This document shows, in pieces, positions 1-64,000 of a stretch of DNA of 64,000 nucleotides; within the stretch, counting starts at the first letter, position 1, and every line of letters starts with the position of its first letter. The translations under genes and the position numbers were made by a program. The DNA is from Deltaproteobacteria bacterium (lineage in GTDB: Bacteria; Myxococcota; Kuafuiibacteriia; Kuafuiibacteriales; Kuafuiibacteriaceae), in the NCBI GenBank assembly GCA_011526105.1, contig WYAZ01000031.1, forward strand, positions 131,796 through 195,795, read 5' to 3'. The notes below the pieces were generated by a model. The model searched no databases, was not told the origin of the DNA, and saw only the letters and a program-made list of their open reading frames with translations.

Positions 1-983
1 AGCGGCAGTCCCGACTCAAAGGCGCGTCGACCGAGTTCCAGGACGGCGGCCGAGGGCTCGATCCCGCCAGTGAGCACGATTCCGGCCATGGGTATCCCGG
101 AGAGCGAGGCGAGCGCGCAGGCCATGATGACGTCGTCGCGGTCGCCGGGGGTGAGGATGAGCGTGCCGGGCTCAATGAAGCGGGCCAGGTTGTGGGGGGT
201 CATGGCGCCGATGCGGATGTTGGTGACTCGGCGGGTGTCCGACTGACCCGCGCGGAGCACTTTCGCATCCAGGAAACGCGCCACGTCCGAGACACGCGGC
301 GCGGCGATCAATGGGTCAAACGGAACGAGGCCAACGATGGGCAAGTCGAGCCCCGCGTCCTCGAACTCGCGGCGCGAAGCCGCGAGGTTGCTGAACTCCT
401 GCTTCGAGAGGCCGCCCGCGATCAGCGCGCTTGGCGCGACGCTCGGCCTCGACGGCGCCGCCCGAGCCTTGTTCACTACGCAGCCTTCGATACGCGCTCC
501 CTTCTCTTGGTAGCCGCGAGCGACGATCTCCAAGGCGTCGATGAGCTCCTTTGGGTCATCGCTGTGTGGGGCCCCGACGAGCACCATGTCCGCGCCCAGA
601 GCCTCAGCCATCAGCCGATTGACCCGAACCGAGTACATGAGCGTCTCGACCGGGACGAGTCCTTCTACGATGACCACATCGGCGCTGCGCTCCAGGGGAG
701 AGATGAGCGCGACGATCTCCTCCATGAGCCTCTGATCTTCGCCGTCCGAGAGGAGCTCGGCCGCGCGAGCGAGTGAGATGGGCACCGGAGGCTGGAGCCC
801 AAGCAGAGCCCTCACGATCTCCGAGGAGCGATCGACGTCTCCCTCGCGCGCCCCTTGAGCGATGGGCTTGGCGAAAGCGACGCGAAGGCCCATGCGATCG
901 AGGGCGCGTGCGAGGCCCAGGCAGATCGAGGTCAGTCCGACGCGGTGACCGGTGGGAACGAGGAGTAGGGTCCTGGAACTCAT
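1..983 (-). CDS. pta: Phosphate acetyltransferase, N-terminal part (gene continues beyond window start); ATG at 983..981
   Basis: Minus-strand translation from 983 reads MSSRTLLLVPTGHRVGLTSICLGLARALDRMGLRVAFAKPIAQ..., the DRTGG/AAA-like N-domain of long-form Pta; lies 2 bp downstream of ackA stop in same orientation (classic ackA-pta pair). Not in ORF track because it runs off the window edge. Confidence 0.75.
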   Translation of the reverse strand, partial: MSSRTLLLVPTGHRVGLTSICLGLARALDRMGLRVAFAKPIAQGAREGDVDRSSEIVRALLGLQPPVPISLARAAELLSDGEDQRLMEEIVALISPLERSADVVIVEGLVPVETLMYSVRVNRLMAEALGADMVLVGAPHSDDPKELIDALEIVARGYQEKGARIEGCVVNKARAAPSRPSVAPSALIAGGLSKQEFSNLAASRREFEDAGLDLPIVGLVPFDPLIAAPRVSDVARFLDAKVLRAGQSDTRRVTNIRIGAMTPHNLARFIEPGTLILTPGDRDDVIMACALASLSGIPMAGIVLTGGIEPSAAVLELGRRAFESGLP

Positions 984-984
984 C

Positions 985-2181
985 TCAAACCTCCGACCGG
1001 GAGAGTGTCTCCAGCGTATGCTGTGCGATCATCAGCTCCTCGTTCGTGGGAATCACGAGCGCCGTGGGGGCCCGCTTTGTGGTGATTCGACCGTGGGTGT
1101 GGCGTCCGTGCTCGAGATTCGCCGGAGCATCGAGCTCGAGCCCGAGCACGCGGAGACGCGCCAAGGTCTCGGCGCGAATGTCGGGTGAGTTCTCGCCGAT
1201 GCCTCCGGTGAAGATGATGGCATCCAAGCGGGGAAGGGCGGCGGTGAGCCCCATGATGCCTCGAGCCAGGCGGTGGCAGAACACGTCGATGGCGAGTTTG
1301 GCGCGTTCGTGGCCCGAGGCCCTGGCCTCGAGCAGCTCACGCATGTCGTTGGACAGCCCCGAGACCCCAAGCAGCCCTGATTCTCGATTGAGCAGTCGCA
1401 TGACGCCCTCGAGGTCGCGACCGGTCAACTCACAAAGGAGCGGCAGCATCCCGGGGTCGATGTCGCCGGAGCGAGTGCCCATGACCAAGCCCTCGAGCGG
1501 CGTGAGGCCCATGGTGGTGTCGACGCTGCGGCCTCCGGAGACCGCGGCGGCGCTGCAGCCGTTCCCGAGGTGGACCGTCACGAGGTTGAGGTCGGCGCGG
1601 CCGAGGCGGCGGGCTGCCTCCAGGCTCACGAACTCGTGCGAGCACCCGTGGAATCCGTAGCGCCGAAGCCCGTGAGTCTCATAGAGCTCGAACGGAATGG
1701 CGTACAGGTACGCAGACCGGGGCAGGGACTGATGAAACGCGGTATCGAACACCGCCACATGGGGCAGCTCGGGCAAGGCGCGCTCCGCGGCATCGATGCC
1801 GATGGCGTTTGCCGGGTTGTGAAGCGGCGCCAAGCGCGCGAGTTCGCGGATGACCGCGCGAACCTCCTCGTCGATGCGCACCGGCGAAGAGAAGCGTTCG
1901 CCGCCGTGCACCACCCGGTGACCCACGGCCGAGAGATCCTCGAGCAAATCGAGCTTTCGAAGCTCTTCGACGAGGGCCTGCATCGCCGCTTCATGGTCGG
2001 CGCGAGGCAGTGCACGCTCGATCTTCTGGCCCTCGTGGCTCAGCGAGAGATGTGCTTCCTCGTCTCCGATTCGTTCGATGAGGGCCTCCAGCAACTCTCG
2101 CTCGGTGCCTCGCTCGAGGATGGAGGCCTTTACCGAGGACGAGCCCGAGTTCACGACCAGGACTCTTGCGTTCGCCCTCAT
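985..2181 (-). CDS. ackA: Acetate kinase
   Basis: 398 aa; N-terminal VLVVNSGSSSVK motif, full-length acetate/propionate kinase architecture; followed by pta. Confidence 0.9.
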   Translation of the reverse strand: MRANARVLVVNSGSSSVKASILERGTERELLEALIERIGDEEAHLSLSHEGQKIERALPRADHEAAMQALVEELRKLDLLEDLSAVGHRVVHGGERFSSPVRIDEEVRAVIRELARLAPLHNPANAIGIDAAERALPELPHVAVFDTAFHQSLPRSAYLYAIPFELYETHGLRRYGFHGCSHEFVSLEAARRLGRADLNLVTVHLGNGCSAAAVSGGRSVDTTMGLTPLEGLVMGTRSGDIDPGMLPLLCELTGRDLEGVMRLLNRESGLLGVSGLSNDMRELLEARASGHERAKLAIDVFCHRLARGIMGLTAALPRLDAIIFTGGIGENSPDIRAETLARLRVLGLELDAPANLEHGRHTHGRITTKRAPTALVIPTNEELMIAQHTLETLSRSEV

Positions 2182-2218
2182 CCAGCGGACGCTACGAAGA
2201 ACCGCGCGGGCTGTCGAG

Positions 2219-5200
2219 TTAGAAGAGGGAGCCGAGCTGAAAGAACGGGCCGCTTGCGTCGATCACGTCGCGGTCTTCTCCTCCAGGGACTCGGAGGAGG
2301 TGCGCATAACCTACGCGCACCTGCAGCCCGAGCGCATGGCCCAAGAGAAGATCGGCTCTCAGTTCCGCTCCGGCGCCGATGGCGAAAGCGTCGAAGAAGC
2401 CGTCAAACAGGGTGCTGGCCTCGAGGGTCTGAAAGACACGCCCGGTGTCCGCGAACAGTGCGGCATGGAACGCGCGAATGGCGAGAGGGGCGGTCCCGAA
2501 GCCCCGCTCCACGCGCCAGATGGGCGCGCGATACTCGAGAGAAGCATGGATGACCCCGAGACCAGCCAGGATGGAGTTCTGCATCCCGCGCAGTCCGAAG
2601 AAGTTCTGAGTCGTGGTCGTGAGGGCGCTCTGGCCGGCGGCTCCGCCGAGTCGGAAGAGCTCTACGAGGTCTGGCCCGAGCCCAGCGGAGATCGAAAGAC
2701 TCGCCGCAAGGACGTGATTGGGCAGCAGCGAAGCCGGCATGCTCAAATAGCCGCGCGCGTCGCCGCCGAGCACGATCTGTTCATAGTCGCTGCCGAGGCC
2801 CTTGGAGAGCCCCGAGATCGCGAACGAGAGCTCATAGCCGCGTTCGATGGAGATCGAGTGCGCGAAGGCCCGCACGTTCGAGTAGGAGTAGCCCAGCCGT
2901 ACGCGCGCGAAGCGGCCATCCGCCGGCAGACGGGCCGCGGCCTCGTAGACGTCGTCCGGGACTTCGTTGAGCGCCGAGCGACCCTCGATCTGATACCCGA
3001 GCGAGATCAGATGGCGCCGCCGAAAAGGCAACGAGACACTCAAACTGCCCAGCAGTCGAAGTTCGGTGTAGTCGAAGAGCCGGTTTCCTTCTGTGTCGCG
3101 AAGCACGAACAAGCGGGTGTCGGCGTCGCCGCCGATGGTGAAGGTCGGCTCGAAGGCATCGTTCTGATAGATCGCGCCGCCTCCGAAGAAGTTGGTCGAG
3201 GTGCGGTAGGTGCCCCAGACGAGGTAGGTCTGGGTCTCGAGCGCGTCGCGGCCGAAGTGGCTGAGGCGGATGAAGAGCTCGGTCTCGTCCGCGCTCATCT
3301 CGGGGATCAGATTCCAGTTGTCGTTGAAGGGCAGCAGCGTGCTCTCGACCGAGTACTCGCCCATCGTCCAGCCTTCGGGCAGCTCGAACGGCGCGGGGAC
3401 CGGGTGATCCTTGAAAGGCGCCGGCGGTGGCTTTTCCGGAAGCCCGAGGGAGAGTGCGGGCCAGCGCCTGGGTTTGTCGTCGAGGCCTTCCTCCGGGAGC
3501 AAGACACGCTCGATCTGGATCCCTCGCTCCGGTTCAAAGGGCACGCGATACACGTCGAAGCCGTCCGCGGAATAGCCTCGAAACACGATGGTGCGACCGT
3601 CCGGTGAGATGGAGGGTTGATAGGCCCCGGTCATCAGGTTGGTGAGTTGGAGCAGTCGCTGGGATTCGAGTTCGAAGGCGTAGAGGTTGTAGATCCCGGT
3701 TCGGTCGGAGGCAAAGACGAGCCAGCGCCCATCCGGCGACCAGGTGGGGTCCACGTCTTGAGCGCGATCGCGCGTGATGGTCTCGACGAGCGCGCCCTCG
3801 CGGTCGTAGATCACGACGTCGCGGCGGCCGGTACGAAACCGCGAAACGGCGATGCTTCGCCCGTCCGGCGAGAAACGTGGGTTCGAGAGCTGAACGTCCG
3901 GCTCGGCGGGCACGATGACCCTTGGGTGCAAGGTGAGGCCGTCTGACCCGAGGCGCGCGAGCACCAATCGATTGGCCGCGTAGGGCGTCTGCACGAACAC
4001 GATCGAGGTTCCGCTAGGCGACACGTCCGGATCACGCGCCCTCAGAGAGCCGGAGGGAGCCAAGAATTCCTTCTCGTAGCGCTCATCGAGCCTCAAGAGC
4101 TCGGTCTCCTCCTTCTTCAGGTCATATCGCAAGAGGCTGTTATGGAAGTAGAAGCGCTGATTGATCTCGGTCTGCTGGTAGTAGAAGGCGCTTCCGTCGG
4201 GCGTAAACGACAGCGCCTTCGAGAAGGTGTCATTGACGAGCACGGTGTCGTTTCCGCCATCGAGGTCGATGCGCCGAATCCGCGGTCCGTCTTTGGGGGA
4301 GTTCGTGGAGAAGAAGATGTGCTTGCCGTCTTTGGATATCTTCGGTCCCAGCAGATCTCCGCCGTATCGGGTCAGGCGGTCGGGGATGGTCTCGGCCAAT
4401 GTTGACGAGCGAACGAGCCGCTGTGTGAGCAGCGCGTCTTCCTTCATCTCCGCTTCGAAGGTGAGCCACAAGGCCTCGAAGGTGTCGTCGAAGGCCATGA
4501 AGGCCGCCCACCAGGTGAGGTACGGGACCGGGGTCTCGGCGTAGATGCGGTGGTACCGCATCAGCGCCTCCTCTCCGAAGCGATAGGCGAGCCAGGCTTG
4601 AAACCGCCCGCCAATGAAGTACGCCACGTTCGAGAACGGCCAATACGCGTAGGCGCGATAGCCCTGGTCGATGTGTGGGAAGCGGTCCTCGAGCGCGGCG
4701 ACGCGGATGACCATGTCGGCGTACGCTGAACGTCCGCGGCCCGCGCCGGAGCTGTAGGTCTCCTCGTAGACGGCGAGCCCTTCGGACAGCCACGCGGGGG
4801 TGTACTGGTTGAGCGCGATGTACTTGCCGAAGATGAATCGGCCGATCACCGGGAGCCCAAACACCATGTCCAGATGGACGATATGTGCGAGCTCATGGTC
4901 GATGACCGAGTAGAGCCAGTCGTCGTAGTCTTCGAGTCCGGAGACCTCGGTGGGGGCGGTGACATAGATCGTGATGATCTTGTTCGGAAAGACCGTCGCC
5001 GTCCCGTTGGCAAAATCGTTCTGGTCGTCGACGACGATTGTGATGCGTCCTTGGGGCCGGTAACCGAAGCGCGCGACCATGCCTGGGAGGAGCGACTCTG
5101 CGATGGCGGCCGAGCGCAGCGCGATGTGCTCATAACCCTTCGCGTGGACCACGTAGAAGTTCGGACTGGTCACGGCGCGATAAGGCACGTCCGGGTCGTA

Positions 5201-5281
5201 GCTGCCGGCGGCCCGTCCATCCCGAGGGGCGAACGAGAGTATGAGCGCAGCGACCGCGAGGGCTTTCGAGAGATCTCTCAT
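2219..5281 (-). CDS. Large outer-membrane protein: zincin-like HExxH domain + TolB-like PD40 beta-propeller + C-terminal Omp85/surface-antigen-like beta-barrel (start re-placed to ATG 5281, MRDLSKALAVAALILSF... signal peptide)
   Basis: HELAHIVHLD metal-binding motif; repeated SPDG(R/T)... PD40 motifs; C-terminal alternating hydrophobic strands ending in ...GSLF; signal peptide at chosen start; upstream 49 codons of track ORF are Arg/Pro-rich junk. Confidence 0.6.
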   Translation of the reverse strand: MRDLSKALAVAALILSFAPRDGRAAGSYDPDVPYRAVTSPNFYVVHAKGYEHIALRSAAIAESLLPGMVARFGYRPQGRITIVVDDQNDFANGTATVFPNKIITIYVTAPTEVSGLEDYDDWLYSVIDHELAHIVHLDMVFGLPVIGRFIFGKYIALNQYTPAWLSEGLAVYEETYSSGAGRGRSAYADMVIRVAALEDRFPHIDQGYRAYAYWPFSNVAYFIGGRFQAWLAYRFGEEALMRYHRIYAETPVPYLTWWAAFMAFDDTFEALWLTFEAEMKEDALLTQRLVRSSTLAETIPDRLTRYGGDLLGPKISKDGKHIFFSTNSPKDGPRIRRIDLDGGNDTVLVNDTFSKALSFTPDGSAFYYQQTEINQRFYFHNSLLRYDLKKEETELLRLDERYEKEFLAPSGSLRARDPDVSPSGTSIVFVQTPYAANRLVLARLGSDGLTLHPRVIVPAEPDVQLSNPRFSPDGRSIAVSRFRTGRRDVVIYDREGALVETITRDRAQDVDPTWSPDGRWLVFASDRTGIYNLYAFELESQRLLQLTNLMTGAYQPSISPDGRTIVFRGYSADGFDVYRVPFEPERGIQIERVLLPEEGLDDKPRRWPALSLGLPEKPPPAPFKDHPVPAPFELPEGWTMGEYSVESTLLPFNDNWNLIPEMSADETELFIRLSHFGRDALETQTYLVWGTYRTSTNFFGGGAIYQNDAFEPTFTIGGDADTRLFVLRDTEGNRLFDYTELRLLGSLSVSLPFRRRHLISLGYQIEGRSALNEVPDDVYEAAARLPADGRFARVRLGYSYSNVRAFAHSISIERGYELSFAISGLSKGLGSDYEQIVLGGDARGYLSMPASLLPNHVLAASLSISAGLGPDLVELFRLGGAAGQSALTTTTQNFFGLRGMQNSILAGLGVIHASLEYRAPIWRVERGFGTAPLAIRAFHAALFADTGRVFQTLEASTLFDGFFDAFAIGAGAELRADLLLGHALGLQVRVGYAHLLRVPGGEDRDVIDASGPFFQLGSLF

Positions 5282-5877
5282 CGAGCTGGACGCGAGGCGG
5301 ACTGGATCTCTCGGAGGAGGCGTTCGATGTCGGGCGCGGACCCCGCGCCGGCCGCGGTGCGAAAGCGGGCATTTTGTCTCGGAGGGTCGGTCACCGCGAC
5401 ACATAGGTGCTCGGCTTCGATGACACACGCCGCCGCTTTGGCGCCGGTGAGCCGCCGGAGCTCATCGGCTACGGACTGCGTAAGGGCCTCTTGCAGCACG
5501 AGCCGGTGGGCGAGCACGTCCACCAGCTTCGCGATGTTGCCAAAGCCGGGCACCATGCCCTTCGGGAGGATCGCGACGTGCGCGTGTCCTTTCATCGGCA
5601 GAAGGTGATGCGGACACGTGGACACGAGCGGAATGTCCGCCACGAGGAGTGGTCCCGACTGCTTGGTCGCGAAAAGGCGGCCGAGCGCCTCGGTGGGATC
5701 CGCATGATGCCCCGCCGTGAGCACATCGATCCACGCCGCTGCGGCCCGAGCCGGGGTGCCAACAAAGTTCTCGTCCGCCCGGTCGACGCCCAGCGCATCG
5801 AGAAGCTCCTCTATGGCCCGCTCCGCCCTTGGCCGATCGGGGCTGGGGCGTATCTTGGATCTGGAACGCCGAGCCAC
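5278..5877 (-). CDS. folE: GTP cyclohydrolase I
   Basis: 199 aa; STCPHHLLP...HAHV motif region matching FolE active site (CEHH-type), size correct. Confidence 0.85.
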   Translation of the reverse strand: MARRSRSKIRPSPDRPRAERAIEELLDALGVDRADENFVGTPARAAAAWIDVLTAGHHADPTEALGRLFATKQSGPLLVADIPLVSTCPHHLLPMKGHAHVAILPKGMVPGFGNIAKLVDVLAHRLVLQEALTQSVADELRRLTGAKAAACVIEAEHLCVAVTDPPRQNARFRTAAGAGSAPDIERLLREIQSASRPAR

Positions 5878-6052
5878 CGACGGAGGACACCATCGCCTTT
5901 CCCCGATGAGGTCAAGGCCCTGCCGCCGCCTCCAGGAGGGCTCAGGGGCTGCAATGGCCCGATATCATCCCCAGATCCTGGTGCCTTCGAAATCCCCAGC
6001 GAGACCCGGCCGTTGACAGAGCGGGTCGCGGCCCCTACTTCAGAGACCAGGC

Positions 6053-6718
6053 TTGGAAAGAAACCGCGTGAAACCCAACCAGCCTCACACTCCCTCCAGC
6101 ACTCCCCCCACCGTGCTTCGCTACGCCGAAGCGGTGGTTCCGACCATCCACGGGGATGTTCGATTGGTGGTCTTCAGGGAGCGCGGCTCCGAGGATCCCC
6201 ACGCCATCGAGCACGTCGCGATGGTCTTCGGCGAACCCGCCAAAGCCTCCGGCGCCGTCCTCGCGCGCGTCCACAGCGAGTGCATCACTTCGGAGGTCTT
6301 TGGCTCACTCAAGTGCGACTGCCGGGACCAGCTCCTCGAGGCGATCATTCGCATCCAAGAGGTTGGCCACGGCGTCATCTGCTACCTCCGCCAAGAGGGA
6401 CGGGGCATTGGGCTGGGAAACAAGATCCGCGCCTATGCACTGCAAGCTCAAGGGCTCGACACCATCGAGGCCAACCTTCACCTCGGCTTCGACGTCGATC
6501 TTCGGCGTTACGATGTTGCGGCGGACATGCTGAAGGACTTGGGGGTGCGAGCGGTCCGGCTGCTCACCAACAACCCGGAGAAGCTCGCCGGGCTTGCGGA
6601 AGCCGGGATTCAGGTCGTCGGGCGCGAGTCGATTGAGATCGAGCCCAATCGGCACTCCGAGAGCTATCTGTCCACCAAGCAGAAGCTCATGGGGCATCTC
6701 CTGGCGCTCGCTTCTTGA
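6053..6718 (+). CDS. ribA: GTP cyclohydrolase II
   Basis: 221 aa; RVHSECITSEVFGSLKCDCRDQL zinc-site motif, YLRQEGRGIGL, KIRAYALQ motifs typical of RibA. Confidence 0.85.
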   Translation: MERNRVKPNQPHTPSSTPPTVLRYAEAVVPTIHGDVRLVVFRERGSEDPHAIEHVAMVFGEPAKASGAVLARVHSECITSEVFGSLKCDCRDQLLEAIIRIQEVGHGVICYLRQEGRGIGLGNKIRAYALQAQGLDTIEANLHLGFDVDLRRYDVAADMLKDLGVRAVRLLTNNPEKLAGLAEAGIQVVGRESIEIEPNRHSESYLSTKQKLMGHLLALAS

Positions 6719-6726
6719 GTCTGGTC

Positions 6727-7446
6727 TCAGGCCTGGCCCGAACCCACACCCCAGCCCGGTATCGCGCCGCTGTCGTCCTCGCCGCCCCCTTGCTGCAAGA
6801 GCAGCGCGCCGAGCACGCCGTTGACGATTTCGATGCGCTTCGCTGGATCGGGCTCAGCGAGGATGCGTCGTCGGTCGTCCGGTTCTTGAACCGCCGCCAC
6901 CGCGATGGTGTCGGCCAAGACTCCGGCTTCGTCGATCTCGTTGATGCGCGAGAGCAGCTCTTCGTTGCCATCCCCGAGACTCACCACCACCCGCGTGCAG
7001 AGGCTCCTCAGGCCCGACATGGCGCGTGAGAGCTCCGGTGCGGAGGTTTCGGTGTGGTCGAGGATGAGCTCCGTCTTCACCCGACGGTAGGGGATGTCGA
7101 GCTGTGGCTGGAACTCCTCCACGACGCGCAAGCGACCGCAGCCCGCGATGAGCAGATCGAAGCGTCCGTCCGGGTAGCGTGTGGACCTCTGGATGAGACC
7201 GAGGCCGGCGTGGTCGAAGATCGAAGGCCGCCCGTGTGCATCCGGCGGCAGGCGCTCGTCGAGTGCCCCGAGCGCGATGAGCTCATGACCTTCGAGCGCG
7301 TCCTCGACCATTCGGCGATACCGGGGTTCGAAGATGTGAATGGGAAGGTACACGCCAGGGAGCAGCAGGATGTTCGACAGCGGAAAGAGCGGGACAGCAT
7401 TCAAGGCCTCGACCGGCACCGCGCGGTAGGTATCACTCACGGACAC
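6727..7446 (-). CDS. LON N-terminal (substrate-binding) domain protein
   Basis: 239 aa; PLFPLSNILLLPGVYLPIHIFEPRYRRMV is the Lon N-domain signature; no ATPase/protease domain. Confidence 0.7.
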   Translation of the reverse strand: MSVSDTYRAVPVEALNAVPLFPLSNILLLPGVYLPIHIFEPRYRRMVEDALEGHELIALGALDERLPPDAHGRPSIFDHAGLGLIQRSTRYPDGRFDLLIAGCGRLRVVEEFQPQLDIPYRRVKTELILDHTETSAPELSRAMSGLRSLCTRVVVSLGDGNEELLSRINEIDEAGVLADTIAVAAVQEPDDRRRILAEPDPAKRIEIVNGVLGALLLQQGGGEDDSGAIPGWGVGSGQA

Positions 7447-8842
7447 CTCGAGACGGGAAGATCTTTCCGGGGTTCAAGATGCCGGCCGGATCAAACACCT
7501 TCTTCACGTTCTTCTGGAGCGCGATCAGCGGCTCGGAGTGCTCGAGGGAGAGGAACTCGCGCTTGGTGAGCCCGACCCCATGCTCGCCGGAGATCGTTCC
7601 GCCCAAAGAGACGGTGAGGCTCATGATCTCGTGCACGGCCTGGTCCGCGCGCTCCTGTGCGTCTTCGTCGAACAAGATGTTCACGTGCAGGTTGCCGTCT
7701 CCGGCGTGCCCATAGGTGGCGAGCCCGAGCTTGTGCTTCTCTCCAATTCGCTTCGCGCCGTCGAGCATGGCGGGGATCCTTGAGCGAGGCACGACGATGT
7801 CTTCAGAGATCTTGCGCGGCGCAGTTTCGGAGAGCGTGACGGACAGCATGCGGCGTGGTTCCCACATCTTCTCGCGCTGCGCCGCGTCTTGGGCGACGAG
7901 CACGTCGATGGCGCCGTGCTCGGTGCACACGAGGGCGGCGCGTTCGAGATCCTCCATGCTTCGTTCGACGCTCGTTCCGTCTGTCTCCAGAATCAAGAGT
8001 GCGCCTGCATTCTCGGGGAAGCGCCCAGGGGTTTTCTCCCGCAGCGCCCCCAGGGCGTAGTCGTCGAGGAACTCGAGCGTCCGCGGGATCACACCGGCGG
8101 CGAAGATGGCGGTGATGGCGGACCCAGCCCGGCCGAGATCAGGAAAGCTGACGAGCGCGGTGGTCACCGCGGCCGGATTCGGGATGAGCCGGGTGGTGAT
8201 CTCCGTGATGACGCCGAGTGTTCCCTCGGAGCCGACCATCAGGGCGGTGAGGTCGTAGCCGGTGACGTGCTTCAGAGTACCCTTGCCGAAACGAAGGACC
8301 TCGCCGGTGGGGATGACCACCTCGACCGCCAGCACGTAGTTCTTGGTGACGCCGTACTTGAGCGCACGAGGTCCGCCCGCGTTGCAGGCCACGTTGCCGC
8401 CGAGGGAGCAGATCTTCAGGCTGTTTGGATCCGGCGGATAGAACAGACCTTCGGCCTCGACGTTCCGCATGAAGGTCTCGGTGATGATGCCGGGCTCGGC
8501 GACCGCAATCATGTCGGTCTTCGAGACGTCCTTCATCCGGGTCATGCGCTCCATCGACAGAACGATGCCACCCTGCACCGGCACCGATCCGCCCGACTTG
8601 CCGGTGCCGAGCCCACGCGGCGTGACCGGGACGCCATGTGCGGTCGCGGCGCGAAAGACCGCTTGAACGTCCGCGACGCCTTCGGCGCGCACGACGAGGT
8701 CGGGCATGGAGGGGGTCGAGAACGACCAGTCCTGGCCATAAGGGCTGAAGAGGTCGGGATCATCGATGAGCTTCGAGGGTCCGAGCGCGGCGGCGAGCAT
8801 TCGTTTGCAGGCGTCGATGGAGGCTGAAGACGGCCGGTTCAT
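7433..8842 (-). CDS. FAD-linked oxidase (GlcD / D-lactate dehydrogenase family); start re-placed to ATG 8842 (MNRPSSASIDACKRML...)
   Basis: FAD_binding_4 motifs (RGLGTGKSGGSVP..., C-terminal GGTISGEHGVGLTKREFL); overlaps neighbours by 4 and 14 bp (operon). Confidence 0.8.
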   Translation of the reverse strand: MNRPSSASIDACKRMLAAALGPSKLIDDPDLFSPYGQDWSFSTPSMPDLVVRAEGVADVQAVFRAATAHGVPVTPRGLGTGKSGGSVPVQGGIVLSMERMTRMKDVSKTDMIAVAEPGIITETFMRNVEAEGLFYPPDPNSLKICSLGGNVACNAGGPRALKYGVTKNYVLAVEVVIPTGEVLRFGKGTLKHVTGYDLTALMVGSEGTLGVITEITTRLIPNPAAVTTALVSFPDLGRAGSAITAIFAAGVIPRTLEFLDDYALGALREKTPGRFPENAGALLILETDGTSVERSMEDLERAALVCTEHGAIDVLVAQDAAQREKMWEPRRMLSVTLSETAPRKISEDIVVPRSRIPAMLDGAKRIGEKHKLGLATYGHAGDGNLHVNILFDEDAQERADQAVHEIMSLTVSLGGTISGEHGVGLTKREFLSLEHSEPLIALQKNVKKVFDPAGILNPGKIFPSRGVRE

Positions 8843-9189
8843 CGGGCGTGCTTCCTGCCGCCGCGCGGAAGCTGCAGGATCTCGAGGCCCGAGGTCGCCT
8901 GCACCTGACATGCACGACCCACGATCGACTCCCCGGCTGCGTCCGCGCGGTATTCCATCTCACAGCAGCCCTTGGTGTTGTTCCAACAGTAGCGCCCCCA
9001 GTCCATTCGGACCGAGTTCTCTTTCAATTCGAGATACTGCAGGCACCGGAGGACGCTGTTGTTCTCGGGGACATAGGCCGGCTCGCCCTCCACCCAGATC
9101 GGGAGGAGCATCTGATAGGCGCCGTAGAGGTTCAGGTCATCCGAACTATGGGTTCCGGAAAAAGGGATGGGTTCTCGCTTCTCGGTCAT
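8839..9189 (-). CDS. Small Cys-containing hypothetical protein (116 aa) from ATG 9189 (MTEKREPIPFSG...)
   Basis: ORF with CWNNTKGCCEMEY Cys cluster; begins immediately after stop of upstream cytochrome gene and overlaps downstream oxidase start by 4 bp; no family recognised. Confidence 0.4.
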   Translation of the reverse strand: MTEKREPIPFSGTHSSDDLNLYGAYQMLLPIWVEGEPAYVPENNSVLRCLQYLELKENSVRMDWGRYCWNNTKGCCEMEYRADAAGESIVGRACQVQATSGLEILQLPRGGRKHAR

Positions 9190-9190
9190 C

Positions 9191-10066
9191 CTACTCTTGG
9201 TCAGCCCAGGTGCGCTCAGTCTCTTCGCGATCGTACATGGTCGCGCTCTCCATGGCCACGAGGTAGACCGGGAACACATCGGCCGCGAGGTCCGACATCA
9301 CCTTGCCGCCGGCCACCTTGAAGGGGTCCTTCTGGCCTTTGCGCCCGAGTCCGGCGAATCGGGAGAGCGACTTGTTCAGAAGCTCGGTCTTCTGATCGAC
9401 CTCGTGGACCGCGAGCTTGGTGATGACGCCGTCCTTGTCCATGGCGATGCCGAGCTCGCCTTCGAATCCAGGCGTCTTCCAGGGCACAAAGACGAGGTAG
9501 CCGCTCTTCTTGTCCTTCTTGAGCTCGTCGAGACGGATGGGATCATCGGGGACGTAGCTGAGGTTTCCTTCTTCGCCTTCGAAGTCAAAGAAGGTGAAGA
9601 CGGCGGCCTTGGTCTGCTTCGCGGCTTTCCCGGTGGCGGCCTTGATGCGTTCGAGACCGAACTTGTCGATCGCGTACTCCTTGGCCACGTAGCGAGAGGC
9701 ATCTGGGAAGAAGGTTTGAATCACGAGGTGCTGCCCCCGCACGTGCTGCACCACGTCCCAGAGCTGAAGGAACGGGAGCTGCCTTTTGAACTGATGCTCA
9801 CTCGGCTTCTTCAGCCCCTTGCCGGTCTCGATCATGTCGAAGAGCTGCTCGTTGCGGAGGAGGTTGAGGCGCCCGGAGTCGCGGAGCGAGACCGCGATCT
9901 TGCCGCCATCGGCCTGTGCGCCATGGCAGGCCGCGCACTCCTTGGCGTAGAGCTTCTGACCGCTGGCAGGGTCACCCACAAGGAGCGGAAGCTCCTCTGC
10001 GATGGCGAGAGAGCTGAAGAGGAGCATTGGAAGGAGAGCGGGTAGCGCGAGCTTCATCTCGATCAC
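9191..10066 (-). CDS. c-type cytochrome (mono-haem CxxCH) with signal peptide
   Basis: 291 aa; N-terminal signal MIEMKLALPALLPMLLFSSLAIA, class-I cytochrome c motif KECAACHG; long C-terminal extension. Confidence 0.7.
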   Translation of the reverse strand: MIEMKLALPALLPMLLFSSLAIAEELPLLVGDPASGQKLYAKECAACHGAQADGGKIAVSLRDSGRLNLLRNEQLFDMIETGKGLKKPSEHQFKRQLPFLQLWDVVQHVRGQHLVIQTFFPDASRYVAKEYAIDKFGLERIKAATGKAAKQTKAAVFTFFDFEGEEGNLSYVPDDPIRLDELKKDKKSGYLVFVPWKTPGFEGELGIAMDKDGVITKLAVHEVDQKTELLNKSLSRFAGLGRKGQKDPFKVAGGKVMSDLAADVFPVYLVAMESATMYDREETERTWADQE

Positions 10067-10067
10067 C

Positions 10068-10658
10068 TCAGTTGCCCTTCACCGGGCGGCGTCCACCGCC
10101 GGTGGTCTTGGTTTTCTCGCTCATCATGTCATCCGGGAGCGGCCAGATGTTCACCGGGAAACGCATGGTCCCTTCGAAGGTCTTTCCTTCTCGGATGCGA
10201 CCCTTGATGGTGAGCCCGAGCATGCCGTCCTGCGGCGGGGTGATGTGCAGGCCGAACTTCCCGGCAGACATCGGGATCTCGTGCGCGAGGTACCGGGCTA
10301 CGACATCTCCGACCGGGTTTTTGAGCTCCACCACGACTCGGGCGCCGGTCACGGGGACCGCGGTGCCGTAGCGAGGGTGCGGCGTCTTCGGCACTTCGTT
10401 GATGGTCAGGATCAGCTCTGTTCGTTCCTCGGCGTTCGGCACGCCCGGCGCGAAGCGGGCGCTGATGTCGAACTTGCTCCCCTTGGAGCCCTCGACCTGC
10501 AGTGTGTCGCCGCGTTCGAGCGGGCGTGGCAGAGGCTTGGGCGTGGGCACCGGCTCTGCGGCTGGAGCTGGAGCAGGTTCCTGCGCGTGGGTCGTGCTGA
10601 CGAACAGGGTGGTGATGAGCCAGGCGGAGAGCAACGAAGAGAGGGAGAGCTTATTCAC
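10068..10658 (-). CDS. Secreted hypothetical protein
   Basis: 196 aa; cleavable signal peptide (…TLFVSTTHAQE); Pro-rich linker; no recognisable family; 2-bp spacing to cytochrome gene. Confidence 0.5.
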   Translation of the reverse strand: MNKLSLSSLLSAWLITTLFVSTTHAQEPAPAPAAEPVPTPKPLPRPLERGDTLQVEGSKGSKFDISARFAPGVPNAEERTELILTINEVPKTPHPRYGTAVPVTGARVVVELKNPVGDVVARYLAHEIPMSAGKFGLHITPPQDGMLGLTIKGRIREGKTFEGTMRFPVNIWPLPDDMMSEKTKTTGGGRRPVKGN

Positions 10659-11589
10659 AGCGGCCTCGTTCCTTTTCGATGTCGAGGTGGAAGTCGATCA
10701 TGTCTTTGGTGCGGGGGAGGCCGAAGCGGCGTCCGTCGATGAAGACCGTGGGCGTGGATTCGATCTGAGCGCTCAGTCCGAGCTGCTTGTCCGCCTGCAC
10801 CTTCGCCCTGTGGGTTCGGGCGTCGAGCGCAGCTTTGGCCTTCTTCGTGTCCATGCCCGCCTTCGCGGCGAAGTCGATCATCGTCTCCGGGCGGATGTCC
10901 CGCTGGTTCTCGAAAAGAAGCTCCGCGAGCTCCCAGAACTTGCCTTGGAGTCTAGCCTCCTCGGCGAGCTCCGCTGCGAGATGGGAGGGCTCGTCACTCG
11001 ACCCGAGCGGGAATGCGAAGAACACGAGGCGCGTGTCTGTTCGTCCGGCGATGGTCCGGTCGAGGACCGGCTTCATGGCTCGGCAGTGCGCGCAGCGGAA
11101 GTCGGCAAACTCGACGATGGTGTGTTGTGCCGTCTCTGGTCCGATCGATGCGTGATCCTTCACATCGAAGCTACGAACCGCCGAGCTGTAGCCTTCCGCG
11201 AAGCCTTCGAGCAGCGTGAGTTCGACTTCCTCGGTGGAGACGCCGGATCGGTAGAGATCGAGGATGAGGTGCGTCATCTTCTCGGAGCATCCGACGCAGG
11301 AGCAGGCCTCTTTGTTCGAGAGGCAGGAAGCGAGGGTGCGCGGGCAGCCGCAGTAGCAGAAGGTCTCGTTCATGATCCGCCAGAAATCGAGGCGGACCGC
11401 ACCCGGAAGGCTGTCGGCCGAGACGCCTTCGATCTCCGTGATCGCGGGTGCTTGCACCGCGGCTTCCGGTGGGGCTGGGTTCTCCTCGAGCGGCTTCGGG
11501 CTGGGAGCGGTCTCCGTCTTGCCCCGACAGGTCGCACCCGTCGCCGCGAGGGCCGTCAGGAGCACGAAGAGGGCGGGGTGGGTGCGCAT
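10651..11589 (-). CDS. DsbA-family thiol:disulfide oxidoreductase with N-terminal Cys-rich domain (start re-placed to ATG 11589, MRTHPALFVLL...)
   Basis: Thioredoxin-fold CxxC (FRCAHCRAM) with DsbA-like surrounding sequence; extra FCYCGCPRTLASCLSNKEACSCVGC cluster; signal/lipoprotein-like N-terminus. Confidence 0.7.
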   Translation of the reverse strand: MRTHPALFVLLTALAATGATCRGKTETAPSPKPLEENPAPPEAAVQAPAITEIEGVSADSLPGAVRLDFWRIMNETFCYCGCPRTLASCLSNKEACSCVGCSEKMTHLILDLYRSGVSTEEVELTLLEGFAEGYSSAVRSFDVKDHASIGPETAQHTIVEFADFRCAHCRAMKPVLDRTIAGRTDTRLVFFAFPLGSSDEPSHLAAELAEEARLQGKFWELAELLFENQRDIRPETMIDFAAKAGMDTKKAKAALDARTHRAKVQADKQLGLSAQIESTPTVFIDGRRFGLPRTKDMIDFHLDIEKERGRCE

Positions 11590-11743
11590 TCCGGCGACAC
11601 TGCTAGCCATTGGGCGAGAAGGCGGTCAATCACGGATCTCACGTACTTAGGGTTTGTACGCGCAGATCTGGGCATGTCCAGGGGGTGCCTGCTTGTGGCT
11701 TGAGGACTAGGGTTCCAGTAGGATCCGAGGTCGACCGGCCTAG

Positions 11744-12697
11744 ATGCAAGACGAGCAAGAACAGAACTTCGCGAGCTTCGAGGACGGAGACTATGTCGAG
11801 AACACCACGGAAGCAGTGGGATTCGTTCCGCTCGAGCCGCTGGAGTCCGCGAAGCGAACCGCCGCCTTTGTCGTGATCAGCGGGCGGGCCTTCGGTCAGA
11901 GTTTCACCCTCGGTGACAGCGAATGCACCATCGGGCGCGGGATGGAGTGCAACATCCGCCTCGATGACGAAGGCATTTCGCGCCGCCATGTGAAGGTCGT
12001 CCACACCGAAGGCCACTGGGTCATGATGGATCTGGCCTCCACCAACGGGACCTATCACGGCGGCGAACGCATCCAGGTCATGACGCTCTATGACGGTGCG
12101 AAGGTTCAGCTCGGCATGAGCACCGTCCTGCGGTTTCAGCATCAAGACGTCATGGACGAGCGATTCGTCCGGTCAATGTACGAGTCCAAGACGCGCGACG
12201 CGCTCACCGAGACTTACAATAAGGCTTACTTCCTCGAGTCGATCGAGCGCGAAGTCGCTTTCGCGCTTCGGCATCAGCAAGACCTGACCTTGGTCATGTT
12301 CGATCTCGATCACTTCAAGAAGGTCAACGATACCTTCGGGCACCAAGCGGGCGACTTGACCCTGAAGATGGTCGCGAAGGCGGTGACGAAGTGCATTCGC
12401 CGCGAGGATATCCTCGCCCGCTACGGCGGTGAGGAGTTCGCGCTGCTGCTTCGGAACACGCACCCGGAGAAGGGCTTCATCCTCGCGGAGCGTATCCGAC
12501 GGGCGGTCGAGCGGCTCGAGATCGTTCACGAAGGCCGACGGATACCTTGCACCGTGTCCTTGGGCATCGAATCCACGCTCAACGGCTTTCGAGAAGCGGG
12601 CACTTTGATCGAGGCCGCCGATTCGCAGCTCTATCGCGCCAAGCATGGGGGTCGAAACCGCACCGAAGCACCGCTCTTCGAAGAGGGCGATCGTTAG
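11744..12697 (+). CDS. FHA domain - GGDEF diguanylate cyclase (GGEEF active-site motif)
   Basis: 317 aa; FHA signature (GR...RRHV...NGT) then GGDEF domain with RYGGEEF and DxLT motifs. Confidence 0.85.
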   Translation: MQDEQEQNFASFEDGDYVENTTEAVGFVPLEPLESAKRTAAFVVISGRAFGQSFTLGDSECTIGRGMECNIRLDDEGISRRHVKVVHTEGHWVMMDLASTNGTYHGGERIQVMTLYDGAKVQLGMSTVLRFQHQDVMDERFVRSMYESKTRDALTETYNKAYFLESIEREVAFALRHQQDLTLVMFDLDHFKKVNDTFGHQAGDLTLKMVAKAVTKCIRREDILARYGGEEFALLLRNTHPEKGFILAERIRRAVERLEIVHEGRRIPCTVSLGIESTLNGFREAGTLIEAADSQLYRAKHGGRNRTEAPLFEEGDR

Positions 12698-12858
12698 AGC
12701 TCATCTCAAAACCCCCGACCGAGCGAGACGGCCAAGACGCGAGGCCCGCAAGGCGGGCCGACGAATGCGCTATCCTGCGATAACGCGAGGAGGCCCAGCA
12801 CGGCGGGCCGACGCGGATCGGCCGGAATCGCGACCGAGGGGGTTTTGAGATAAGCTCT
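12698..12858. repeat. 161-bp structured intergenic element: 19-nt terminal inverted repeats (12698-12716 AGCTCATCTCAAAACCCCC / 12838-12856 GGGGGTTTTGAGATAAGCT, 18/19) enclosing two GC hairpin-containing ~23-nt direct repeats (12741-12763, 12789-12812)
   Basis: Read directly: arms are reverse complements; inner GAGGCCCGCAAGGCGGGCCGACG and GAGGCCCAGCACGGCGGGCCGACG each form a GC stem; GACCGAG abuts both arms internally. Confidence 0.55.
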
Positions 12859-12899
12859 AGAGGCGTTCGAGGCCATCACACGCCAGAGCGCACCCCGCC

Positions 12900-14636
12900 G
12901 TGATCTCGATTCGCACTGATTCCGGGGAAGAGCAGCTCACGCTCGCGGAGTTCGAAGCCCGCGTCCGATCCGGCCGCATCGTGGCCACCACTCAGGTCTG
13001 CTTCTCAATTCTCACCGGCGATCGTTGGGTCGACGCGAAGGAGATAGAGCTCTTCCGGCAGCTCTACCAGCCGGCACGCATCTACTTCACGCGGCGCTTC
13101 TCCCTTCGCGGCTTTCCACTCGTGACTGCGCTTCTCGTTGTTCTTCAGATCCTGCTGTTCTTCGGTGTGGCGGGGGCCCGGCACGCGGTCGATCTCGACC
13201 CGCTCATCGCCTCCGGCGCCAAAGTACGTTCGAACATCCTCGAACTCGGAGAGACATGGCGGCTCCTCACCGCGAATCTGCTCCACCGGGACCTCCTGCA
13301 TCTGTTCTTCAACATGTTCTTTTTCCTCAACGTCGGAGGCACGGTCGAGGCGGCCTACCGCAGACAGGATTACGTGCTCCTGCTCGTGCTCAGCGGGCTG
13401 TCCACGACGGTGGTGTCCACCCTGTTTGGCTCCCTGCCTTCGGTGGGCGCGAGCGGCGTGGTCTTGGGGCTGTTCGGCGCGGTCTCTGTGTTCGGCTACA
13501 AGTACGCGGATGTTCTTCCGCGTCGATACAAGAACTTCTTCCTCTTCGCGGTCCTGCCGTATGCGATCTTCGTTCTCTACATCGGGATCTTCACCGCAGA
13601 CACGGACAACTGGGGTCATCTCGGCGGACTCCTCGGTGGCTCCATGGTTGCGGTTCTGCTCGAGCCCAAGCTGATGCACCTCGCTCGGGCGGAGAAGCGG
13701 TACTTCCGCGCCCACTGGCCAGCGCTCGCCACGGTGTGTCTGGTGGGACTCACGCTCGCCGCGGGTCCGGTGGTCCGAGGCCTGGAGCCTCGCCTCGCCA
13801 TCCTGTCGGATGGCGACAGTGGACTTCTCGTGGCCTATCCATCGGGTTGGCGCTTCGGAGAGAACCACCTGGGCTATCCGGCCTGGGGCAACACGCTCGG
13901 CGTCACCTTTGGCGTGCGGGCCCGACGCCACTCAAACGCGCCGGTGTCACTGTCGGAACTGAGGCGTCTCTTTATCGAAGAGGAGCTCGCCGGCCCTGAA
14001 CGCGCCGGCGAGATCACGGGTGTCGAGCTGGTTCGGGAGCGCGCGGTGCGAATCGAAGGGGCTCGAGCGCTCGAACTCACCGTTGCCCTCGAGTCCCGCG
14101 CGGGGCGCCATCGGAGCACAAACCTTCTGCTCGCCCGCGGCTACTACAGCTACTTCATCGTGGCCTCCGCCCCGGTGGCTTGGGCGGAGTCGTACGAGCC
14201 CATGCTTCGAGGGCTCGTGGATCGTGCCCGGCTCATCGATACAAATCGGCTGACGCGAAGCCGCGAGCTCGTACGTGCGTTTCCGGGCATGTCGAGCGCG
14301 CGGGTGGAGCTTGCGGGTGAGCTTGCGCAACTGGGTCGCGTCGAGGAGGCTCGGTCCGCCTATCTGGAGGCGCTCGAAACCTTGCCCGAACATCCAGACG
14401 CGCTCTACGGCTTGGCTCGACTCGCTCGCGACTACGGAGGTGATGTCGAAGAAGCCGAGGCGTTGGCCACTCGGCTCCTCGAACGCAGGCCCGAGAGCCC
14501 GGAGGTCGCCGTGCTGGTGGCGGACCTGCGCGCTCGGCTCGGTCAGTTTGCGCGCGCCCGAGCCGTGCTCGAGGAGGCTCTCGAACGCTCGCCGGACTCC
14601 GCCGAGCTCCGGCAGCGTCTATCGACTCTCCGCTGA
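12900..14636 (+). CDS. Rhomboid-family intramembrane serine protease fused to C-terminal TPR repeats (GTG start)
   Basis: 578 aa; 6-7 TM core with GASGVVLGLFGA (GxSG catalytic Ser) and downstream His in TM helix; C-terminal Ala/Leu-rich TPR-like repeats. Confidence 0.75.
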   Translation: MISIRTDSGEEQLTLAEFEARVRSGRIVATTQVCFSILTGDRWVDAKEIELFRQLYQPARIYFTRRFSLRGFPLVTALLVVLQILLFFGVAGARHAVDLDPLIASGAKVRSNILELGETWRLLTANLLHRDLLHLFFNMFFFLNVGGTVEAAYRRQDYVLLLVLSGLSTTVVSTLFGSLPSVGASGVVLGLFGAVSVFGYKYADVLPRRYKNFFLFAVLPYAIFVLYIGIFTADTDNWGHLGGLLGGSMVAVLLEPKLMHLARAEKRYFRAHWPALATVCLVGLTLAAGPVVRGLEPRLAILSDGDSGLLVAYPSGWRFGENHLGYPAWGNTLGVTFGVRARRHSNAPVSLSELRRLFIEEELAGPERAGEITGVELVRERAVRIEGARALELTVALESRAGRHRSTNLLLARGYYSYFIVASAPVAWAESYEPMLRGLVDRARLIDTNRLTRSRELVRAFPGMSSARVELAGELAQLGRVEEARSAYLEALETLPEHPDALYGLARLARDYGGDVEEAEALATRLLERRPESPEVAVLVADLRARLGQFARARAVLEEALERSPDSAELRQRLSTLR

Positions 14637-14641
14637 GTGGC

Positions 14642-15640
14642 TCATTTCGACGGGTCGGTGGGGCGCTCGGGCGGGATCGAGACCCGAAGCGTGTCGAGTT
14701 CGTCTCCGCGCTTGGGATGAGCATGGGATGAGCCCGCTTGGAACGCAGTGGCCCGGTCTCGACCCGCGAGCTTGCTGTGATAGAGCGCGGAGTCGGCTCG
14801 AACAAAGAGCTCCATGGGGCCCGCGTCCGGGTTGTCGACCTCCAGCTCGGCGACCCCAATGCTGAAGCTCAGCGTATGACGCCGGTCGTTCACGGTGATC
14901 GGATGATTCCGGACGCTCTCGACGATGCGCTGCGCGAACCTGAGCACGAGATCGATAGACTCCCCACGGCAGATGATCACGAACTCGTCGCCCGCGTAGC
15001 GAGCGACCACGTCCTCTCTGCGCTTGGCACGTTCGAGCAGGCGAGCGACGCTCTTCAGGACCTCGTCCCCGACCGGGTGACCGTAAGTGTCGTTGATCGA
15101 CTTGAAGCCGTCGACGTCGATGAGCATGAGGGCCAGCGGCGTCTTGTGCCGACGGGAAAAAGAGATCTCCTGATCGAGCCGCTGCATCAGGTACCGCCGG
15201 TTGGCGAGCTCGGTGAGCGGGTCGCTCATGGCAGCCATGCGCATCTGGTGAATCAGCTCGGTCTCGTTCACGTCCTCGAAGCGCACTCGGATCACGGTCT
15301 CACCCGAGAGTTGAATCCGCTGACCGTCTTGCAGACCTGAGACCTGGCGGGCTTGGCCCTCGACGTACATGCCATAGCCAGAGTCGAGGTCTCGAATCCG
15401 ATAGCCGCCCTCTGGATTACGTTCGATCACGGCGTGACGTCGCGACATGTACGGATCGCGGATCCGGAAATGCGATGCCTCTCCGCGTCCGACCGTCCCC
15501 CCGCTGGGCGGCACGCGATAGTAAAGGCCAGCGTCTGGTCCGGTCAGGACCATGATGGACAACACGTTGCGTTCGGGCAGCGCGGAGGGGCCGTCGTTGC
15601 TCGAGAAGGTGTCTTCATCGTCGAGGTAGCCCAAGGGCAC
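14642..15640 (-). CDS. FHA domain - GGDEF-like protein with degenerate AGDEF motif (paralogue of 11744..12697)
   Basis: 332 aa; FHA signature, GGDEF fold with RYAGDEF instead of GG(D/E)EF; I-site-like RxxD context present. Confidence 0.8.
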   Translation of the reverse strand: MPLGYLDDEDTFSSNDGPSALPERNVLSIMVLTGPDAGLYYRVPPSGGTVGRGEASHFRIRDPYMSRRHAVIERNPEGGYRIRDLDSGYGMYVEGQARQVSGLQDGQRIQLSGETVIRVRFEDVNETELIHQMRMAAMSDPLTELANRRYLMQRLDQEISFSRRHKTPLALMLIDVDGFKSINDTYGHPVGDEVLKSVARLLERAKRREDVVARYAGDEFVIICRGESIDLVLRFAQRIVESVRNHPITVNDRRHTLSFSIGVAELEVDNPDAGPMELFVRADSALYHSKLAGRDRATAFQAGSSHAHPKRGDELDTLRVSIPPERPTDPSK

Positions 15641-15683
15641 CGATGATGCCCGGAGCCGGGGGCGGGCGAAACAGCGAGGGAGT

Positions 15684-16946
15684 GTGAAGCTTGCCTACAC
15701 TCGGGACAGTCGTCACAGTACCGCCGTGACTGGCGAGAAGGCCGCTCGACTGCGCCTCATGCTCCTTCTGGCCGCGAGCAGCCTCACCGTCATGGCGGGG
15801 GCGCTGGTCGCGCCGGCGCTTCCGGGCATCCTGGCTGCTTACTCGGATGTGTCGGGCGCACCGCTGCTCGTTCGTCTCATCCTCACCGTGCCCGCGCTCG
15901 CGATCGCGCTGTCCGCCCCGGCCGCCGGTCTCGCGCTCGATCGTTTCGGCCGGCGCTGGGTGCTGGTCGCCGGGCTCGCGGCCTATGCCTCCTTTGGCAC
16001 GATCGCGGCCGGCCTCGATTCGCTCCCCGCCATCCTCATGAGTCGCGTGGGTCTGGGGATCGCCGTCGCGATGGTGATGACTTCGGCCTCCACGCTGCTC
16101 ACCGACGAGTTCACCGGCTCTAGGCGCGCCCGAGTGATGTCTTTTCAAGGGGCGGCGATGGGCCTGGGGAGCTTTGTGTTTCTCTTGGCCGGCGGCCAGC
16201 TCTCGGCGCTGAGCTGGCGAGCGCCCTTCTTCGTCTATCTAGTCGCAGTCTTGCTGATTCCTCCTACGCTGATGCTCGTGAAACGAGACCGCGGCGCTTC
16301 GACGCCGGGCTCGTCCAGCGAGACGACTTCGTTTCCCTGGGTCGGGCTGTTGCCGCTGTTCTCCGCCGGCCTGCTGGGCATGCTCCTATTCTACTTGATT
16401 CCCACCCAACTGCCGTTCTTGCTCTCCGAGGGCCTCGGTCGGACCGGCTTCGACATCGGGCTCGCGGTGGGCGGCGCGACGCTCGTCACCAGCTTGTCGT
16501 CCCTCTTATCTCCTTTTGCCATCGCTCGTCTCGGAAGGCCCAGAGTGCTCGGCGCGGGATTCGCTTCGATGGCGCTCGGGCTCGCGTTGCTCTCCGAAGC
16601 TGACACCTACGGACGTGTCTTGTCGGCGACCGTCTGCTTCGGGTCCGGTGGTGGTCTGCTCATGCCCACGCTGGCGGCCTGGGTCGGCGACCTCGCGCCG
16701 CTCGAACAGCGCGGCCGAGCGATCGGTCTCCTCACGACCAGCTACTTTCTCGGGCAGTTCCTCTCCCCGCTCGCCGCCGGTCCGGTTCTGAGTCTGCGCG
16801 GCCTGCAGGGTGCCGGTGGCGTGTTCTCTTCTGGCGCGGTGTTGGCCGCGGTGGCTGGGGTGCTCGCGATCGTCGCGGCGCGGCGCCGCTCGCCGATCAC
16901 GGCAGCTGAAACGGATACACGCTCCCCAGGTTCAGGATCTGCGTGA
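15684..16946 (+). CDS. MFS transporter (12 TM)
   Basis: 420 aa; two six-helix halves, MFS-type loop motifs; true start may be an internal Met. Confidence 0.7.
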
Positions 16947-18297
16947 GCTCGTCGAGTGCTTGCTGGCTCTCTTCGATGAGCGCCGGATCGCGCAGGTCCG
17001 TGACCGCGAGATCTTCGCGGTAAGAGCGATCGATCCACGCGCCCAGCTCCGCGTGCAGCTCGGGGTCGAGCACGGTGCGCGCGCCGAGGTCCCGTCGCTC
17101 CGCCTCGGTCATGACCACCCGCAGCCGGAGACATGCCGGCCCACCGCCGTTCTTCATGCTCTCGCGTACGTCGAGGTAATGGACCCGGTCGATGCCTTCG
17201 CGCCGCCCGACGAGCCCATCGAGATACCGCTTCACCGAAGCGTTCTCCTCGCACTCGATCGGCGCCAAGAGCACCTGGGCACCATCTTCGAGGCTGAGCA
17301 GTTGACTGTTGAAGAGATAAGAACTCACCGCGTCTGCGACGGAGACCTCGTCGCTGGGCACCTCGACGATCCGAAGCTCGGCCCCGGTCACCGCCTGAAA
17401 GCTCGCACGAAGTGCGTCGTGCGGCGCTCGGCCTCCGAGGAACGCTTCTTCGTGACAAAACAGCAGGTCGAGATTTCCGACCGCGATGACGTCGTTGTGA
17501 AAGACCCCTTGATCGATGACCGCTGGGTTCTGTTGCAGAAAGTGGGCTCGACCGCTGGCGAGGCACGAGAGTCGGGCGACGGCTTCACTCGCTTCGCGCG
17601 TCTGTCTCGCGGGGAACTTGCTCGGCCGCGGCGCGCCGTCATCGAGCGCGGTGCGTCCATAGACGAACAGATGCAGCCCAGGCCCGCCGTGGCTCGCGGC
17701 GAGGCGGGTGTGGTTGGCGGCGCCCTCATCGCCGAGGGTGTCGCAGCTCGGCAGCGCCGGATGATGCTGGAAGCGATCGGGCTCCGCGAAGATCCGGCCC
17801 AGCACGCGCCCGGTGGTCTCGTGCTCGATGGATCGATGGAGTTTGTTCTCCAGGTTCGCGGGGGTGAGGTGCAGCCGATGGTCGGTGGTGTCGCTGCTCG
17901 GGATGGCCGTGGCCGCATTGGCGGTCCACATGCTCGACGCCGAGTACGCCGCCGCGAGGAGAACGGGCGCCTCTTGGCTCGCGCGTTCCACGATCTGCTC
18001 GGGGGCGCCGGTAAAGCCGAGGCGTCGCAGTAAACCCAGGTCCGGCCGCGCGTGCGGAGGGAGCATCCCTTGCACGAGCCCGAGGTCGCTGAGGAACTTC
18101 ATCTTGTCGAGACCTTGCCGCGCCGCTCGCCGCGGGTGCGCAACTTCACCTGCGTTTCGCTTCGACGCGACGTTGCCGCGCGAGAGTCCGGCGTAGTTGT
18201 GGGTGGGGCCCACCAGCCCGTCGAAGTTGGCCTCGAAAGTTCCCATGGCGCAGTGCCCATAACTCGGCCGAGCCATCTTGGCCAAGCGTTGGCTCAA
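16897..18297 (-). CDS. astB: N-succinylarginine dihydrolase
   Basis: 466 aa; N-terminal [25 protein letters not shown] and C-terminal [11 protein letters not shown] are AstB hallmarks; true start may be internal Met ([10 protein letters not shown]). Confidence 0.8.
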
Positions 18298-18316
18298 ATC
18301 TGGCTCGAGACGAGCG

Positions 18317-18892
18317 TTAGGACGCCTTCTTTGTGATGAGCCTCAGGTTGACGAAGTTCACCAGGAAGTGCGCGGCGATGGGGGCGGCCAGCTGTCCGCT
18401 CGCCTCCGTCCAGTAGCCGAAGCCCAGCCCGAGCATGCCCGCCATGATGGTCCACGGCAGCAGCTCCCGGCTGCGCGGCCAGTGCGCGAGCGCGAAGAGG
18501 AGGCTCGTGGGATAGAGTCCGAGCAGCGGCTGCAACGCGCCGCGGAAGAACAGCTCTTCGCCGAGTGAGGACAAAAGAGCGAGGAAGAAGCAGTCGGACC
18601 AAGCCAGAGGTCCGAAGAGCTCTTGCACCATGGCTTCGAAGCTCTTCCCCCAGTTCGAAGCCCGCGTGAGCAGGCTCGAGGCGAGGATGATGGCTGCGCC
18701 GAGTCCGAGCCCGAGCCCGAACTGGAACGCGACGTCCAAGAGCTGCTCCGGTCGGCGCCTCCAAAGGAGCGAGTTGTCCGCGATCACCCCGATGACCAGA
18801 GCGAGGATGGTCAGCCCCGCATAGAAGAGCGCGGCGCTTCGGAGCACACGCTCGCGACGGCCGTCGGTCTCGGATGCGGTCTCGTCGTCCAC
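18317..18892 (-). CDS. CPBP-family intramembrane metalloprotease (CAAX protease / Abi)
   Basis: 191 aa; EELFFRG, FALAHW and HFLVN motifs of CPBP family; multi-TM. Confidence 0.75.
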
Positions 18893-18893
18893 T

Positions 18894-19520
18894 TCAGATC
18901 CGCCGAGAACGGATCAGCCGGTAGATGTAGACTCGGCTCCGTCGCTTCCAGCTCATGTCGAGCCGAAGCTCATCGACCTGTTCGAAGTATGGGTTGTCGT
19001 CGAGGTCGCGCACGGAAGCCAGCAGAAGGCCCTTCTTCAGGGAGGAGAGACGGAAGACCATCCGGTCCACGAGCGTGGCTGGGAACGCAGTGGAGCACGT
19101 ATAGATCGCGGTGGCGTCCGACAGATCATGACGCATGAAGTCCCCTTCCTCGAGGTGTACGTCCTTGGTTTCGAGGAGGCCCGCTCGGCGAACTTCGTGG
19201 AGCATCTCTCTTGCGATGCGCGCCCTGGAGCTCGCGAGCTCGATGCCGACGCATTTCTTCAGAGGCCGGCTCATCGCAGCCTGGATCACGAACTTCCCGA
19301 GGCCGCTGCCGAGATCGTAGAGCACGTCTTTGGGGCCCAAGTTCAGGTGGTCGAGCAAAGCCTCGGTCGCGGCCGGCATGATCTCCCCGTACATGCTGGA
19401 GGATCGTGCTCGCAGGATGCGATCCTCCTCGTCTCCGCTGAGATCGTAGTAGCCGTGGAGACCGCGATAGAGTCGCTGAATCGCGACTCGAGGCTGCTTG
19501 GACTTCGTGGGCGAACGCAT
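18894..19520 (-). CDS. Class I SAM-dependent methyltransferase (start re-placed to ATG 19520, MRSPTKSKQPRV...)
   Basis: Motif I VLYDLGSGLGKFVIQAA; track ORF N-terminus (WRWRRQ repeats) overlaps the kinase gene and is rejected. Confidence 0.6.
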   Translation of the reverse strand: MRSPTKSKQPRVAIQRLYRGLHGYYDLSGDEEDRILRARSSSMYGEIMPAATEALLDHLNLGPKDVLYDLGSGLGKFVIQAAMSRPLKKCVGIELASSRARIAREMLHEVRRAGLLETKDVHLEEGDFMRHDLSDATAIYTCSTAFPATLVDRMVFRLSSLKKGLLLASVRDLDDNPYFEQVDELRLDMSWKRRSRVYIYRLIRSRRI

Positions 19521-19530
19521 GGGCCAGGTC

Positions 19531-21213
19531 CTAGAGGTCGTCGCCCTCGAACAGGAGCGGCTTTGATCGAGGTTGGAGCTTGGGCTGTGGCTCGGGCTCG
19601 GGTGGCTCTGCGGGCGGGACAGGTGAGGCCACACGCCGCTTCGGGCCAGGCCGGATCCTCGTCGGCTTTCTGGGGCGCGCCGGCTCTCGAATCTCAGCCT
19701 CCTTGGGCGGCGCCTTCTCTGCGTCGGTCGTGGGCGCTGCCCCGACCTCCACTGGCGCCTCCACCTCCATTGGCGCCTCCACCTCCATTGGCGGCTCCAC
19801 CTCCGCCTCCACCTCCAAGGGTACATCCCGCGGTGGTGCCGGCGTGACCTCGACCGGTTCTGGCTTCGAGAGGAAAGCGAAGAGAGCCAAAGCGAAGATC
19901 AGGACGGCGGCCGCAGCCAGAGGCAGACGAGACTTCCCAGGTACGCGGTTCGATGCCGGGCGGATGAGGGTTCGCACATCCGTATCCTGAACCGCGCTGT
20001 TCCTCGTCCGATTCGGGGGGACGGTTCCGAGGAGCGCCTTCTTTACTTCGGTCGGGGATGGGTCGGGCCGATCGAGCTCCGGAAGCTCGAGGGTGTCGGC
20101 CTCGACCTCGGGCGGAAGGCCCTCGGCCTGGGCCGTGGGTATGGCGCCTCTCGGTCTCGAGGTCGAAGGTTGCTGACGCGCGAGCAGCGCCGCGAGCTGC
20201 TCGCGCGGCGCGCCCGTGAGCGCGAGTCTTGCCACCTCGGCGCGAATCTCGAGGGTGTCCGCGAAGACCGACTTCATGAGCTTCTCGATGGGCGCGGGGG
20301 TGACCCGAGAGCCCTGGCTCATCAGGAAGTCACGCAGCTCGTCGCCGAGCGCTCGCGCGGTGGGGTGTCGGTGCGTGGGGTCTCGCTGCAGGGCCTTCAT
20401 CACGATCGCCTCGAGCCCCAGCGGGTAACCTTCCACCCGCGTGCTTGGTCTCGGCACCGCGAGCTCGAGGACTCGCGTGAGCGTATCGAGCTCGCGTTTG
20501 GCCTTGAAGAGACGCTGACCGACGGTGCTCTCCCACAAGACGATGCCTAAGGCGAAGACGTCTACCCGTCGATCGAGCATGCCCTGCGCGCGAATTTGCT
20601 CGGGCGCCATATAGGGCAGCGTGCCTCGCCAGACTCCGGGCCGGGTGTTCTTGAGCTGATCGATCGCCTTGGCGATGCCGAAGTCCATGAGCCGGACCAC
20701 GCCGTCGTAGCCCACCATGATGTTCTGGGGTGCGACATCGCGGTGGACGACCTCGAGTGAGGCTCCATCCCGGTCCTTGAGTTCATGCGCGGCGTGAAGC
20801 CCTTCGCAACACTGCAGAATGATCTGAAGCGTCACGTCGATCGGGAGGGGGCGCCCCGCGTTCCATGTGTGTTGCAGGAGACGCGAGAGCGTCTCACCAC
20901 TCACGTAGTCCATGCTCAGGTAGTAGCAGCCATCCTCGATGCCAACATCCGAGATCGCCACCACGCTCGGATGATGAATGCGTGACGCGATGCGGGCTTC
21001 GTTCAAGAAGAGGTCGATGAACTTCGTCTCTCCGCTGAGGTGTTCGTGGATCATCTTGACAGCGAACAAGCGGTGGAATCCGCCGAGACCGGCGACGCGC
21101 GCGAGGTGGACCTTGGCGGTGGCGCCGTGACCGAGCTCGGCGAGGAGCTCATAGCGTCCCACCTTGTCGGGGCTGGACCCACCGGGGCGGGACGTGGCGA
21201 GCTCGGGGGTCAT
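19531..21213 (-). CDS. Hanks-type Ser/Thr protein kinase with Pro-rich juxtamembrane region, one TM helix and repetitive acidic C-terminal tail
   Basis: 560 aa; GxGxxAxV...AVK, HRDVAPQN catalytic loop, DFG, APE motifs; TM LPLAAAAVLIFALALFAFL; tail PMEVEAPMEVEAPVEV repeats. Confidence 0.9.
   Translation of the reverse strand: MTPELATSRPGGSSPDKVGRYELLAELGHGATAKVHLARVAGLGGFHRLFAVKMIHEHLSGETKFIDLFLNEARIASRIHHPSVVAISDVGIEDGCYYLSMDYVSGETLSRLLQHTWNAGRPLPIDVTLQIILQCCEGLHAAHELKDRDGASLEVVHRDVAPQNIMVGYDGVVRLMDFGIAKAIDQLKNTRPGVWRGTLPYMAPEQIRAQGMLDRRVDVFALGIVLWESTVGQRLFKAKRELDTLTRVLELAVPRPSTRVEGYPLGLEAIVMKALQRDPTHRHPTARALGDELRDFLMSQGSRVTPAPIEKLMKSVFADTLEIRAEVARLALTGAPREQLAALLARQQPSTSRPRGAIPTAQAEGLPPEVEADTLELPELDRPDPSPTEVKKALLGTVPPNRTRNSAVQDTDVRTLIRPASNRVPGKSRLPLAAAAVLIFALALFAFLSKPEPVEVTPAPPRDVPLEVEAEVEPPMEVEAPMEVEAPVEVGAAPTTDAEKAPPKEAEIREPARPRKPTRIRPGPKRRVASPVPPAEPPEPEPQPKLQPRSKPLLFEGDDL
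19735..19812 (-). repeat. Tandem ~18-bp coding repeats (CGCCTCCACCTCCATTGG units) in kinase tail
   Basis: Read directly: ctccactggcgcctccacctccattggcgcctccacctccattggcggctccacctcc. Confidence 0.6.
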
Positions 21214-21409
21214 GGAAGGAGCGCTCGAGCCGAAGCGTAGCGAAGCCCGTCCGATCGCGCGAGGGCTTCGCCCTTTCGGCTCGCGTGGAACCCCCGAGCC
21301 TGTCCGGTCAACTTGTCGCGCGGTCGAGCAGCCTGTCTCAGTGTGCGCCGAAGGTCCCTCATTTCAGGCACGTAGCTGGGCTGGCCCACTGCGTGCAGTG
21401 GATGTGGGC

Positions 21410-22552
21410 ATGCTTAGACGAATCGCCCCGCTGTGGCTGTTTCCGTTCATCGCTTGTGGGACCGAAGGGTCTGTCTCCGAGATCACCCCGACCGTGCCGA
21501 TGGGGCAGGGACGACTCGCGCTCGAGATCGCGGCCGCGTTCGATGACTTGCAGTCCGCCGGCAACGGAAAGCCGGCTCGGGTGCTCGCGGGCCTGAGCGA
21601 GATCATCGTCGACATCGACGAGGTCACCGCCCACTCGAGCGAAGCGGGCTGGGTGGTGTTGCTCCGAGAACCAAGACGAGTGGACATCCTGCGCCTCGCG
21701 GACAGCGCGGTCGAGCTCGGCTTCGCGGATCTGCCGCCAGGACACATCAGTCAGATTCGATTGCATGTGGCGGAGGACTCGAGTCCGTTCGTCACCGACG
21801 CCGAGGGCGCGACCCATCCCTTGAAGGTGCCGTCCGGCATGCAGAGCGGCATCAAGCTCAAGGGCCTTTGGGATCTTCACGCGTGCCAAGTGACGCGTGT
21901 GCAGGCGCGGATTGATCGCCGCAACTCGATTCACGTGATCTCCACGGGTCACGGGGATCAGCACATCCTGAGGCCGGTCATCTTCGCGGGTGGTACGAGC
22001 CTCGAGGCGGTCGGCTGCGGCGAGACGCCTCCGGGCGAAGGCGGCGAGACCCCGCCGGGCGTCGAAACGGGTGGTGATCCCAGCGGCCCACTCGACCCGG
22101 GCGGCGAAGGGACTCCAGGTGAAGGGGACGCTCCGGGCACGGATCCCGAGGGTGGTACGCCGGGTGGCGAGACGCCTCCGGGCGAAGGCGGCGAGATCCC
22201 TCCGGTGGGCGGTGACCCGACTGTTCCGGAGTCACCCACGGGTGGTGGGGGCGGCGAGCCCGACGAAGGGCTCTGCGAGAGCGGTCAGACCTGCGCATCG
22301 GGCTACCATTGCGGGCCAGACCGGGGTCTGCATCCCCTCATTCTAGCGCTGAGTGCCGAGCTCAGCGACCCTTTCGGGGTCGCGGCATGTCGTACTGGTC
22401 GAGGCGTCGAACGAGCGCCTGACGTGAGATCCCGAGCATCTTCGCCGCGCGGCTCTGATTGCCCCCGCATGTCTCGAGCGCTTCTGCGATGCGCTCGCGC
22501 TCCATCTCCGAGAGTTCGCTCTGAAGCGAGGTCTCGGACTCCTCACGAATGA
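21410..22552 (+). CDS. DUF4382-like lipoprotein with C-terminal Pro/Gly/Glu/Thr-rich repeats (start re-placed to ATG 21410, MLRRIAPLWLFPFIACG lipobox); 3' end uncertain
   Basis: Lipoprotein signal; middle region ...LKVPSGMQSGIKLKG... resembles DUF4382; reading frame runs 190 bp into the convergent sigma54-activator gene without a stop. Confidence 0.5.
   Translation: MLRRIAPLWLFPFIACGTEGSVSEITPTVPMGQGRLALEIAAAFDDLQSAGNGKPARVLAGLSEIIVDIDEVTAHSSEAGWVVLLREPRRVDILRLADSAVELGFADLPPGHISQIRLHVAEDSSPFVTDAEGATHPLKVPSGMQSGIKLKGLWDLHACQVTRVQARIDRRNSIHVISTGHGDQHILRPVIFAGGTSLEAVGCGETPPGEGGETPPGVETGGDPSGPLDPGGEGTPGEGDAPGTDPEGGTPGGETPPGEGGEIPPVGGDPTVPESPTGGGGGEPDEGLCESGQTCASGYHCGPDRGLHPLILALSAELSDPFGVAACRTGRGVERAPDVRSRASSPRGSDCPRMSRALLRCARAPSPRVRSEARSRTPHE
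21990..22215 (+). repeat. Low-complexity coding repeats incl. ~31-bp direct repeat GGCGAGACGCCTCCGGGCGAAGGCGGCGAGA (22019-22049 and 22167-22197)
   Basis: Read directly; encodes GETPPGEGGE(T/I)PP units. Confidence 0.6.
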
Positions 22553-24134
22553 CGAGCCTCGCTTCGCCGGCCAGCCGTCTGGGATCTCTGCCGGCTGACG
22601 GGTAGAGGACCGGTGAATCCAGCTTCTCCATCGGAAGGTGCGAGGTGTCGATGGGGACGCCGGCGGAGAGCACGACGGCGTGCTCCACCACGTTTCTCAG
22701 CTCTCGAACGTTTCCGGGCCAGGCGTAGCTCTCGAGAACCGCGAGGGCGGCAGGCGTGAAGATCGTGCCGTCGGGCGCGAAGACGCGCGCGAGCGCGTGG
22801 ATCTCGGACCGGCGTTCTCTAAGCGGCGGCACGTGCAGCGTCACCCCGTTGAGTCGGTAGTAGAGGTCTTGTCTGAAGACGCCTTGCGCGATGGCCCGTG
22901 ACAGGTCGCGATTCGTGGCGGACACGAATCTGACGTCGATCGGAATGGGCTCGAGTCCGCCCACTCGCCGCAGCTCGCGCTCTTCGATCACGCGGAGCAA
23001 CTTGACTTGCGTGGAGAGAGACATCTCGCCCAGCTCATCGAGCAGGACGGTGCCTCCTTGTGCGGTCTCGAGCAGGCCCGGCTTGGCCTTGATCGCTCCG
23101 GTGAACGCGCCCTTTTCGTGGCCGAAGAGCTCGCTTTCGAGCATCTCCTCCGTAAACCCGCCGCAGTTGATCGCCAAGAACGGACGCCCCACCCGCGCGG
23201 AGCGTTCGTGGAGACTGCGCGCGATGACCTCCTTGCCCGAACCGGTCTCTCCGAGCACGAGCACGGAGAGCTCGCTGGCCGCGACTCGATCGACCAGATC
23301 GTAGAGCCGCTTCATCGCCGGGTCGTCGAGGACCACCGGATGAGAGAGCACGGAACTCGCTCGCCCTTGGCGTCTGGCTCCGAGGCGCGCGAGCAACGCC
23401 GCCGCTTCGTGTCCATCTCGGGGATACGAAGCGGCCTTCAGATCTGGCGCGAGGCCCAGCCTTGCGAAGGCGAAACGCAAGCTGGCGAGCGTCGTCTCGA
23501 GATGTGCGGGGTCGGCCTCCGCGAGCAGCACATCGTACTGACCCGGCGCATAGACCGCCATGAGATCGCTCGGGCCCACGAGCCGAGACAAAGTGGACTC
23601 GACCTCTTCGCTCGGCGCCCCGGCGCCAGTGGTCAGACGCACGACCGCAAAGGTCTGGCCCAGGCGCTTGGCTCGTTCGCACTCCTCCTCGAGTCGAAGC
23701 TCGAAGTACCCATGGCGCAGAAGACGGCGGGGTGCGCTTTCGACGGGCAGGGCACGCTGAACGACGAGTGAGTTGCGTCCGGCATCGATGAGATCACCCG
23801 GAGCAAACGGGGTTTCGACCCCCGGGGGTAGGCGCTCGCCGCGAAGACGCGTTCCGTTGGCACTCCCGAGATCGGTGACGAAGAGGCCGGTGGTCCCTTC
23901 CGCCGGACGCTCGAAGCGGATCCGGGCGTGTTCCCTCGAGAGGGCGGGGTCCTGAATACTGACATCCGCACGCGGCGAGCGACCGATGACGAGGGTGCCG
24001 GGTTCTGGGGCGGCCAGGCTCTGGACGGCCTCGGGGCCAAAGACCAGGAGCCGAGTTCCGGTGCTCGAGAGCTCGGACCCCTCGGGAACGGTCTCATCTT
24101 CGCCAAACCCGGGCCCGCTGCGCTTCTCGGTCAT
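22362..24134 (-). CDS. Sigma-54-dependent transcriptional activator with N-terminal FHA domain and C-terminal Fis-type HTH (start re-placed to ATG 24134, MTEKRSGPG...)
   Basis: FHA signature, AAA+ sigma54-interaction domain (GETGSGKE Walker A, ESELFGHEKGAFTGA = GAFTGA motif), C-terminal ...QSRAAKMLGISRQALVRRL HTH. Confidence 0.85.
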   Translation of the reverse strand: MTEKRSGPGFGEDETVPEGSELSSTGTRLLVFGPEAVQSLAAPEPGTLVIGRSPRADVSIQDPALSREHARIRFERPAEGTTGLFVTDLGSANGTRLRGERLPPGVETPFAPGDLIDAGRNSLVVQRALPVESAPRRLLRHGYFELRLEEECERAKRLGQTFAVVRLTTGAGAPSEEVESTLSRLVGPSDLMAVYAPGQYDVLLAEADPAHLETTLASLRFAFARLGLAPDLKAASYPRDGHEAAALLARLGARRQGRASSVLSHPVVLDDPAMKRLYDLVDRVAASELSVLVLGETGSGKEVIARSLHERSARVGRPFLAINCGGFTEEMLESELFGHEKGAFTGAIKAKPGLLETAQGGTVLLDELGEMSLSTQVKLLRVIEERELRRVGGLEPIPIDVRFVSATNRDLSRAIAQGVFRQDLYYRLNGVTLHVPPLRERRSEIHALARVFAPDGTIFTPAALAVLESYAWPGNVRELRNVVEHAVVLSAGVPIDTSHLPMEKLDSPVLYPSAGRDPRRLAGEARLVIREESETSLQSELSEMERERIAEALETCGGNQSRAAKMLGISRQALVRRLDQYDMPRPRKGR

Positions 24135-24203
24135 GGAATGGTTCGCCGCCGAACCGTACCGGGAGGGAGGCAAGAGCTCAAGCCTTCTCGGTATACTGCG
24201 GCG

Positions 24204-25922
24204 ATGAACCCACGAGTTCAGCACATCACTTCTTTGGCGTGGGCGGTCGGGCTGGTCGCTTCCACGACGGCCTGCCGCGACGCCGAGCTCCCCACTTGCA
24301 TTCAGGACTCAGAGTGCCGAACCACCGAGATCTGTCACGAGCGGGCCTGCACTTCGACCGCCGAGTTCGAGTGCCGCGACGGGAGGTCGCCCGCGGTCAC
24401 CGTCGAGCCGAGCTTTCTCGAGATGGGTCAGATCTCTTCCTTCGTCGTTCGAAAGCCTCTCACCATCGCGAACGTGGGCGATTGCGAACTGCAGCTCGTC
24501 TCCTTCGAGATGGCCTCGGGGACGGGCTCGCGCTTCAGCTGCGTCGATTGTGAGCTGGGGCTCCCGGTCATCCTCTATCCCGGACGGAGCAAGACCATCG
24601 AGGTCGCGGTGGGGCCGGGTGAGGCGGGGCTCCTCGAAGACGAGCTCGTCGTGCAGAGCTCGGACGAAAAGGATCGGTACCTGCGCGTGCGGCTGTCGGC
24701 CGACTCGCTCGGCCTGCCGCACATGACGGTGGTGCCGGAGTCCGTGGACTTCGGCTTTGTGCCGCCAGGTACACGCGTGCGTCGGGTCGTCTCCGTGGTC
24801 AACACCGGGCTCGGGGCCAGTCCATTGTTCGTGTCCGAGGTATCTCTGTCGGGCGCGGACCGCGATCGCTTCAGCCTCGTGGACGCGCCAGGTGGGCGCG
24901 TCGAGATCGCCCCGTCCTCACTCGACGCCTCCGCGCGGCTCGACCTCACGATCGAGCTCGCGCCGACCGACGCCCGTGCCCATCTCGGGGAGCTCTTGGT
25001 AAAGCAAGAGAGCGGCGCTCCGGTCACGGTGCATCTCAGCAGCCTCGCGGACCCTCCGGACCTCGAGGTCTCGCTCCCTTCCATCGACTTCGGAGCCGCG
25101 CCGCTAGGGCAGAGCGTGGCGAGAAACATCACGCTGCAGAACACCGGGCGAGCGCCGCTGCTCGCCTCGGCCCGGGTCGAGAGCTCGAGCTCGGATCTCG
25201 TGCTCTTGCGCGCGTTCTCGGCGAGCATCGAACCGGGCGCGTACGTTCAGCTCGGGTTGGTCTTCAATCCCACCGTGGTGGGGACGGTGACTGGCACGCT
25301 CGTCATCCAGAGCAACGACCCCACGGAGACCGAGGTCCGAATCCCGCTCGTCGGGGTCGGAGAGGCGCTCCCACCTGGCAACGAAGTGGTCGCGGTGGAG
25401 ATGCGCTTTCAGAACAGCTCGAACTCGTTTCTCGATCAGGACATCCGAGACGTCGATCTGATCCTCGAGAGCCCGGTGGGGGCCATCTGCAGAGAGGACA
25501 CGCCCTCACCGACCTGGGGGTCCTTTGGCTCACCTCGGTGGACCGCGGCTCCGCCCGAGAAGAACCCGGAGCGCATCATCCTCTCGGGGGCTCAGGAGGA
25601 CGGCGACTTCCCGGTGCTGCTCACCTATCTGCAAGACTGCGCCTCGCTTCCCACGGCGCTCACTGCACTCGTGCTCGGTATCGGGGTGACGGAGCTGGGC
25701 GACTACTTGAGTGACGGAAGTGTCGCCATCGACGGGGTTGAATTCGCGAATGCGGTGGAGGAGACCTGTGTCCAGCGAAAGAGCGCCGGCGCCCACCTCG
25801 TGGTTACCATCAACGGCGCGCCGGTCTACGATCAGCCGGTTCAGCTCTCGAGCAAGGGCGATTTCGCGACCCCGGTCGTCTTGCGCCGGCAAGGGTCGGT
25901 CTTCAGCGTCGTGCCTCGCTGA
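24204..25922 (+). CDS. Lipoprotein with tandem Ig-like beta-sandwich repeat domains (start re-placed to ATG 24204, MNPRVQHITSLAWAVGLVASTTAC)
   Basis: Lipobox; at least four ~100-aa repeats each with ...L.N.G...L...V.L.G.....F.L... pattern typical of myxobacterial cell-surface repeat domains. Confidence 0.5.
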   Translation: MNPRVQHITSLAWAVGLVASTTACRDAELPTCIQDSECRTTEICHERACTSTAEFECRDGRSPAVTVEPSFLEMGQISSFVVRKPLTIANVGDCELQLVSFEMASGTGSRFSCVDCELGLPVILYPGRSKTIEVAVGPGEAGLLEDELVVQSSDEKDRYLRVRLSADSLGLPHMTVVPESVDFGFVPPGTRVRRVVSVVNTGLGASPLFVSEVSLSGADRDRFSLVDAPGGRVEIAPSSLDASARLDLTIELAPTDARAHLGELLVKQESGAPVTVHLSSLADPPDLEVSLPSIDFGAAPLGQSVARNITLQNTGRAPLLASARVESSSSDLVLLRAFSASIEPGAYVQLGLVFNPTVVGTVTGTLVIQSNDPTETEVRIPLVGVGEALPPGNEVVAVEMRFQNSSNSFLDQDIRDVDLILESPVGAICREDTPSPTWGSFGSPRWTAAPPEKNPERIILSGAQEDGDFPVLLTYLQDCASLPTALTALVLGIGVTELGDYLSDGSVAIDGVEFANAVEETCVQRKSAGAHLVVTINGAPVYDQPVQLSSKGDFATPVVLRRQGSVFSVVPR

Positions 25923-25932
25923 GCGCCAGCGG

Positions 25933-28314
25933 TCACGCTATCGAATAGCCGAGGTATCCGCGCGGCTCGGGTGGTCGCGCCCCCCTCGGAGGTGGGGCGA
26001 GCACGGCGGGGAGCACCTCGCTCATCTCGGACACGAACACGACCTCGATCGCGTCCCTCACCGAGTTCGGCAGCTCGTCGTAGTCCTCCGCGTTTCGTGC
26101 GGGGAGCACCACGCGCTTGATGCCGCGGGCGTGCGCGGCGAGGACCTTTGCCTTGATGCCGCCCACCGGCAGGACCCGGCCCCGCAGCGTCGCCTCGCCG
26201 GTCATCGCGACGTCATCACGAAGCCTCTGGCCAGACAGCAGGGAGGCGAGCGCGGCGAACATGGTGATGCCGGCCGAAGGGCCGTCCTTGGGCGTGGCCC
26301 CCGCGGGGACGTGCAAGTGAACGTCGCGATCCCGCAGGATGTCCTCTCGGATCCCGAGGCCCTTCGATTGCGCGAGTACGTAGGTGAGCGCGGCCTGCGC
26401 GGATTCCTTCATCACGTCGCCGAGCTGACCGGTGACGACGAGCTTGCCTTGACCGGGGACGAGGGAGGCCTCGACGTAGAGCACGTCTCCGCCGACCGGG
26501 GTCCAAGCCAGGCCGACCGCAACTCCGGGTTGGCTGGGGCCTTCGTGAGCGTCCTCGGTGAACTTCCGTCGGCCGAGCAGCTCCTTTAGGTCGCCCTTCT
26601 GCACTCGGAGTGGTGCATCGAGTTCCGAGCGCACCTTCTTTACGGCGGCCGCGCGAAACAGGCGGCCGAGCACTCGCTGGAGCTGACGCACGCCGGCCTC
26701 GCGCGTCCAGCCGGCGATGAGATCTTCGAGAGCGTCGTCGTCGAGCGCGAGGTCGTCGGGCGACAGCCCGGAGTTCTCCGCCAACTTCTTCCACACGTGT
26801 CCGCGGGCGATACCTCGCTTGTCCTCGCTGGTGTAGCCGTCGATCTGCAGAACCTGCATGCGGTCGCGGAGGGGGGCCGCGATCTCCGAAAGGTCATTTG
26901 CGGTCGCAATAAAGAGGGCCTTCGAGAGATCGAAGGGGAGCTCGAGATAGTGGTCGGTGAAGTTACTGTTCTGCTCTGGATCGAGGATCTCGAGGAGCGC
27001 CGCCGCAGGGTCGCCTTGCCACCCGCGTCCGAGCTTGTCGACCTCATCGAGCAGGACGACTGGATCCTGCACCGCCGCTCGACGAAAGCCCTCGAGGAGT
27101 CGGCCCGGCCGAGCCCCCACGTAGGTTCGACGGTGTCCTCGGAGCTCGGCTTCGTCGCGAACGCCGCCGAGCGCCACGCGCAGAAGCTTGCGTCCCGTGG
27201 CGTCCGCGATCGCCTGAGCGATGCTGGTCTTGCCCACCCCCGGCGGGCCCACGAGCAGGAGCACGTCCGCGCGTCCGCGACCCGAGAGCTTTCGCACCGC
27301 CATGTACTCCAGGACTTGGCGTTTGACTTCCTCGAGGCCCGAGTGCGTTTCGTTGAGCGTCTTCTCGATGGTGTCGAGGTCAATCTCGGTGGCGCTCGCT
27401 CGATTCCACGGGAGGTCGGCCACCCAGGTGAGCCAGTCGATGGTGACGGAGCGCTCGGGGGTGGTGCGACCGAGACGATCGAGGCGACGCAGCTCTTTGT
27501 CGACGGAGGCTTGAACCTCGGGCGGGAGGTCGCGAGCGACGAGGCGCGTACGAAGCTCGCCGAGGTCATCATCGTCACCTTCTCCGAGCTCCTGTTTGAT
27601 GGCCTCGAGCTGCTTGCGAAGCAACACCTCTCGGTTCTGGTCGTTGACGTCTGACATGACGCGGGCGCGAATGCTCTTCTGCGCGTCGATCAGATCCCGG
27701 ACCGCCTGAAGCTTCTTCAGGACCTTCTCTGCCCTCACGACCGGATCGAGCGTGAGCAGGATGTCCTTCTTCCACTCGTCGTCGTTCTCGAGCACCGCGG
27801 CCAGCATGTCGAGCAGCACGCCCTCGTCCTGGATCTGCGCGGCGATGCTCAGCATGGGAATGTTCTCCGCGAGGCCGCGAAGCTCCTCCAGCGTCCTTCG
27901 AAGCAGCGCCCGGGCGGCCTGTGCCTCGGGCCCATCCGGAAACTCGTCCGAGATGCGCTCATGACGAGCCCTGAGAAACGGCGTCTCGGTCTCGAACTCG
28001 AGGGAGACCCGGGTGATGCCCTGGATGAGCACGGACTTCACGTCCTTGTTCTCGGCCACGTCGCGCACGATCCGCGCGAGTGTCCCCACCGCGAGAAGAT
28101 TGTCGGGCGTCGGCGCTTGGGTGCCGTCCTTTTGGGCGGCGACGATGATGTAGCCCGTTGCGCGCGCTGCTTCGAGCGCGGCGAGGGATTGGCTGCGACC
28201 CACCGAGAAAGGCGTGGCGAGGCCCGGCAGCAGCACCCCGCTGCGCAGGGGCAGGACGGGGAGTTCGGAGGGCAGGCCCTCGGGAACATCGAAACTCAGC
28301 TCAAAATCGACCAC
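25933..28314 (-). CDS. lon: ATP-dependent Lon protease
   Basis: 793 aa; Lon N-domain, GPPGVGKTS Walker A, C-terminal DGPSAGITM catalytic Ser motif. Confidence 0.9.
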
Positions 28315-28511
28315 GTGACTCCTTTGGCGCGCCCTTTTGCGGCCGTTTCCGCGAGCCTGACCACCTCCCGCGAAGGGTCAAACCGAAGCCTCCGAGATCC
28401 CTATCGTGTGAGGGACATCTGTCGACGCATTGAGTCGTGTCACCGAGAGGACACACGAGCTTCTCGGGCTTGTCGCCCAGGGAGAACAGAGAACCAAGTA
28501 CACCTAAGGCC

Positions 28512-29297
28512 ATGAAGCAGCTCGCCATCGGCCTCTGCCTTTCCATGAGTGCGCTCTCGAGTGCGCCCGCGTTCGCTCAAGCGCCCGAGGCGCTTGCACT
28601 CGAACTCGTTCGCCTCCGAGGTGAGGTTGATGCTGTCGAGTCGGCGCTCTCGGAGAAGCGAGATGCGCGGAGCGGCCAGATCCGGGCACTCGCCGCGCAG
28701 AAGGCCTCGGTCGAGGCCGAGCTCCGGCGTGAGGAGCTCCGGCTGCGGCAGCTCGAACAGGCCTTGGCCGCGGAGAAGACGCGTGTCGAGGGCGCGGGGC
28801 GCGCCGAGGCCGAGCTTCTCCCGGTCGTACTGGATGCGGCGGAGCGTCTGGAGAAGTCTTTGGACCATGGCGTGCCCTTTCGAGTCGAGGATCGCCGAGC
28901 CGAGCTCGATCGCATCAAGAAAGATTTGAACGAGGGACTGCTCTTGCCCAGCGCCGGGATCACGCGCCTGTGGGCATGGGTGGAAGACGAGCTTCGCCAG
29001 AGCCGAGAGAGCGGCCTACACCAACAAGTCATCCCGATCGACGAGCGAGAGGTGCTCGCAGACGTCGTTCGCGTGGGCATGGTCGCGCTCTACTTCCGCA
29101 CCCCGGAGGGTCGGTTCGGGCTCGCACGCAAACTGGCGACCGGAGGCTATCGATACGAGGAACTTCCGGACGAGACCTCCTCGAAGCAGGTCGCCAAGCT
29201 CTTCGAGTCGATGGAGCGCCGCATTCGTGCCGGCTTCTTCGAGCTGCCCAACCCTGAACCCGGGGTCTCTGGCCGCGCGGCGGAGGCTCGTCGATGA
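28512..29297 (+). CDS. Periplasmic coiled-coil protein, DUF3450-like (TtpB-like) of an accessory TonB system (start re-placed to ATG 28512, MKQLAIGLCLSMSALSSAPAFAQ)
   Basis: Signal peptide, long heptad coiled coil, conserved C-terminal block; first gene of exbB/exbD/tonB cluster with 4-bp overlaps. Confidence 0.55.
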   Translation: MKQLAIGLCLSMSALSSAPAFAQAPEALALELVRLRGEVDAVESALSEKRDARSGQIRALAAQKASVEAELRREELRLRQLEQALAAEKTRVEGAGRAEAELLPVVLDAAERLEKSLDHGVPFRVEDRRAELDRIKKDLNEGLLLPSAGITRLWAWVEDELRQSRESGLHQQVIPIDEREVLADVVRVGMVALYFRTPEGRFGLARKLATGGYRYEELPDETSSKQVAKLFESMERRIRAGFFELPNPEPGVSGRAAEARR

Positions 29298-30694
29298 GAC
29301 GGCTCTTGATCAGCACCGCGCTCCTTTCGGCGAGTGCTACGTCCGCTCTGGCGGAACCCAGCGCGCTCGAGAAAGCCTACGCCAAGGAGCTCGCCTACTT
29401 GAAGGCCGAGAAGGCCGCACTCGAGGCGCGCCTCGCCGCAACAGATCTCTCGACCTTGAAGGCTGAGAAGCAGCTCGAGTCGGAGCTCCGCGCTGCCGAA
29501 GACCGCTTGCTGCTCGCGCGCCGACGCGCGGAGGAGATCGAAGGACGTCTCCGCGGGCTCGAGCGACAGTCGGATGGCGAAGAGCGCTCGAGCTTCGTGC
29601 GGGAGTCGGTCGCGCGTGCGGAAGAGACCCTCGGTGGTTATGGTGTCTCCGCGTCGAGTGACCCCGAGGCTCTGCTTCCGGATGCCGTGCGTTCGGTCTT
29701 CGTAAGCGCCTCGAGGGCGATCGAAGAGGGCGCGCAGCTCCGACGTGGGCCGGGCACCTTCTTTCTCGCGGACGGACGTCAAGTCGAAGGCCAGCTCGTT
29801 CATTGGGGTCGGGTCGCGGCCTTTGGTGACAGCCCGGAAGGCGCCGGAATACTCGTTCCGGCGGGCGGCGGGCGCCTTCGCGTATGGGACGAACCGGCAG
29901 CGGCGGTCGCGGTGGCCCTGGCCCGAGGCAGCGCGCCCGCGGTGCTTCGTACCTTCCTCTTCGAGGCGACCGACGTCGCGGTGAAGAAGCGCGAGGCCAA
30001 GACGGTCGCCAAGGAACTCGCGCTGGGTGGTTCCATCGCTTACGTCATCGCGGCGCTCGGCCTTTTGGCGCTCCTGATGGTCATGCTTCGTTCGGTCCGT
30101 CTCCTCGCCGAGGAGGCGCGCGTCGGAAACCTGGTCGATGAGGTGGTGGTCTTGGTGACCGAGGGCCGGCTGAGCCAAGCGCGCGAGCGAGTGGCTGCTG
30201 CCGGCGGCACCATGGCCCGCGTTCTCCAGTCCACGCTCGACGCCCTCGCGGGTCCCCGGGCCCAACGCGATGACGTGGTGCACGAAGCGATGCTTCGCGA
30301 GATTCCCGGGGTCGAGCGCTTCAGCAGCGCGATCTTGGTGTTCGCGGCGGTGGCGCCGCTGCTCGGTTTGCTCGGCACGGTCACAGGCATGATCTCGACC
30401 TTCGACGTGATCACCGAGTTCGGCACCGGCGACCCGCGTATGCTCTCCGGCGGAATCTCAGAGGCCTTGATCACCACGAAGCTCGGACTCGTAGTCGCGA
30501 TTCCCGCGCTGCTCGCCGGCACCTTGCTCAATGGTCGCGCCGACGCACTCCTGGCTTCGATCCAACACGGAACCCTGCGTGTGCTCAATGCGGCGGATCG
30601 CGACAAGGAACGTGCTACGCCGAACACTGCGCTCGAGACGAGCACCGCCGAGAGCGCACTCGCCTTCGGGGCGCCGGTCACGGGGTCATCGTGA
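29294..30694 (+). CDS. MotA/TolQ/ExbB-family proton-channel protein with large N-terminal periplasmic domain (TtpC-like)
   Basis: 466 aa; signal peptide, ~230-aa coiled-coil periplasmic region, then 3 TM with ...PLLGLLGTVTGMISTFDVIT... ExbB signature. Confidence 0.7.
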   Translation: MRRLLISTALLSASATSALAEPSALEKAYAKELAYLKAEKAALEARLAATDLSTLKAEKQLESELRAAEDRLLLARRRAEEIEGRLRGLERQSDGEERSSFVRESVARAEETLGGYGVSASSDPEALLPDAVRSVFVSASRAIEEGAQLRRGPGTFFLADGRQVEGQLVHWGRVAAFGDSPEGAGILVPAGGGRLRVWDEPAAAVAVALARGSAPAVLRTFLFEATDVAVKKREAKTVAKELALGGSIAYVIAALGLLALLMVMLRSVRLLAEEARVGNLVDEVVVLVTEGRLSQARERVAAAGGTMARVLQSTLDALAGPRAQRDDVVHEAMLREIPGVERFSSAILVFAAVAPLLGLLGTVTGMISTFDVITEFGTGDPRMLSGGISEALITTKLGLVVAIPALLAGTLLNGRADALLASIQHGTLRVLNAADRDKERATPNTALETSTAESALAFGAPVTGSS

Positions 30695-31212
30695 GCATCT
30701 ACCTCGACCAGCTTCTGGGCCTGCTCTCCAAGACCGGCAGCGTCATGCTCCCGCTCATGCTGACCGGCGCGCTCCTCTGGTACGGGCTTGGCTATCGCGC
30801 CGCGGTGCTGCTGTCGTTCGACCGAACACGACTGCAGGAGATGCTCAGCGGGGGCACGAATGCGCGGGTCGAGGAGGCGCTGTTCCCTCACCGGGCGGAC
30901 CTCGCTCGGTTCTCGGTCATGAATGACAGCTTGGTGGGTCTCGCGCCGTTGCTCGGACTGCTGGGGACCGTCACCGGCATGATCGAGACCTTCGACGCCA
31001 TCGGAGACAGCGTTCTCCTCTCCGCCACGGGAGGGGGCATCGCCGGGGGCATCTCCGAAGCGCTCTTCTCGACTCAGGTGGGTCTCATGATCGCGGTGCC
31101 GGGACTGCTGCTCGGGCGGCTGCTCGATCGCAGAAGAGAAGAGCTGGAGATGGAGCTCGACCGCGTGTTGAGCCTGGCCGAAGTCCGACCGGAAGGCGAG
31201 GCCAGCTCGTGA
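30691..31212 (+). CDS. exbB: ExbB/TolQ-family proton channel
   Basis: 173 aa; APLLGLLGTVTGMIETFDAIG signature, 3 TM. Confidence 0.8.
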   Translation: MSIYLDQLLGLLSKTGSVMLPLMLTGALLWYGLGYRAAVLLSFDRTRLQEMLSGGTNARVEEALFPHRADLARFSVMNDSLVGLAPLLGLLGTVTGMIETFDAIGDSVLLSATGGGIAGGISEALFSTQVGLMIAVPGLLLGRLLDRRREELEMELDRVLSLAEVRPEGEASS

Positions 31213-31622
31213 AGCCCCTTCCCAAGAAACACCGGCCCTCCGGAATCGACATGTCGCCGCTCATCGACATGGTCTTCATCCTGCTCATCTTCTTCATGGT
31301 CTCCACAACGTTCGTGAAGGACGCGCAGGTCGAGCTTTCGAGACCGAGCGCAAAGAGTGCCTCCAAGGCCTCGACGAAGTCGCTGCGGGTCAGCGTCGAT
31401 CGACAGGGCGCGGTTTATCTCGACGGGGCGCCCACGCGAGCATGGATGCTTCAGTCCAAGCTGCGGGACGCATTTCGCGGGGGCGCGGAGAAGATGGTGC
31501 TCGTGGTGGCTGACCAAGAAGCCTCGGTGGCAAAGCTCGTGGAAGTCGTGGACCAATGCCGCCTGGCGGGCGCAGTCGACGTGACGGTGGCGACCGAGAA
31601 GGAATACGGAGCCGGGGGCTGA
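31209..31622 (+). CDS. exbD: ExbD/TolR biopolymer transport protein
   Basis: 137 aa; IDMSPLIDMVFILLIFFMVSTTF single TM with conserved Asp, periplasmic domain. Confidence 0.8.
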   Translation: MKPLPKKHRPSGIDMSPLIDMVFILLIFFMVSTTFVKDAQVELSRPSAKSASKASTKSLRVSVDRQGAVYLDGAPTRAWMLQSKLRDAFRGGAEKMVLVVADQEASVAKLVEVVDQCRLAGAVDVTVATEKEYGAGG

Positions 31623-31624
31623 GC

Positions 31625-32263
31625 ATGTTTGGGCAGTGGCAGAGGCATCTCGTCGCCGGGCTCGGCGCGCTCGTGGGCGGGCTGTCTCTCTCGATCTTCA
31701 TGCTGGTGCTCAATCGCCCGGTGGAGCAGGACGCCCGCAAGAACGCCGCGCTCGAGCGCGAGATCGAGATCGTTCGCCCTCCCAAGAAGGAGCGTCCGGT
31801 CGCCGAGCGGAAGACTCCGCCCAAGCCAGAGCGCCGGCCCGTGGCCCCGAGGCCGCAGCTCGCCACCGATCTTTCTGCGCTCGGATCCGGCGTTGCGCTC
31901 TTCGACGCGAGTGCGTTGGTGGGGGTGGGCGAGGCGCTGCTCGAGGATAGCGGCAGCGCCGAGGACATGGTGATGACCGCAGACGCGGTGGACAGCCAGC
32001 CCAAGCCGCTCGGAACCAATCGCTCCCCGGCGCCGCCACCCGAGGCCCAACGCAAGCGAGTGAGCGGTTACGTGACCCTCCGGATGGTCATCGACGAGTC
32101 GGGTCAAGTCCGCGACGCGCGCGTGGTCGAGTCTTCACCCACCGGCTTCTTCGACGCCGCGGTGCTCGAGGTCGCGCCCTCCTGGCGGTTTGAGCCCGCA
32201 ACGTACCGCGGCAAGCCGGTGAGCCTCCGGGTCGATCAGACGATTCGGTTCAACCTCGGGTGA
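31625..32263 (+). CDS. tonB: TonB energy transducer (start re-placed to ATG 31625, MFGQWQRHLVAGLGALVGGL...)
   Basis: N-terminal TM, Pro/Lys-rich spacer (PPKKERPVAERKTPPKPERRPVAPRP), C-terminal TonB_C fold (GYVTLRMVIDESGQVRDARVVESSPTGFFDAAVLEVAPSWRFEPA). Confidence 0.75.
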   Translation: MFGQWQRHLVAGLGALVGGLSLSIFMLVLNRPVEQDARKNAALEREIEIVRPPKKERPVAERKTPPKPERRPVAPRPQLATDLSALGSGVALFDASALVGVGEALLEDSGSAEDMVMTADAVDSQPKPLGTNRSPAPPPEAQRKRVSGYVTLRMVIDESGQVRDARVVESSPTGFFDAAVLEVAPSWRFEPATYRGKPVSLRVDQTIRFNLG

Positions 32264-32266
32264 CGG

Positions 32267-33436
32267 ATGATGAAGCTCTGGCGATACATCGGGTCCTTTC
32301 ATCTTGCGCTGCTCACGGTCGCCGTGGCGCCTCCTGCGGAGGCGGCGCGCGACAAGAAGCAGAAGTCGGTCGAGCGGGTTGTGCTCGCCCGCGTGCTGCT
32401 CCGAGACGGACTCCCAGAACGTGCACTCAGCGTGTTGGAGGCGCCTCCCGAGGAAGGGGAGACAATCGATCTCGGCGAGTTCCACCGCGTGCGTGGTCTC
32501 GCCGCGATGGAACTGCGTAGGTATCCCGAAGCAGTGAGCGCCTTCGAGCGCGCGATGGAGAACGGGGAGCAGACCGCGCCGACCTTCTTTGGACTCGCCA
32601 ACGCGTTGCTCGGCGCCGAGCGATATCCCGAGGCCCTCGCGATTCTGAAAGAGGCCCCGTCCGAGCTCGAGCAGAACCCGGCACGCTACCGGCTCGAGGC
32701 AAACATCCAGTACCGAGCTGGGCACAGGCACCGGGCTTTTGACGCGCTCGACCGCGGGGTCTCACGTTTTCCCGATGACCGAGAGCTGACGCGCCAGAGA
32801 CTCGGACTTCTCCTCGAGCTGGGCCTGTACACCGAGGGCATCGAGTCCGCGCGCGCGCTACTCGTCGAAGGCAAGTCGGCAGAGCAGGACTACCTCGCGC
32901 TCAGCGTGGCACTCCTGAATGCGGGCCAGCACGAACGCGCGCTCGCGCTTCTGGAGGACGGGGTCCTGCGCTGGCCAGGCGCGGTTCAAATGAGAAAGCA
33001 GCTCGCGCGGGCCTATGCGGACGCCGGCTCCCCGCGTTCCGCGGCCGCGGTGCTCATGCCGCTGGCCGGATCCGACGGGGACCTTCCGCTCATGACCGCG
33101 GAGCTGCATCGCAGGGCCGGTCAGATGCGAGAAGCCCTGCGCGCCAACGCGGAGGTGCTCGACCAGACCGCGAAGATGAGGCAGCGCCTCAGCCTGCTGC
33201 TCGAACTCGAACGTTTCGAGGAGGCCTCTCTGCTGGAGACGCGCCTGGAACGGCTCGGACTGCTTCGGGAGGAGCCCATCATCTACGCGCTGGCCTACGC
33301 GAGTCACTACGCTGGCCGCCCCGAACAAGCAGAGCGTCTGCTCACTCGGCTCACCGAACCAGAGTGGTTCGACAAGGGAACCGCCATTCGCCGGGCCATC
33401 GAAACCTGCCGACGAGACCCCACGCTTTGCGACTGA
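32267..33436 (+). CDS. TPR-repeat protein (TtpD-like) with signal peptide
   Basis: 389 aa; signal peptide then ~8 TPR-like helical repeats; immediately follows tonB. Confidence 0.6.
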   Translation: MMKLWRYIGSFHLALLTVAVAPPAEAARDKKQKSVERVVLARVLLRDGLPERALSVLEAPPEEGETIDLGEFHRVRGLAAMELRRYPEAVSAFERAMENGEQTAPTFFGLANALLGAERYPEALAILKEAPSELEQNPARYRLEANIQYRAGHRHRAFDALDRGVSRFPDDRELTRQRLGLLLELGLYTEGIESARALLVEGKSAEQDYLALSVALLNAGQHERALALLEDGVLRWPGAVQMRKQLARAYADAGSPRSAAAVLMPLAGSDGDLPLMTAELHRRAGQMREALRANAEVLDQTAKMRQRLSLLLELERFEEASLLETRLERLGLLREEPIIYALAYASHYAGRPEQAERLLTRLTEPEWFDKGTAIRRAIETCRRDPTLCD

Positions 33437-36400
33437 CGTCCGCGAGCGTGGTCCTGGCGCTCCTCCTTCCCGGACCCTTGATGGCCGAAGCCTCCGAACT
33501 CGAGGGCCGCTTCGTGGCGCTCGTGCTCGATGGAGCCGGGAGGGGGGTGCATCGGGCGAGCATCCTCGTGGATGGACGCAGAGTGGGTGAGACCGACGAG
33601 GAGGGCCTCTTTGGCGGCCACCTGCTCCCGGGTGAACATCAGCTTCGCGTCGAGCACGAAGTGGGGACGGCCACCACGACCTTTCGTCTGGTCGCGGGTC
33701 GCGAGACCGAGATCGTCGTCATGCTCGGGCGCAGTCCACCCTTCATTGATGTGGATGCCCCTGAGGTTCAGACCTCGACCACTCAGGCGGTGGTGACCTC
33801 GACGCGGACGCGCAGCTTGAATGGTCGGGTGACGAGTCGGGAGAGTGGCGAGCCGGTGCTCGACGCGCGTGTTTTTGTTCGTGGCTCGGCTTCATCGGCC
33901 CGCACCGATGCCGCCGGTCGTTTCGTCGTGACGATGCCGGAGTCCACCGTCGACATTGTCGTCATTCACGCCCAGTTCGCGAGCACGTCGGTGACGGTGG
34001 GGCCCGTTCAGACAGACCTGGAGGTGTCGCTCGAACCACAAGTGGTGGCGCTCGGGGACATGCTGGTCACCATCCCCAAGCCGGATCTTGGGGGTCTCGC
34101 TCAGCAGCTCTCGGAACGCCGCGACTCGGCCTCGGTCACTGACGGGGTCGGGCTCGAGGAGATGAGGAAGACCGCCGACAGCACCGCGAGCACCGCCACG
34201 AGACGCATCGTGGGCGCGAGTGTGGTCGGCGGCGCCTATCTGAATGTTCGTGGGCTCGGGGGTCGGTACACCAACGTGCGTTTGAACGGGGTGGCGTTGC
34301 CGAGCACGGACCCCGACCTGCCTGGCTTTCAGATTGACCTCTTCCCCGTCAGCCTGCTGACCGGTCTCATCGTCACCAAGACCTTCACCCCCGACATCCC
34401 CGGCGACTTCGCGGGTGGTTCGATGAACGTCATCACCCGCGACTATCCAGAGCGATTCATGCTCAACCTCAGTTTGAGCCTGTCGTTCAGGCACGACACG
34501 ATCTTCAGGGACACGCTGAGCTACGACGGCGGGGCCTTCGATTTTTTGGGCTTCGATGACGGCTCTCGATCGCTGCCGGATGCGGTGCCCGACGACCAGA
34601 AGCTCACGGCGGGCCGAACCGGTTTGCCGCGGGCGACGGTCAATGAGATCGCACGGAGCTTCACTCCGGTGTGGGCCCTCGACCGCGGCCCCGCGATGCC
34701 GGACCTCTCCATCGCGGCGAGCGCAGGAGACTCGAGCCCAGTGGGGCAAGACGGTCGTCTCGGCTACCTCGTCACGCTCGCGTATCGGCGCACCACGCAA
34801 AACAACGTGGACCTCGTGACCAACGTCAAGACCGAAGGCGAGGGCGATGAACGCCGGGTGGTTCCGCGGGAGCAGCTCGACCGAGAGACCGGCACCCGCC
34901 AAGGCCAGCTCGGCGCCTTGGGCACCCTGAGCTACCGACTGAACGCCTACGATCAGCTGCGTCTGGCCACGCTCTTTACCTCCACCGCGGATGATGAAGC
35001 GGCGCGCACCAGCGGCCTCTCGGAAGAGGAGGGCACCGCCATCGATCGAAGTCAGATGACCTTTGTGGAGCGGCGTTTGCTGTTTAATCAGCTCCTGGGT
35101 CGGCACGAAGACATCGTCGGCGAGTTGGATCTGGACTGGCAAATCAACGCTTCGATCGTCGCCCGGAACCAACCCGACACCCGAAACCTCCTCTACATCC
35201 AGGGGCCGGAAGGTTTTGTGTATCGAAACGTGACCGGCAGCGGCGAGCGCCTCTACACCGAGCTCGGTCAGAACGACTTCGGCGCCGGGTTCGATCTCAC
35301 GCACCCGGTCTTTGAAGAGGGCAAGCTGAAGGGGGGCTTTCTCGGGCGGATCTCGAGCCGCGGCTTTCAGGCTCGGCGCTTCGGGACGCGCTTCGTGGCC
35401 GACGACCCCGACGTGCGGCTCTTGGCGCCGAACGAACTCTTCGCGCCCGACAGCTATGGTCCGATCCTCGAAATGGAAGAAGTGACCCGTCCGGACGATG
35501 GCTACGACGCCTTCGAGCTGCTCTCCGCCTGGTACGCGATGCTCGATGCACCACTCGTCGGTCCGCTTCGACTCGTGGGGGGCGCGCGCGTCGAACTCTT
35601 CCGCCAAGAGATCGAGTCGAAGGCCCCGTTTCCCGTGACCGAAACCAAGGCGGGGGAGCGGACGGACCTCGACGTGCTTCCGAGCGCGGGGCTCGTGTAT
35701 CGGCTCAGCGAGGAGATGGCGGTGCGCGCTTCCTACGGAGGTACGGTCGCGCGGCCCTTGGTTCGTGAGCTCGCACCATTTCTGAATCAAGACTTCATCC
35801 GGCGGCGCAACATCCAGGGCAATCCGGACGTGGGGCGCACGTACGTGCACAACTTCGATCTGCGATGGGAGCTCTTTCCGAGCGACACCGAGGTGCTCGC
35901 GGTCTCCGGCTTCTACAAGCTCTTTGAAGCCCCGATCGAGTCGGTGGTCCTCGATTTCCGCGGCAACATCACCTACGCGAACATTGAGCGAGCCGAGAAC
36001 TTTGGGGCGGAGCTCGAGGCGCGGCTCGGACTCGGGCGACTCTCGAGCGCGCTCAGCGAGTTCTCTTTCCTCGCGAACTTTGCGCTCATCCACTCTCGCG
36101 TCAGCCTTTCCCCCGAGGATCAACGCCTGGCGACCTCCGCGGAGCGTCCGCTCGCCGGGCAGTCGCCGTTTGTAGCCAATCTGTCACTCGCATATGCGCC
36201 AGATGGCACCGGGCTCTCGTTCAATCTGTTCTACAACGTCTTTGGCCGACGGATTCAAGACGTGGGTCGATTGGGTTTGCCGGATGTTTACGAGGAGCCG
36301 TTTCACTCTCTGGACGCAACCGCCTTCTGGCAGTTCGCCGAAGGTTGGACCGCGAGCGTCTACGCGCGGAACCTGCTCAATCAGGCGCAACGGTTCGACC

Positions 36401-36471
36401 AAGGTGGCTTCCCGTTTTTGCGCTCCGAGCAAGGGGTCACCGCGGGCGCTCGGCTCGCTTGGGAGATGTGA
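33364..36471 (+). CDS. TonB-dependent outer-membrane receptor, Oar-like (N-terminal carboxypeptidase-regulatory-like domains + plug + 22-strand barrel); start ambiguous (ATG 33364, TTG 33427 or GTG 33445)
   Basis: Two CarbopepD_reg-like beta-sandwich segments, plug motif NVRGLGGRYTNVRLNGVALPS, long barrel with C-terminal aromatic-rich strand. Confidence 0.8.
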   Translation: MVRQGNRHSPGHRNLPTRPHALRLTSASVVLALLLPGPLMAEASELEGRFVALVLDGAGRGVHRASILVDGRRVGETDEEGLFGGHLLPGEHQLRVEHEVGTATTTFRLVAGRETEIVVMLGRSPPFIDVDAPEVQTSTTQAVVTSTRTRSLNGRVTSRESGEPVLDARVFVRGSASSARTDAAGRFVVTMPESTVDIVVIHAQFASTSVTVGPVQTDLEVSLEPQVVALGDMLVTIPKPDLGGLAQQLSERRDSASVTDGVGLEEMRKTADSTASTATRRIVGASVVGGAYLNVRGLGGRYTNVRLNGVALPSTDPDLPGFQIDLFPVSLLTGLIVTKTFTPDIPGDFAGGSMNVITRDYPERFMLNLSLSLSFRHDTIFRDTLSYDGGAFDFLGFDDGSRSLPDAVPDDQKLTAGRTGLPRATVNEIARSFTPVWALDRGPAMPDLSIAASAGDSSPVGQDGRLGYLVTLAYRRTTQNNVDLVTNVKTEGEGDERRVVPREQLDRETGTRQGQLGALGTLSYRLNAYDQLRLATLFTSTADDEAARTSGLSEEEGTAIDRSQMTFVERRLLFNQLLGRHEDIVGELDLDWQINASIVARNQPDTRNLLYIQGPEGFVYRNVTGSGERLYTELGQNDFGAGFDLTHPVFEEGKLKGGFLGRISSRGFQARRFGTRFVADDPDVRLLAPNELFAPDSYGPILEMEEVTRPDDGYDAFELLSAWYAMLDAPLVGPLRLVGGARVELFRQEIESKAPFPVTETKAGERTDLDVLPSAGLVYRLSEEMAVRASYGGTVARPLVRELAPFLNQDFIRRRNIQGNPDVGRTYVHNFDLRWELFPSDTEVLAVSGFYKLFEAPIESVVLDFRGNITYANIERAENFGAELEARLGLGRLSSALSEFSFLANFALIHSRVSLSPEDQRLATSAERPLAGQSPFVANLSLAYAPDGTGLSFNLFYNVFGRRIQDVGRLGLPDVYEEPFHSLDATAFWQFAEGWTASVYARNLLNQAQRFDQGGFPFLRSEQGVTAGARLAWEM

Positions 36472-36504
36472 CCGCTCCATTCACGATCAACAGAAGGAAG
36501 TCAG

Positions 36505-37830
36505 ATGATGCGTATCGAGCACACCATGGTTCTTGGGTTGTCGGCCGCGCTGCTTGTGGCGTGCGGCGATGACACCCCGAGTGGCAACCCAGACGCGGGC
36601 GGAAACGGGGGCGTCGTGGAGCTTTCGGGAGAGATCACCGCGGACACGATCCTTACGAAGGACAAAGAGTACTACCTCACCGCGCTGACGTACGTGGTGT
36701 CGCCGGCGACGCTCACCGTCGAGGCGGGCACGGTGCTGAGAGGTGATCCGGGTTCCGCGCTGGTCGTCACCCGAGGCGCGCGACTCGTGACGAGCGGAAC
36801 AGAGAGCGAGCCGGTGATCTTTACGAGCTCGAGTGAGGTCGGCGAACGACGTTCCGGCGATTGGGGTGGCATCGTCCTTCTCGGGGCCGCGCCCATCAAC
36901 GTCACCGGGGGAAAGAACCAGGTCGAGGGCATCGACCCCAACGAGAACCGCGCGAGCTACGGGGGCTCGGACGACACCCACGACTGCGGATCACTTCGGT
37001 ACACCCGCATTGAGTTTGCCGGCTTTGAGCTCTCCACCGACAACGAGCTCAACGGTCTGACCGTCGCCGGCTGCGGAAGCCAGACGAAGCTCGAGTACGT
37101 GCAGGTGCACAAGGGCAAGGACGACGGCATCGAGTTCTTCGGCGGCTCTCCGACCGCGAGGTACATCGTGGTCACCAGCGCCGAGGACGACTCCATCGAC
37201 TGGGACTTCGGCTTCCGCGGACGCATGCAGTTTGTGCTCATCCAGCAGAACCCAGCGGACGCCGACTCCGCGTTCGAGGCGGACAACCAGCAGGACAACA
37301 ACGACGCCAGCCCGCGGTCCAAACCCACGATCTACAACGCGACCTTGCTCGGCCCGCGCGGAACGAGTGGCACGCAGCACGGCATGGTGCTCCGTCGCGG
37401 CACCTGGGGCATCCTGAAGAACTTGATCGTGACCGGCTATCCGAAGGCCGCGGTTGATCTTCGTGATACCGCCACCGTGAACGGCCTCACGATGAGTCCG
37501 GCGGAGCTGCTCATCGAGAACAGCATCTTCTTCGATAGCGTGATTCACTTCGACGACGACGCGGATAAAGACGATGACGGCGCCTTCGACGAGGCGGCCG
37601 CGCTCTCGGACGCTGCCCGCAACAACCGCATCGACGTGGACCCCGGGCTCCCGGATGCGTTCAACCTCACGCGGCCTCGCGCGGTGCCCCCGGCGAGCAG
37701 CCCGGCCGCGAGCGGAGGGGCGAGCCCGCCGAGCGACGGCTTCTTCGACATGAGCGCGACCCATATCGGCGCGTTCGCGCCTGGCGGAGCAGACTGGACC
37801 GAGGGCTGGACCGCTTTTCCGGCGAGCTGA
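36505..37830 (+). CDS. Lipoprotein, hypothetical (possible beta-helical fold)
   Basis: Lipobox MMRIEHTMVLGLSAALLVACG; Gly/Thr-rich repetitive strands; no family recognised; directly downstream of TBDR. Confidence 0.5.
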   Translation: MMRIEHTMVLGLSAALLVACGDDTPSGNPDAGGNGGVVELSGEITADTILTKDKEYYLTALTYVVSPATLTVEAGTVLRGDPGSALVVTRGARLVTSGTESEPVIFTSSSEVGERRSGDWGGIVLLGAAPINVTGGKNQVEGIDPNENRASYGGSDDTHDCGSLRYTRIEFAGFELSTDNELNGLTVAGCGSQTKLEYVQVHKGKDDGIEFFGGSPTARYIVVTSAEDDSIDWDFGFRGRMQFVLIQQNPADADSAFEADNQQDNNDASPRSKPTIYNATLLGPRGTSGTQHGMVLRRGTWGILKNLIVTGYPKAAVDLRDTATVNGLTMSPAELLIENSIFFDSVIHFDDDADKDDDGAFDEAAALSDAARNNRIDVDPGLPDAFNLTRPRAVPPASSPAASGGASPPSDGFFDMSATHIGAFAPGGADWTEGWTAFPAS

Positions 37831-37912
37831 ACCGAGGAGAGACGAGACCGAGTCGCATCTGGGCTCTGTCCTGCTGGTTGCAATTGCGAAGCGTTCTCAA
37901 TATCCTTCGCTC

Positions 37913-38401
37913 ATGGACGCTTTCCTCATCCCCCTTCGCTGGGTGCACGTCATCGCCGGGTCCACTTGGTTCGGCGAGGTCGTGGTGATCAACTTCATCC
38001 TGATCCCCGTGCTCGGAACACTCGGGGTCGAGGAGCGACGCCGATTCCTGACCACCGTCTTTCCGCGCATCTTCAGGATGGCCTCTGTGCTCTCCGCGAC
38101 CGCAGTGATCAGCGGCCTCGCGCTCCTGACCTTGGTGACGAAGGGTGACTTCAGCTTGCTCTTCACCGGGCGATGGGGCCTCGCCATCCTGCTCGGCGGC
38201 ACGCTCGGCACGCTGCTGACGGTGTTTCACTTCTTCATGGAGAACCGACTCGCGCGCCGCATCGGTGTGGGCTGCGAGTACGTCCCCTCCGACGAGCAGC
38301 TCGCGGACGTGCACACGAAGCTCAAGGTCGTGCCCCGCGGGGGCATGCTGGTGATCTCGACGATCTTCTTCTCGATGATGTTCGCGGTGCGCGGGATCTG
38401 A
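37913..38401 (+). CDS. Integral membrane protein (4 TM), hypothetical
   Basis: 162 aa, four hydrophobic helices. Confidence 0.45.
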   Translation: MDAFLIPLRWVHVIAGSTWFGEVVVINFILIPVLGTLGVEERRRFLTTVFPRIFRMASVLSATAVISGLALLTLVTKGDFSLLFTGRWGLAILLGGTLGTLLTVFHFFMENRLARRIGVGCEYVPSDEQLADVHTKLKVVPRGGMLVISTIFFSMMFAVRGI

Positions 38402-38406
38402 GGTGC

Positions 38407-41400
38407 TCACATGTTCCGGCGGTACTGCCCGCCGACTTGATACAGCGCTTCCGACATCTGCCCCAGTGAAGCGATCTTGCTCACGGAGAGCAGGCTCTCG
38501 AAGACGTTGCCGCCCGAGAGCGCGGTCTCCTTGAGCGCGGAGAGCGCCGGGCCACTGGCTGCGCGGTTTCTGGCCCAGAACGCCTCCTTCGAGCGGATGG
38601 CGTAGCGCTTTTCTTCCTCGGTGGAGCGAATGACCTCGGCCGGGATGATCGTAGGGGAGCCCTTCGCATCGAGGAAGGTGTTCACGCCCACGATCTCGAG
38701 CTCGCCCGAGTGCTTCAGCGTCTCGTAGTGAAGGGACTCGTCCTGGATCTTGGAGCGCTGGTACATGCGCTCCATCGCGCCGAGCACCCCTCCGCGCTCC
38801 GAGATGCGTCGGAACTCGGTGAGCACCGCCTGCTCCACGAGGTCGGTGAGCTCCTCGATAATGAACGCGCCCTGGACTGGGTTCTCGTTCCTCGAGAGGC
38901 CGAGCTCCTTGTTGATGATGAGCTGAATGGCCAGCGCGCGGCGCACGCTCTCTTCGGTGGGGGTGGTGATGGCCTCGTCGTAGGCGTTGGTGTGCAGCGA
39001 GTTGCAGTTGTCGAAGAGCGCGTACAAGGCCTGAAGCGTGGTGCGGATGTCGTTGAAGGCGATCTCTTGGGCATGCAAGGACCGGCCGCTGGTTTGGATG
39101 TGATACTTGAGCTTCTGGCTGCGTTCGTCGGCGCCGTACTTGTCGCGCATCGCCTTGGCCCAAATGCGCCGCGCGACCCGGCCGATGACCGAGTATTCGG
39201 GATCGAGCCCGTTCGAGAAGAAGAATGAGAGGTTGGGCGCGAACTGGTTCACGTCCATGCCGCGCGACAAGTAGTACTCCACGAAGGTGAAGCCGTTGGC
39301 CAAGGTGAAGGCGAGCTGCGTGATGGGGTTCGCGCCGGCCTCCGCGATGTGATAGCCGGAGATCGACACCGAGTAGAAGTTGCGCACGTCGCGGGCGATG
39401 AAGGACTCTTGGATGTCGCCCATCATTCGGAGCGCAAACTCGGTCGAGAAGATGCAGGTGTTCTGGGCCTGGTCTTCTTTGAGGATGTCCGCCTGAACCG
39501 TGCCGCGAACGACCTTCATCGTCTCGGCCCGAATCCGCTCGTAGACCTCCGACGGGAGCACTTGGTCTCCGCTGACCCCCAGCAAGAAGAGGCCTAGGCC
39601 GTCGTGGCCTTCCGGAAGCTCGCCCTGATACGCGGGACGCGGCTGCCCGAGCCCCTGGTAGATCTCGGCAATGCGCTTTGTAACCTCATCGGTCAGCCCT
39701 TGGGCTCGGATGTGCTTCTCGCACTGCTGATCCACCGCCGCGTTCATGAAGAACGCGAGCACCATGGGCGCGGGCCCGTTGATGGTCATGGACACACTCG
39801 TGCTGGGGTCCGCGAGGTCGAAGCCCGAGTAGAGCTTCTTCGCGTCATCCAGAGTGGCCACGCTCACGCCGGAGTTGCCGACCTTGCCGTAGATGTCGGG
39901 CCGGAGATGCGGGTCCTCGCCGTACAAGGTGACGGAGTCAAAGGCGGTCGACAGTCGCTTGGCCGGCAGGCCGCGCGAGACGTAATGGAAGCGGCGGTTG
40001 GTCCGTTCCGGCCCACCTTCGCCGGCGAACATACGTGCGGGGTCCTCGCCCTCGCGTTTCAGCGGAAATACGCCCGCGGTGTACGGGAACGAGCCCGGCA
40101 CGTTCTCTCTCAGCTGCCACCGCAACACATCACCGAACTCGCGATAACGGGGCAGCGAGACCCTCGGGACCTTCGTGCCCGAGAGCGACGTGCTGTAGAG
40201 CGCCTGCTCGATGACCCGACCCCGCACCGTGTACCGATACTGGTCGGCCCGGTAGCGCGATACGGTCTCCGGCCACGCATCGAGGAGCGCGCGGCACCTG
40301 TGATCGAGTTGCTGCTCGAGGGCGTGACGGCGACTCTCGAGTTCGGCGATGTACGCCGGCTCGGACTTGTCGCTCCGAAGGATCTCGATGGTGCCGGAGA
40401 GCTGATAGAGCTTGCGCGCGAGCGCACACTGCGACTCCACCCACGCCTCGTAGCGGTCGCTGTTCTCCGCGATCTCCGCGAGGTAGCGAGAGCGCTCCGG
40501 CGGGATGATGTAGATCTTCTCGCTGGCTTTTTCGGTCAGGGCGCCCGGACGGCCGAGCTTTGTGCCGCTGCGCTCGTCGAGGAGCTGGGTGATGCGTCGG
40601 TAGAGGTGGTTGGTGCCGGGGTCCGCGAACTGAGAGGCGATGGTGCCGTAGATGGGGAGGCCCTCGTCAATGGCGTCGAAGAGCTTGTGGTTGCGCTTGT
40701 ACTGCTTTCGGACGTCGCGCAAGGCGTCTTGCGAGCCTCGCTTGTCGAACTTGTTGATGGCGATGACGTCCGCGAAGTCGAGCATGTCGATCTTCTCGAG
40801 CTGGGTTTGGGCGCCGTACTCGGAGGTCATGACGTAGAGGGAGACGTCCGAGTGGTCGGTGATCTCGGTGTCGGACTGCCCGATGCCGCTGGTCTCGAGC
40901 ACCACGAGGTCGAAGCCCGCGGCGCGCACGATGCGCAGGGCGGCCGCGACGTGTTTGGACAGGGCGAGGTTCGCCTGCCGCGTGGCCAAGGAGCGCATGT
41001 AGACCCGTGGTGAGCTGACGGCATTCATGCGAATTCGATCGCCGAGCAAGGCGCCGCCAGTGCGACGCTTGGACGGGTCGACCGAGAGCACGGCGACGGT
41101 CTTGTCCGCGTGGTCCTCGAGGAACCGACGAACGAGCTCGTCCACGAGCGAGGACTTGCCCGAACCTCCGGTGCCGGTGATGCCGAGCACCGGCGGCCGT
41201 GCGGCGCCCTTTTCGATCTCGAGCGCCGATTCGAGCGGCGCGAGGACCTCCGGATGATTCTCCGCCAGCGTGATGAGCCTCCCGATGGCCTGGGGGTCTC
41301 GAGCGCCAAGACGCTTAAGCTCGGCGCCGAGCTGGCTCGTCTCGACGGTGGCAAAGTCTGCCTTTTGCACGAGGTCATCGATCATGCCCTGCAGGCCCAT

Positions 41401-41784
41401 CGCACGGCCGTCGTCCGGGCTGTAGATGCGGGTGATGCCGTGTTTGTGGAGGCGCTCGATCTCGGTGGGCAGGATGGTGCCGCCGCCGCCCGCGAAGATC
41501 CGGATGTTTGCGCCGCGTTCCTCGAGAAGATCGTGCATGTACTCGAGGTACTCGACGTGACCCCCTTGGTAGGAGGTGAGCGCGATGGCCTGGACGTCTT
41601 CTTGGATGGCGCAGTCGACGATCTCCTGCACGCTGCGGTTGTGGCCCAGGTGAATGACCTCCACCCCCGAGGCCTGGATGATGCGGCGCATGACGTTGAT
41701 CGCGGCGTCATGCCCGTCAAAGAGAGAAGCGGCGGTGACGATCCGAACCGGATTCTTCGGGATGTAGCGTGCGGTGTCGGTCAT
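38407..41784 (-). CDS. icmF: Fused isobutyryl-CoA mutase (B12-binding domain + MeaB-like G-protein + mutase substrate domain); start re-placed to ATG 41784 ([14 protein letters not shown]...)
   Basis: N-terminal B12-binding (…DGHDAAINV…), G3E GTPase ([12 protein letters not shown]), C-terminal methylmalonyl-CoA-mutase-like TIM barrel; ~1125 aa as for IcmF. Confidence 0.85.
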
Positions 41785-42758
41785 GGAGAGCTCTTGTGCC
41801 GCTTCATCATTTTTTCCATCTCGGCGCAATGATCGATGTCATTGGCCCGGGGCGTGAACCAGACGAGATCGAAGGGCAGGGCGGTGGCGCCGTACCTCGA
41901 TGCGTAGGCGGTGGGGTCGTTCTCGCCGTCCTCGATCTCCACGAAACCGATGCTCAGGCTGAGTGGGGCGTTCAGCCGGCGCAGGTACCACGGTACGGCG
42001 CGGTCGGAGCGCGTGTGGCCGGCGCCCGCGATCAGGATCGCTCCGTCCGCGGGGGCCGCCAGGAGTTTGTCCGCCATGAGCGCATCTCGGGCCCGCTGTA
42101 TCTCCAGCATCGGCTTCAACATGTCGTCGGGCAGGTGACCGCAGTGTCCGTCGCGCAGCTCCGCGATGAGCGCGGCCTCGAGGTCTTCGGGCAACGGCTG
42201 GCCGAGCTGGTGTCGTTCGACGAGCGCCGCCGGCAACGTCTCCGTACCGCGCGCCACGGACATCGCACGGTCACGCGGCAGCATCGAGGCGATGAGGGGG
42301 AACTCGGCCTCCATCGTCGCCGCAAAGACGGGACGATACATCGCCCAGTCTGGCCAGCCCGAACGCGCCCAGTCGAGCCGGAGGGCCAGCGCATCCGGAT
42401 CACTGGGGGCGCGCGCTCGTTGGTCCTCGACGTCTTGCTGCCGGCTCTCCTCGATCATCTCGACAACGACGTGTGGCCTTCGGCCCGCTTCGGCGAGCCA
42501 GCGCACCGCGCGTGCCTGAAGCCGGTGGTGATCCGGGTTGTCGTGGGTCTCGCCGAGCAGCACAAACCGAGCCTCGATGGCCCTCGTCCTGAGTTCTGTC
42601 TCGGTGACGAACTGACCCCGCGCGACGTCATAGATCCGTCCCACGAGCGAGTGGTCCTGGCCGAGCGGCGATTGCCAAGCGTCGGGGGCAACCACTTGGC
42701 GGGCGCTGGCGCAGTGCAGGCCGGAGAGCGCGATGACGGCGAGAACGGAGGTGCGCAC
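41781..42758 (-). CDS. ChaN/Tiki-family (haem/iron-uptake-associated) periplasmic protein; start re-placed to GTG 42758 ([19 protein letters not shown] signal)
   Basis: [12 protein letters not shown] and later GAGH motifs of ChaN family; track ATG 42869 would overlap divergent neighbour by 45 bp. Confidence 0.55.
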
Positions 42759-42824
42759 CGCGGAAGCATACAGGATCAGGCTCCGCGCGGCAGTCGAGCC
42801 TTGAGGCTGGGCGCGTGATGGCCT

Positions 42825-43493
42825 ATGGCCTCGAACATGAACTCCGATCGTCGAACCTTCATGAAGCACGCCACCCTCGGGGGCGTCGCGATGTCCTTAC
42901 CCCTCGCGGGCTGCAAGAGCGGAGAAAGCCCCAAAACCGAAGCGGCGGCTCCAGATCTGAGCCTTCCCCCCAGCAGCAAACCGGCCGACTGGGACGCGGT
43001 GGCGTACAACACCTCGCGTGGTGCCGCCGGCTTCATCCCGGCGAAGTACATGGCCGACATCAGCGCGCCCGACGGGGACAAGAAGCACCTCGGCAAGCAT
43101 CTGCCCTACGTGCCCGAGCTCGATGCCTCGAAGATGATGGAGGGCATGTTGCCCATCATGTGGGGCAACCCGGCGCTCGGTCACGCGAAGCACCCCAACG
43201 CTGGACGGTCCGAGGCGAACCCGGAGGGGCATTGGTACAACTGGATCCGGATCGCCATCGACGGTCAACCCGAGTCCGAGGTCGAGACCCGCTTCGACAA
43301 CTGGCCCGCCACCACCGATGCCGTAAATGGACGCATCGTCGCGTTCGAGGGTGACGACCCCGCGGCCGAGGATGGCAAGAACACCGTCTATCTCGCGAAG
43401 CTCCCGGCCGGAGCGAGTGCAGCAAAGGCGCTGCGCATCTGGGCGCACTGCCTCACGCACGGCGAGTACGTCGACTTCCTGCAGCTTGCCTGA
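42825..43493 (+). CDS. Tat-signal lipoprotein, hypothetical
   Basis: RRTFMKHATLGGVAMSLPLAGC twin-arginine signal plus lipobox; no family recognised; His-rich patches. Confidence 0.5.
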   Translation: MASNMNSDRRTFMKHATLGGVAMSLPLAGCKSGESPKTEAAAPDLSLPPSSKPADWDAVAYNTSRGAAGFIPAKYMADISAPDGDKKHLGKHLPYVPELDASKMMEGMLPIMWGNPALGHAKHPNAGRSEANPEGHWYNWIRIAIDGQPESEVETRFDNWPATTDAVNGRIVAFEGDDPAAEDGKNTVYLAKLPAGASAAKALRIWAHCLTHGEYVDFLQLA

Positions 43494-43508
43494 GTTCGAA
43501 GCGACCGC

Positions 43509-44930
43509 TCAGCGCCCAAGCAGCTCGTAGAGGCGCGCATCGGCCTCTTGTTTCGAACCCTGATACGCCTCGCTCATGAGCACGCTCTCGTGGAAGTGGC
43601 CCGGGGTCCCGATGAGGCGCCCAGCGACGAACATCGCGTGCAGGGCCGGCGCGATATCCGAGTACACGAGCGCGCGGATCAGATCTCGACCCGGCCACAA
43701 GCTCGGGTGATCCACATCGAGCACGATGAGGTTCGCGAGCGCCTTCGGTTCGATGCGGCCCACGGCGAAGCCAGGATGGAGCGACCCGGGGCTGGACAGA
43801 CCGCGCCGCAAAACGGCCTCGGTGGACCACTGCTCTTTTACGCTGGCCATTGCGCGTCGGCGTGCCTCGGCGACCGGGCTCGGATCCGCGAACGCCCCGC
43901 CTTCGAAGTAGGTGCCATACTCGGTGGTCGCGCTGATGCCGGTCGAGCGCGCGCCGGCCACGAACCGCAGCTCTTTCTGAAGACTGAGGCTGTCGTTGCT
44001 CGCCCCGCAGTCGGTAGCGACGACGAAGGAGAGGCCCATCTCCGCCCAACGCATGACCGGGGCGGGAAAGCCGAACACGAGTTGGGAGTGCGGACAAAAG
44101 GCGAAGCTGACCCTATCGCGCGGGATGCTCTCGAGCTCCGCCCGAGTGGCATAGAGGCCGTGTGCGAGGAGCGAACTCGGAGCCTCGTCCAGGACGCCGA
44201 GCCGCTGCAAGAGCGCGAGCGGCGGTACGCCCTCGCGCTCCACGACCGCGGACCACTCCTGCGGGGATTGCGCGATGTGCGCGTGCAGCGGGATCTCGAG
44301 TTCGCGCGCGAGCTCTGATGCTCTCTGCCAAAGCGCGGCGCTCACGGTGTCGGAGGCGTGGGGACCCACGGCGGCGAAGATGCCCCGCTGGCGGAGTCGC
44401 TTCGATGACGCGATGCTGCGGGTGGCATCGAGCTGAGCTTCGAGCTGGCCCAGCCCCGGCCCAGACAGATCCTGAAGCGTGGGGGCGACCACCGCCGAGA
44501 GCCCGACCTCTTCGAGCGCCTCCGCGACCGCCTCCGCGTGGTAGTAGTGGTCGTAGACCAGTCCCACGCCCGACAGCAGGCTCTCGTAGGCGCCCATGCG
44601 CGTGAACGCGCGAACGTCTTCCGGCCGCAGGCGCGTCTCCATGCGGTAGAAGAGGTCCTCCACCATCCGACCTGATGCCGCTTCCCCCGCGTCGGCCCCG
44701 CGAAGAAACGAGAGCGCCAGATGCGTGTGCGCGTCCACGAAGGCGGGCGCGATCAGTCGATCACCAAAATCGTGGGTCGGCTTTGCGCGCAGAAGGGTCG
44801 CTTCATCGGTGTGCACTGCGTGGATGCGGAGGCCGCGGAGTTCGATGATCGCGGGTTCGATGCGGAGGTGGCCCTCGGCATCCTCGAGGAGGACCCTCCT
44901 GGCGCGCAGCACGAGCTTCGGTTCACCCAC
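43509..44930 (-). CDS. Amidohydrolase-superfamily metal-dependent hydrolase (deaminase/chlorohydrolase-like)
   Basis: 473 aa; FVDAHTHL metal-binding start, HAH and D in later strands. Confidence 0.75.
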   Translation of the reverse strand: MGEPKLVLRARRVLLEDAEGHLRIEPAIIELRGLRIHAVHTDEATLLRAKPTHDFGDRLIAPAFVDAHTHLALSFLRGADAGEAASGRMVEDLFYRMETRLRPEDVRAFTRMGAYESLLSGVGLVYDHYYHAEAVAEALEEVGLSAVVAPTLQDLSGPGLGQLEAQLDATRSIASSKRLRQRGIFAAVGPHASDTVSAALWQRASELARELEIPLHAHIAQSPQEWSAVVEREGVPPLALLQRLGVLDEAPSSLLAHGLYATRAELESIPRDRVSFAFCPHSQLVFGFPAPVMRWAEMGLSFVVATDCGASNDSLSLQKELRFVAGARSTGISATTEYGTYFEGGAFADPSPVAEARRRAMASVKEQWSTEAVLRRGLSSPGSLHPGFAVGRIEPKALANLIVLDVDHPSLWPGRDLIRALVYSDIAPALHAMFVAGRLIGTPGHFHESVLMSEAYQGSKQEADARLYELLGR

Positions 44931-44982
44931 GCCGCTAGGCTAGCCCGCATCTCGAAACCACGCTACACGTCTCGCCGCGTCC

Positions 44983-46257
44983 ATGAAGTCCGTCGAGCGT
45001 GGCATCCTGGCTGCTTTCGGGCCGGGGATCCTCTTCGCCGCGGCCGCGGTGGGGGTCTCCCATCTGGTTCAGTCCACCCGCGCCGGGGCGGACTACGGGC
45101 TCTCCTTGCTGCTGCTCGTGCTCCTCGCGAACGTGGTCAAGTACCCGGCTTTCCGTTTCGGGCCGCACTACGCGGCGGCGACGGGCACCTCACTGCTCGA
45201 AGGTTATCGGCGTCAAGGACGACCTCTGCTTCTGCTCTATCTCGCGCTCACCCTGGGGACCATGTTCGCGGTCTTGGCGGCGGTCACGATGGTGACGGCG
45301 GGGCTCGCACTTGCGGCGCTCAACATCGAGCTCAGCCCACTCGCGCTCGCTGCGGGGCTCCTCTTGATCTCCACCGCGCTGCTCATGGTCGGTCGCTATC
45401 GCCTGCTCGATCGTCTCACGAAGTTGCTGGTCGCGGTGCTCACTCTGTCCACGCTGCTGGCGACGGTCCTCGTCTTGCCTCGCGTGCCGTGGGCGAGCCT
45501 GACGTTCTGGCCCGGCGCCGAGCTCTGGACCCCGCGCTCGCTGTTCTTTGTGGTGGCCTTGGTGGGTTGGATGCCATCGGCGATCGATGTCTCGGTGTGG
45601 CAATCGCTGTGGACGCTCGCGCGGGGCGACGACACCTCGCATCGACCGAGCCTGAAGGAGGCGACGCTCGACTTCCACATCGGCTACTTCGGGACCACGA
45701 TCTTGGCGGTCTGTTTTGTGCTTCTCGGATCGGCGGTGATGCATGAGCGCGGGCTCGTCCTCTCGGACAGCCCCGGCGGCTTCGCGGCTCAGGTCCTGTC
45801 CCTCTATACCGAGGCGCTCGGCGAGTGGAGCCGGCCGCTCATCGGGGCCTCCGCGTTCGCGGTGATGTTCTCGACGATGCTCACCGTGCTCGACGGCTTT
45901 CCGCGCGCGCTGACCGTGCTCTCGGCTCGCTTTCGTGGTCCAGAGAGGCGCGGGGAGTTCGAGCTCGAACAGCCACGCGAGCGGCGTGTCTATTGGGTGA
46001 GTCTTGGGCTGCTCGCGATGGGCGCGCTCACCATCCTGTTCCTCTTGCCCGGCTCGCTGAGGGGTATGGTCGACTTCGCGACGACGCTCTCGTTTCTGAC
46101 CGCGCCGGCCCTGTCGCTTCTGAACCATCGGGCGGTGACGAGCGCGGACCTCCCGGTGGAGGCTCGCCCGGCCCGGTGGCTGCTCGTTTCGAGCCTCGTC
46201 TTCATCGTGGTCCAGGCGCTTCTCGCGGCGGTCTATTTGTACGTGCGCTACGCCTGA
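44983..46257 (+). CDS. Nramp-family divalent metal transporter (MntH-like)
   Basis: 424 aa; 11 TM; FGPGILFAAAAVGVSHL resembling Nramp GPG(F/W) TM1 motif. Confidence 0.65.
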   Translation: MKSVERGILAAFGPGILFAAAAVGVSHLVQSTRAGADYGLSLLLLVLLANVVKYPAFRFGPHYAAATGTSLLEGYRRQGRPLLLLYLALTLGTMFAVLAAVTMVTAGLALAALNIELSPLALAAGLLLISTALLMVGRYRLLDRLTKLLVAVLTLSTLLATVLVLPRVPWASLTFWPGAELWTPRSLFFVVALVGWMPSAIDVSVWQSLWTLARGDDTSHRPSLKEATLDFHIGYFGTTILAVCFVLLGSAVMHERGLVLSDSPGGFAAQVLSLYTEALGEWSRPLIGASAFAVMFSTMLTVLDGFPRALTVLSARFRGPERRGEFELEQPRERRVYWVSLGLLAMGALTILFLLPGSLRGMVDFATTLSFLTAPALSLLNHRAVTSADLPVEARPARWLLVSSLVFIVVQALLAAVYLYVRYA

Positions 46258-46906
46258 GGCGGTAGAACAAGAACGCCGTCACGAGCAGGCCGACCGCGAG
46301 CAGAACACGAGCGAATCTGGGCTCGTCCCCGTTCAAGCGCCGCCAGTCGAGATCTCGTTCGGTGGTGGTCGGACTGAAGCTCAGCGGGTGACGCTTCTCG
46401 CCGATGAGCAGAGAGAAGACGTGCTGGTTCATGACGTGCCGAAGCTCCGGTTCATCAGCGTGTTCGATGTACGTCTCCGGCAGGGCGAAGCGGAGGCGCA
46501 GGGTTTCGATGTGATCCGGCAGAGGGACCGAGGTCTGGATCTGCACGAGCGACCACGGGGCCTCCTGGCGAGCGAAGCCGACCATCCCGGCGATGGTGCT
46601 CGTCCGGCTGGCTCGGGCGGTCCGTGCGGCGGGTCCGGAGTACCAGGCCGAGCGCAGGCGAGGTTGAAGACGCTTGCCGTCCGCCCACACTCCGGTGCGT
46701 TCGTCGAGCCAGCGCAGGGCCTCTTGCGGCTCGAGTCCGGCTGGATCTCGGCCTTCGAAAACCCGGAGGAACATCTCGCGGGGGAACAGGTAGCTCGAGC
46801 GCAGCTCCTCCCCGATGACCTCGTGAACGACCGTCAGGCTGGGTTCGCGACCGAGCCCCGAATGGGCGAAGGCGCTCGTCGGGAGGAGCAAAACCAGCCA
46901 GACCAC
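46202..46906 (-). CDS. Hypothetical secreted protein with C-terminal membrane anchor (start re-placed to GTG 46906)
   Basis: Signal peptide VVWLVLLLPTSAFAHS; C-terminal TM VLLAVGLLVTAFLFY; the track ATG at 47155 would run through the divergent RNase Z gene. Confidence 0.4.
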   Translation of the reverse strand: MVWLVLLLPTSAFAHSGLGREPSLTVVHEVIGEELRSSYLFPREMFLRVFEGRDPAGLEPQEALRWLDERTGVWADGKRLQPRLRSAWYSGPAARTARASRTSTIAGMVGFARQEAPWSLVQIQTSVPLPDHIETLRLRFALPETYIEHADEPELRHVMNQHVFSLLIGEKRHPLSFSPTTTERDLDWRRLNGDEPRFARVLLAVGLLVTAFLFYRLRRSARTNRPPREAPGPR

Positions 46907-46954
46907 AACTTTGACTAGACGAAGCGCCCCATAGAGAGACAAACAACGGTCTCT

Positions 46955-47752
46955 ATGACGCGCGAACTGGTCGCGCTCGGCACTTCGAGCCAGGTGCCGA
47001 CCCGATCTCGGAACCACAACGGCTACTTTCTCTTCTGGGACGACGAGCGTCTGCTCTTCGACCCCGGTGAGGGAACGCAAAGACAGATGGCGCTCTCGCG
47101 GGTCGAGCCGCGAGAGATCACGCGGATCTTGATTACGCATTTCCACGGGGATCACTGCCTGGGTCTAGCCGGCATCCTGAGGCGGCTGTCCCTCGAGAAG
47201 GTGGCCGGTCCAGTTCACGTATACTTCCCGGCCTCCGGTCGAGTCTACTTCGAACGTGCACTCGCGGCTTGCGTGTACGAAGCGGTGACAGAGATCGTTC
47301 CCCATCCGCTCAAGGCACCCATGGTCGTTCATGAGGATGAACGCATGATCATCCGCACGGAGAAGCTCTCCCACGGCGTCGACACGATCGGCTATCGACT
47401 CGAGGAGAAACGAGTCGATCGGCGCGGCCAGAGCTTCGCACACGTGATGGACACGCGAGCCTGCGCCGGTGCACTCGCGCTCGCGCACGAAGTGGACATG
47501 CTGGTCATCGAGTCCACGTACCTCCGGACGGAGACGAAGGAGGCTAGGGAGCGTGGTCATCTCACCGCCACTCAGGCGGCCGAGCTCGCGGTGCAGGCGA
47601 AGGCCCGTCGCGTGGTGCTCACGCACTTCTCGCAGCGGCATCCGAGCAACGGCGCGTTCATGGCCGAGGCGAAGAGCATCCACCCGGACGTCATCACCGC
47701 CCGCGACACTCGTCGCTACGCCGTACCACCGCCCACTTCACTCCCCCTCTAG
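46955..47752 (+). CDS. Metallo-beta-lactamase fold ribonuclease (RNase Z/BN-like)
   Basis: 265 aa; HFHGDH zinc motif, later H and D ligands. Confidence 0.7.
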   Translation: MTRELVALGTSSQVPTRSRNHNGYFLFWDDERLLFDPGEGTQRQMALSRVEPREITRILITHFHGDHCLGLAGILRRLSLEKVAGPVHVYFPASGRVYFERALAACVYEAVTEIVPHPLKAPMVVHEDERMIIRTEKLSHGVDTIGYRLEEKRVDRRGQSFAHVMDTRACAGALALAHEVDMLVIESTYLRTETKEARERGHLTATQAAELAVQAKARRVVLTHFSQRHPSNGAFMAEAKSIHPDVITARDTRRYAVPPPTSLPL

Positions 47753-48670
47753 CCCGCCGATATCGCGGAGCTCGGGCGGAGGCGCGATGGGCTTGCGCTG
47801 CACGTTGGTATGGGGGGCCAGCAGCGTCATCACTCTTTTCTCTCCACTACTGACGACCTCGATGCGCTTGGGCAGACACAGACCCGCGCGGGCGGAGAGC
47901 TCGAAGAACTTCATCTCCGAGAGCGCCTCGTCCGGGCTTTCGGGGTTCAGGTGCGCACGGCCGAGCAGAAAGGACGTGTCGCGGTGAAAGTAGAGATCGA
48001 AGAGCTCGCCGCCCTGGGACTGCCCCCGAACTCTCAGTGCAGGTAGGCCGTCGAGGTCGAAGCTTCCCATGGTCTCGAGGTCCTTCAGCGTGCCGGCCCA
48101 CTGCCCAAGGAACAGTCGTGCATCCACCGCGAAGATCGCCTGTTCGATCTCATCGACGAAGTACGCGCCGGCACGGCCGTCCCGGCGCCACGCGACCTTG
48201 CCGTCGAAACCCCGTTCGCTCTCGACACCCTCCCCGTAGTCGAGGTCGTCCGCGCTGGCGGCCAGGGTCATGCGCTCGAGAAAACGCCCATCAGGCTCGA
48301 TCACCAGCTCGTAGGGGCCGAGGCGCTCCTCCCCGGCGATGTTCAGCTTCGCGCGCCCCGCGACCACGACGTTGGTGGGCGCGCGGGGCGGCCGGCACTT
48401 GGCGTAGTGACGCTGCAGGATGTCCTCTGCCTTGGGGCCGACGCTGGGCGGGGGTCGGTACTTTGCGGCCAGATCGTTCTCGCGACCGCGCTTCGTCGGC
48501 GCGGTTCTGGCCGAACTTGGACCGCCGTGGGCGGCGCCGTCCGAAGCGGGCGCCTCTTGCGGCACGGCCTCGAAGGATTCGCCGCGGTCGTAACGCTCGT
48601 CGCCCGGGAACGGCGCGCTCGCGCAAGACCAACCGAAAAGACACAGCGGGATGAGCGAGCGCAGTGACAT
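47738..48670 (-). CDS. Hypothetical secreted protein
   Basis: 310 aa; N-terminal signal (MSLRSLIPLCLFGWSCASA); no family recognised. Confidence 0.45.
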   Translation of the reverse strand: MSLRSLIPLCLFGWSCASAPFPGDERYDRGESFEAVPQEAPASDGAAHGGPSSARTAPTKRGRENDLAAKYRPPPSVGPKAEDILQRHYAKCRPPRAPTNVVVAGRAKLNIAGEERLGPYELVIEPDGRFLERMTLAASADDLDYGEGVESERGFDGKVAWRRDGRAGAYFVDEIEQAIFAVDARLFLGQWAGTLKDLETMGSFDLDGLPALRVRGQSQGGELFDLYFHRDTSFLLGRAHLNPESPDEALSEMKFFELSARAGLCLPKRIEVVSSGEKRVMTLLAPHTNVQRKPIAPPPELRDIGGLEGE

Positions 48671-48702
48671 GCCCGCGTTCTACACGTGGGGGCCGTGGCG
48701 CG

Positions 48703-49005
48703 CTACTCGGACTTGGCTTTGGAGGTGCTGGTCTTCTTCTTCTTCTTGGCGGCGGCCGGCTTCTTCTGGCCCGCCCAGTACTTCTTCATGCGGTCGGCGG
48801 CCGCCTTACGGGCCTCAGGCGACCAGTGGGGCTTCTTGCGTGTGCCCGAGCCTCCACCTCCACCGGTCTTCGATCGCGCCCGGCCTCCGCCGAGTGAGTG
48901 GAGGGCGCTCTCGACGCCGCTGATCTGTGCGTCGAGATCGCTGCGCTGCCGCTTCAGTTCTTTGAGCGCGCTTTGAAGCTCACGTTTGAGTCGGGTGACA
49001 TCCAT
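48703..49005 (-). CDS. Small coiled-coil, lysine-rich basic protein (possible nucleoid-associated protein)
   Basis: 100 aa; N-terminal heptad coiled coil, Gly-rich linker, C-terminal KKPAAAKKKKKTSTSKAK tail; conserved-looking RKKPHWSPE...KKYWAG block. Confidence 0.45.
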   Translation of the reverse strand: MDVTRLKRELQSALKELKRQRSDLDAQISGVESALHSLGGGRARSKTGGGGGSGTRKKPHWSPEARKAAADRMKKYWAGQKKPAAAKKKKKTSTSKAKSE

Positions 49006-49300
49006 GTTCGGCTCATATTCCCTTTCACCGCCTGGAGAAAGAAGTTTCTGTCCTCGTGCGCAGCACAGCAGCGCGCAGCGACGGCAATACCGGAATTCCT
49101 CGATCGACCCGAGAGCTCACTTCGTGGCGCGTGCGAAGCCGCAACTTGGATTGCGGAACCAAACGCGCAGCGGCCGTCGCGCCCTCGAGTTCGGCCTAGA
49201 GCGGTCTGAGAGCGCTCCAGACCGCTCGGGGCCTTACTTGTGGCCGTAATTGAGAGGTCGGCGCCGCCGGGACTACATCTGGAAGCGAGGAGAACGCACC

Positions 49301-49723
49301 ATGTTGAAGCCCGCACTCACCGCCGCCGCCTTCCTGTCCCTCTTTCTCGCCGCCCCCGCCCAGGGCGCTGAGAAGGGCTCTGCCGCGTTCCGCGACTCGA
49401 GCAGTGCTCAGTTCGTCAAGCTGGGTGATGGGATCCAGGTCGTCGAGCACGTGCGACAGCCCGGCGAGGTAGCGGCGTCGTTTCAGCTCGAGCCGGCGCC
49501 GGTGCCGGAGGGGACCCACGTGGTCTTCGAGGTGCATTCCATCCGAGGCGCCGAACGTGTGCTCCGATGGCGCTGCGTGGCGGTCGAGGACCTCGCGGAG
49601 TGCTTCGTGCAGCCGCTCCTGATCGCGTTCAGGACGGGTGACCAAACCCTCCGACTCGAGGTTCAGCTCGTAGACCCCGTCGGCGGCGAGTTCGGTCCTC
49701 TGCAGCTCGCGCTGGCCCAGTGA
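49301..49723 (+). CDS. Small secreted hypothetical protein (start re-placed to ATG 49301 with GGAAGCGAGGAG Shine-Dalgarno-like sequence)
   Basis: Signal MLKPALTAAAFLSLFLAAPAQGA. Confidence 0.45.
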   Translation: MLKPALTAAAFLSLFLAAPAQGAEKGSAAFRDSSSAQFVKLGDGIQVVEHVRQPGEVAASFQLEPAPVPEGTHVVFEVHSIRGAERVLRWRCVAVEDLAECFVQPLLIAFRTGDQTLRLEVQLVDPVGGEFGPLQLALAQ

Positions 49724-49736
49724 CAGAAGGGACACC

Positions 49737-50174
49737 ATGAGCTTTTTCAAGAACGCAGCCTGCTGGCTCGGGTTGGTTGATCAAGGATGGGTGCGCGTCC
49801 GCGGGCCGGGCGTCGAGGCGGTCATCACCGGCGAGAAGGCCGAGGTGCAGCGCCTCATGTACGTGGTGCAGGAAGAGCTGATCCGAATCGTGAAGGAGGG
49901 AAGGGGACCACTCCGCACCAGGACGAGGAGATGCTCGAGCACGGTGATGCCGACGGAGTTCGACGAGCGAGATTCGCCAGACGTGCTGTCCGGTCGGGTT
50001 ACCGGGCCGCATCCGCGCTCCGCCTCTCGAGCGCGAAGGCTCGCAGCCCAGGCGCGATCGACGCGTGAGAACGGAGCACTTCGGTCCCTTGGGAAGTCGG
50101 TGAACGTGGTGACCGCAGATTCGGAGACGGAGCAGGTCCACCTCGGTGTGCTGCTCGAGATCACCGAGCAGTGA
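49737..50174 (+). pseudogene. Possible frameshifted small gene: first ~55 codons gene-like, then frame decays; continuation visible in +1 frame (49787..50068)
   Basis: Codon third-position GC bias is high for MSFFKNAACWLGLVDQGWVRVRGPGVEAVITGEKAEVQRLMYVVQEELIRIVKEG and then drops. Confidence 0.2.
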
Positions 50175-50180
50175 AGCGTG

Positions 50181-51446
50181 TCAGTCGCAAGCCTCGGGGG
50201 CCATGCCGTCGATCCAGGCGCGGATGAGTTCCACCGCAGGATCGTCACGGAGGCTTCGCCCGACCAGCGGCATGATCTCGCCCACCGTCTCTGAGGCCAT
50301 TCGGAAGTGCAAGATGGATTGCGCGGCGTTGCCGGGGACGATGTCGAAGCGCAGTCCGCCAGAGCCTGTTCCGGCCGAACCGGGTTCCTTGCACACGCCC
50401 AGACGAAACCGATCCGTCGTGTCGAAGCTCAAGAAGAGCTGCGAGGTCACGCCTTGGACGGAGTTTGGGTTGTGGCAATGCGCGCAGTTGATGTCGAGGT
50501 AGTCGCGGGCCGCGCGTTCGAGGCCGAGCTGATCGAGCCCCGTGGTTCCGGTGGTGGCGACCTCGCTGAAGTCGAAGGCTGGGTTGACATCACCGAGGTC
50601 CGGAAGGCCCTCGAGCCAGCCGAGACCGGCGAGATGTGTGAGTTGGTTGGCCGCCCCGCCCTCGTAGGGGAACGAACGATGCAGGTAGCGGGCCTTCGGA
50701 CCGAGCGGAGTCAGAAACGCGCCGCCCTCTGCGTTGAGCTGATCGTGGCAAGCGAAACACTGATTCCTCTGGGGGACCAGGTACTGAGCGGTCCTCGTCT
50801 GCCCACGCGGGTCGATGAAGGTGAGCGGCAAAACCGCGCCCCGCGCGAAGAAGTCTGCGTCCGAGCGGTCTTCACGCCACAGATACGGAAAGGCTCGCCA
50901 GCCGTCAGCGTACCGAATGAGCACGCGCGTCTCGAGAATGCGCACGTCCACCTCTGGGGTCCGGAGATCGGGGGCGATGGCAAACGACTTGACGATGGCG
51001 CTCCCCACCGGGAACTCGAAGCTGTCCGTGGGGTGGAACTGGATCTGACTCCCCGGCGGCAGGTAGATCGCACGCCACTTGAGGGCAAAGTCCGAGAACA
51101 GCGGCGTATTCAGGTCGTACGGAACGACGCCTTGGTTGTAGTCGGGCACACCGTTTCTCAGCCGGAAGAAGCGGAAGTCGGAGAGCAGGGGTGGTGGCTG
51201 CGGGTTGCTGATGTCGACCACCACCGGACCAAGCGGCGCATTCGCGTCCATCGGGGAGGCGTCGGCGGGGGCTGCATCCGTGACGCCGGCATCCGCATCA
51301 CTCGGCCTCGCGTCCATCGGGTCGGTCGCGCCGTCGCCCGGCGACACGTCGGCGGCGACGGCGGCGTCCGGACGCGAGTCCTCGCTCTCGCATGCGAGCG
51401 ATCCGAGGAGCGCGAGCCACAGGGCCATGATGATGAAGCGAGCCAT
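50181..51446 (-). CDS. Di-haem c-type cytochrome lipoprotein (two CxxCH: CFACHD, CAHCHN); start re-placed to ATG 51446 (MARFIIMALWLALLGSLAC lipobox)
   Basis: Lipobox, Asp/Ala-rich linker, two widely spaced CxxCH motifs; track N-terminus (His/Arg-rich) rejected; start overlaps stop of upstream gene as TGATG. Confidence 0.65.
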   Translation of the reverse strand: MARFIIMALWLALLGSLACESEDSRPDAAVAADVSPGDGATDPMDARPSDADAGVTDAAPADASPMDANAPLGPVVVDISNPQPPPLLSDFRFFRLRNGVPDYNQGVVPYDLNTPLFSDFALKWRAIYLPPGSQIQFHPTDSFEFPVGSAIVKSFAIAPDLRTPEVDVRILETRVLIRYADGWRAFPYLWREDRSDADFFARGAVLPLTFIDPRGQTRTAQYLVPQRNQCFACHDQLNAEGGAFLTPLGPKARYLHRSFPYEGGAANQLTHLAGLGWLEGLPDLGDVNPAFDFSEVATTGTTGLDQLGLERAARDYLDINCAHCHNPNSVQGVTSQLFLSFDTTDRFRLGVCKEPGSAGTGSGGLRFDIVPGNAAQSILHFRMASETVGEIMPLVGRSLRDDPAVELIRAWIDGMAPEACD

Positions 51447-53032
51447 CAGAATGGGAGCACCAGGTCCGCAATGGGGCCGTTCGTGAAGCCCGAGCAATCG
51501 AAGGGCGTAAACGGAGGGCCGGGCCGGAAGATGTCCGCGGTGGTCGGGAAGACCGACGGTGTTCCCTGCAGCATGTCCGCGAGCTTCGGCAGATCGAGCA
51601 CGGCAAAGGTGGCGCCGGTGTTCGAGCCCACGCAGATGTGGTTGTTGTTGGTGTTGCCTGCGGCCGTGGTGCCCGGCACCACCGTCTCCCCGATGCCGTC
51701 GTAGAGGTACGTGTCCACGGGGCGCTCGTCGGTGGGGAAGGTGTACAAGAACGAGATCAGCGCGCCGATCTCGCGCGCCACCGGGTCGAGCCCATCGGGG
51801 CTGGTGCCACTGCCGCTGTGGGTGTTGCCGTGGATCCATATCTCCTCGGTCCTGAAGTTGAACACCGCCGTCTCGTTGGTGAGGAGTCCCAGACCTGCGG
51901 TGGAGCCCACCACCTGATCGAGCGGAATGGCCCAGGCCCCCGTGGAGCTCGACACGGCGAGACCCGAGATCATCGCGATGTCCATGGTGTTGTTGTTCTC
52001 GTAGGTGTTGTCCGTGATCTCGACGCGCCTGGAGGCGAGGGCAAATGTTCCGGTGCCTGCGGGGATGGCGCTGACGGTGGTGCCGCTGGCGGCGAAGTTG
52101 GGTCGGTTGTTTTCGCGAACGATGTTGTCGTGGATCTTGATGTCGCGGCCCACGATCGGGTTGCCCGGCAGATCGAAGACCAGGAGGCCGCCCGTGTTGT
52201 CCTCGGCCAAGTTCTCGTACACGTCCGCGAACTGAGTGTTCTCGATCTCGATGCCCGCGACGTTTCTGCGCGCGATGTTTCGCCGCACGACAGCGTTGAT
52301 GCTCTGCCCGACATAGATGCCGGCATCACTCGCGTCGTACGCCTCGGAGTCTTCGAGGAGCACGTTGGTGCAGCGCACCGGGTAGATGCCGTACGCGCCG
52401 TTGGTCGACAGAGGTCCTCCGGACCACGTCACCTTGAGGAAGCGCACGATGACGTTGGTGCTGGTCTCGATCCGCAGGCCATCTTTCTTGGAGTCTGTGA
52501 TGGTCAAGTGACTGATCGTGAAGTTGTCACCGACCACATCGACGCCGTTGGCCTGCGCGGTCTGGCTCGAAAAATCGAGGATGGTCTCGTCGATGCCTTG
52601 GCCGGTGAGTGTCACCCCGCTCGCCCCTCGGATCGTGAGCGCGTTGTCGAGCGCGAAGCGGCCGTTTGCGAGGACGAGCGTGGTGGGTGCGGAGAGGCCG
52701 TTGACGGCGTCGAGCAGATCGCCGACCTCGGAGGGGAGGAACTCCAGACACGCGCCCGAGACTTCGGCGCAAGAGAACCGCGAGAACGGATCCGGCGGGA
52801 CGCCGGTGTCCGAAGGGCCCGCATCGTCTGCGGCGGCGTCTGACCCTCCGGTATCCGTCGCTCCAGCATCGACTCGGACGCCCGAGTCGATGCTCCCGGC
52901 GTCCGAGCGTGGTCCCGAGTCCCTCGCTGCGGCGTCGTCCGGAGTGCCGGCATCTTCGGTCGGCGTGTCATCCCCGCAGGCGGCAAGGGCCAGGGCCAAA
53001 GGGAGCAGGCAGCATAGGACGCGGCGTGTCAT
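51446..53032 (-). CDS. Right-handed parallel beta-helix repeat lipoprotein (NosD/pectin-lyase-fold-like); start re-placed to ATG 53032 (MTRRVLCCLLPLALALAACG)
   Basis: Lipobox, Asp/Ala-rich linker, repeated ~22-aa strands with N/D-x-I/V motifs (…NVLLEDSEAYDASDAGIYVGQSINAVVRRNIARRNVAGIEIENTQFADVYENLAEDNTGGLLVF…). Confidence 0.65.
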   Translation of the reverse strand: MTRRVLCCLLPLALALAACGDDTPTEDAGTPDDAAARDSGPRSDAGSIDSGVRVDAGATDTGGSDAAADDAGPSDTGVPPDPFSRFSCAEVSGACLEFLPSEVGDLLDAVNGLSAPTTLVLANGRFALDNALTIRGASGVTLTGQGIDETILDFSSQTAQANGVDVVGDNFTISHLTITDSKKDGLRIETSTNVIVRFLKVTWSGGPLSTNGAYGIYPVRCTNVLLEDSEAYDASDAGIYVGQSINAVVRRNIARRNVAGIEIENTQFADVYENLAEDNTGGLLVFDLPGNPIVGRDIKIHDNIVRENNRPNFAASGTTVSAIPAGTGTFALASRRVEITDNTYENNNTMDIAMISGLAVSSSTGAWAIPLDQVVGSTAGLGLLTNETAVFNFRTEEIWIHGNTHSGSGTSPDGLDPVAREIGALISFLYTFPTDERPVDTYLYDGIGETVVPGTTAAGNTNNNHICVGSNTGATFAVLDLPKLADMLQGTPSVFPTTADIFRPGPPFTPFDCSGFTNGPIADLVLPF

Positions 53033-53201
53033 CGGCCGACGTTTTTGCACGTTGGGTTCAATCATGGAAGGCCTGAGCCCCGGTGCAGTCCCTCGCGGCG
53101 GGTTTCCGTCGATATCTCAGGCAGTTCCGCCGAGCATCCGATGCGATATCCGGCCCGGCTCAATACGGTCACGCGCGGACGGGAAGGATGTGCAGCTTGT
53201 G

Positions 53202-55499
53202 ATGAGATTCCCACCGGGCCTTGGCGCCCTCTTGTTCGTTTCCTCGACCCTCCTCGGGTGCGGTGGTGAATCACCCACCGTGAGCCTCGTGGCGACGCCC
53301 AGTTCCGGCGTCGCTCCCCTCACCACCAGGCTCGACGCGAGTGGCAGCCGCGAACCCGAAGGGCGTGCGCTCGTATTCCGCTTCGACCTCGACGGGGACG
53401 GCACCTTCGAGACCGATTTCTCGAGCGAGCCCACCTACGAAGGCACGATCGCCGAGTCGGGCTCCTACCGCGCGCGTGTCGAAGTCCGGGTGGCGGAGGT
53501 CGCGGACGGGGATGTGGCGGCCTCCGAGGCCGCGATCGAGGTGAAAGCCAACCAGGCGCCCGTGGCTCGGCTCAGCCTCACGCCGCTCGAGGGAAAGAGT
53601 CCGCTCCTCGTGCGCCTCGACGCGAGCGCGAGCTCCGACCCGGACGAGGGGCCGGAGACGCTCACCTTCCGCTTCGACGTCGACGGAGACGGGGATTTTG
53701 ACACGGAAGCCGCCTCCACGGCCGCGATGGAGAACACCTATCGGAGCCCGGGGCGCTTCTCGGCGATGGTCGAGGTCCGAGACCGGCAGGGGCTGGTTTC
53801 AGTGGCCAGCGTGGATGGGCCGAACGTACTCGCCTCGGCGGACATCGCGGTCGACTCCAATCGAGACGGTCAAATCGACCAGGGCGACGAACTCGATGAG
53901 GAGACCTGGTCCCGCGATCGGGGCGCGGTGTTCTTGGCGAACCTGGACGATGATGACGGCGATGGCGAGCGGGATGGCCGAGAGGAAGTCTACACCGCCG
54001 GTAGCGACGCCCTCGATCTGACCCCGGTCCTCGTGCGCCAGAACGACCAGCTCTCGGACAACGCACGGGTCACGCTGACGGTGTCGCCGGCCGAAGGGGC
54101 CGCCTCGGTGCGCATCTTCATCGAAGATCCGGACGGGAGTCATCGCGTGCTGCTCGCGCCGAACGCCGCCTCCGCGGAGATCTCGGCCGCGCTTCTGCGC
54201 CAGGCCGACGCCAAGCTCTGGCTCGAGGGTTTGAGAACCCGCGTGCTCGGATGGGATGGTCACGTGACGCTCACGCTTCGTGTGGAGGATGGGGCGGAGG
54301 TCGATGAGGACGTCGTGGCGCTGCGGGTGTCGCCCGTCATCTTCCAGGACAACATCCTCGAGCCCTATCGGCTGTACCTGATGCGCATTTCGGACAACCG
54401 CCTCGGCCAGAATCTGCCGTTTTACAACGCGGTTCGCGACAACCTGCCGGAGACCATCGAGCTGTACGACGTCGATCAGTATCGATACGAGGCCGACCGC
54501 TGGGTGCAAGACACCATGCAGACCGGCTATCAGTCGATGCCTGGGCCGAACGGCACCCACCAGATGCAGACCTATCTGGCGACCGAGCGCCTCGAGTTCG
54601 GCAGCTCGCTTCAGACCTTGATCCCGCAGGAGCTGCTGAGGCCGGACCTCGGCTACTTCTACCCTGGGCGTTCGGTGGCCAGCTCGCTCAACTACGGAGG
54701 CAACCTCGAGGTGGCGCCGCCGCACTCGGCCGACGGCGTCGACTACCCCTTCGGCCGGATCGTCGTCGGTGGGGGCCGTCAGGGCACATTGATGGGCGTG
54801 CCCTACTCGGACGGGATGGGCGAGACGCAGCGCGCTTGGCTCGACGCGCAGGAGGTTCAGGGGCCTTCGCTTCAGTACTCCACCGAGTGGCTCGCGGTCG
54901 GCCACGTCGACGAGATCTTCCTGTTCGTCCCCAACCGCGCTGCGGCCGAGGGCGAGCGCGCCTGGAAGCTCATGATCGCTTCTCCAGATCTCGCGCGTCT
55001 CGCGCTCTCCCGACTGGTGGAGCAGGGCCAAGGTGACCTACCGGTCTTCTTGGGGCGCGAGACCCAGGCCACGGTCGCGGCCATCCTCAACGACCCCGGG
55101 CTCACGGAGTTCAACCGCCGGGCTCAGATCAGGATCGACGGCATCCGGGACGGGCTGGCCCAGGCGCTGGGGCTCACGGACCAAGACATCATCGAAGTGC
55201 CGGTCATGTACGAGTACTACGACTTCGACGGCTACGATCTGGCCGCCGCCTACAACCCGGGCATCCAGAACCTCATGGTCGCGGGCTCCACCCTCTTTAT
55301 CCCCGACCCGGAGGGTCCCGAGGTCGAGGGCGTGGACGTCTGGAAGCGAATGACTCGGGAGGTCACGGAGCCGCTGGGGGTGACCTCCATCTTCGTCGAC
55401 ATCTTCGAGAGTTATCACTTGAACCTGGGCGAAGCGCACTGCGGCACCGAGTTCGATACCGCCCCGTTTCCGACGCACTGGTGGGAGGTGGCCCAATGA
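53202..55499 (+). CDS. Secreted lipoprotein: 2x PKD domain + protein-arginine deiminase (PAD) middle and catalytic domains; start re-placed to ATG 53202 (MRFPPGLGALLFVSSTLLGCGG)
   Basis: C-terminal region aligns motif-for-motif with vertebrate PAD catalytic domain: NLEVAPP, WLAVGHVDEIFLFVP, LMIASP, LGEAHCGTEFD (nucleophilic Cys), terminal WWEV. Confidence 0.75.
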   Translation: MRFPPGLGALLFVSSTLLGCGGESPTVSLVATPSSGVAPLTTRLDASGSREPEGRALVFRFDLDGDGTFETDFSSEPTYEGTIAESGSYRARVEVRVAEVADGDVAASEAAIEVKANQAPVARLSLTPLEGKSPLLVRLDASASSDPDEGPETLTFRFDVDGDGDFDTEAASTAAMENTYRSPGRFSAMVEVRDRQGLVSVASVDGPNVLASADIAVDSNRDGQIDQGDELDEETWSRDRGAVFLANLDDDDGDGERDGREEVYTAGSDALDLTPVLVRQNDQLSDNARVTLTVSPAEGAASVRIFIEDPDGSHRVLLAPNAASAEISAALLRQADAKLWLEGLRTRVLGWDGHVTLTLRVEDGAEVDEDVVALRVSPVIFQDNILEPYRLYLMRISDNRLGQNLPFYNAVRDNLPETIELYDVDQYRYEADRWVQDTMQTGYQSMPGPNGTHQMQTYLATERLEFGSSLQTLIPQELLRPDLGYFYPGRSVASSLNYGGNLEVAPPHSADGVDYPFGRIVVGGGRQGTLMGVPYSDGMGETQRAWLDAQEVQGPSLQYSTEWLAVGHVDEIFLFVPNRAAAEGERAWKLMIASPDLARLALSRLVEQGQGDLPVFLGRETQATVAAILNDPGLTEFNRRAQIRIDGIRDGLAQALGLTDQDIIEVPVMYEYYDFDGYDLAAAYNPGIQNLMVAGSTLFIPDPEGPEVEGVDVWKRMTREVTEPLGVTSIFVDIFESYHLNLGEAHCGTEFDTAPFPTHWWEVAQ

Positions 55500-56587
55500 A
55501 CCGCATGACGACTCTGCTGATGGGTGCCTCGATGCTGCTCGCCTCTGCGGCGTTCGGCGCGAAGGACCCTGACTGGGCTCAGCGCCTCGGCGCCGCCCAT
55601 GGGGCGGCCTACCTCGAGGCGCGTGAGGCGTTGCTCGAGCTCGACGTGGCCGAGCGAGCACGTCTCGCGCGCGAGGCGCTCGAGATGGGGGCCGATCGGT
55701 TCGAGGCCGCGGGGCTCCTCCTGGGCGCGCTGGCGTGGCCGGAGCTCGGGGCGTCGTGCCGGTCGCGGGTGTACGACCTCCGAGGTCTAGATGCCGAGCG
55801 CGCTCGCTTTCGGCGCCGCCAGGGCCCGGAGGCCGCGAGCCATCTGCGTTCGGCGGTTCGGAGCGGTTGTGCCGCCCTGGTCCTCGAGCTGGCGCTGCGA
55901 CCCGAGTTGTACGAGCTCGAGGTCTCTCGCTCTTTGGCGCCGGAGCAGCGCGACGCACTGGATCGCGGCCTGGTGATCGCCCTCGGAGGCGCGCAGGGTG
56001 CGCCGGTGCTCGGCTATCTAGCATCGCGCGCCGACGACCCCAGCCTCGCCCCCATGCTGCGTCGGCGAGCGCTCGAAGCGCTTGGGCGCGTGGGCGGGGC
56101 GCTCGTGACCGTTCGACTGCGCGCCGTGGCCGATGACCCCCGCGGGCTCCCTCAGCTTCGGGCGGGGGCCTTGGTTGGCCTCGGGCTCGGCGGTGACGCC
56201 GCCGCCCGGCCGAGCCTGAGCGTGGCGCTTCGCCACAAAGACCCGACGATCGCTTCGGCCGCTCTGGTGGGCCTGTCAGCGCTGGCCGCAGCTCAGAACC
56301 CGCAAGCCTCCGATGGTCTTCGGCGCCAGGTGAGCGCCGAGCTCGTGGCTCGCCTGGCGGAGGTCGATGAGGCCATGAGCCCGGCGGTGGTGGACGCGCT
56401 GGCCTACGTGGCCCATCCTTCGGCCCTCGAGGACCTTCGGCGACTTCGGGTGGAGAGCCTGGCCCCCCGCTTTGATGTCGCCGAACGGCGGCTCCTGCGG
56501 GCCGGGCAGCGTGCGGGGGGCGTCATGGCGGGTGGGCCGGAGGTGCCGGCGACCAGCCCCAAGCGCCCTGAAGCGGCGCCCCGCTGA
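55496..56587 (+). CDS. Secreted HEAT/ARM-like repeat protein (start re-placed to ATG 55496, overlapping PAD stop as ATGA)
   Basis: Signal MNRMTTLLMGASMLLASAAFGA; Ala/Leu-rich helical repeats (…DPRGLPQLRAGALVGLGLGGDAAARPSLSVALRHKDPTIASAALVGLSALAA…). Confidence 0.5.
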   Translation: MNRMTTLLMGASMLLASAAFGAKDPDWAQRLGAAHGAAYLEAREALLELDVAERARLAREALEMGADRFEAAGLLLGALAWPELGASCRSRVYDLRGLDAERARFRRRQGPEAASHLRSAVRSGCAALVLELALRPELYELEVSRSLAPEQRDALDRGLVIALGGAQGAPVLGYLASRADDPSLAPMLRRRALEALGRVGGALVTVRLRAVADDPRGLPQLRAGALVGLGLGGDAAARPSLSVALRHKDPTIASAALVGLSALAAAQNPQASDGLRRQVSAELVARLAEVDEAMSPAVVDALAYVAHPSALEDLRRLRVESLAPRFDVAERRLLRAGQRAGGVMAGGPEVPATSPKRPEAAPR

Positions 56588-56591
56588 TCGA

Positions 56592-57203
56592 TTACTCGCC
56601 GTCGTCGGTGGCGGACTCTTCCGCGGGGTCCTTGGTCTCGGCCTGGCGGGCGGCCTCCTCGGCGCGGCGTTTTGCCTCAGTCTCGGAGCGGGCTTTCAGG
56701 GCGACGAGGCCCCGTTCGAAGTCGGGCCCGATGGCCTGATCGAGATCCACGAACAGAGACATGGCCTTGCCGAGAAACCGGTGCTCGCCGGTGAGGGTCC
56801 AGGTGACGTAGACCCCATCCCCTTCCTTCTCGATGGTGAAGCCGGGGTTGCTGACGGAAGCCCAGGGCTCCTCGAACTCCAGGCGGTAGCTGACCTCTGC
56901 CGGTGGCCGGCTTTCGATGATGGTCATCTTCCCCCTGCCCACGTCGCTGTTTCCCGACCAGGCGTAGCTGGCGCCCACGCCGGACGAGGGGCCCACGAAG
57001 GTCTTCTTCATGGCTGGGTCCAGGCTGTCCCAAGGCGACCACTCTACCCACTCGCCGAGGTTGTTCACCATGCCGAAGACGACCTCGGCCGGCGCGGCAA
57101 TGGTGGTGGAACGGCTCACGGAATACGTGGACTCACGCGTCGAGATGAACGCGAGGATCGCGAGCGCGGCGACGAAAACGGCTAGAACGACTCTCTTCAG
57201 CAT
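56592..57203 (-). CDS. SRPBCC-superfamily (polyketide-cyclase/START-like) protein with N-terminal TM anchor; start re-placed to ATG 57203
   Basis: MLKRVVLAVFVAALAILAF anchor, then ~150-aa START/Bet v1-like core; acidic C-terminal tail. Confidence 0.5.
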   Translation of the reverse strand: MLKRVVLAVFVAALAILAFISTRESTYSVSRSTTIAAPAEVVFGMVNNLGEWVEWSPWDSLDPAMKKTFVGPSSGVGASYAWSGNSDVGRGKMTIIESRPPAEVSYRLEFEEPWASVSNPGFTIEKEGDGVYVTWTLTGEHRFLGKAMSLFVDLDQAIGPDFERGLVALKARSETEAKRRAEEAARQAETKDPAEESATDDGE

Positions 57204-57532
57204 GGAGGGGGCCTCCTCGCCCGGGTACCCCGCGACTCCGCAATTGGCAAACACGCCGGGCAGATTATTTCGATCCGAATGACCGGGTGTGAGATCGATC
57301 GGCTTGACTGCTTGGGCCGCCGCTTTCACGATGCCGCTTCGTAGCCCTTGCTCCTCTATGAAGAATCAGGCGCGTCAGCCCTCCTCGCTCACCTTCCCGC
57401 TCGGCACGATCGGCATTCCATCGCCTCGCTGCACTCGAGTCGATCCTCGTTGATCGACCGCTGCTGCGATCTCCCTCTCGTCCTCTCTCTCTCACACCGC
57501 GCCCCTTCATAGAACGGGCATTAGGAGCTCCG

Positions 57533-58852
57533 ATGGATCCTTCATCCATGGAATCAGTCAACCCCGAAGAACCTCCCGCGCGACGCGTCTCGAAGGCCGT
57601 TGTGCCTCCGCTCCCGTCCGGTGCGGACGATGAGCCCCCCGCGAGTCCGGCCCTCATGGCCGCCTTCGCGGAGCGGAGGACACCTTTCGAGATCTCCGCC
57701 CGCCGTATTCCGCGCATCAGCCCCGAGGCACGTCTGTACCGTCGCTTGCATCATCCGGGGGTGACCGACGCCGAGTGGAACGACTGGCACTGGCAAGCCA
57801 AGCACCGCCTGAGAAGCCTCGACCAGATCGAGCGCACCATCACGCTCACCGAAGACGAGCGCGAGGCGATCCAGAAGGGTGGTTCGATGCTGCCCATCGG
57901 CATCACGCCTTACTACATGAGCCTCATCCATCGCACGGATGCGCGGCAGGGCTTGCGGCGTACGGTCGTTCCGAGCCTGCAGGAGTTCGTTCGCATGCCG
58001 GGCGAGGCCGACGATCCGCTGGGCGAGGATGCTCACAGCCCGGTGCCGGGGATCGTCCATCGCTACCCCGACCGCATCCTGTTTCTCGCGCTGGACTACT
58101 GCTCCACTTACTGCCGCTACTGCACGCGATCACGCGTCGTCGGCGCCGGCGAGATCACAGCCAGTCCGGCGCGGCTCGAGATGGCCTTCGACTACATCCA
58201 GCGCACCCCCACGATCCGGGACGTGCTCGTCTCGGGCGGTGACCCTTTGTCGCTCAAGGACGAGAAGCTCGACTACATCCTGGGGCGGCTCAGGCAGATT
58301 CCGCACATCGAGTTCGTGCGCGTCGGCACCAAGATGCCGGCGGTGTTGCCTCAGCGCATCACGCCAGCGCTCGTGAAGATGCTGCGCAAGCACCACCCGG
58401 TGTGGATGAGCATCCACTTCACCCACCCGGACGAGTGCACGCCGGAGGCGTTTCGTGCGTGCGCGCGTCTCGCCGACGCCGGCATTCCGCTCGGCGCTCA
58501 GATCGTGCTCCTCAAGGGCGTGAACGACGACGTCGAAGTCATGAAGAGCCTGATGCATCGGCTCCTCATGATGCGAGTTCGGCCGTACTACTTGTATCAG
58601 TGCGATCCGATCTCGGGCTCCTCGCACTTCCGAACCTCGGTCGAGAAGGGCCTCGAGATCATCCGAGGTCTCCGCGGTCACACGACGGGCTACGCTTGCC
58701 CGACCTTCGTCATCGACGCCCCGGGCGGCGGTGGCAAGATCCCGCTGATGCCTGAGTACGTGGTTGGTCGCGAGGGCGACGATCTCCTGCTCCGCAACTT
58801 CGAAGGCAAGATCTACCGCTATTCGGATCCGCAGCCGGCTGGGAGTGCCTGA
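57533..58852 (+). CDS. kamA: Lysine 2,3-aminomutase family radical-SAM enzyme (KamA-like)
   Basis: 439 aa; CSTYCRYCTRS radical-SAM cluster motif in KamA context (…LALDYCSTYCRYCTR…), PLP-binding region, C-terminal KamA-specific extension. Confidence 0.8.
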   Translation: MDPSSMESVNPEEPPARRVSKAVVPPLPSGADDEPPASPALMAAFAERRTPFEISARRIPRISPEARLYRRLHHPGVTDAEWNDWHWQAKHRLRSLDQIERTITLTEDEREAIQKGGSMLPIGITPYYMSLIHRTDARQGLRRTVVPSLQEFVRMPGEADDPLGEDAHSPVPGIVHRYPDRILFLALDYCSTYCRYCTRSRVVGAGEITASPARLEMAFDYIQRTPTIRDVLVSGGDPLSLKDEKLDYILGRLRQIPHIEFVRVGTKMPAVLPQRITPALVKMLRKHHPVWMSIHFTHPDECTPEAFRACARLADAGIPLGAQIVLLKGVNDDVEVMKSLMHRLLMMRVRPYYLYQCDPISGSSHFRTSVEKGLEIIRGLRGHTTGYACPTFVIDAPGGGGKIPLMPEYVVGREGDDLLLRNFEGKIYRYSDPQPAGSA

Positions 58853-59844
58853 TGCGCGTCGGACTCACCTACGATCTGAAGGACGACTACAAGAACAGCG
58901 GTCTGTCCGAGGAGGCGCTCGCGGAGCTCGATCGTGAGGAGACGATCGTGGGCATCGAGGGCGCCGTTCAGGCGGCCGGACATGAGACGGTTCGCATCGG
59001 GTCTGCGCCCCGTCTCGTGGAACGCCTCGCGCGAGGCGAGCGCTTCGATCTCGTGTTCAACATCGCCGAGGGTCTGTCGGGGGCCGCACGTGAGAGTCAG
59101 GTCCCCGCGATCCTCGACGTCTATGGCATCCCTTACACGTTCTCGGATCCGTTGGTCCTCGCGGTGGCGCTTCACAAAGGCTTGGCGAAACACGTGGCGC
59201 GCGCGGCCGGCGTACCCACCGCCGACTTTGTGGTCGTCGAGACGCTGGCGGATCTCGAGCGTGTCGACCTCGCGTATCCCTTGTTCGTGAAGCCGGTGGC
59301 GGAAGGCACGAGCAAAGGGGTCACGCCGGCTTCGCTGGTGCGGGATCCATCGGGGCTCCGAGCGAGCACACGCGATCTGCTCGAGAAGTTCCGCCAGCCG
59401 GTGCTGGTCGAGCGCTACCTCTCGGGGCGCGAGTTCACGGTCGGGATCGTCGGCACCGGCGACCAAGCCGAGGTCCTCGGCTCGATCGAAGTGCTGCTGC
59501 TCGCGGGGGCGGAGCAAGGCATCTATTCGTATGAGAACAAGCAGCGCTGGGAGGGAAAGGTCACCTACCGCGTGGGGAACGCTCGTGAAGACGACGAGGT
59601 CCGAAGGGCTGAGTCTGTCGCGCTCGCGGCCTGGAGAGCCCTCGGGTGCAGGGACGCGGGTCGAGTGGACATTCGCTCCGATGATGCCGGCAATCCATGC
59701 TTCATCGAGGTGAACCCGCTCGCCGGGCTGAACCCAGAGATCTCGGATCTCGCGATCTTGATCAAGGAACACGGCATCCCATACGAGGCGCTGATTCGGC
59801 GCATCCTCGAGAGCGCCATCACGAGGTCCCGAGCCGCGTCATGA
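58852..59844 (+). CDS. ATP-grasp ligase, D-alanine--D-alanine ligase-like (1 of 2)
   Basis: 330 aa; Ddl-type N-domain (…EGLSGAARESQVPAILDVYGIPYTFSDPL…), ATP-grasp core (PLFVKPVAEGTSKGV, …EVNPLAGL…). Confidence 0.75.
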   Translation: MRVGLTYDLKDDYKNSGLSEEALAELDREETIVGIEGAVQAAGHETVRIGSAPRLVERLARGERFDLVFNIAEGLSGAARESQVPAILDVYGIPYTFSDPLVLAVALHKGLAKHVARAAGVPTADFVVVETLADLERVDLAYPLFVKPVAEGTSKGVTPASLVRDPSGLRASTRDLLEKFRQPVLVERYLSGREFTVGIVGTGDQAEVLGSIEVLLLAGAEQGIYSYENKQRWEGKVTYRVGNAREDDEVRRAESVALAAWRALGCRDAGRVDIRSDDAGNPCFIEVNPLAGLNPEISDLAILIKEHGIPYEALIRRILESAITRSRAAS

Positions 59845-60815
59845 AGATCCTCGTCGTTCATCAGGCGCTGGCCGATGACGCAGGACCCGATGAAGCCGAC
59901 GTCCTGGTCCAGGTCGAGGCGGTCAGCCAAGCGCTCGTGCGTCTTGGTCACGAAACCTCCGTGCTGCCCGTCTCGATGGACCTCGAGACGGGCCGGCGAG
60001 AGCTGAAGCAGCGAGCCCCAGAACTCATCTTCAACCTCGTCGAGTCGTTGGGCGGCAGCGGGCGGCTGATTCACTTCGCCCCCACGCTCTTCGACGTGCT
60101 CGGCATCCCGTATACGGGCTGCAGCAGCGCCTCGATCTACGAGACCTCGAACAAGATCCTCGCGAAGGAGCGGCTCGAGACCGCCGGCCTTCCGACGCCG
60201 GGCTGGTACGCTCCGGGGAGCGGTCGCTTCGAGCCCGGAGCGTATATCATCAAGTCGGTGGTCGAGCACGCATCCATCGGCCTCCTGGATGACGCGGTGG
60301 TGAACGTGAGTGCGCCCACCGAGTTGGACGAGCTACTCGAAGCGCGCCGAGATCGGCTCGGAGGCTTCGCCTTCGCCGAGCGGTACATCGAGGGTCGGGA
60401 GCTCAACGTCGCCGTCTTGGCGGGCCGAGTTCTTCGCCCCGACGAGATCCTCTTCGTCGACTACCCGCCCGAAAAGCCGCGCATCGTGGGTTACGAGTCG
60501 AAGTGGACACCCGGCAGCTTGGCATACGAGCGCACGGTTGCTCGCGCTGAGTTTCCCCCCGAGGACGGCACGCTGCTCGATCAGCTGAGTTCTCTGGCTC
60601 GGTCGGCATGGGATCTGTTTCGGCTCTCCGGATTCGCCCGCGTAGACTTTCGTGCGGACGAGCTCGGGCGCCCGTTCATCCTCGAGGTGAACGCCAACCC
60701 CTGTATCTCCCCCGACGCCGGGTTCGCTCGCGCGCTCAGCCGCGCCGGCATCAGCTACGACGAAGCGATTCGCACGCTCGTGGACGATGTGGCGGTGGGG
60801 GCGGCTCGAACGTGA
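59841..60815 (+). CDS. ATP-grasp ligase, D-alanine--D-alanine ligase-like (2 of 2)
   Basis: 324 aa; paralogous to previous (…VESLGGSGRLIHFAPTLFDVLGIPYTGCSSASI…, …ILEVNANPCISPDAGF…); ATGA overlap with previous gene. Confidence 0.75.
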   Translation: MKILVVHQALADDAGPDEADVLVQVEAVSQALVRLGHETSVLPVSMDLETGRRELKQRAPELIFNLVESLGGSGRLIHFAPTLFDVLGIPYTGCSSASIYETSNKILAKERLETAGLPTPGWYAPGSGRFEPGAYIIKSVVEHASIGLLDDAVVNVSAPTELDELLEARRDRLGGFAFAERYIEGRELNVAVLAGRVLRPDEILFVDYPPEKPRIVGYESKWTPGSLAYERTVARAEFPPEDGTLLDQLSSLARSAWDLFRLSGFARVDFRADELGRPFILEVNANPCISPDAGFARALSRAGISYDEAIRTLVDDVAVGAART

Positions 60816-61297
60816 ATCCGAGCTTTCGCAGTGAACCGGCGGCGAAGGATGTCGCGGCGGTGAGAGCGGTTGTGGCGTCGACCGGCTTCTTCTCGGAAGA
60901 AGAAGTGCGCATCGCGGAAGAGCTGGTCGAGGTCACGCTCGAGAAGGGCCAAGCGGAAGGGTACCATTTCGTGTTTCTCGAAATGGGTGGAAGCCTCGTG
61001 GGCTACACCGCGTTTGGACCCATCCCCGCGACGCGCTCGAGCTGGGATCTCTACTGGATCGCGGTACACGCAAGTCGCAGAGGCCAAAACCTCGGACGCG
61101 TGCTGCTCGATGAGACCGAGGCGCGCATTCGCGCTGCGGGCGGGACCAGGGTGTACGCGGACACCTCCGGTCGCGCGCAGTACGCTCCCACGCATCGATT
61201 CTATGAGGCGTGCGGATATCATCGTGCGGCCGAGCTCCCGGACTACTACGCGCCCGGGGACGCGAAGCTCACCTACTGCAAGAAGCTCGAGACCTGA
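60812..61297 (+). CDS. GNAT-family N-acetyltransferase (GTG start overlapping previous stop as GTGA)
   Basis: 161 aa; acetyl-CoA-binding motif A region (…IAVHASRRGQNLGRVLLDETEARIRAAGGTRVYADT…). Confidence 0.7.
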   Translation: MNPSFRSEPAAKDVAAVRAVVASTGFFSEEEVRIAEELVEVTLEKGQAEGYHFVFLEMGGSLVGYTAFGPIPATRSSWDLYWIAVHASRRGQNLGRVLLDETEARIRAAGGTRVYADTSGRAQYAPTHRFYEACGYHRAAELPDYYAPGDAKLTYCKKLET

Positions 61298-61357
61298 CCG
61301 ATCTCCTGATTTTCGAAGCGGGCCCACAAACGTTCACGTTCACGTTCACGAGACGAC

Positions 61358-62227
61358 CTAGCGCTCGACCGGGTACGTGTAGTTGGCGCCGTGATCGGAG
61401 TCCCAGGCGGGCCCACCGAACACCGAGCCGCCGTAGGAGGACCCGCGGAACCAGAGCCGCACCGAGTGTGCGTCCTCGGGGACCTTCACCGCCGCCTCGT
61501 AGGGCACGACGTCCAAGTGTTGGCCCATCTCGCCCCGCTGAATCGCGAGCAGCGGCAGCTCGGATGGCGCTTTGCCATCGAAGGAGATGAACGCCTGAAC
61601 GGACCAGGTCGGCGCGCCGTGATGGAAGGTGCCTCGCAGGAACTGCTTGAGCCGATCCACATCGTAGGCGATCCGCATCGTCTCTCCGGCTCGGATGGGA
61701 CCGCTGACGGCTTCGCCCCAGAGATCGTCGAATCGCAGCGTCGCGCCGCCGCGGGGCGCGATGGGCACGCGGGAGTTGGCGCCGAAGTCGCTGTCGTAGA
61801 GGCGTCGGCCATCCTTGGTCTCGATCTCGAACCAGTATTCGACCTCGCCGGACGCGGAGTTCGGCACGGTGAGCTTCGCCGGGATGCGCTGGAGCTGAGC
61901 GGTGTGCAGATCGTGGGTGCCGTCGGCGATGAGCTTGGTCTTCACCGCGCCACCATCCACTCGGTAGTGCGCCCGGATCTTCGAGATCTCGCCGGTGGTG
62001 CCGAGGTCGGAGAGCCCTCTGTGATAACGCAAGTAGAAGGGCTTGCCGGCCTCCGCGATCGCCGGGAAGGGGCCGCCGGTGGTGGTCTCTGGCTGCAGCG
62101 AGACCTCGGTCCAGCGGAACGGGCCGCCGAAGTTCACCGCATGGCTCTCCGCCGGAACGGGCCGAGGTTCGATGCCGACCGAGAAGGGCTGGGGTGCGAC
62201 GGGCCGGGACGAACCGATGGAAGGCAT
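61358..62227 (-). CDS. Hypothetical protein (cytoplasmic, beta-rich)
   Basis: 289 aa ORF with good codon bias; no family recognised. Confidence 0.45.
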   Translation of the reverse strand: MPSIGSSRPVAPQPFSVGIEPRPVPAESHAVNFGGPFRWTEVSLQPETTTGGPFPAIAEAGKPFYLRYHRGLSDLGTTGEISKIRAHYRVDGGAVKTKLIADGTHDLHTAQLQRIPAKLTVPNSASGEVEYWFEIETKDGRRLYDSDFGANSRVPIAPRGGATLRFDDLWGEAVSGPIRAGETMRIAYDVDRLKQFLRGTFHHGAPTWSVQAFISFDGKAPSELPLLAIQRGEMGQHLDVVPYEAAVKVPEDAHSVRLWFRGSSYGGSVFGGPAWDSDHGANYTYPVER

Positions 62228-62320
62228 GGTCTACGGAGATTTTCGGCGAGGGCCCGGCGGAGTTGCGTGTTTCGTCGGTCCGGTTGAAGGCGGCTGCCTG
62301 GCCTGCTAGCGTGCCCCCGC

Positions 62321-62806
62321 ATGATTATCGCACCCAACGCCGTCGTGGCTTTCGACTACACCCTCACCAACTCGGAAGGGGAGCTCTTGGATGAGAGCGA
62401 TGAGGGCCCCATGGTCTACCTCCATGGCCACGGCAACATCGTGCCGGGCCTCGAGCGCGCGCTCCTCGGGAAGTCCGCGGGCGATGCGTTCAAGGTCGAG
62501 ATCGCCCCCGAGGATGGCTACGGCGAGATCAGCGGCCGGGGCACCATCCGCGTAGGCCGCGACGAGGTCCCTCCGGATCTGCCCATCGAGGAGGGCGTCG
62601 GCTTCGCCGCCATGACCCCGGACGGCGAGCAGGTCACGCTGTGGGTCGTCGACTTCGACGACAAGGGCATCGAGATGAGCATGGACCATCCCCTGGCCGG
62701 CGTTGCGCTGCACTTCGATCTGAAAGTGCGGGAAGTGCGGGCCGCCACCGACGAAGAGATCGAACACGGACACGTCCACGATGGCCCTGACCACCATCAC
62801 CACTGA
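62321..62806 (+). CDS. slyD: FKBP-type peptidyl-prolyl cis-trans isomerase SlyD with His-rich C-terminal metal-binding tail
   Basis: 161 aa; FKBP + IF (insert-in-flap) domain pattern, tail HGHVHDGPDHHHH. Confidence 0.8.
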   Translation: MIIAPNAVVAFDYTLTNSEGELLDESDEGPMVYLHGHGNIVPGLERALLGKSAGDAFKVEIAPEDGYGEISGRGTIRVGRDEVPPDLPIEEGVGFAAMTPDGEQVTLWVVDFDDKGIEMSMDHPLAGVALHFDLKVREVRAATDEEIEHGHVHDGPDHHHH

Positions 62807-63257
62807 GCCTCGGCGCCGCGGGCGCTGGTCGCGCTTGCTCCCCGCCGGCTTGGTTCTCGCGCTCGCGCTCTTCTCCGCCACGCCGGCCGAGGCTACGCGC
62901 GTTCGCCTGGGGTTGGGGGCGAACTACTGGTTCGTGGAGGAGGCGGTCTTCGATCTCACCCTCGGCTTCACCGTCCCGATCGTGGATCGACTCTCGGTGG
63001 GGGGGCGCCTCGGGGTGGGCTTCGTCACCGGCGGCAACACGGTCGCCTTGCCGATCGATCTCGTCGTTCGCCTCGGTGTCTCCCGCTTCTACTTCGAAGG
63101 GGTGGCCGGTCCTTGGGTGTTCTTCGAGGGTGATAACCTCGCGGGGCACGCGGCCTTCGGGATGGGTGTTGTCGCGGGCAACTGGTCCTTCGGTGGTGAA
63201 ATCGGCTATCTCGAGCCTCGGGCCATCCTGGGGGCGAAGATCGCCTATGCCTTTTGA
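62781..63257 (+). CDS. Small outer-membrane beta-barrel protein (alternative TTG start at 62835 just after slyD stop)
   Basis: Signal peptide then 8 amphipathic beta-strands, C-terminal ...KIAYAF (terminal Phe). Confidence 0.5.
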   Translation: MALTTITTEPRRRGRWSRLLPAGLVLALALFSATPAEATRVRLGLGANYWFVEEAVFDLTLGFTVPIVDRLSVGGRLGVGFVTGGNTVALPIDLVVRLGVSRFYFEGVAGPWVFFEGDNLAGHAAFGMGVVAGNWSFGGEIGYLEPRAILGAKIAYAF

Positions 63258-63312
63258 GGGTATCAGGGGAGGGGGCTAGCCCGAGACCGGTCACTCGGCG
63301 TAGGAGTAGGGC

Positions 63313-63714
63313 GTGAGTCGCGAGTCGGTGCCCACGCTGCCGCCGGATGCGGAGCCCACAGAGGGCGACTTCGAGGACGATACCGACGTCGACGCGGCGC
63401 TGCGCAAACGCGCCGCCGCCTCGAGTTCGAACGCGAACTCGAGCTACGACGACGAGGACGACACCATCCCCACGCTCCCTCCGGAGGGGGCCGAGCTGCA
63501 GATCAAGCCCAGCGCGAGGTCATGGGCCCCGACCACCACGAAGATCGTGGAGATGAGCGGCGACCTCATCACGCGGCAGGTGGCGGAGGAGTGGCGTGCG
63601 GCGGCGCAGGAAGAGTTCGAGCGCCGCGTGGCCGAGGGGGTGCCGCCGGAGCAAGCGGCGGAAGAGGCCATCGCCAAGTACCTGCCGATCACGCGCGAAC
63701 CCGACACCTTCTGA
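63313..63714 (+). CDS. Acidic hypothetical protein (GTG start)
   Basis: 133 aa, Asp/Glu-rich, no family recognised. Confidence 0.35.
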   Translation: MSRESVPTLPPDAEPTEGDFEDDTDVDAALRKRAAASSSNANSSYDDEDDTIPTLPPEGAELQIKPSARSWAPTTTKIVEMSGDLITRQVAEEWRAAAQEEFERRVAEGVPPEQAAEEAIAKYLPITREPDTF

Positions 63715-63732
63715 GCGGGCGCGGAGGCGGCG

Positions 63733-64000
63733 CTACCGCGCGACCTCGATGGAGATGCGGAGCAGGTGGCGTGCGTTGGTGCCGGGCTGCACCACGATGA
63801 ACGCATCATAGCGCTCTCGGTCTCCATCTTGATGAGGGACGGGGCTTGCTGCACCGATGGCGGTGTAGGAGCTGCCGGGTCGGGAGTAGTCGACCCCCGG
63901 ATACAACGAGGGCAAGTGAATTCGGCGGATCCGCTGCGTGAGGCCGTCCAGCAGCACGAGGGTGCGTGTGTCCGCGCTGTCGAAAGCGATGAATCGGCCT
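63733..64000 (-). CDS. 3' end of a hypothetical gene continuing beyond window end
   Basis: Open frame on minus strand to the window edge (…IAFDSADTRTLVLLDGLTQRIRRIHLPSLYPGVDYSRPG…); stop at 63733. Confidence 0.25.
   Translation of the reverse strand, partial: GRFIAFDSADTRTLVLLDGLTQRIRRIHLPSLYPGVDYSRPGSSYTAIGAASPVPHQDGDRERYDAFIVVQPGTNARHLLRISIEVAR

Follow-up and report, generated by a model that had tools for sequence, protein, structure and literature searches.

The 64,000-nucleotide stretch of DNA analyzed here (the window) carries two overlapping genes which probably encode an exported, lipid-anchored, calcium-type protein-arginine deiminase (PAD) and a dedicated, exported HEAT-like repeat partner, together forming one coupled unit. 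Judged by its sequence and predicted structure, the first product is a real PAD-family relative of the human citrullinating enzymes, and its residues suggest catalytic activity and calcium dependence. Bacterial PADs have been described and proteins combining PKD and PAD domains abound in metagenomes; as a type, the enzyme is thus already known. For the exported PAD-plus-partner module, which is widespread in bacteria, no description was found in the searchable literature.

Gene Organization

All features lie on the forward (+) strand. The PAD gene occupies positions 53202..55499, from an ATG at 53202 to a TGA at 55497-55499, and its open reading frame encodes 765 aa plus stop. The partner gene follows at 55496..56587, beginning with an ATG at 55496 and ending with a stop codon at 56585-56587, and encodes 363 aa plus stop. 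Four bases, ATGA at 55496..55499, are shared by both reading frames, and a single unit translationally coupled through this overlap would be the best explanation of the arrangement. Both reading frames and the overlap had been placed at these coordinates in an earlier note on this DNA; translation agreed with it, as did independent gene calls in public contigs with the identical protein, which gave a pair of 765 and 363 aa.

In the PAD protein, a lipoprotein signal ending at Cys20 is followed by two PKD domains, the PAD middle domain (PAD_M), and a full PAD catalytic domain. All motifs by which the earlier note had recognized the enzyme were present in the translation, namely GNLEVAPP, WLAVGHVDEIFLFVP, KLMIASP, TEPLGV, GEAHCGT, and THWWEVAQ.

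Family Membership and Catalytic Residues

Within the catalytic domain (aa 368-765, positions 54303..55496), aa 368-762 aligned with the Pfam PF03068 profile over practically its full length (positions 3-395 of 395), scoring 270.8 bits (cut-off 25, E=2.6e-80). In phmmer searches, the best solved relatives were human PAD1, PAD2, PAD3, and PAD4, aligned over residues 213-763 with E=3e-62 (PAD1) to 1e-48 and approximately 24-31% identity. A Foldseek search of the PDB with the AF2 model (pLDDT 86.9) placed human PAD4, PAD3, PAD2, and PAD1 at the top (target TM 0.70-0.78, E about 1e-47), and the best 50 matches were exclusively human or mouse PADs, comprising human PAD1-4 and PADI6-containing mouse egg cytoplasmic-lattice entries. 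A pentein alpha/beta propeller joined to an Ig-like PAD_M domain was thus indicated by the model, by Foldseek, and by the start of the phmmer alignment within PAD_M. The assignment to the true PAD family, as opposed to the PPAD/agmatine-deiminase group, was consistent across the Pfam, phmmer, and structural comparisons, and Pfam returned no PF04371 match for the protein.

Catalytic residues were mapped by a MAFFT alignment of 79 sequences with a human PAD2 fragment. Asp437 (codon 54510..54512, within RWVQDTMQ) corresponds to PAD2 D351 and PAD4 D350; His568 and Asp570 (codons of His-Val-Asp at 54903..54911, within VGHVDE) correspond to PAD2 H471 and D473; and the nucleophile Cys747 (TGC, 55440..55442, within GEAHCGT) corresponds to PAD2 C647 and PAD4 C645. 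Each of the four was conserved in 79/79 sequences and was also invariant in a 24-sequence family alignment, so that the catalytic Asp, His, and Cys on which the earlier claim depended are all present. W434, R463, and H739 were likewise retained, being invariant or nearly so among the 79 relatives.

Calcium Sites

The PAD_M-like middle domain (aa 213-367, positions 53838..54302) contains an acidic cluster corresponding to calcium sites 3-6. The phmmer alignment to human PAD1 begins here, at residue 213 (PAD1 138, within PAD_M), and PF08527 is annotated in close relatives.

The comparison was made with the PAD2 residues that form the calcium sites. N247, D249, D251, D258, D269, and D272 aligned with PAD2 N154, D156, E158, D166, D177, and D180, and D482, E261, and E342 with PAD2 D389, D169, and E253; predicted sites 3-5 are therefore kept. 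At site 1 (PAD2 Q350, E354, E412), the aligned residues were Q436, Q440, and E503, with one Glu changed to Gln, and at site 2 (PAD2 E352, D370, S371) they were T438, A460, and T461, so this site is absent. The calcium-binding residues that the earlier note wished to see confirmed were accordingly found for sites 3-5 and nearly so for site 1, and were missing for site 2. Three of the PAD2 calcium-site residues (D389, D125, and E131) were verified against PMC8826395, where site 2 is described as absent from other two-domain PADIs as well.

Since sites 3-5 are intact, site 1 is largely so, and site 2 is gone, a calcium-requiring enzyme with a simpler switch than that of the human enzymes is to be expected. 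The loss of site 2 and the change of E354 to Q440 also mean that the human model may not apply to its regulation, or even to its need for calcium.

Export Signals and PKD Domains

The PAD signal peptide (positions 53202..53261) carries the lipobox LLGC, from which the mature protein is predicted to start with a lipidated Cys20. Read directly, the N-terminus is MRFPPGLGALLFVSSTLLGC followed by GGES, with a single basic residue, a hydrophobic stretch, and L-L-G-C; the lipoprotein assignment is a match to the PROSITE-type lipobox pattern. Cys20 was nearly invariant in the family alignment (n=24 sequences), most relatives carry lipoboxes, and residues 1-21 had pLDDT below 50 in the AF2 model, all of which accords with the lipobox proposed in the earlier note.

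Two PKD domains follow, as that note had also stated. Domain 1 (about aa 26-115, positions 53277..53546) matched Pfam PKD over aa 28-95, scoring 25.3 bits (cut-off 23.5), and was also covered by PKD_4, and in the model it forms an all-beta block, E30-E115. Domain 2 (about aa 117-210, positions 53550..53831) contains the best PKD_4 stretch, aa 117-200 (E=1.3e-13), and corresponds to the all-beta block E125-E210. In the test against PF18911 and PF00801, PKD_4 reached 51.3 bits (cut-off 27, E=1.3e-13) in two stretches. No PAD_N match was found in the protein by Pfam or in the model, its N-terminal 210 aa being taken up by the signal peptide and the two PKD domains.

The partner has a Sec-type signal peptide at aa 1-21 (positions 55496..55558, boundary AFG/A); its N-terminus, MNRMTTLLMGASMLLASAAFG followed by AKD, contains no Cys. 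Signal-like N-termini were observed on most partner homologues. For a lipoprotein PAD whose partner carries a Sec signal, the periplasm is as plausible a location as an extracellular, surface-tethered one. Placing the PAD at the outer membrane or the surface would be a guess based on the lipobox, the residue at +2 (Gly), and the PKD domains.

The HEAT-like Partner

A HEAT-like repeat solenoid of the PBS-lyase/alphaRep type spans about aa 165-342 of the partner (positions 55988..56521). The Pfam HEAT_2 profile matched with 28.7 bits (cut-off 27.7), and the AF2 model (pLDDT 85, below 50 at residues 1-23) is all alpha, with the helix-turn-helix units arranged in tandem as an alpha-solenoid, which upholds the HEAT-repeat nature assigned earlier. 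No Pfam or NCBIfam entry describes the partner.

An exposed low-confidence loop, ERARFRRRQGP (aa 101-111, positions 55796..55828), was delimited by conservation and by the AF2 model, in which it is non-helical with a mean pLDDT of about 50 at residues 101-110. It holds R107, which is better conserved than any other arginine in the family (43/49 partners), within the motif Y..x[KR]RxxPxxVxxEL. The conserved Arg is missing in two of the three short cyanobacterial-type partners (L038 and L040).

Distribution and Conservation of the Gene Pair

A scan of 185,579 species genomes yielded 486 PAD-encoding stretches, and published surveys list 295 bacterial species with PADs (PMC8826395) and 837 bacterial PAD proteins (bioRxiv 10.1101/2020.07.16.207027). 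The earlier view of PADs as rare in bacteria is thus right in that they are uncommon, and overstated if taken to mean very rare. No paper specifically on myxobacterial PADs was found in the literature search. A phylogeny of the kind proposed in the earlier note was obtained as a rough neighbor-joining (NJ) tree, calculated without bootstrap and without actinobacterial and fungal sequences, in which the window PAD fell into a separate lipoprotein clade, apart from the three-domain PADs, which join human PAD2.

Gene order was compared in 75 informative loci from other species, each with enough downstream sequence. In 62 of them, the gene immediately downstream of PAD encodes a partner homologue, these loci spanning Myxococcota, Bdellovibrionota, Planctomycetota, Acidobacteriota, and some cyanobacteria. 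The ATGA overlap occurred in 39 of these 62 loci, and GTGA in four more. A jackhmmer search seeded with the window partner converged on the downstream ORF of 47 loci, and the partner HMM matched 63 of the 1875 ORFs in the loci, every one at or just after the PAD stop codon and none elsewhere. No third conserved gene was found beside the two, and in a relative with 53% identity the same pair stands in different flanks according to an independent gene call. The identities of PAD and partner co-varied (r=0.75), with the partner diverging faster (mean identity 23% compared to 35% for PAD). It was evident that the linkage is not incidental, and the suggestion of a dedicated partner, originally made from the window sequence, is strengthened by its presence beside PAD genes across phyla. 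Thirteen of the 75 loci had no partner, so PAD can work without one.

Proposed Function and Alternative Explanations

According to the preferred reading, that of an exported enzyme with a dedicated partner, PAD would hydrolyze peptidyl-arginine to peptidyl-citrulline through a Cys747/His568/Asp437/Asp570 center. The protein would be exported and lipid-anchored at Cys20, the two PKD domains serving as spacers ahead of the calcium-binding PAD_M and the catalytic domain, and its site of action would be the calcium-rich cell envelope, where it would be anchored to the outer membrane on either the periplasmic or the external side. The solenoid would be exported to the same compartment as a dedicated binding partner of PAD, most likely a stoichiometric regulator which restrains the enzyme or presents its targets, and its flexible loop with the conserved basic pair [KR]-R107 is the obvious candidate for a substrate or pseudo-substrate that inserts into the PAD active site. 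The enzyme activity, the calcium dependence, the final location, the physical binding of the two proteins, and the role of the Arg loop are those parts of the proposal that we infer.

A toxin-immunity pair, in which the lipoprotein PAD would be an antibacterial or anti-prey effector citrullinating envelope proteins of other cells and the HEAT protein the producer's immunity, its Arg loop blocking the active site, is considered unlikely. Delivery could proceed by outer-membrane exchange, vesicles, or contact. The order of enzyme and small partner with a 4-nt overlap, the faster evolution of the partner noted above, the direction of both proteins to one compartment, and the two-gene cassette in unrelated flanks would all fit such a pair; some genomes carry two cassettes, e.g., Co_bin.297 (L013/L018), SSF41 (L039/L058), and co76_449 (L008/L024), and giant cyanobacterial versions adjoin a weak baseplate-hub-like gene. 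The SitA toxins of Myxococcus, which are lipoproteins followed by immunity genes, also count in its favor. However, Pfam gave only PKD and PAD in the enzyme, with no delivery or polymorphic-toxin domain, and no conserved secretion-system, Tra, or Rhs genes were found near the loci, where the partner is the sole conserved neighbor. Arrays of orphan immunity genes are absent, only one copy lies in the window, and a solenoid of 340 aa is large for an immunity protein. The PAD and partner trees run parallel over deep divergence, as in a stable unit rather than a shuffled polymorphic system.

More doubtful still is a narrow-substrate role, in which PAD would act not on many proteins but on the partner itself, at R107, or on one distally encoded peptide or natural product. 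Citrulassin, a lasso peptide, owes its citrulline to an actinobacterial PF03068 PAD which acts in its maturation and is encoded away from the substrate (bioRxiv 10.1101/2020.07.16.207027), and both the conserved Arg in a flexible loop and the one-to-one retention of the gene pair would suit this reading. On the other side, a 340-aa solenoid with protein-binding HEAT repeats exceeds what a substrate needs, the Arg is lost in two of the three short cyanobacterial-type partners, no conserved precursor-peptide or RiPP genes were found near the loci, and export sets the enzyme apart from known RiPP tailoring steps. An inactive scaffold, that is, a structural or adhesive surface lipoprotein with a PAD fold and a merely co-transcribed HEAT gene, appears scarcely credible. 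The missing site 2 and altered site 1 would agree with it, as would the PKD domains, which suggest adhesion or spacing, and PADI6, among the PDB matches, uses the fold non-catalytically in mammals. Yet the four catalytic residues together with W434, R463, and H739 are kept with little or no variation across 79 relatives, which is unexpected without selection for catalysis, and a linkage in which all 63 partner matches lie at or just after the PAD stop is far too specific to be incidental.

A wider form of the preferred reading is put forward tentatively and is itself rather doubtful. It would see in the pair an ancient two-component envelope citrullination system, with the partner's Arg loop placed in the active site to inhibit the enzyme in the manner of an immunity protein or to serve as a switch operated by citrullination. 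Cytoplasmic three-domain PADs, which later reached animals, would have derived from it by loss of the partner and the export signal and gain of PAD_N. If true, predatory and social bacteria (Myxococcota, Bdellovibrionota) would widely employ extracellular or periplasmic citrullination, a modification as yet unstudied in them.

Comparison with Known Systems

The window protein shares the PAD_M plus PAD_C architecture and fold of human PAD1-PAD4 (e.g., PDB 5HP5, 4N20, 1WD8), their catalytic Asp/His/Asp/Cys, the equivalents of W348 and R373, and calcium sites 3, 4 (D482 for D389), and 5. In contrast, two PKD domains stand in place of the human PAD_N cupredoxin domain, site 2 is lacking, Gln replaces Glu354 at site 1, and the gene is accompanied by that of a conserved HEAT partner. 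Its lipoprotein signal indicates that it is exported, whereas human PADs are cytosolic or nuclear.

Three-domain cyanobacterial PADI (Cyanothece cyanoPADI; Cummings et al. 2021, PMC8826395) and its Vibrio, Paenibacillus, and Methanophagales relatives belong to the same family, and the Cyanothece enzyme is active and calcium-dependent (PMC8826395). They differ in the animal-like motifs RWIQDEIEFGY and VVFDSPRD, in the presence of site 2 and a degenerate PAD_N, and in the absence of a signal peptide and a partner gene. The window protein was rejected as an animal-like three-domain PADI on account of its missing PAD_N and site 2 and its separate clade in the rough NJ tree, and the earlier description of it as eukaryote-type consequently holds at the level of the family but not of this group.

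The two-domain bacterial and fungal PADIs (actinobacterial, fungal, and "proteobacterial"; PMC8826395) have, like the window protein, a divergent PAD_M plus PAD_C core without PAD_N and no conserved site 2. The site 6 changes of the type D125 to N and E131 to D described for them (PMC8826395) recur as N220 and D226. The "calcium switch" Asp is retained in the window protein as D482 (D in 61/79), whereas its equivalent is Gly in actinobacterial and fungal PADIs (PMC8826395). Their His-His-His motif in the strand joining PAD_M and PAD_C (PMC8826395) is absent from the window protein, which has VSPVIFQDN there as read from human-PAD alignments without actinobacterial or fungal sequences. The window protein is, moreover, a PKD lipoprotein with a conserved partner, whereas diverse neighborhoods and no partner are reported for two-domain PADIs and the citrulassin-forming, two-domain Streptomyces PAD (PMC8826395; bioRxiv 10.1101/2020.07.16.207027).

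Porphyromonas gingivalis PPAD (PF04371), a bacterial, exported, cell-surface-associated citrullinating enzyme of the same guanidino-modifying superfamily, works in a way that resembles the role proposed here. It is, however, agmatine-deiminase-like, calcium-independent, specific for C-terminal Arg, and type IX secreted, while the window protein belongs to PF03068. For the partner, the closest known proteins are those with PBS-lyase-type HEAT-like repeats (alphaRep consensus designs, CpcE/CpcF, MTH187), from which it is set apart by a family-specific N-terminal region of ~140 aa, the motif G-L-x-P-x-x-Y...[KR]R..P..V..EL, the exposed loop, the signal peptide, and its fixed position after the PAD gene.

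Gene Pair and Surroundings

The PAD gene lies on the forward strand, from the ATG at 53202 to the TGA at 55497–55499 (765 aa), and is followed on the same strand by the gene of its partner, an exported HEAT-like protein of 363 aa, from the ATG at 55496 to the stop codon at 56585–56587. Start and stop codons of the two genes coincide in an ATGA at 55496–55499. A mechanical ORF list stretched the PAD gene upstream to a GTG at 52518; this longer version was rejected, since it overlaps the opposite-strand gene at 51446–53065 and gene callers pick 53202. Gene calls on public contigs carrying the identical protein begin at the ATG and yield products of 765 and 363 aa.

The upstream neighbour of the PAD gene is divergent and the downstream neighbour of the partner gene is convergent (end at 56592, reverse strand), so that the transcription unit consists of the PAD and partner genes alone. 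In a consensus scan, no sigma-70-like promoter or terminator rose above background at the gene pair.

The exact 765-aa protein recurs on 12 public contigs, which stem from several sequencing runs, and in an NCBI assembly (217,823-base contig), which indicates a real recurrent organism and rules out a pseudogene or a mis-assembly. The best-matching genomes were Myxococcota or ‘Deltaproteobacteria’ MAGs. The G+C content of the window is 64–68%, and ordinary chromosomal genes are present, including those for Lon, acetate kinase, a Ser/Thr kinase and a TonB-dependent receptor.

Several other genes of the window were recorded. The reverse-strand pair at 50184–53065, which diverges from the PAD gene, consists of a 539-aa lipoprotein of the NosD/beta-helix type and, after it, a 421-aa protein that has no Pfam match but shows the haem-binding-like CxxCH motifs CFACH and CAHCH; this pair is not kept beside the PAD genes of other loci. 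Four tightly packed genes at 57533–61294 (forward strand) encode a lysine 2,3-aminomutase (Radical_SAM and LAM_C), two ATP-grasp enzymes of the D-Ala-D-Ala-ligase type and a GNAT acetyltransferase; the group has the look of a small cluster devoted to a compound or peptide derived from beta-lysine. Another enzyme modifying guanidino groups, the succinylarginine dihydrolase AstB (16900–18297, reverse strand, E = 1.7e-195), is part of ordinary arginine catabolism and has no relation to the PAD locus. An IcmF-like fusion of 1140 aa (38410–41829, reverse strand), combining MeaB-type GTPase, B12-binding and methylmalonyl-CoA-mutase parts, and a DUF6209 protein (61361–62140, reverse strand, E = 1.3e-33) are ordinary context genes.

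Enzyme Identity and Calcium Sites

The window protein matched the whole Pfam PAD profile (PF03068) at aa 368–762 with E = 2.6e-80. Among all PDB sequences, mammalian PADs were the only matches, with E-values of 3.4e-62, about 1e-57, 1e-54, 1e-48 and 5e-38 for PAD1, PAD2, PAD3, PAD4 and PADI6, respectively. This alignment starts at window residue 213 (PAD1 residue 138), which shows that the middle domain, PAD_M, is also present; close relatives carry a precomputed PAD_M annotation. The protein comprises a signal peptide with lipobox (aa 1–20, read by pattern), two PKD domains at about aa 26–115 and 117–210 (two PKD_4 stretches and a PKD match over the Pfam cut-off), PAD_M at aa 213–367, as delimited by the alignment to PAD1, and the catalytic domain PAD_C at aa 368–765. 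An enzyme of the PPAD or agmatine-deiminase type was discarded, as no such Pfam match was obtained. NCBIfam holds no model for the PAD or for the partner.

The AlphaFold2 model of the PAD, built with 24 homologues, reached a mean pLDDT of 86.9. In a Foldseek search against the PDB, the 50 best-ranked matches were human or mouse PAD structures without exception (E about 1e-47, target TM 0.70–0.78, 650–700 columns aligned). Because the aligned length exceeds that of PAD_M and PAD_C together, the model suggests that the second PKD sandwich may sit where the N-terminal domain, PAD_N, sits in the human enzymes.

For residue mapping, a human PAD2 fragment (native 99–663), rebuilt from the PDB-search alignment and with its numbering checked via C647, was aligned with the window protein and 78 PADs of other genomes. 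The catalytic residues D351, H471, D473 and C647 of PAD2 correspond to D437, H568, D570 and C747, each present in all 79 sequences, and the substrate-side residues W348, R373 and H639 are kept as W434, R463 and H739.

The calcium sites were compared using the PAD2 ligands attributed to Slade et al. 2015, three of which (D389, D125 and E131) were also compared with PMC8826395. Site 3 is fully kept (N154, D156, E158, D166, D177 and D180 of PAD2; N247, D249, D251, D258, D269 and D272 of the window protein), as are the additional ligand of site 4 (D389; D482, with Asp in 61/79 sequences) and site 5 (D169 and E253; E261 and E342). Site 6 is functionally kept (D123, D125, D127 and E131; D218, N220, D222 and D226). 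Site 1 has Gln in place of Glu354 (Q350, E354 and E412; Q436, Q440 and E503), and site 2 is absent (E352, D370 and S371; T438, A460 and T461). The sole internal low-confidence stretch of the PAD model, residues 465–471, falls in the region of the calcium-switch loop of PAD2.

In short, the sequence is that of a catalytically competent-looking PAD, with the calcium cluster of PAD_M intact and the second calcium site of the catalytic domain missing. The earlier note was right in naming a genuine PAD with two PKD domains, and the catalytic Asp, His and Cys residues that it proposed to verify against a human enzyme were all found, PAD2 serving as the reference. The protein adds a new member to a family already known.

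Export

By pattern, the N-terminus of the PAD (MRFPPGLGALLFVSSTLLGC-GGES) reads as a lipoprotein signal; Cys20 hardly varies across the family, and lipoboxes occur in most PAD relatives, PKD-bearing and simple alike. The partner has a Sec-type signal peptide and no Cys. The mature lipoprotein could reside at the inner leaflet of the outer membrane, at the cell surface or in vesicles; since sequence cannot place it among these, an ‘extracellular’ location is a hypothesis.

Conservation of the Partner

One genome per species was scanned (185,579 species), yielding 486 PAD-encoding stretches, of which the best 80 were fetched as loci; the culturable genera Archangium, Polyangium and Labilithrix are represented in this set. 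A tblastn search of these loci with the window partner gave one weak match (locus L025) and at first suggested that the partner is not conserved, a view overturned by iterative profile search. The ORF directly after the PAD stop is nearly always 270–380 aa long and carries a signal peptide, and jackhmmer started from the window partner converged over these downstream ORFs in five rounds on 47 members. As a specificity control, the partner HMM was run on the six-frame ORFs of the 80 loci, 1875 in all with a length of 120 aa or more. All 63 of its matches were positioned at the PAD stop or immediately behind it, with none elsewhere in the flanks of about 12 kb per locus.

The partner was present in 62 of the 75 loci with sufficient downstream sequence. 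Stop and start overlap as ATGA in 39 loci and as GTGA in 4 more. Pairwise identities of PADs and partners co-vary (r = 0.75), the partner diverging faster than the PAD (mean identity 23% versus 35%). In a relative 53% identical to the window PAD, an independent gene call gives the same pair in quite different flanks. No other gene family was conserved around the PAD genes, and a third conserved component of the system was discarded.

The partner was missing in all ten judgeable loci with animal-like, cytoplasmic three-domain PADs (Vibrio, Oceanospirillales, Paenibacillus, Limnoraphis, Synechococcus and Methanophagales archaea); at an eleventh such locus, L067, the downstream sequence is too short to judge. 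It was also missing in L009, L013 and L022, all within the window's own clade, and in L047 of the giant-PAD group. In a rough NJ tree drawn without actinobacterial and fungal PADs, the animal-like loci group with human PAD2. The homologue search made for this tree returned the window clade and cyanobacterial-type sequences only, so the actinobacterial, fungal and animal groups sought did not enter it.

Animal-like PADs at six loci (L052, L056 and L067 of Methanophagales, ANME-type archaea; L063 and L069 of Vibrio; L041 of Paenibacillus, a Firmicute) have the motifs RWIQDEIEFGY and VVFDSPRD and no signal peptide; this patchy spread suggests horizontal transfer. Giant multidomain PADs of 1100–1850 aa, built from OmpA, PG_binding_1, Ig, PAD_M and PAD domains, are followed at three loci, two cyanobacterial and one unclassified (L036, Aulosira, 2131–9369; similarly L040 and L038), by a short, signal-less partner version of about 205 aa. 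In four loci, L036 among them, a conserved 330-aa ORF comes next; the one in L036 weakly matches a baseplate-hub-like Pfam entry (E217_GP41, E = 2.6e-4), and the context may be that of an injection system or effector. In L031 (8083–9282, long-read MAG MFD04944), the ORF that holds the PAD C-terminus GEAHCGTE reads on without a break into partner-like sequence, and 7 stops interrupt the PAD region; this is probably a frameshift error of the long-read assembly and no true fusion.

Most proteins retrieved in a homologue search with the partner profile were generic HEAT proteins, and only five were true relatives; Ala/Leu/Arg-rich words swamp the word index. A narrow N-terminal profile gave 5 matches only among protein representatives, a count that is no measure of family size.

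Fold and Motif of the Partner

Pfam HEAT_2 was matched by 19/19 sampled partner members (best E 1.5e-17). Against the PDB, the family profile matched HEAT-like repeat proteins of the PBS-lyase type over residues of about 165–350, namely alphaRep designs (E = 4e-65 to 1e-20), CpcE/CpcF and MTH187. The AF2 model is all-alpha (pLDDT 85.1, pTM 0.81). No specific Pfam or NCBIfam family covers the partner, and its homologues are publicly named ‘hypothetical protein’ or ‘HEAT repeat protein’.

The N-terminal 140 residues or so are family-specific and contain the best-conserved motif, G-L-x-P-x-x-Y-(3-4 aa)-[KR]-R-x-x-P-x-x-V-x-x-E-L. The Arg following [KR], R107 in the window partner, is kept in 43/49 sequences, and [KR]-R lies in the model's sole internal low-confidence non-helical loop (residues 101–111). 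Given that the partner is linked to a peptidyl-arginine deiminase, this conserved Arg on its flexible loop stands out as a candidate for entry into the PAD active site; this we infer only.

The earlier note had read a lipobox, an ATGA coupling at 55496 and a secreted HEAT-repeat partner. The pattern match with its nearly invariant Cys, the four bases common to both genes, and the Sec-type signal, HEAT_2 matches and all-alpha model bear these out, and the suggestion of a dedicated partner is strengthened by its retention beside PAD genes in several phyla.

Discussion

PAD enzymes are central to human disease, including rheumatoid arthritis, NETosis and cancer, and their origin has been traced to bacteria. 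To our knowledge, the native role of bacterial PADs is known for one lasso-peptide case only. The window locus and the 62 related loci show that most non-animal-like bacterial PADs of the present sample are exported lipoproteins by signal pattern, each accompanied by a single conserved HEAT-like partner that is translationally coupled and uncharacterised. Experimental handles are thereby offered, namely a co-expressible two-protein system, an Arg loop that may be regulatory and a compartment that is defined, together with a data point on the change of calcium regulation and domain architecture en route to animal PADs.

The best reading is that of an envelope-anchored, calcium-requiring PAD that would function jointly with a HEAT-like binding partner dedicated to it, the latter acting as a regulator or adaptor, possibly via the Arg loop. 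We know of no natural protein inhibitor or activator of a PAD so far; should the partner prove to be one, it would be the first of its kind, as far as we know, and could inform PAD inhibitor design.

The gene order, the translational coupling, the faster evolution of the partner, the compartment shared according to signal pattern and the mobility of the cassette would fit a toxin–immunity pair; against this, neither a delivery domain nor secretion-system linkage nor polymorphism was seen. With the citrulassin case of Streptomyces as a model (bioRxiv 10.1101/2020.07.16.207027), the PAD might instead serve to mature one dedicated substrate, either the partner or a peptide encoded far away. An inactive scaffold is unlikely, because the catalytic residues are invariant.

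PF03068 PADs are established in bacteria, with 295 bacterial species, 69 of them proteobacterial (PMC8826395), and a survey of 837 bacterial PADs found highly diverse genomic contexts (bioRxiv 10.1101/2020.07.16.207027). Signal peptides, lipoproteins, PKD fusions and a conserved neighbour go unmentioned in both papers, and a full-text literature search found nothing on myxobacterial PADs or a PAD–HEAT pair. In public data, PKD–PAD proteins are numerous (>100 clusters), many of them auto-named ‘protein-arginine deiminase’. As far as could be found, an exported lipoprotein PAD with a conserved, translationally coupled HEAT-like partner is an undescribed variant; going by the sequences compared, this form is widespread in Myxococcota and neighbouring phyla.

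PMC8826395 sets three-domain PADIs (animal and late-cyanobacterial) apart from two-domain PADIs (fungi, actinobacteria and proteobacteria), and reports a cyanobacterial PAD enzyme that is active and calcium-dependent. Like the two-domain PADIs, the window protein has no PAD_N and no site 2, and has site 6 with N and D. Unlike the actinobacterial and fungal PADIs, which have Gly at this position (PMC8826395), it keeps the Asp equivalent to D389.

What the first reader, a model, noticed from the sequence alone, without database searches (positions are those of the whole stretch)
57533..61297. KamA (lysine 2,3-aminomutase) + two Ddl-like ATP-grasp ligases + GNAT in one translationally coupled operon: candidate pathway for an uncharacterised N-acylated beta-amino-acid peptide
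Gene order is kamA, ATP-grasp, ATP-grasp, GNAT. The junctions 58852, 59841 (ATGA) and 60812 (GTGA) overlap or abut, so the four genes are almost certainly one transcript.

Established knowledge: KamA makes beta-lysine, and in the ablA/ablB system a GNAT acetylates it to N-epsilon-acetyl-beta-lysine. KamA-family members also include glutamate 2,3-aminomutase. Ddl-like ATP-grasp enzymes form amide or dipeptide bonds.

Inserting two such ligases between the aminomutase and the acetyltransferase is not the known abl arrangement and is not EpmA/EpmB. It predicts a small beta-amino-acid-containing di- or tripeptide that is then N-acetylated. That product could be a compatible solute, a signalling molecule or a precursor of a larger natural product.

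A 330-bp upstream leader (57204-57532) with a pyrimidine tract and a good Shine-Dalgarno-like AGGAG may carry regulation.
Basis: partly seen in the sequence, partly recalled or inferred. Interest (0 to 1): 0.78.

Follow-up and report, generated by a model that had tools for sequence, protein, structure and literature searches.

The report
Conserved beta-lysine peptide-making operon
Four overlapping genes (a lysine 2,3-aminomutase, two D-Ala-D-Ala-ligase-like ATP-grasp enzymes and an acetyltransferase) form a gene set that recurs in hundreds of bacterial species from many phyla, most likely makes an acetylated small peptide built on beta-lysine, and was not described in any paper I could search.

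Summary
Four + strand genes (KamA 57533-58852, ATP-grasp AG1 58852-59844, ATP-grasp AG2 59841-60815, GNAT 60812-61297) overlap by 1, 4 and 4 nt, and the flanking genes lie on the opposite strand.

KamA keeps every catalytic and lysine-binding residue of Clostridium lysine 2,3-aminomutase. Both ligases keep the ATP, Mg and catalytic residues of DdlB. Their substrate-pocket residues differ, and both score far below the curated Ddl cut-offs.

The set is conserved well beyond chance. At least 591 species genomes carry AG1. Among 55 loci with enough flank, KamA is present in 51, AG2 in 53, GNAT in 45 and all four in 41. No other neighbour is conserved. Every adjacent pair is found fused somewhere: KamA-AG1, AG1-AG2 and AG2-GNAT.

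Two optional parts are absent here: a CxxCxxCC protein and a GNAT + acetylpolyamine-amidohydrolase-like deacetylase.

The GNAT orthologue from Oleidesulfovibrio alaskensis G20 has an orphan crystal structure (PDB 2R7H) and sits in the same operon.

Best reading: one pathway, lysine -> beta-lysine -> two ATP-dependent amide bonds -> N-acetylation, giving an intracellular small molecule, possibly a compatible solute. The product is inferred, not shown. No leader riboswitch was found, and ten literature searches found no description.

The parts
57204..57532 (+). Intergenic region and leader between the divergent SRPBCC gene and kamA. It holds an AGGAG Shine-Dalgarno motif at 57524-57528 and a pyrimidine-rich tract.
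   Evidence: Sequence read. There is no Rfam match at E<=1 and no sigma-54 or sigma-70 consensus on the + strand. The RNA fold z-score is -2.5. Several short blocks (for example CTTGACTG and TTCCCGCTCGG..CGATCGG) are conserved with the roughly 80%-identical relatives L086 and L087. A regulatory role is not shown.
57533..58852 (+). KamA-family radical-SAM/PLP lysine 2,3-aminomutase (439 aa). It has a ~70-aa low-complexity N-terminal extension and lacks the C-terminal Zn/oligomerisation region.
   Evidence: Pfam Radical_SAM + LAM_C. NCBIfam AblA model TIGR03820 scores 492.3 bits against a cut-off of 525.4. PDB 2A5H matches at E 7.5e-141 over residues 75-433. C190/C194/C197, R199, Y352, D358, D395 and K402 correspond to LAM C125/C129/C132, R134, Y287, D293, D330 and K337, and all are invariant in 69 of 69 aligned family sequences (window included). 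Zn ligand Cys268 is Asp/Asn/Ser, and the Cys375/377/380 tail is absent.
58852..59844 (+). AG1: a Ddl-fold ATP-grasp carboxylate-amine ligase (330 aa). It is the most conserved member of the set and its signature enzyme.
   Evidence: Pfam Dala_Dala_lig_C at 1.4e-29. The best NCBIfam Ddl model scores 152 bits against a cut-off of 243. AlphaFold pLDDT is 90.4, and the best PDB folds are Ddl at TM 0.75-0.80 and 24-29% identity. DdlB K97, K144, E180, E187, K215, R255, D257, E270, N272 and S281 are kept. Invariant changes are H63->E73, E68->R80, S150->T153 and L282->D299, and Y216 is mostly E (Q231 in the window). Identity across phyla is 55-65%.
59841..60815 (+). AG2: a second Ddl-fold ATP-grasp ligase (324 aa), 29% identical to AG1.
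   Evidence: Pfam Dala_Dala_lig_C at 1.7e-15. The best NCBIfam Ddl model scores 91 bits against a cut-off of 243. AlphaFold pLDDT is 93.8, and the best folds are Ddl. The ATP, Mg and catalytic residues are kept. Substrate positions change: H63->E68, S150->A144, Y216->W222, G276->C288, S281->A293 and L282->G294. The AG1-AG2 comparison is. AG2 is fused to the GNAT in 9 of 68 loci and in 19 of the best 120 homologues. It is fused to AG1 in P0374 and many others.
60812..61297 (+). Single-domain GNAT N-acetyltransferase (161 aa, GTG start), orthologous to the orphan structure PDB 2R7H.
   Evidence: Pfam Acetyltransf_1 at 3.2e-12. There is no AblB-family hit, and the best NCBIfam match is RimI at 36.7 bits against a cut-off of 86.4. 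PDB 2R7H, 'putative D-alanine N-acetyltransferase of GNAT family', matches at E 1.8e-39 over residues 4-156. The acetyl-CoA motif RRGQNLG is read directly in the translation. The O. alaskensis G20 orthologue ABB39838.1 lies in the same four-gene operon in contig L089.

Best explanation
The four genes encode one self-contained biosynthetic pathway for an intracellular small molecule built on beta-lysine.

Step 1 (strongly inferred): KamA converts free L-lysine to beta-lysine (3,6-diaminohexanoate) by radical-SAM/PLP chemistry.

Step 2 (inferred): AG1 acts first. It is always next to KamA, is sometimes fused to it, and is the only partner in minimal loci. It uses ATP to make an acyl-phosphate and forms a first amide bond that involves beta-lysine. 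Its pocket keeps the Ddl residues that hold an alpha-ammonium (mostly Glu at the Glu15 position) and a carboxylate (Ser281 equivalent). It gains invariant acidic residues (E73, D299), which suits a substrate with two positive charges.

Step 3 (inferred): AG2 makes a second ATP-dependent amide bond on the AG1 product, giving a tripeptide-like or branched amide.

Step 4 (inferred): the GNAT uses acetyl-CoA to acetylate a remaining free amine, most likely the epsilon- or beta-amino group of the beta-lysine unit, and so neutralises its charge.

In many other genomes a second GNAT fused to an acetylpolyamine-amidohydrolase-like deacetylase can remove such an acetyl group, either for turnover or as protect/deprotect chemistry. 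That part is absent here, so in this organism the end product would stay acetylated.

The most likely physiological role is a compatible solute or stress metabolite, by analogy with N-epsilon-acetyl-beta-lysine and with N-acetylglutaminylglutamine amide. The role and the exact structure are not established.
For: Operon structure: 1-, 4- and 4-nt overlaps, with opposite-strand flanking genes.

KamA: E 7.5e-141 to lysine 2,3-aminomutase 2A5H, with all cofactor- and lysine-binding residues invariant in 69 of 69 aligned sequences, window included. The AblA model is the best NCBIfam hit.

Ligases: both keep the catalytic set of DdlB but have changed substrate residues. Both have a confident Ddl fold. 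Both score below the Ddl cut-offs.

Conservation: at least 591 species genomes carry AG1. In 55 loci with enough flank, KamA is present in 51, AG2 in 53, GNAT in 45 and all four in 41, always on one strand. The exhaustive search found 886 representatives (50%-identity clusters) of AG1 relatives at E<=1e-30.

No other gene family is conserved nearby, meaning no transporter, carrier protein, target protein or resistance gene. That fits an intracellular small molecule rather than a secreted natural product or a protein modification.

Rosetta-stone fusions:
- KamA-AG1 (P0386)
- CxxCxxCC-AG1 (P0380)
- AG1-AG2 (P0374 and about 35 of the best 150 representatives)
- AG2-GNAT
- deacetylase-GNAT (16 loci)

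Minimal KamA+AG1 loci are L020, L031, L039 and L056.

The optional deacetylase is closest to small-molecule acetylpolyamine amidohydrolases (6PHR at 2.7e-72, 3Q9B at 2.7e-59). These enzymes hydrolyse N-acetyl-aminoalkyl groups like that of N-epsilon-acetyl-(beta-)lysine.

From established knowledge: AblA/AblB make N-epsilon-acetyl-beta-lysine as a salt-induced osmolyte (Pfluger et al. 2003, cited in PMC3543383). Ngg (GNAT + ATP-grasp) makes the dipeptide osmolyte NAGGN (my own knowledge).
Against: No product has been observed, and the co-substrates of AG1 and AG2 are unknown.

The KamA score is just below the curated AblA cut-off. The Zn site and the C-terminal domain of canonical LAM are missing, so activity and stereochemistry are unverified.

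The GNAT is not an AblB homologue and resembles RimI, a protein N-terminal acetyltransferase, most closely, though only weakly.

The habitats of carriers include peat, groundwater and lake water as well as marine sediments, so a purely osmotic role is not indicated.

GNAT is missing near AG1 in 10 of 55 loci, and KamA is not adjacent in 4.

The residue-based substrate reasoning rests on an alignment to a DdlB sequence that I recalled from memory. I checked it only by its length and by the identities of 18 numbered residues.
Confidence: 0.6

Rival explanations
1. The module modifies a macromolecule. One or both ATP-grasp ligases attach beta-lysine to a protein (as EpmA does on EF-P, or RimK on S6) or to a peptidoglycan precursor (as the ATP-grasp D-aspartate ligase does). 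The GNAT and deacetylase then act as a reversible acetyl switch on the added amine.
For: The GNAT's best curated match is the protein acetyltransferase RimI, although it is weak (36.7 bits against a cut-off of 86.4). HDAC-family enzymes include protein deacetylases. AG2 lacks the Ser281 equivalent that holds a free carboxylate of the acceptor in Ddl, and its Glu15 position is poorly conserved. ATP-grasp enzymes that modify proteins or cell-wall precursors exist (my own knowledge).
Against: No candidate target or carrier gene (efp, a ribosomal protein, a mur gene or a small acidic carrier) is conserved next to the module in 85 loci. KamA is LAM/AblA-like, not EpmB-like (226.6 bits against 369.3). 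The deacetylase is closest to small-molecule polyamine deacetylases, by a margin of more than 10 orders of magnitude in E-value over HDAC6. AG1 keeps the Ddl residues for free amino-acid substrates.
Confidence: 0.13
2. The ligases build a beta-lysine homo-oligomer, a polycationic storage or antimicrobial compound like the beta-lysine chain of streptothricins. AG1 would make the first beta-lysyl-beta-lysine bond and AG2 would extend it. The GNAT would provide capping or self-protection, as streptothricin acetyltransferases do.
For: KamA is the only precursor-supplying enzyme in the module. Minimal KamA+AG1 loci exist. AG1 has an unusually acidic pocket (E73, D299, and mostly E at the Tyr216 position). 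Streptothricin acetyltransferases are GNATs that acetylate the beta-amino group of beta-lysine (my own knowledge).
Against: There is no exporter or other resistance gene. The GNAT gives no hit to a streptothricin-acetyltransferase model. AG1 keeps an invariant Arg (R80) and the Ser281 equivalent, which suggests a partner with a differently placed carboxylate. Two differently specialised ligases are not needed for a homopolymer.
Confidence: 0.1
3. The genes are merely neighbours. KamA would start lysine fermentation or degradation, the two ATP-grasp genes would be cell-wall ddl paralogues, and the GNAT would be an unrelated housekeeping acetyltransferase.
For: Automatic annotations call AG1 and AG2 'D-alanine--D-alanine ligase' and the GNAT 'RimI-like'. 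KamA is the first enzyme of lysine fermentation in clostridia (PMC8674449).
Against: Synteny holds across at least ten phylum-level groups, and every adjacent pair is found fused. Ddl model scores are far below the cut-offs and substrate residues differ. None of the other lysine-fermentation genes (5,6-aminomutase, 3,5-diaminohexanoate dehydrogenase and the rest) is a conserved neighbour.
Confidence: 0.03

Closest known systems
ablA/ablB pathway for N-epsilon-acetyl-beta-lysine (methanogens, some bacteria)
   Same: A lysine 2,3-aminomutase of the LAM/AblA type is followed in the same operon by an acetyl-CoA-dependent GNAT. The AblA model is the best curated hit for KamA (492 bits). The lysine-binding Asp residues are conserved.
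   Different: Two ATP-grasp ligase genes lie between the aminomutase and the GNAT. The GNAT is a 161-aa single domain with no AblB-family match. KamA is below the AblA cut-off and lacks the Zn/C-terminal region. Optional CxxCxxCC and deacetylase parts occur in other genomes.
NAGGN pathway (Ngg bifunctional GNAT + ATP-grasp, with AsnO) for N-acetylglutaminylglutamine amide
   Same: The logic matches: an ATP-grasp dipeptide ligase is coupled, and often fused, to a GNAT, giving an N-acetylated small peptide that stays in the cell. There is no exporter or carrier.
   Different: The precursor here is beta-lysine from a radical-SAM enzyme, not glutamine. There are two Ddl-type ligases and no amidotransferase. 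The domain order in the fusions is ligase-GNAT. Homology to Ngg was not tested; the comparison rests on my own knowledge.
D-alanine--D-alanine ligase (Ddl) and Ddl-like ligases
   Same: AG1 and AG2 have the Ddl fold (TM 0.75-0.80), the Dala_Dala_lig_C domain and the full ATP, Mg and catalytic residue set.
   Different: Scores of 152 and 91 bits fall below the cut-off of 243. H63, Y216 and L282 (plus E68 in AG1; S150, G276 and S281 in AG2) are replaced by other residues that are invariant in each family (the Tyr216 position of AG1 is only mostly Glu). There is no mur/dcw gene context.
EpmB/EpmA beta-lysylation of EF-P
   Same: A KamA-family aminomutase supplies beta-lysine to an ATP-dependent ligation step.
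   Different: KamA fails the EpmB model (226.6 bits against 369.3). The ligases are ATP-grasp enzymes, not LysRS paralogues. No efp or epmA gene is associated.
Bacillus subtilis kamA (yodO)-yodP-yodQ operon
   Same: A lysine 2,3-aminomutase sits with a GNAT that acetylates beta-lysine and with a deacetylase in one operon, so acetylation and deacetylation of a beta-lysine-derived intermediate are coupled (my own knowledge).
   Different: That operon has no ATP-grasp ligases. Its deacetylase belongs to the ArgE/DapE type, not the HDAC/APAH type, and the operon also carries an aminotransferase and CoA-transferase genes that are absent here.
PDB 2R7H, 'putative D-alanine N-acetyltransferase of GNAT family' (O. 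alaskensis G20, ABB39838.1)
   Same: It is the orthologue of the window GNAT (E 1.8e-39 over the full length). A 99%-identical protein sits in the same KamA-AG1-AG2-GNAT operon.
   Different: It is a structural-genomics entry without a tested function. Its name seems to derive only from the neighbouring 'ddl' annotations, and that is my inference.

Membership tests
Lysine 2,3-aminomutase (KamA/AblA) | Radical-SAM CxxxCxxC cluster motif (LAM C125/C129/C132) | tested here: met
   C190, C194 and C197 are invariant in 69 of 69 aligned family sequences, window included.
Lysine 2,3-aminomutase (KamA/AblA) | PLP-binding lysine (K337) and PLP-contacting Y287, R112, Y113 and R116 | tested here: met
   K402, Y352, R177, Y178 and R181 are all invariant.
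Lysine 2,3-aminomutase (KamA/AblA) | Substrate specificity: Asp293 and Asp330 bind the lysine epsilon-ammonium (Lys/Asn in glutamate 2,3-aminomutase), and Arg134 binds the carboxylate | tested here: met
   D358, D395 and R199 are invariant in 69 of 69. The residue roles come from my knowledge of Lepore et al. 2005 and Ruzicka & Frey 2007.
Lysine 2,3-aminomutase (KamA/AblA) | Score at or above the curated equivalog cut-off (TIGR03820, 525.4 bits) | tested here: not met
   The score is 492.3 bits. It passes only the generic KamA-family model TIGR00238 (346.6 bits against 199.2).
Lysine 2,3-aminomutase (KamA/AblA) | Structural Zn site (C268 plus C375/C377/C380) and C-terminal domain | tested here: not met
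   Position 268 is D/N/S. The tail after the LAM-368 equivalent has a median length of 7 aa, and only 1 of 69 tails has 3 or more Cys. LAM_C matches only profile positions 1-58 of 127.
Lysine 2,3-aminomutase (KamA/AblA) | Conversion of L-lysine to beta-lysine | not testable with these tools
   This needs an anaerobic enzyme assay.
abl (ablA-ablB) N-epsilon-acetyl-beta-lysine system | AblB-type beta-lysine acetyltransferase | tested here: not met
   No AblB-family model appears among the NCBIfam hits at E<=0.01. The best hit is RimI at 36.7 bits, below its cut-off.
abl (ablA-ablB) N-epsilon-acetyl-beta-lysine system | Two-gene aminomutase + acetyltransferase unit | tested here: not met
   Two ATP-grasp genes intervene here and in most related loci.
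abl (ablA-ablB) N-epsilon-acetyl-beta-lysine system | Induction by salt | not testable with these tools
   No expression data are available.
EpmA/EpmB EF-P beta-lysylation | EpmB-type aminomutase together with a LysRS-like EpmA | tested here: not met
   The EpmB model scores 226.6 bits against a cut-off of 369.3. No EpmA-like or efp gene is among the conserved neighbours.
D-alanine--D-alanine ligase (Ddl) | ATP-grasp Ddl fold with the ATP, Mg and catalytic residues K97, K144, E180, E187, K215, R255, D257, E270 and N272 | tested here: met
   All are conserved in AG1 (86 of 86) and AG2 (75 of 75). The best folds are Ddl.
D-alanine--D-alanine ligase (Ddl) | Curated family score cut-off | tested here: not met
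   AG1 scores 152.2 bits and AG2 90.8 bits against 243 for NF002378. The same holds for every other Ddl/Van model.
D-alanine--D-alanine ligase (Ddl) | D-Ala-binding residues (H63, S150, Y216, S281, L282 in DdlB) | tested here: not met
   AG1 has E, T, E/Q, S and D at these positions. AG2 has E, A, W, A and G.
D-alanine--D-alanine ligase (Ddl) | D-Ala-D-Ala synthesis or complementation of a ddl mutant | not testable with these tools
   This needs an experiment.
GNAT acetyltransferases | GNAT domain above the Pfam cut-off, with the acetyl-CoA motif Q/R-x-x-G-x-G/A | tested here: met
   Acetyltransf_1 scores 47.2 bits against 20.7. The motif RRGQNLG is read in the translation. Orthologue structure 2R7H matches at 1.8e-39.
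NAGGN-type (Ngg) N-acetyl-dipeptide osmolyte synthesis | Homology to Ngg/AsnO and presence of an amidotransferase | not tested
   No Ngg sequence was available to compare. No amidotransferase is among the conserved neighbours. The resemblance is one of logic only.
Known anti-phage defence systems | Match to any PADLOC model | tested here: not met
   There were no hits for the four proteins or for the deacetylase fusion.

The most novel reading that the evidence does not exclude
The module may not make a free metabolite. It could be a new ATP-grasp-based beta-lysylation system that adds one or two residues, including beta-lysine, to a protein or another macromolecule. The GNAT and the optional APAH-like deacetylase would then form a reversible acetyl switch on the added amine. 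That would be a post-translational modification pathway distinct from EpmA/EpmB and present in hundreds of sediment and soil species.
Probability: 0.1. Interest if true: 0.85.

Novelty: new variant of a known kind. Interest (0 to 1): 0.66.

Why it matters
If the reading is right, hundreds of species of Desulfobacterota, Planctomycetota, Myxococcota, Acidobacteriota and other phyla, which are major players in sediments and soils, make a beta-lysine-based acetylated peptide that nobody has described.

Confirming it would give four things:
- a new metabolite class, possibly a compatible solute or stress metabolite;
- two new substrate specificities in the much-studied Ddl family, which automatic annotation currently mislabels as cell-wall D-Ala-D-Ala ligases in thousands of genomes;
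- a function for the orphan crystal structure 2R7H;
- a Zn-free, C-terminally short clade of lysine 2,3-aminomutase.

The question is directly testable, because the same operon is present in the genetically tractable Oleidesulfovibrio alaskensis G20.

Tried and rejected
- **Riboswitch or known RNA in the leader.** Rfam at E<=1 over 56900-61700 gave only a chance miRNA-like hit inside the GNAT gene. Fifteen related loci had no hit at gathering thresholds.
- **Sigma-54 or sigma-70 promoter in the window leader.** None was found on the + strand. Sigma-54 sites are enriched upstream of the operon in other lineages.
- **Bona fide ddl.** Rejected on scores and residues.
- **Glutamate or arginine 2,3-aminomutase.** These models score lower and far below their cut-offs (422.7 against 650, and 383.2 against 600). 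The lysine-binding Asp residues are present.
- **EpmB/EF-P.** Rejected.
- **Lysine fermentation.** No other pathway gene is conserved nearby.
- **Larger natural-product cluster, RiPP or carrier protein.** No further conserved neighbour exists. The 500-800-nt gap between KamA and AG1 in some loci holds a CxxCxxCC protein, not a peptide precursor.
- **Anti-phage defence.** No PADLOC hit.
- **The optional parts elsewhere in the window.** tblastn found neither the deacetylase nor the CxxCxxCC protein in the 64 kb.
- **A closer solved structure for AG1 or AG2.** Both the sequence and the fold searches returned only Ddl/Van enzymes.
- **Literature.** All ten full-text searches combining aminomutase, beta-lysine or KamA with ATP-grasp, Ddl, GNAT, deacetylase, Planctomycetes or Desulfovibrio found no paper on this gene set. 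Three candidate papers that I read concern ablAB, the sigma-54 regulon of Bacilli, or lysine fermentation.
- **Taxon of the window.** I could not determine it. The closest labelled relatives are 'Deltaproteobacteria'/Myxococcales MAGs.

Full report
**1. What is in the sequence**

The region 57533-61297 holds four + strand ORFs:
- KamA 57533-58852 (439 aa)
- AG1 58852-59844 (330 aa)
- AG2 59841-60815 (324 aa)
- GNAT 60812-61297 (161 aa, GTG start)

The junctions read TGATG, ATGA and GTGA, which are overlaps of 1, 4 and 4 nt. AGGAG lies 5 nt before the KamA ATG. Independent assemblies of the same organism were gene-called into the same four products with the same overlaps.

The gene upstream (SRPBCC/Polyketide_cyc2) and the gene downstream (DUF6209) are on the opposite strand. 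The transcription unit is therefore bounded and contains nothing else. Terminator-like sites inside it occur at the chance rate. GC content (65%) matches the rest of the window.

**2. The four proteins**

*KamA.* It has Radical_SAM + LAM_C domains. It aligns without gaps to Clostridium subterminale lysine 2,3-aminomutase (PDB 2A5H, E 7.5e-141). Its best curated model is AblA-type lysine 2,3-aminomutase, at 492.3 bits against a cut-off of 525.4. The glutamate, arginine and EpmB models score lower and fall far below their cut-offs.

I mapped the known LAM residues; their roles come from my knowledge of Lepore et al. 2005 and Ruzicka & Frey 2007. The cluster cysteines C125/C129/C132, the carboxylate-binding R134, the PLP lysine K337, Y287, and the two aspartates D293 and D330 that hold the lysine epsilon-ammonium are all present. 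All are invariant in 69 of 69 aligned sequences from this gene set, the window protein included. The family lacks the Zn ligand C268 and the C-terminal Cys triad and domain, and it carries a non-conserved N-terminal extension. This is a lysine-specific aminomutase clade with an unusual quaternary-structure region.

*AG1 and AG2.* Both have the Dala_Dala_lig_C domain, confident AlphaFold models (pLDDT 90.4 and 93.8) and Ddl as their best structural match (TM 0.75-0.80, 18-29% identity). They are 29% identical to each other.

I aligned them to E. coli DdlB. I recalled that sequence from memory and checked it by its length of 306 aa and by the identities of 18 numbered residues. Both families keep K97, K144, E180, E187, K215, R255, D257, E270 and N272, so both should be active ATP-dependent carboxylate-amine ligases.

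The substrate positions differ, and the replacements are invariant within each family unless noted:
- AG1: H63->E, E68->R, S150->T, L282->D. Y216 is mostly E (Q in the window). S281 is kept, and the E15 position is mostly E.
- AG2: H63->E, S150->A, Y216->W, G276->C, L282->G. S281 is mostly A. The E15 position is poorly conserved.

Their best Ddl-model scores, 152 and 91 bits, are far below the cut-off of 243. They are not cell-wall Ddl enzymes.

*GNAT.* It is a single-domain acetyltransferase with the acetyl-CoA motif RRGQNLG. It has no AblB-family match. It has a clear orthologue with a solved but functionally orphan structure, PDB 2R7H (E 1.8e-39).

**3. Conservation elsewhere**

AG1 has thousands of close homologues, 60% identical or more across phyla. 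The 80 loci kept are labelled as follows:

| Label | Loci |
|---|---|
| Desulfobacterota / 'Deltaproteobacteria' | 35 |
| Planctomycetota | 23 |
| Krumholzibacteria | 3 |
| Thermoanaerobaculia | 2 |
| Alphaproteobacteria | 2 |
| Lentisphaerae, Kiritimatiellia, Spirochaetaceae, Bacteroidetes, Polyangiaceae | 1 each |
| 'Pseudomonadota/Proteobacteria' | 4 |
| Patescibacteria (possibly misbinned) | 1 |
| Unlabelled | 5 |

A tblastn search with the four window proteins showed the same order, KamA-AG1-AG2-GNAT on one strand, in most loci. Among the 55 loci with at least 3 kb upstream and 5.5 kb downstream, KamA is present in 51, AG2 in 53, GNAT in 45 and all four in 41.

All-against-all clustering of flanking ORFs found no further conserved neighbour; the next family occurs in 9 loci. 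There is no transporter, carrier protein, target protein, regulator or resistance gene. The exhaustive HMMER search found 886 representatives (50%-identity clusters) at E<=1e-30.

Close relatives of the window (about 80% identity, L086 and L087) share the operon and its flanks: PAD, HEAT and SRPBCC genes upstream and FKBP downstream.

**4. Fusions and optional parts**

Every adjacent pair is fused in some organism:
- KamA-AG1: P0386, with Radical_SAM + LAM_C + Dala_Dala_lig_C, 57% identical to the window KamA.
- AG1-AG2: P0374, whose C-terminal half is 41% identical to the window AG2. About 35 of the best 150 representatives are proteins of 560-790 aa with two matched stretches.
- AG2-GNAT: 9 of 68 loci and 19 of the best 120 AG2 homologues.

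Two optional parts appear in other genomes but not in this window:
- A CxxCxxCC (PF03692-like) protein of about 170 aa lies between KamA and AG1 in 24 of 85 loci. It is fused to AG1 in P0380.
- A protein of about 580 aa combines an N-terminal GNAT with a Hist_deacetyl domain. It is present in 20 of the 55 full loci and is contiguous with the C-terminal GNAT in 16 loci; the Desulfosarcina variabilis version is 751 aa. Its closest solved relatives are acetylpolyamine amidohydrolases (2.7e-72 to 8.6e-59), ahead of HDAC6 (1.2e-56) and well ahead of the other histone or protein deacetylases (1e-36 and weaker).

Minimal loci with only KamA+AG1 exist: L020, L031, L039 and L056. One locus has the order KamA-GNAT-AG1-AG2 (L037).

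**5. A tractable host**

The 2R7H protein belongs to the cluster of ABB39838.1 / WP_011368809.1 from Oleidesulfovibrio (Desulfovibrio) alaskensis G20. A 99%-identical copy lies in a KamA-AG1-AG2-GNAT operon, preceded by an NtrC-type (REC-AAA-HTH_8) sigma-54 activator. D. mangrovi has the same layout plus the GNAT-deacetylase gene.

Sigma-54-type promoter matches occur upstream of KamA in 14 of 77 loci, against 2.2% of random segments (p about 1e-9). The window leader has none.

**6. Interpretation**

*Shown by tools.* The operon is real. The enzymes have the family memberships and residue patterns above. The set is co-conserved and is fused pairwise.

*Strongly inferred.* KamA makes beta-lysine. 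The four proteins act in one pathway.

*Inferred.* AG1 acts directly on beta-lysine. It is the constant partner of KamA, is sometimes fused to it, and has an acid-enriched pocket. AG2 then forms a second amide bond, and the GNAT acetylates a remaining amine. The optional APAH-like enzyme removes such an acetyl group.

The absence of any exporter, carrier or target gene, the variable flanks, and the small-molecule-type deacetylase all point to an intracellular small molecule.

By analogy with N-epsilon-acetyl-beta-lysine (ablAB; PMC3543383 cites Pfluger et al. 2003) and with NAGGN (my own knowledge), a compatible-solute or stress-metabolite role is the most likely one. The habitats of carriers are not only saline, and I put that specific role at about 0.3.

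The rivals are modification of a macromolecule (0.13), a beta-lysine oligomer (0.10) and unrelated neighbours (0.03).

**7. The leader**

The 330-nt intergenic region has no Rfam match and no consensus promoter on the + strand. Its RNA fold z-score is modest, at -2.5. A few short blocks are conserved with relatives that are about 80% identical. I found nothing that indicates a riboswitch, and 15 related loci were also negative.

**8. Novelty**

No curated NCBIfam model exists for AG1, AG2 or this GNAT. There is no PADLOC hit. Public annotations are generic or misleading, such as 'D-alanine--D-alanine ligase' and 'RimI-like'. Ten full-text searches found no paper on this gene set.

The library lacks most subscription journals. 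I leave roughly a 10-15% chance that the pathway has been described elsewhere.

The enzymes belong to known families and the logic resembles the abl and NAGGN pathways. I therefore rate it a new variant of a known kind: a widespread, uncharacterised pathway with an unknown product.

Noticed in passing
L089 4370 (-95 from kamA), L090 (-71) and 12 further loci; not in the window: Sigma-54-type promoter matches (TGGCACG-N4-TTGCW, at least 10 of 12) lie upstream of the KamA homologue in 14 of 77 loci, against 2.2% of random 450-nt segments (p about 1e-9). In the two Desulfovibrio-type loci an NtrC-type enhancer-binding protein gene sits directly upstream.
   Followed up: partly
window 53205-55499 (+): A bacterial protein-arginine deiminase homologue (PF03068, E 2.5e-80) has two N-terminal PKD domains and a signal-like N-terminus. 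Together with the HEAT-repeat gene (55481-56587), it is conserved upstream of the operon in relatives L086 and L087.
   Followed up: no
window 61358-62227 (-): A DUF6209 gene sits between the GNAT and the SlyD-like FKBP gene. It is absent at that position in the ~80%-identical relatives L086 and L087, so it looks like a lineage-specific insertion.
   Followed up: partly
window 61330-61350: A perfect tandem hexamer (ACGTTC x 3.5) lies in the short convergent intergenic region between the GNAT and the DUF6209 gene.
   Followed up: no
window 62321-62806 (+): A SlyD-like FKBP peptidyl-prolyl isomerase has a His-rich C-terminal tail (…HGHVHDGPDHHHH). It lies immediately downstream of the operon, and it is also there in L086 and L087.
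   Followed up: no
window 38407-41829 (-): A 1140-aa fusion combines a B12-binding domain, a MeaB-type GTPase and a methylmalonyl-CoA-mutase-type domain (an IcmF-like architecture). It sits next to a ChaN-like haem-binding protein, an Nramp transporter and a TonB-dependent receptor.
   Followed up: no
L020, L031, L039, L056 (related loci): These loci hold only KamA + AG1, with no AG2 or GNAT within 5 kb downstream. In L056 a multi-pass membrane protein follows instead. This suggests that KamA-AG1 is the minimal functional core.
   Followed up: partly
P0480 (980 aa): One AG1 relative is fused to a long leucine-rich-repeat region (LRR_4 and the plant-type model LRR_At5g56370). It may be a eukaryote-like protein or a chimeric gene model.
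   Followed up: no
window 57533-57740: The ~70-aa N-terminal extension of KamA is Pro/Ala-rich and is not conserved in sequence among homologues, although most homologues have an extension of similar length.
   Followed up: no
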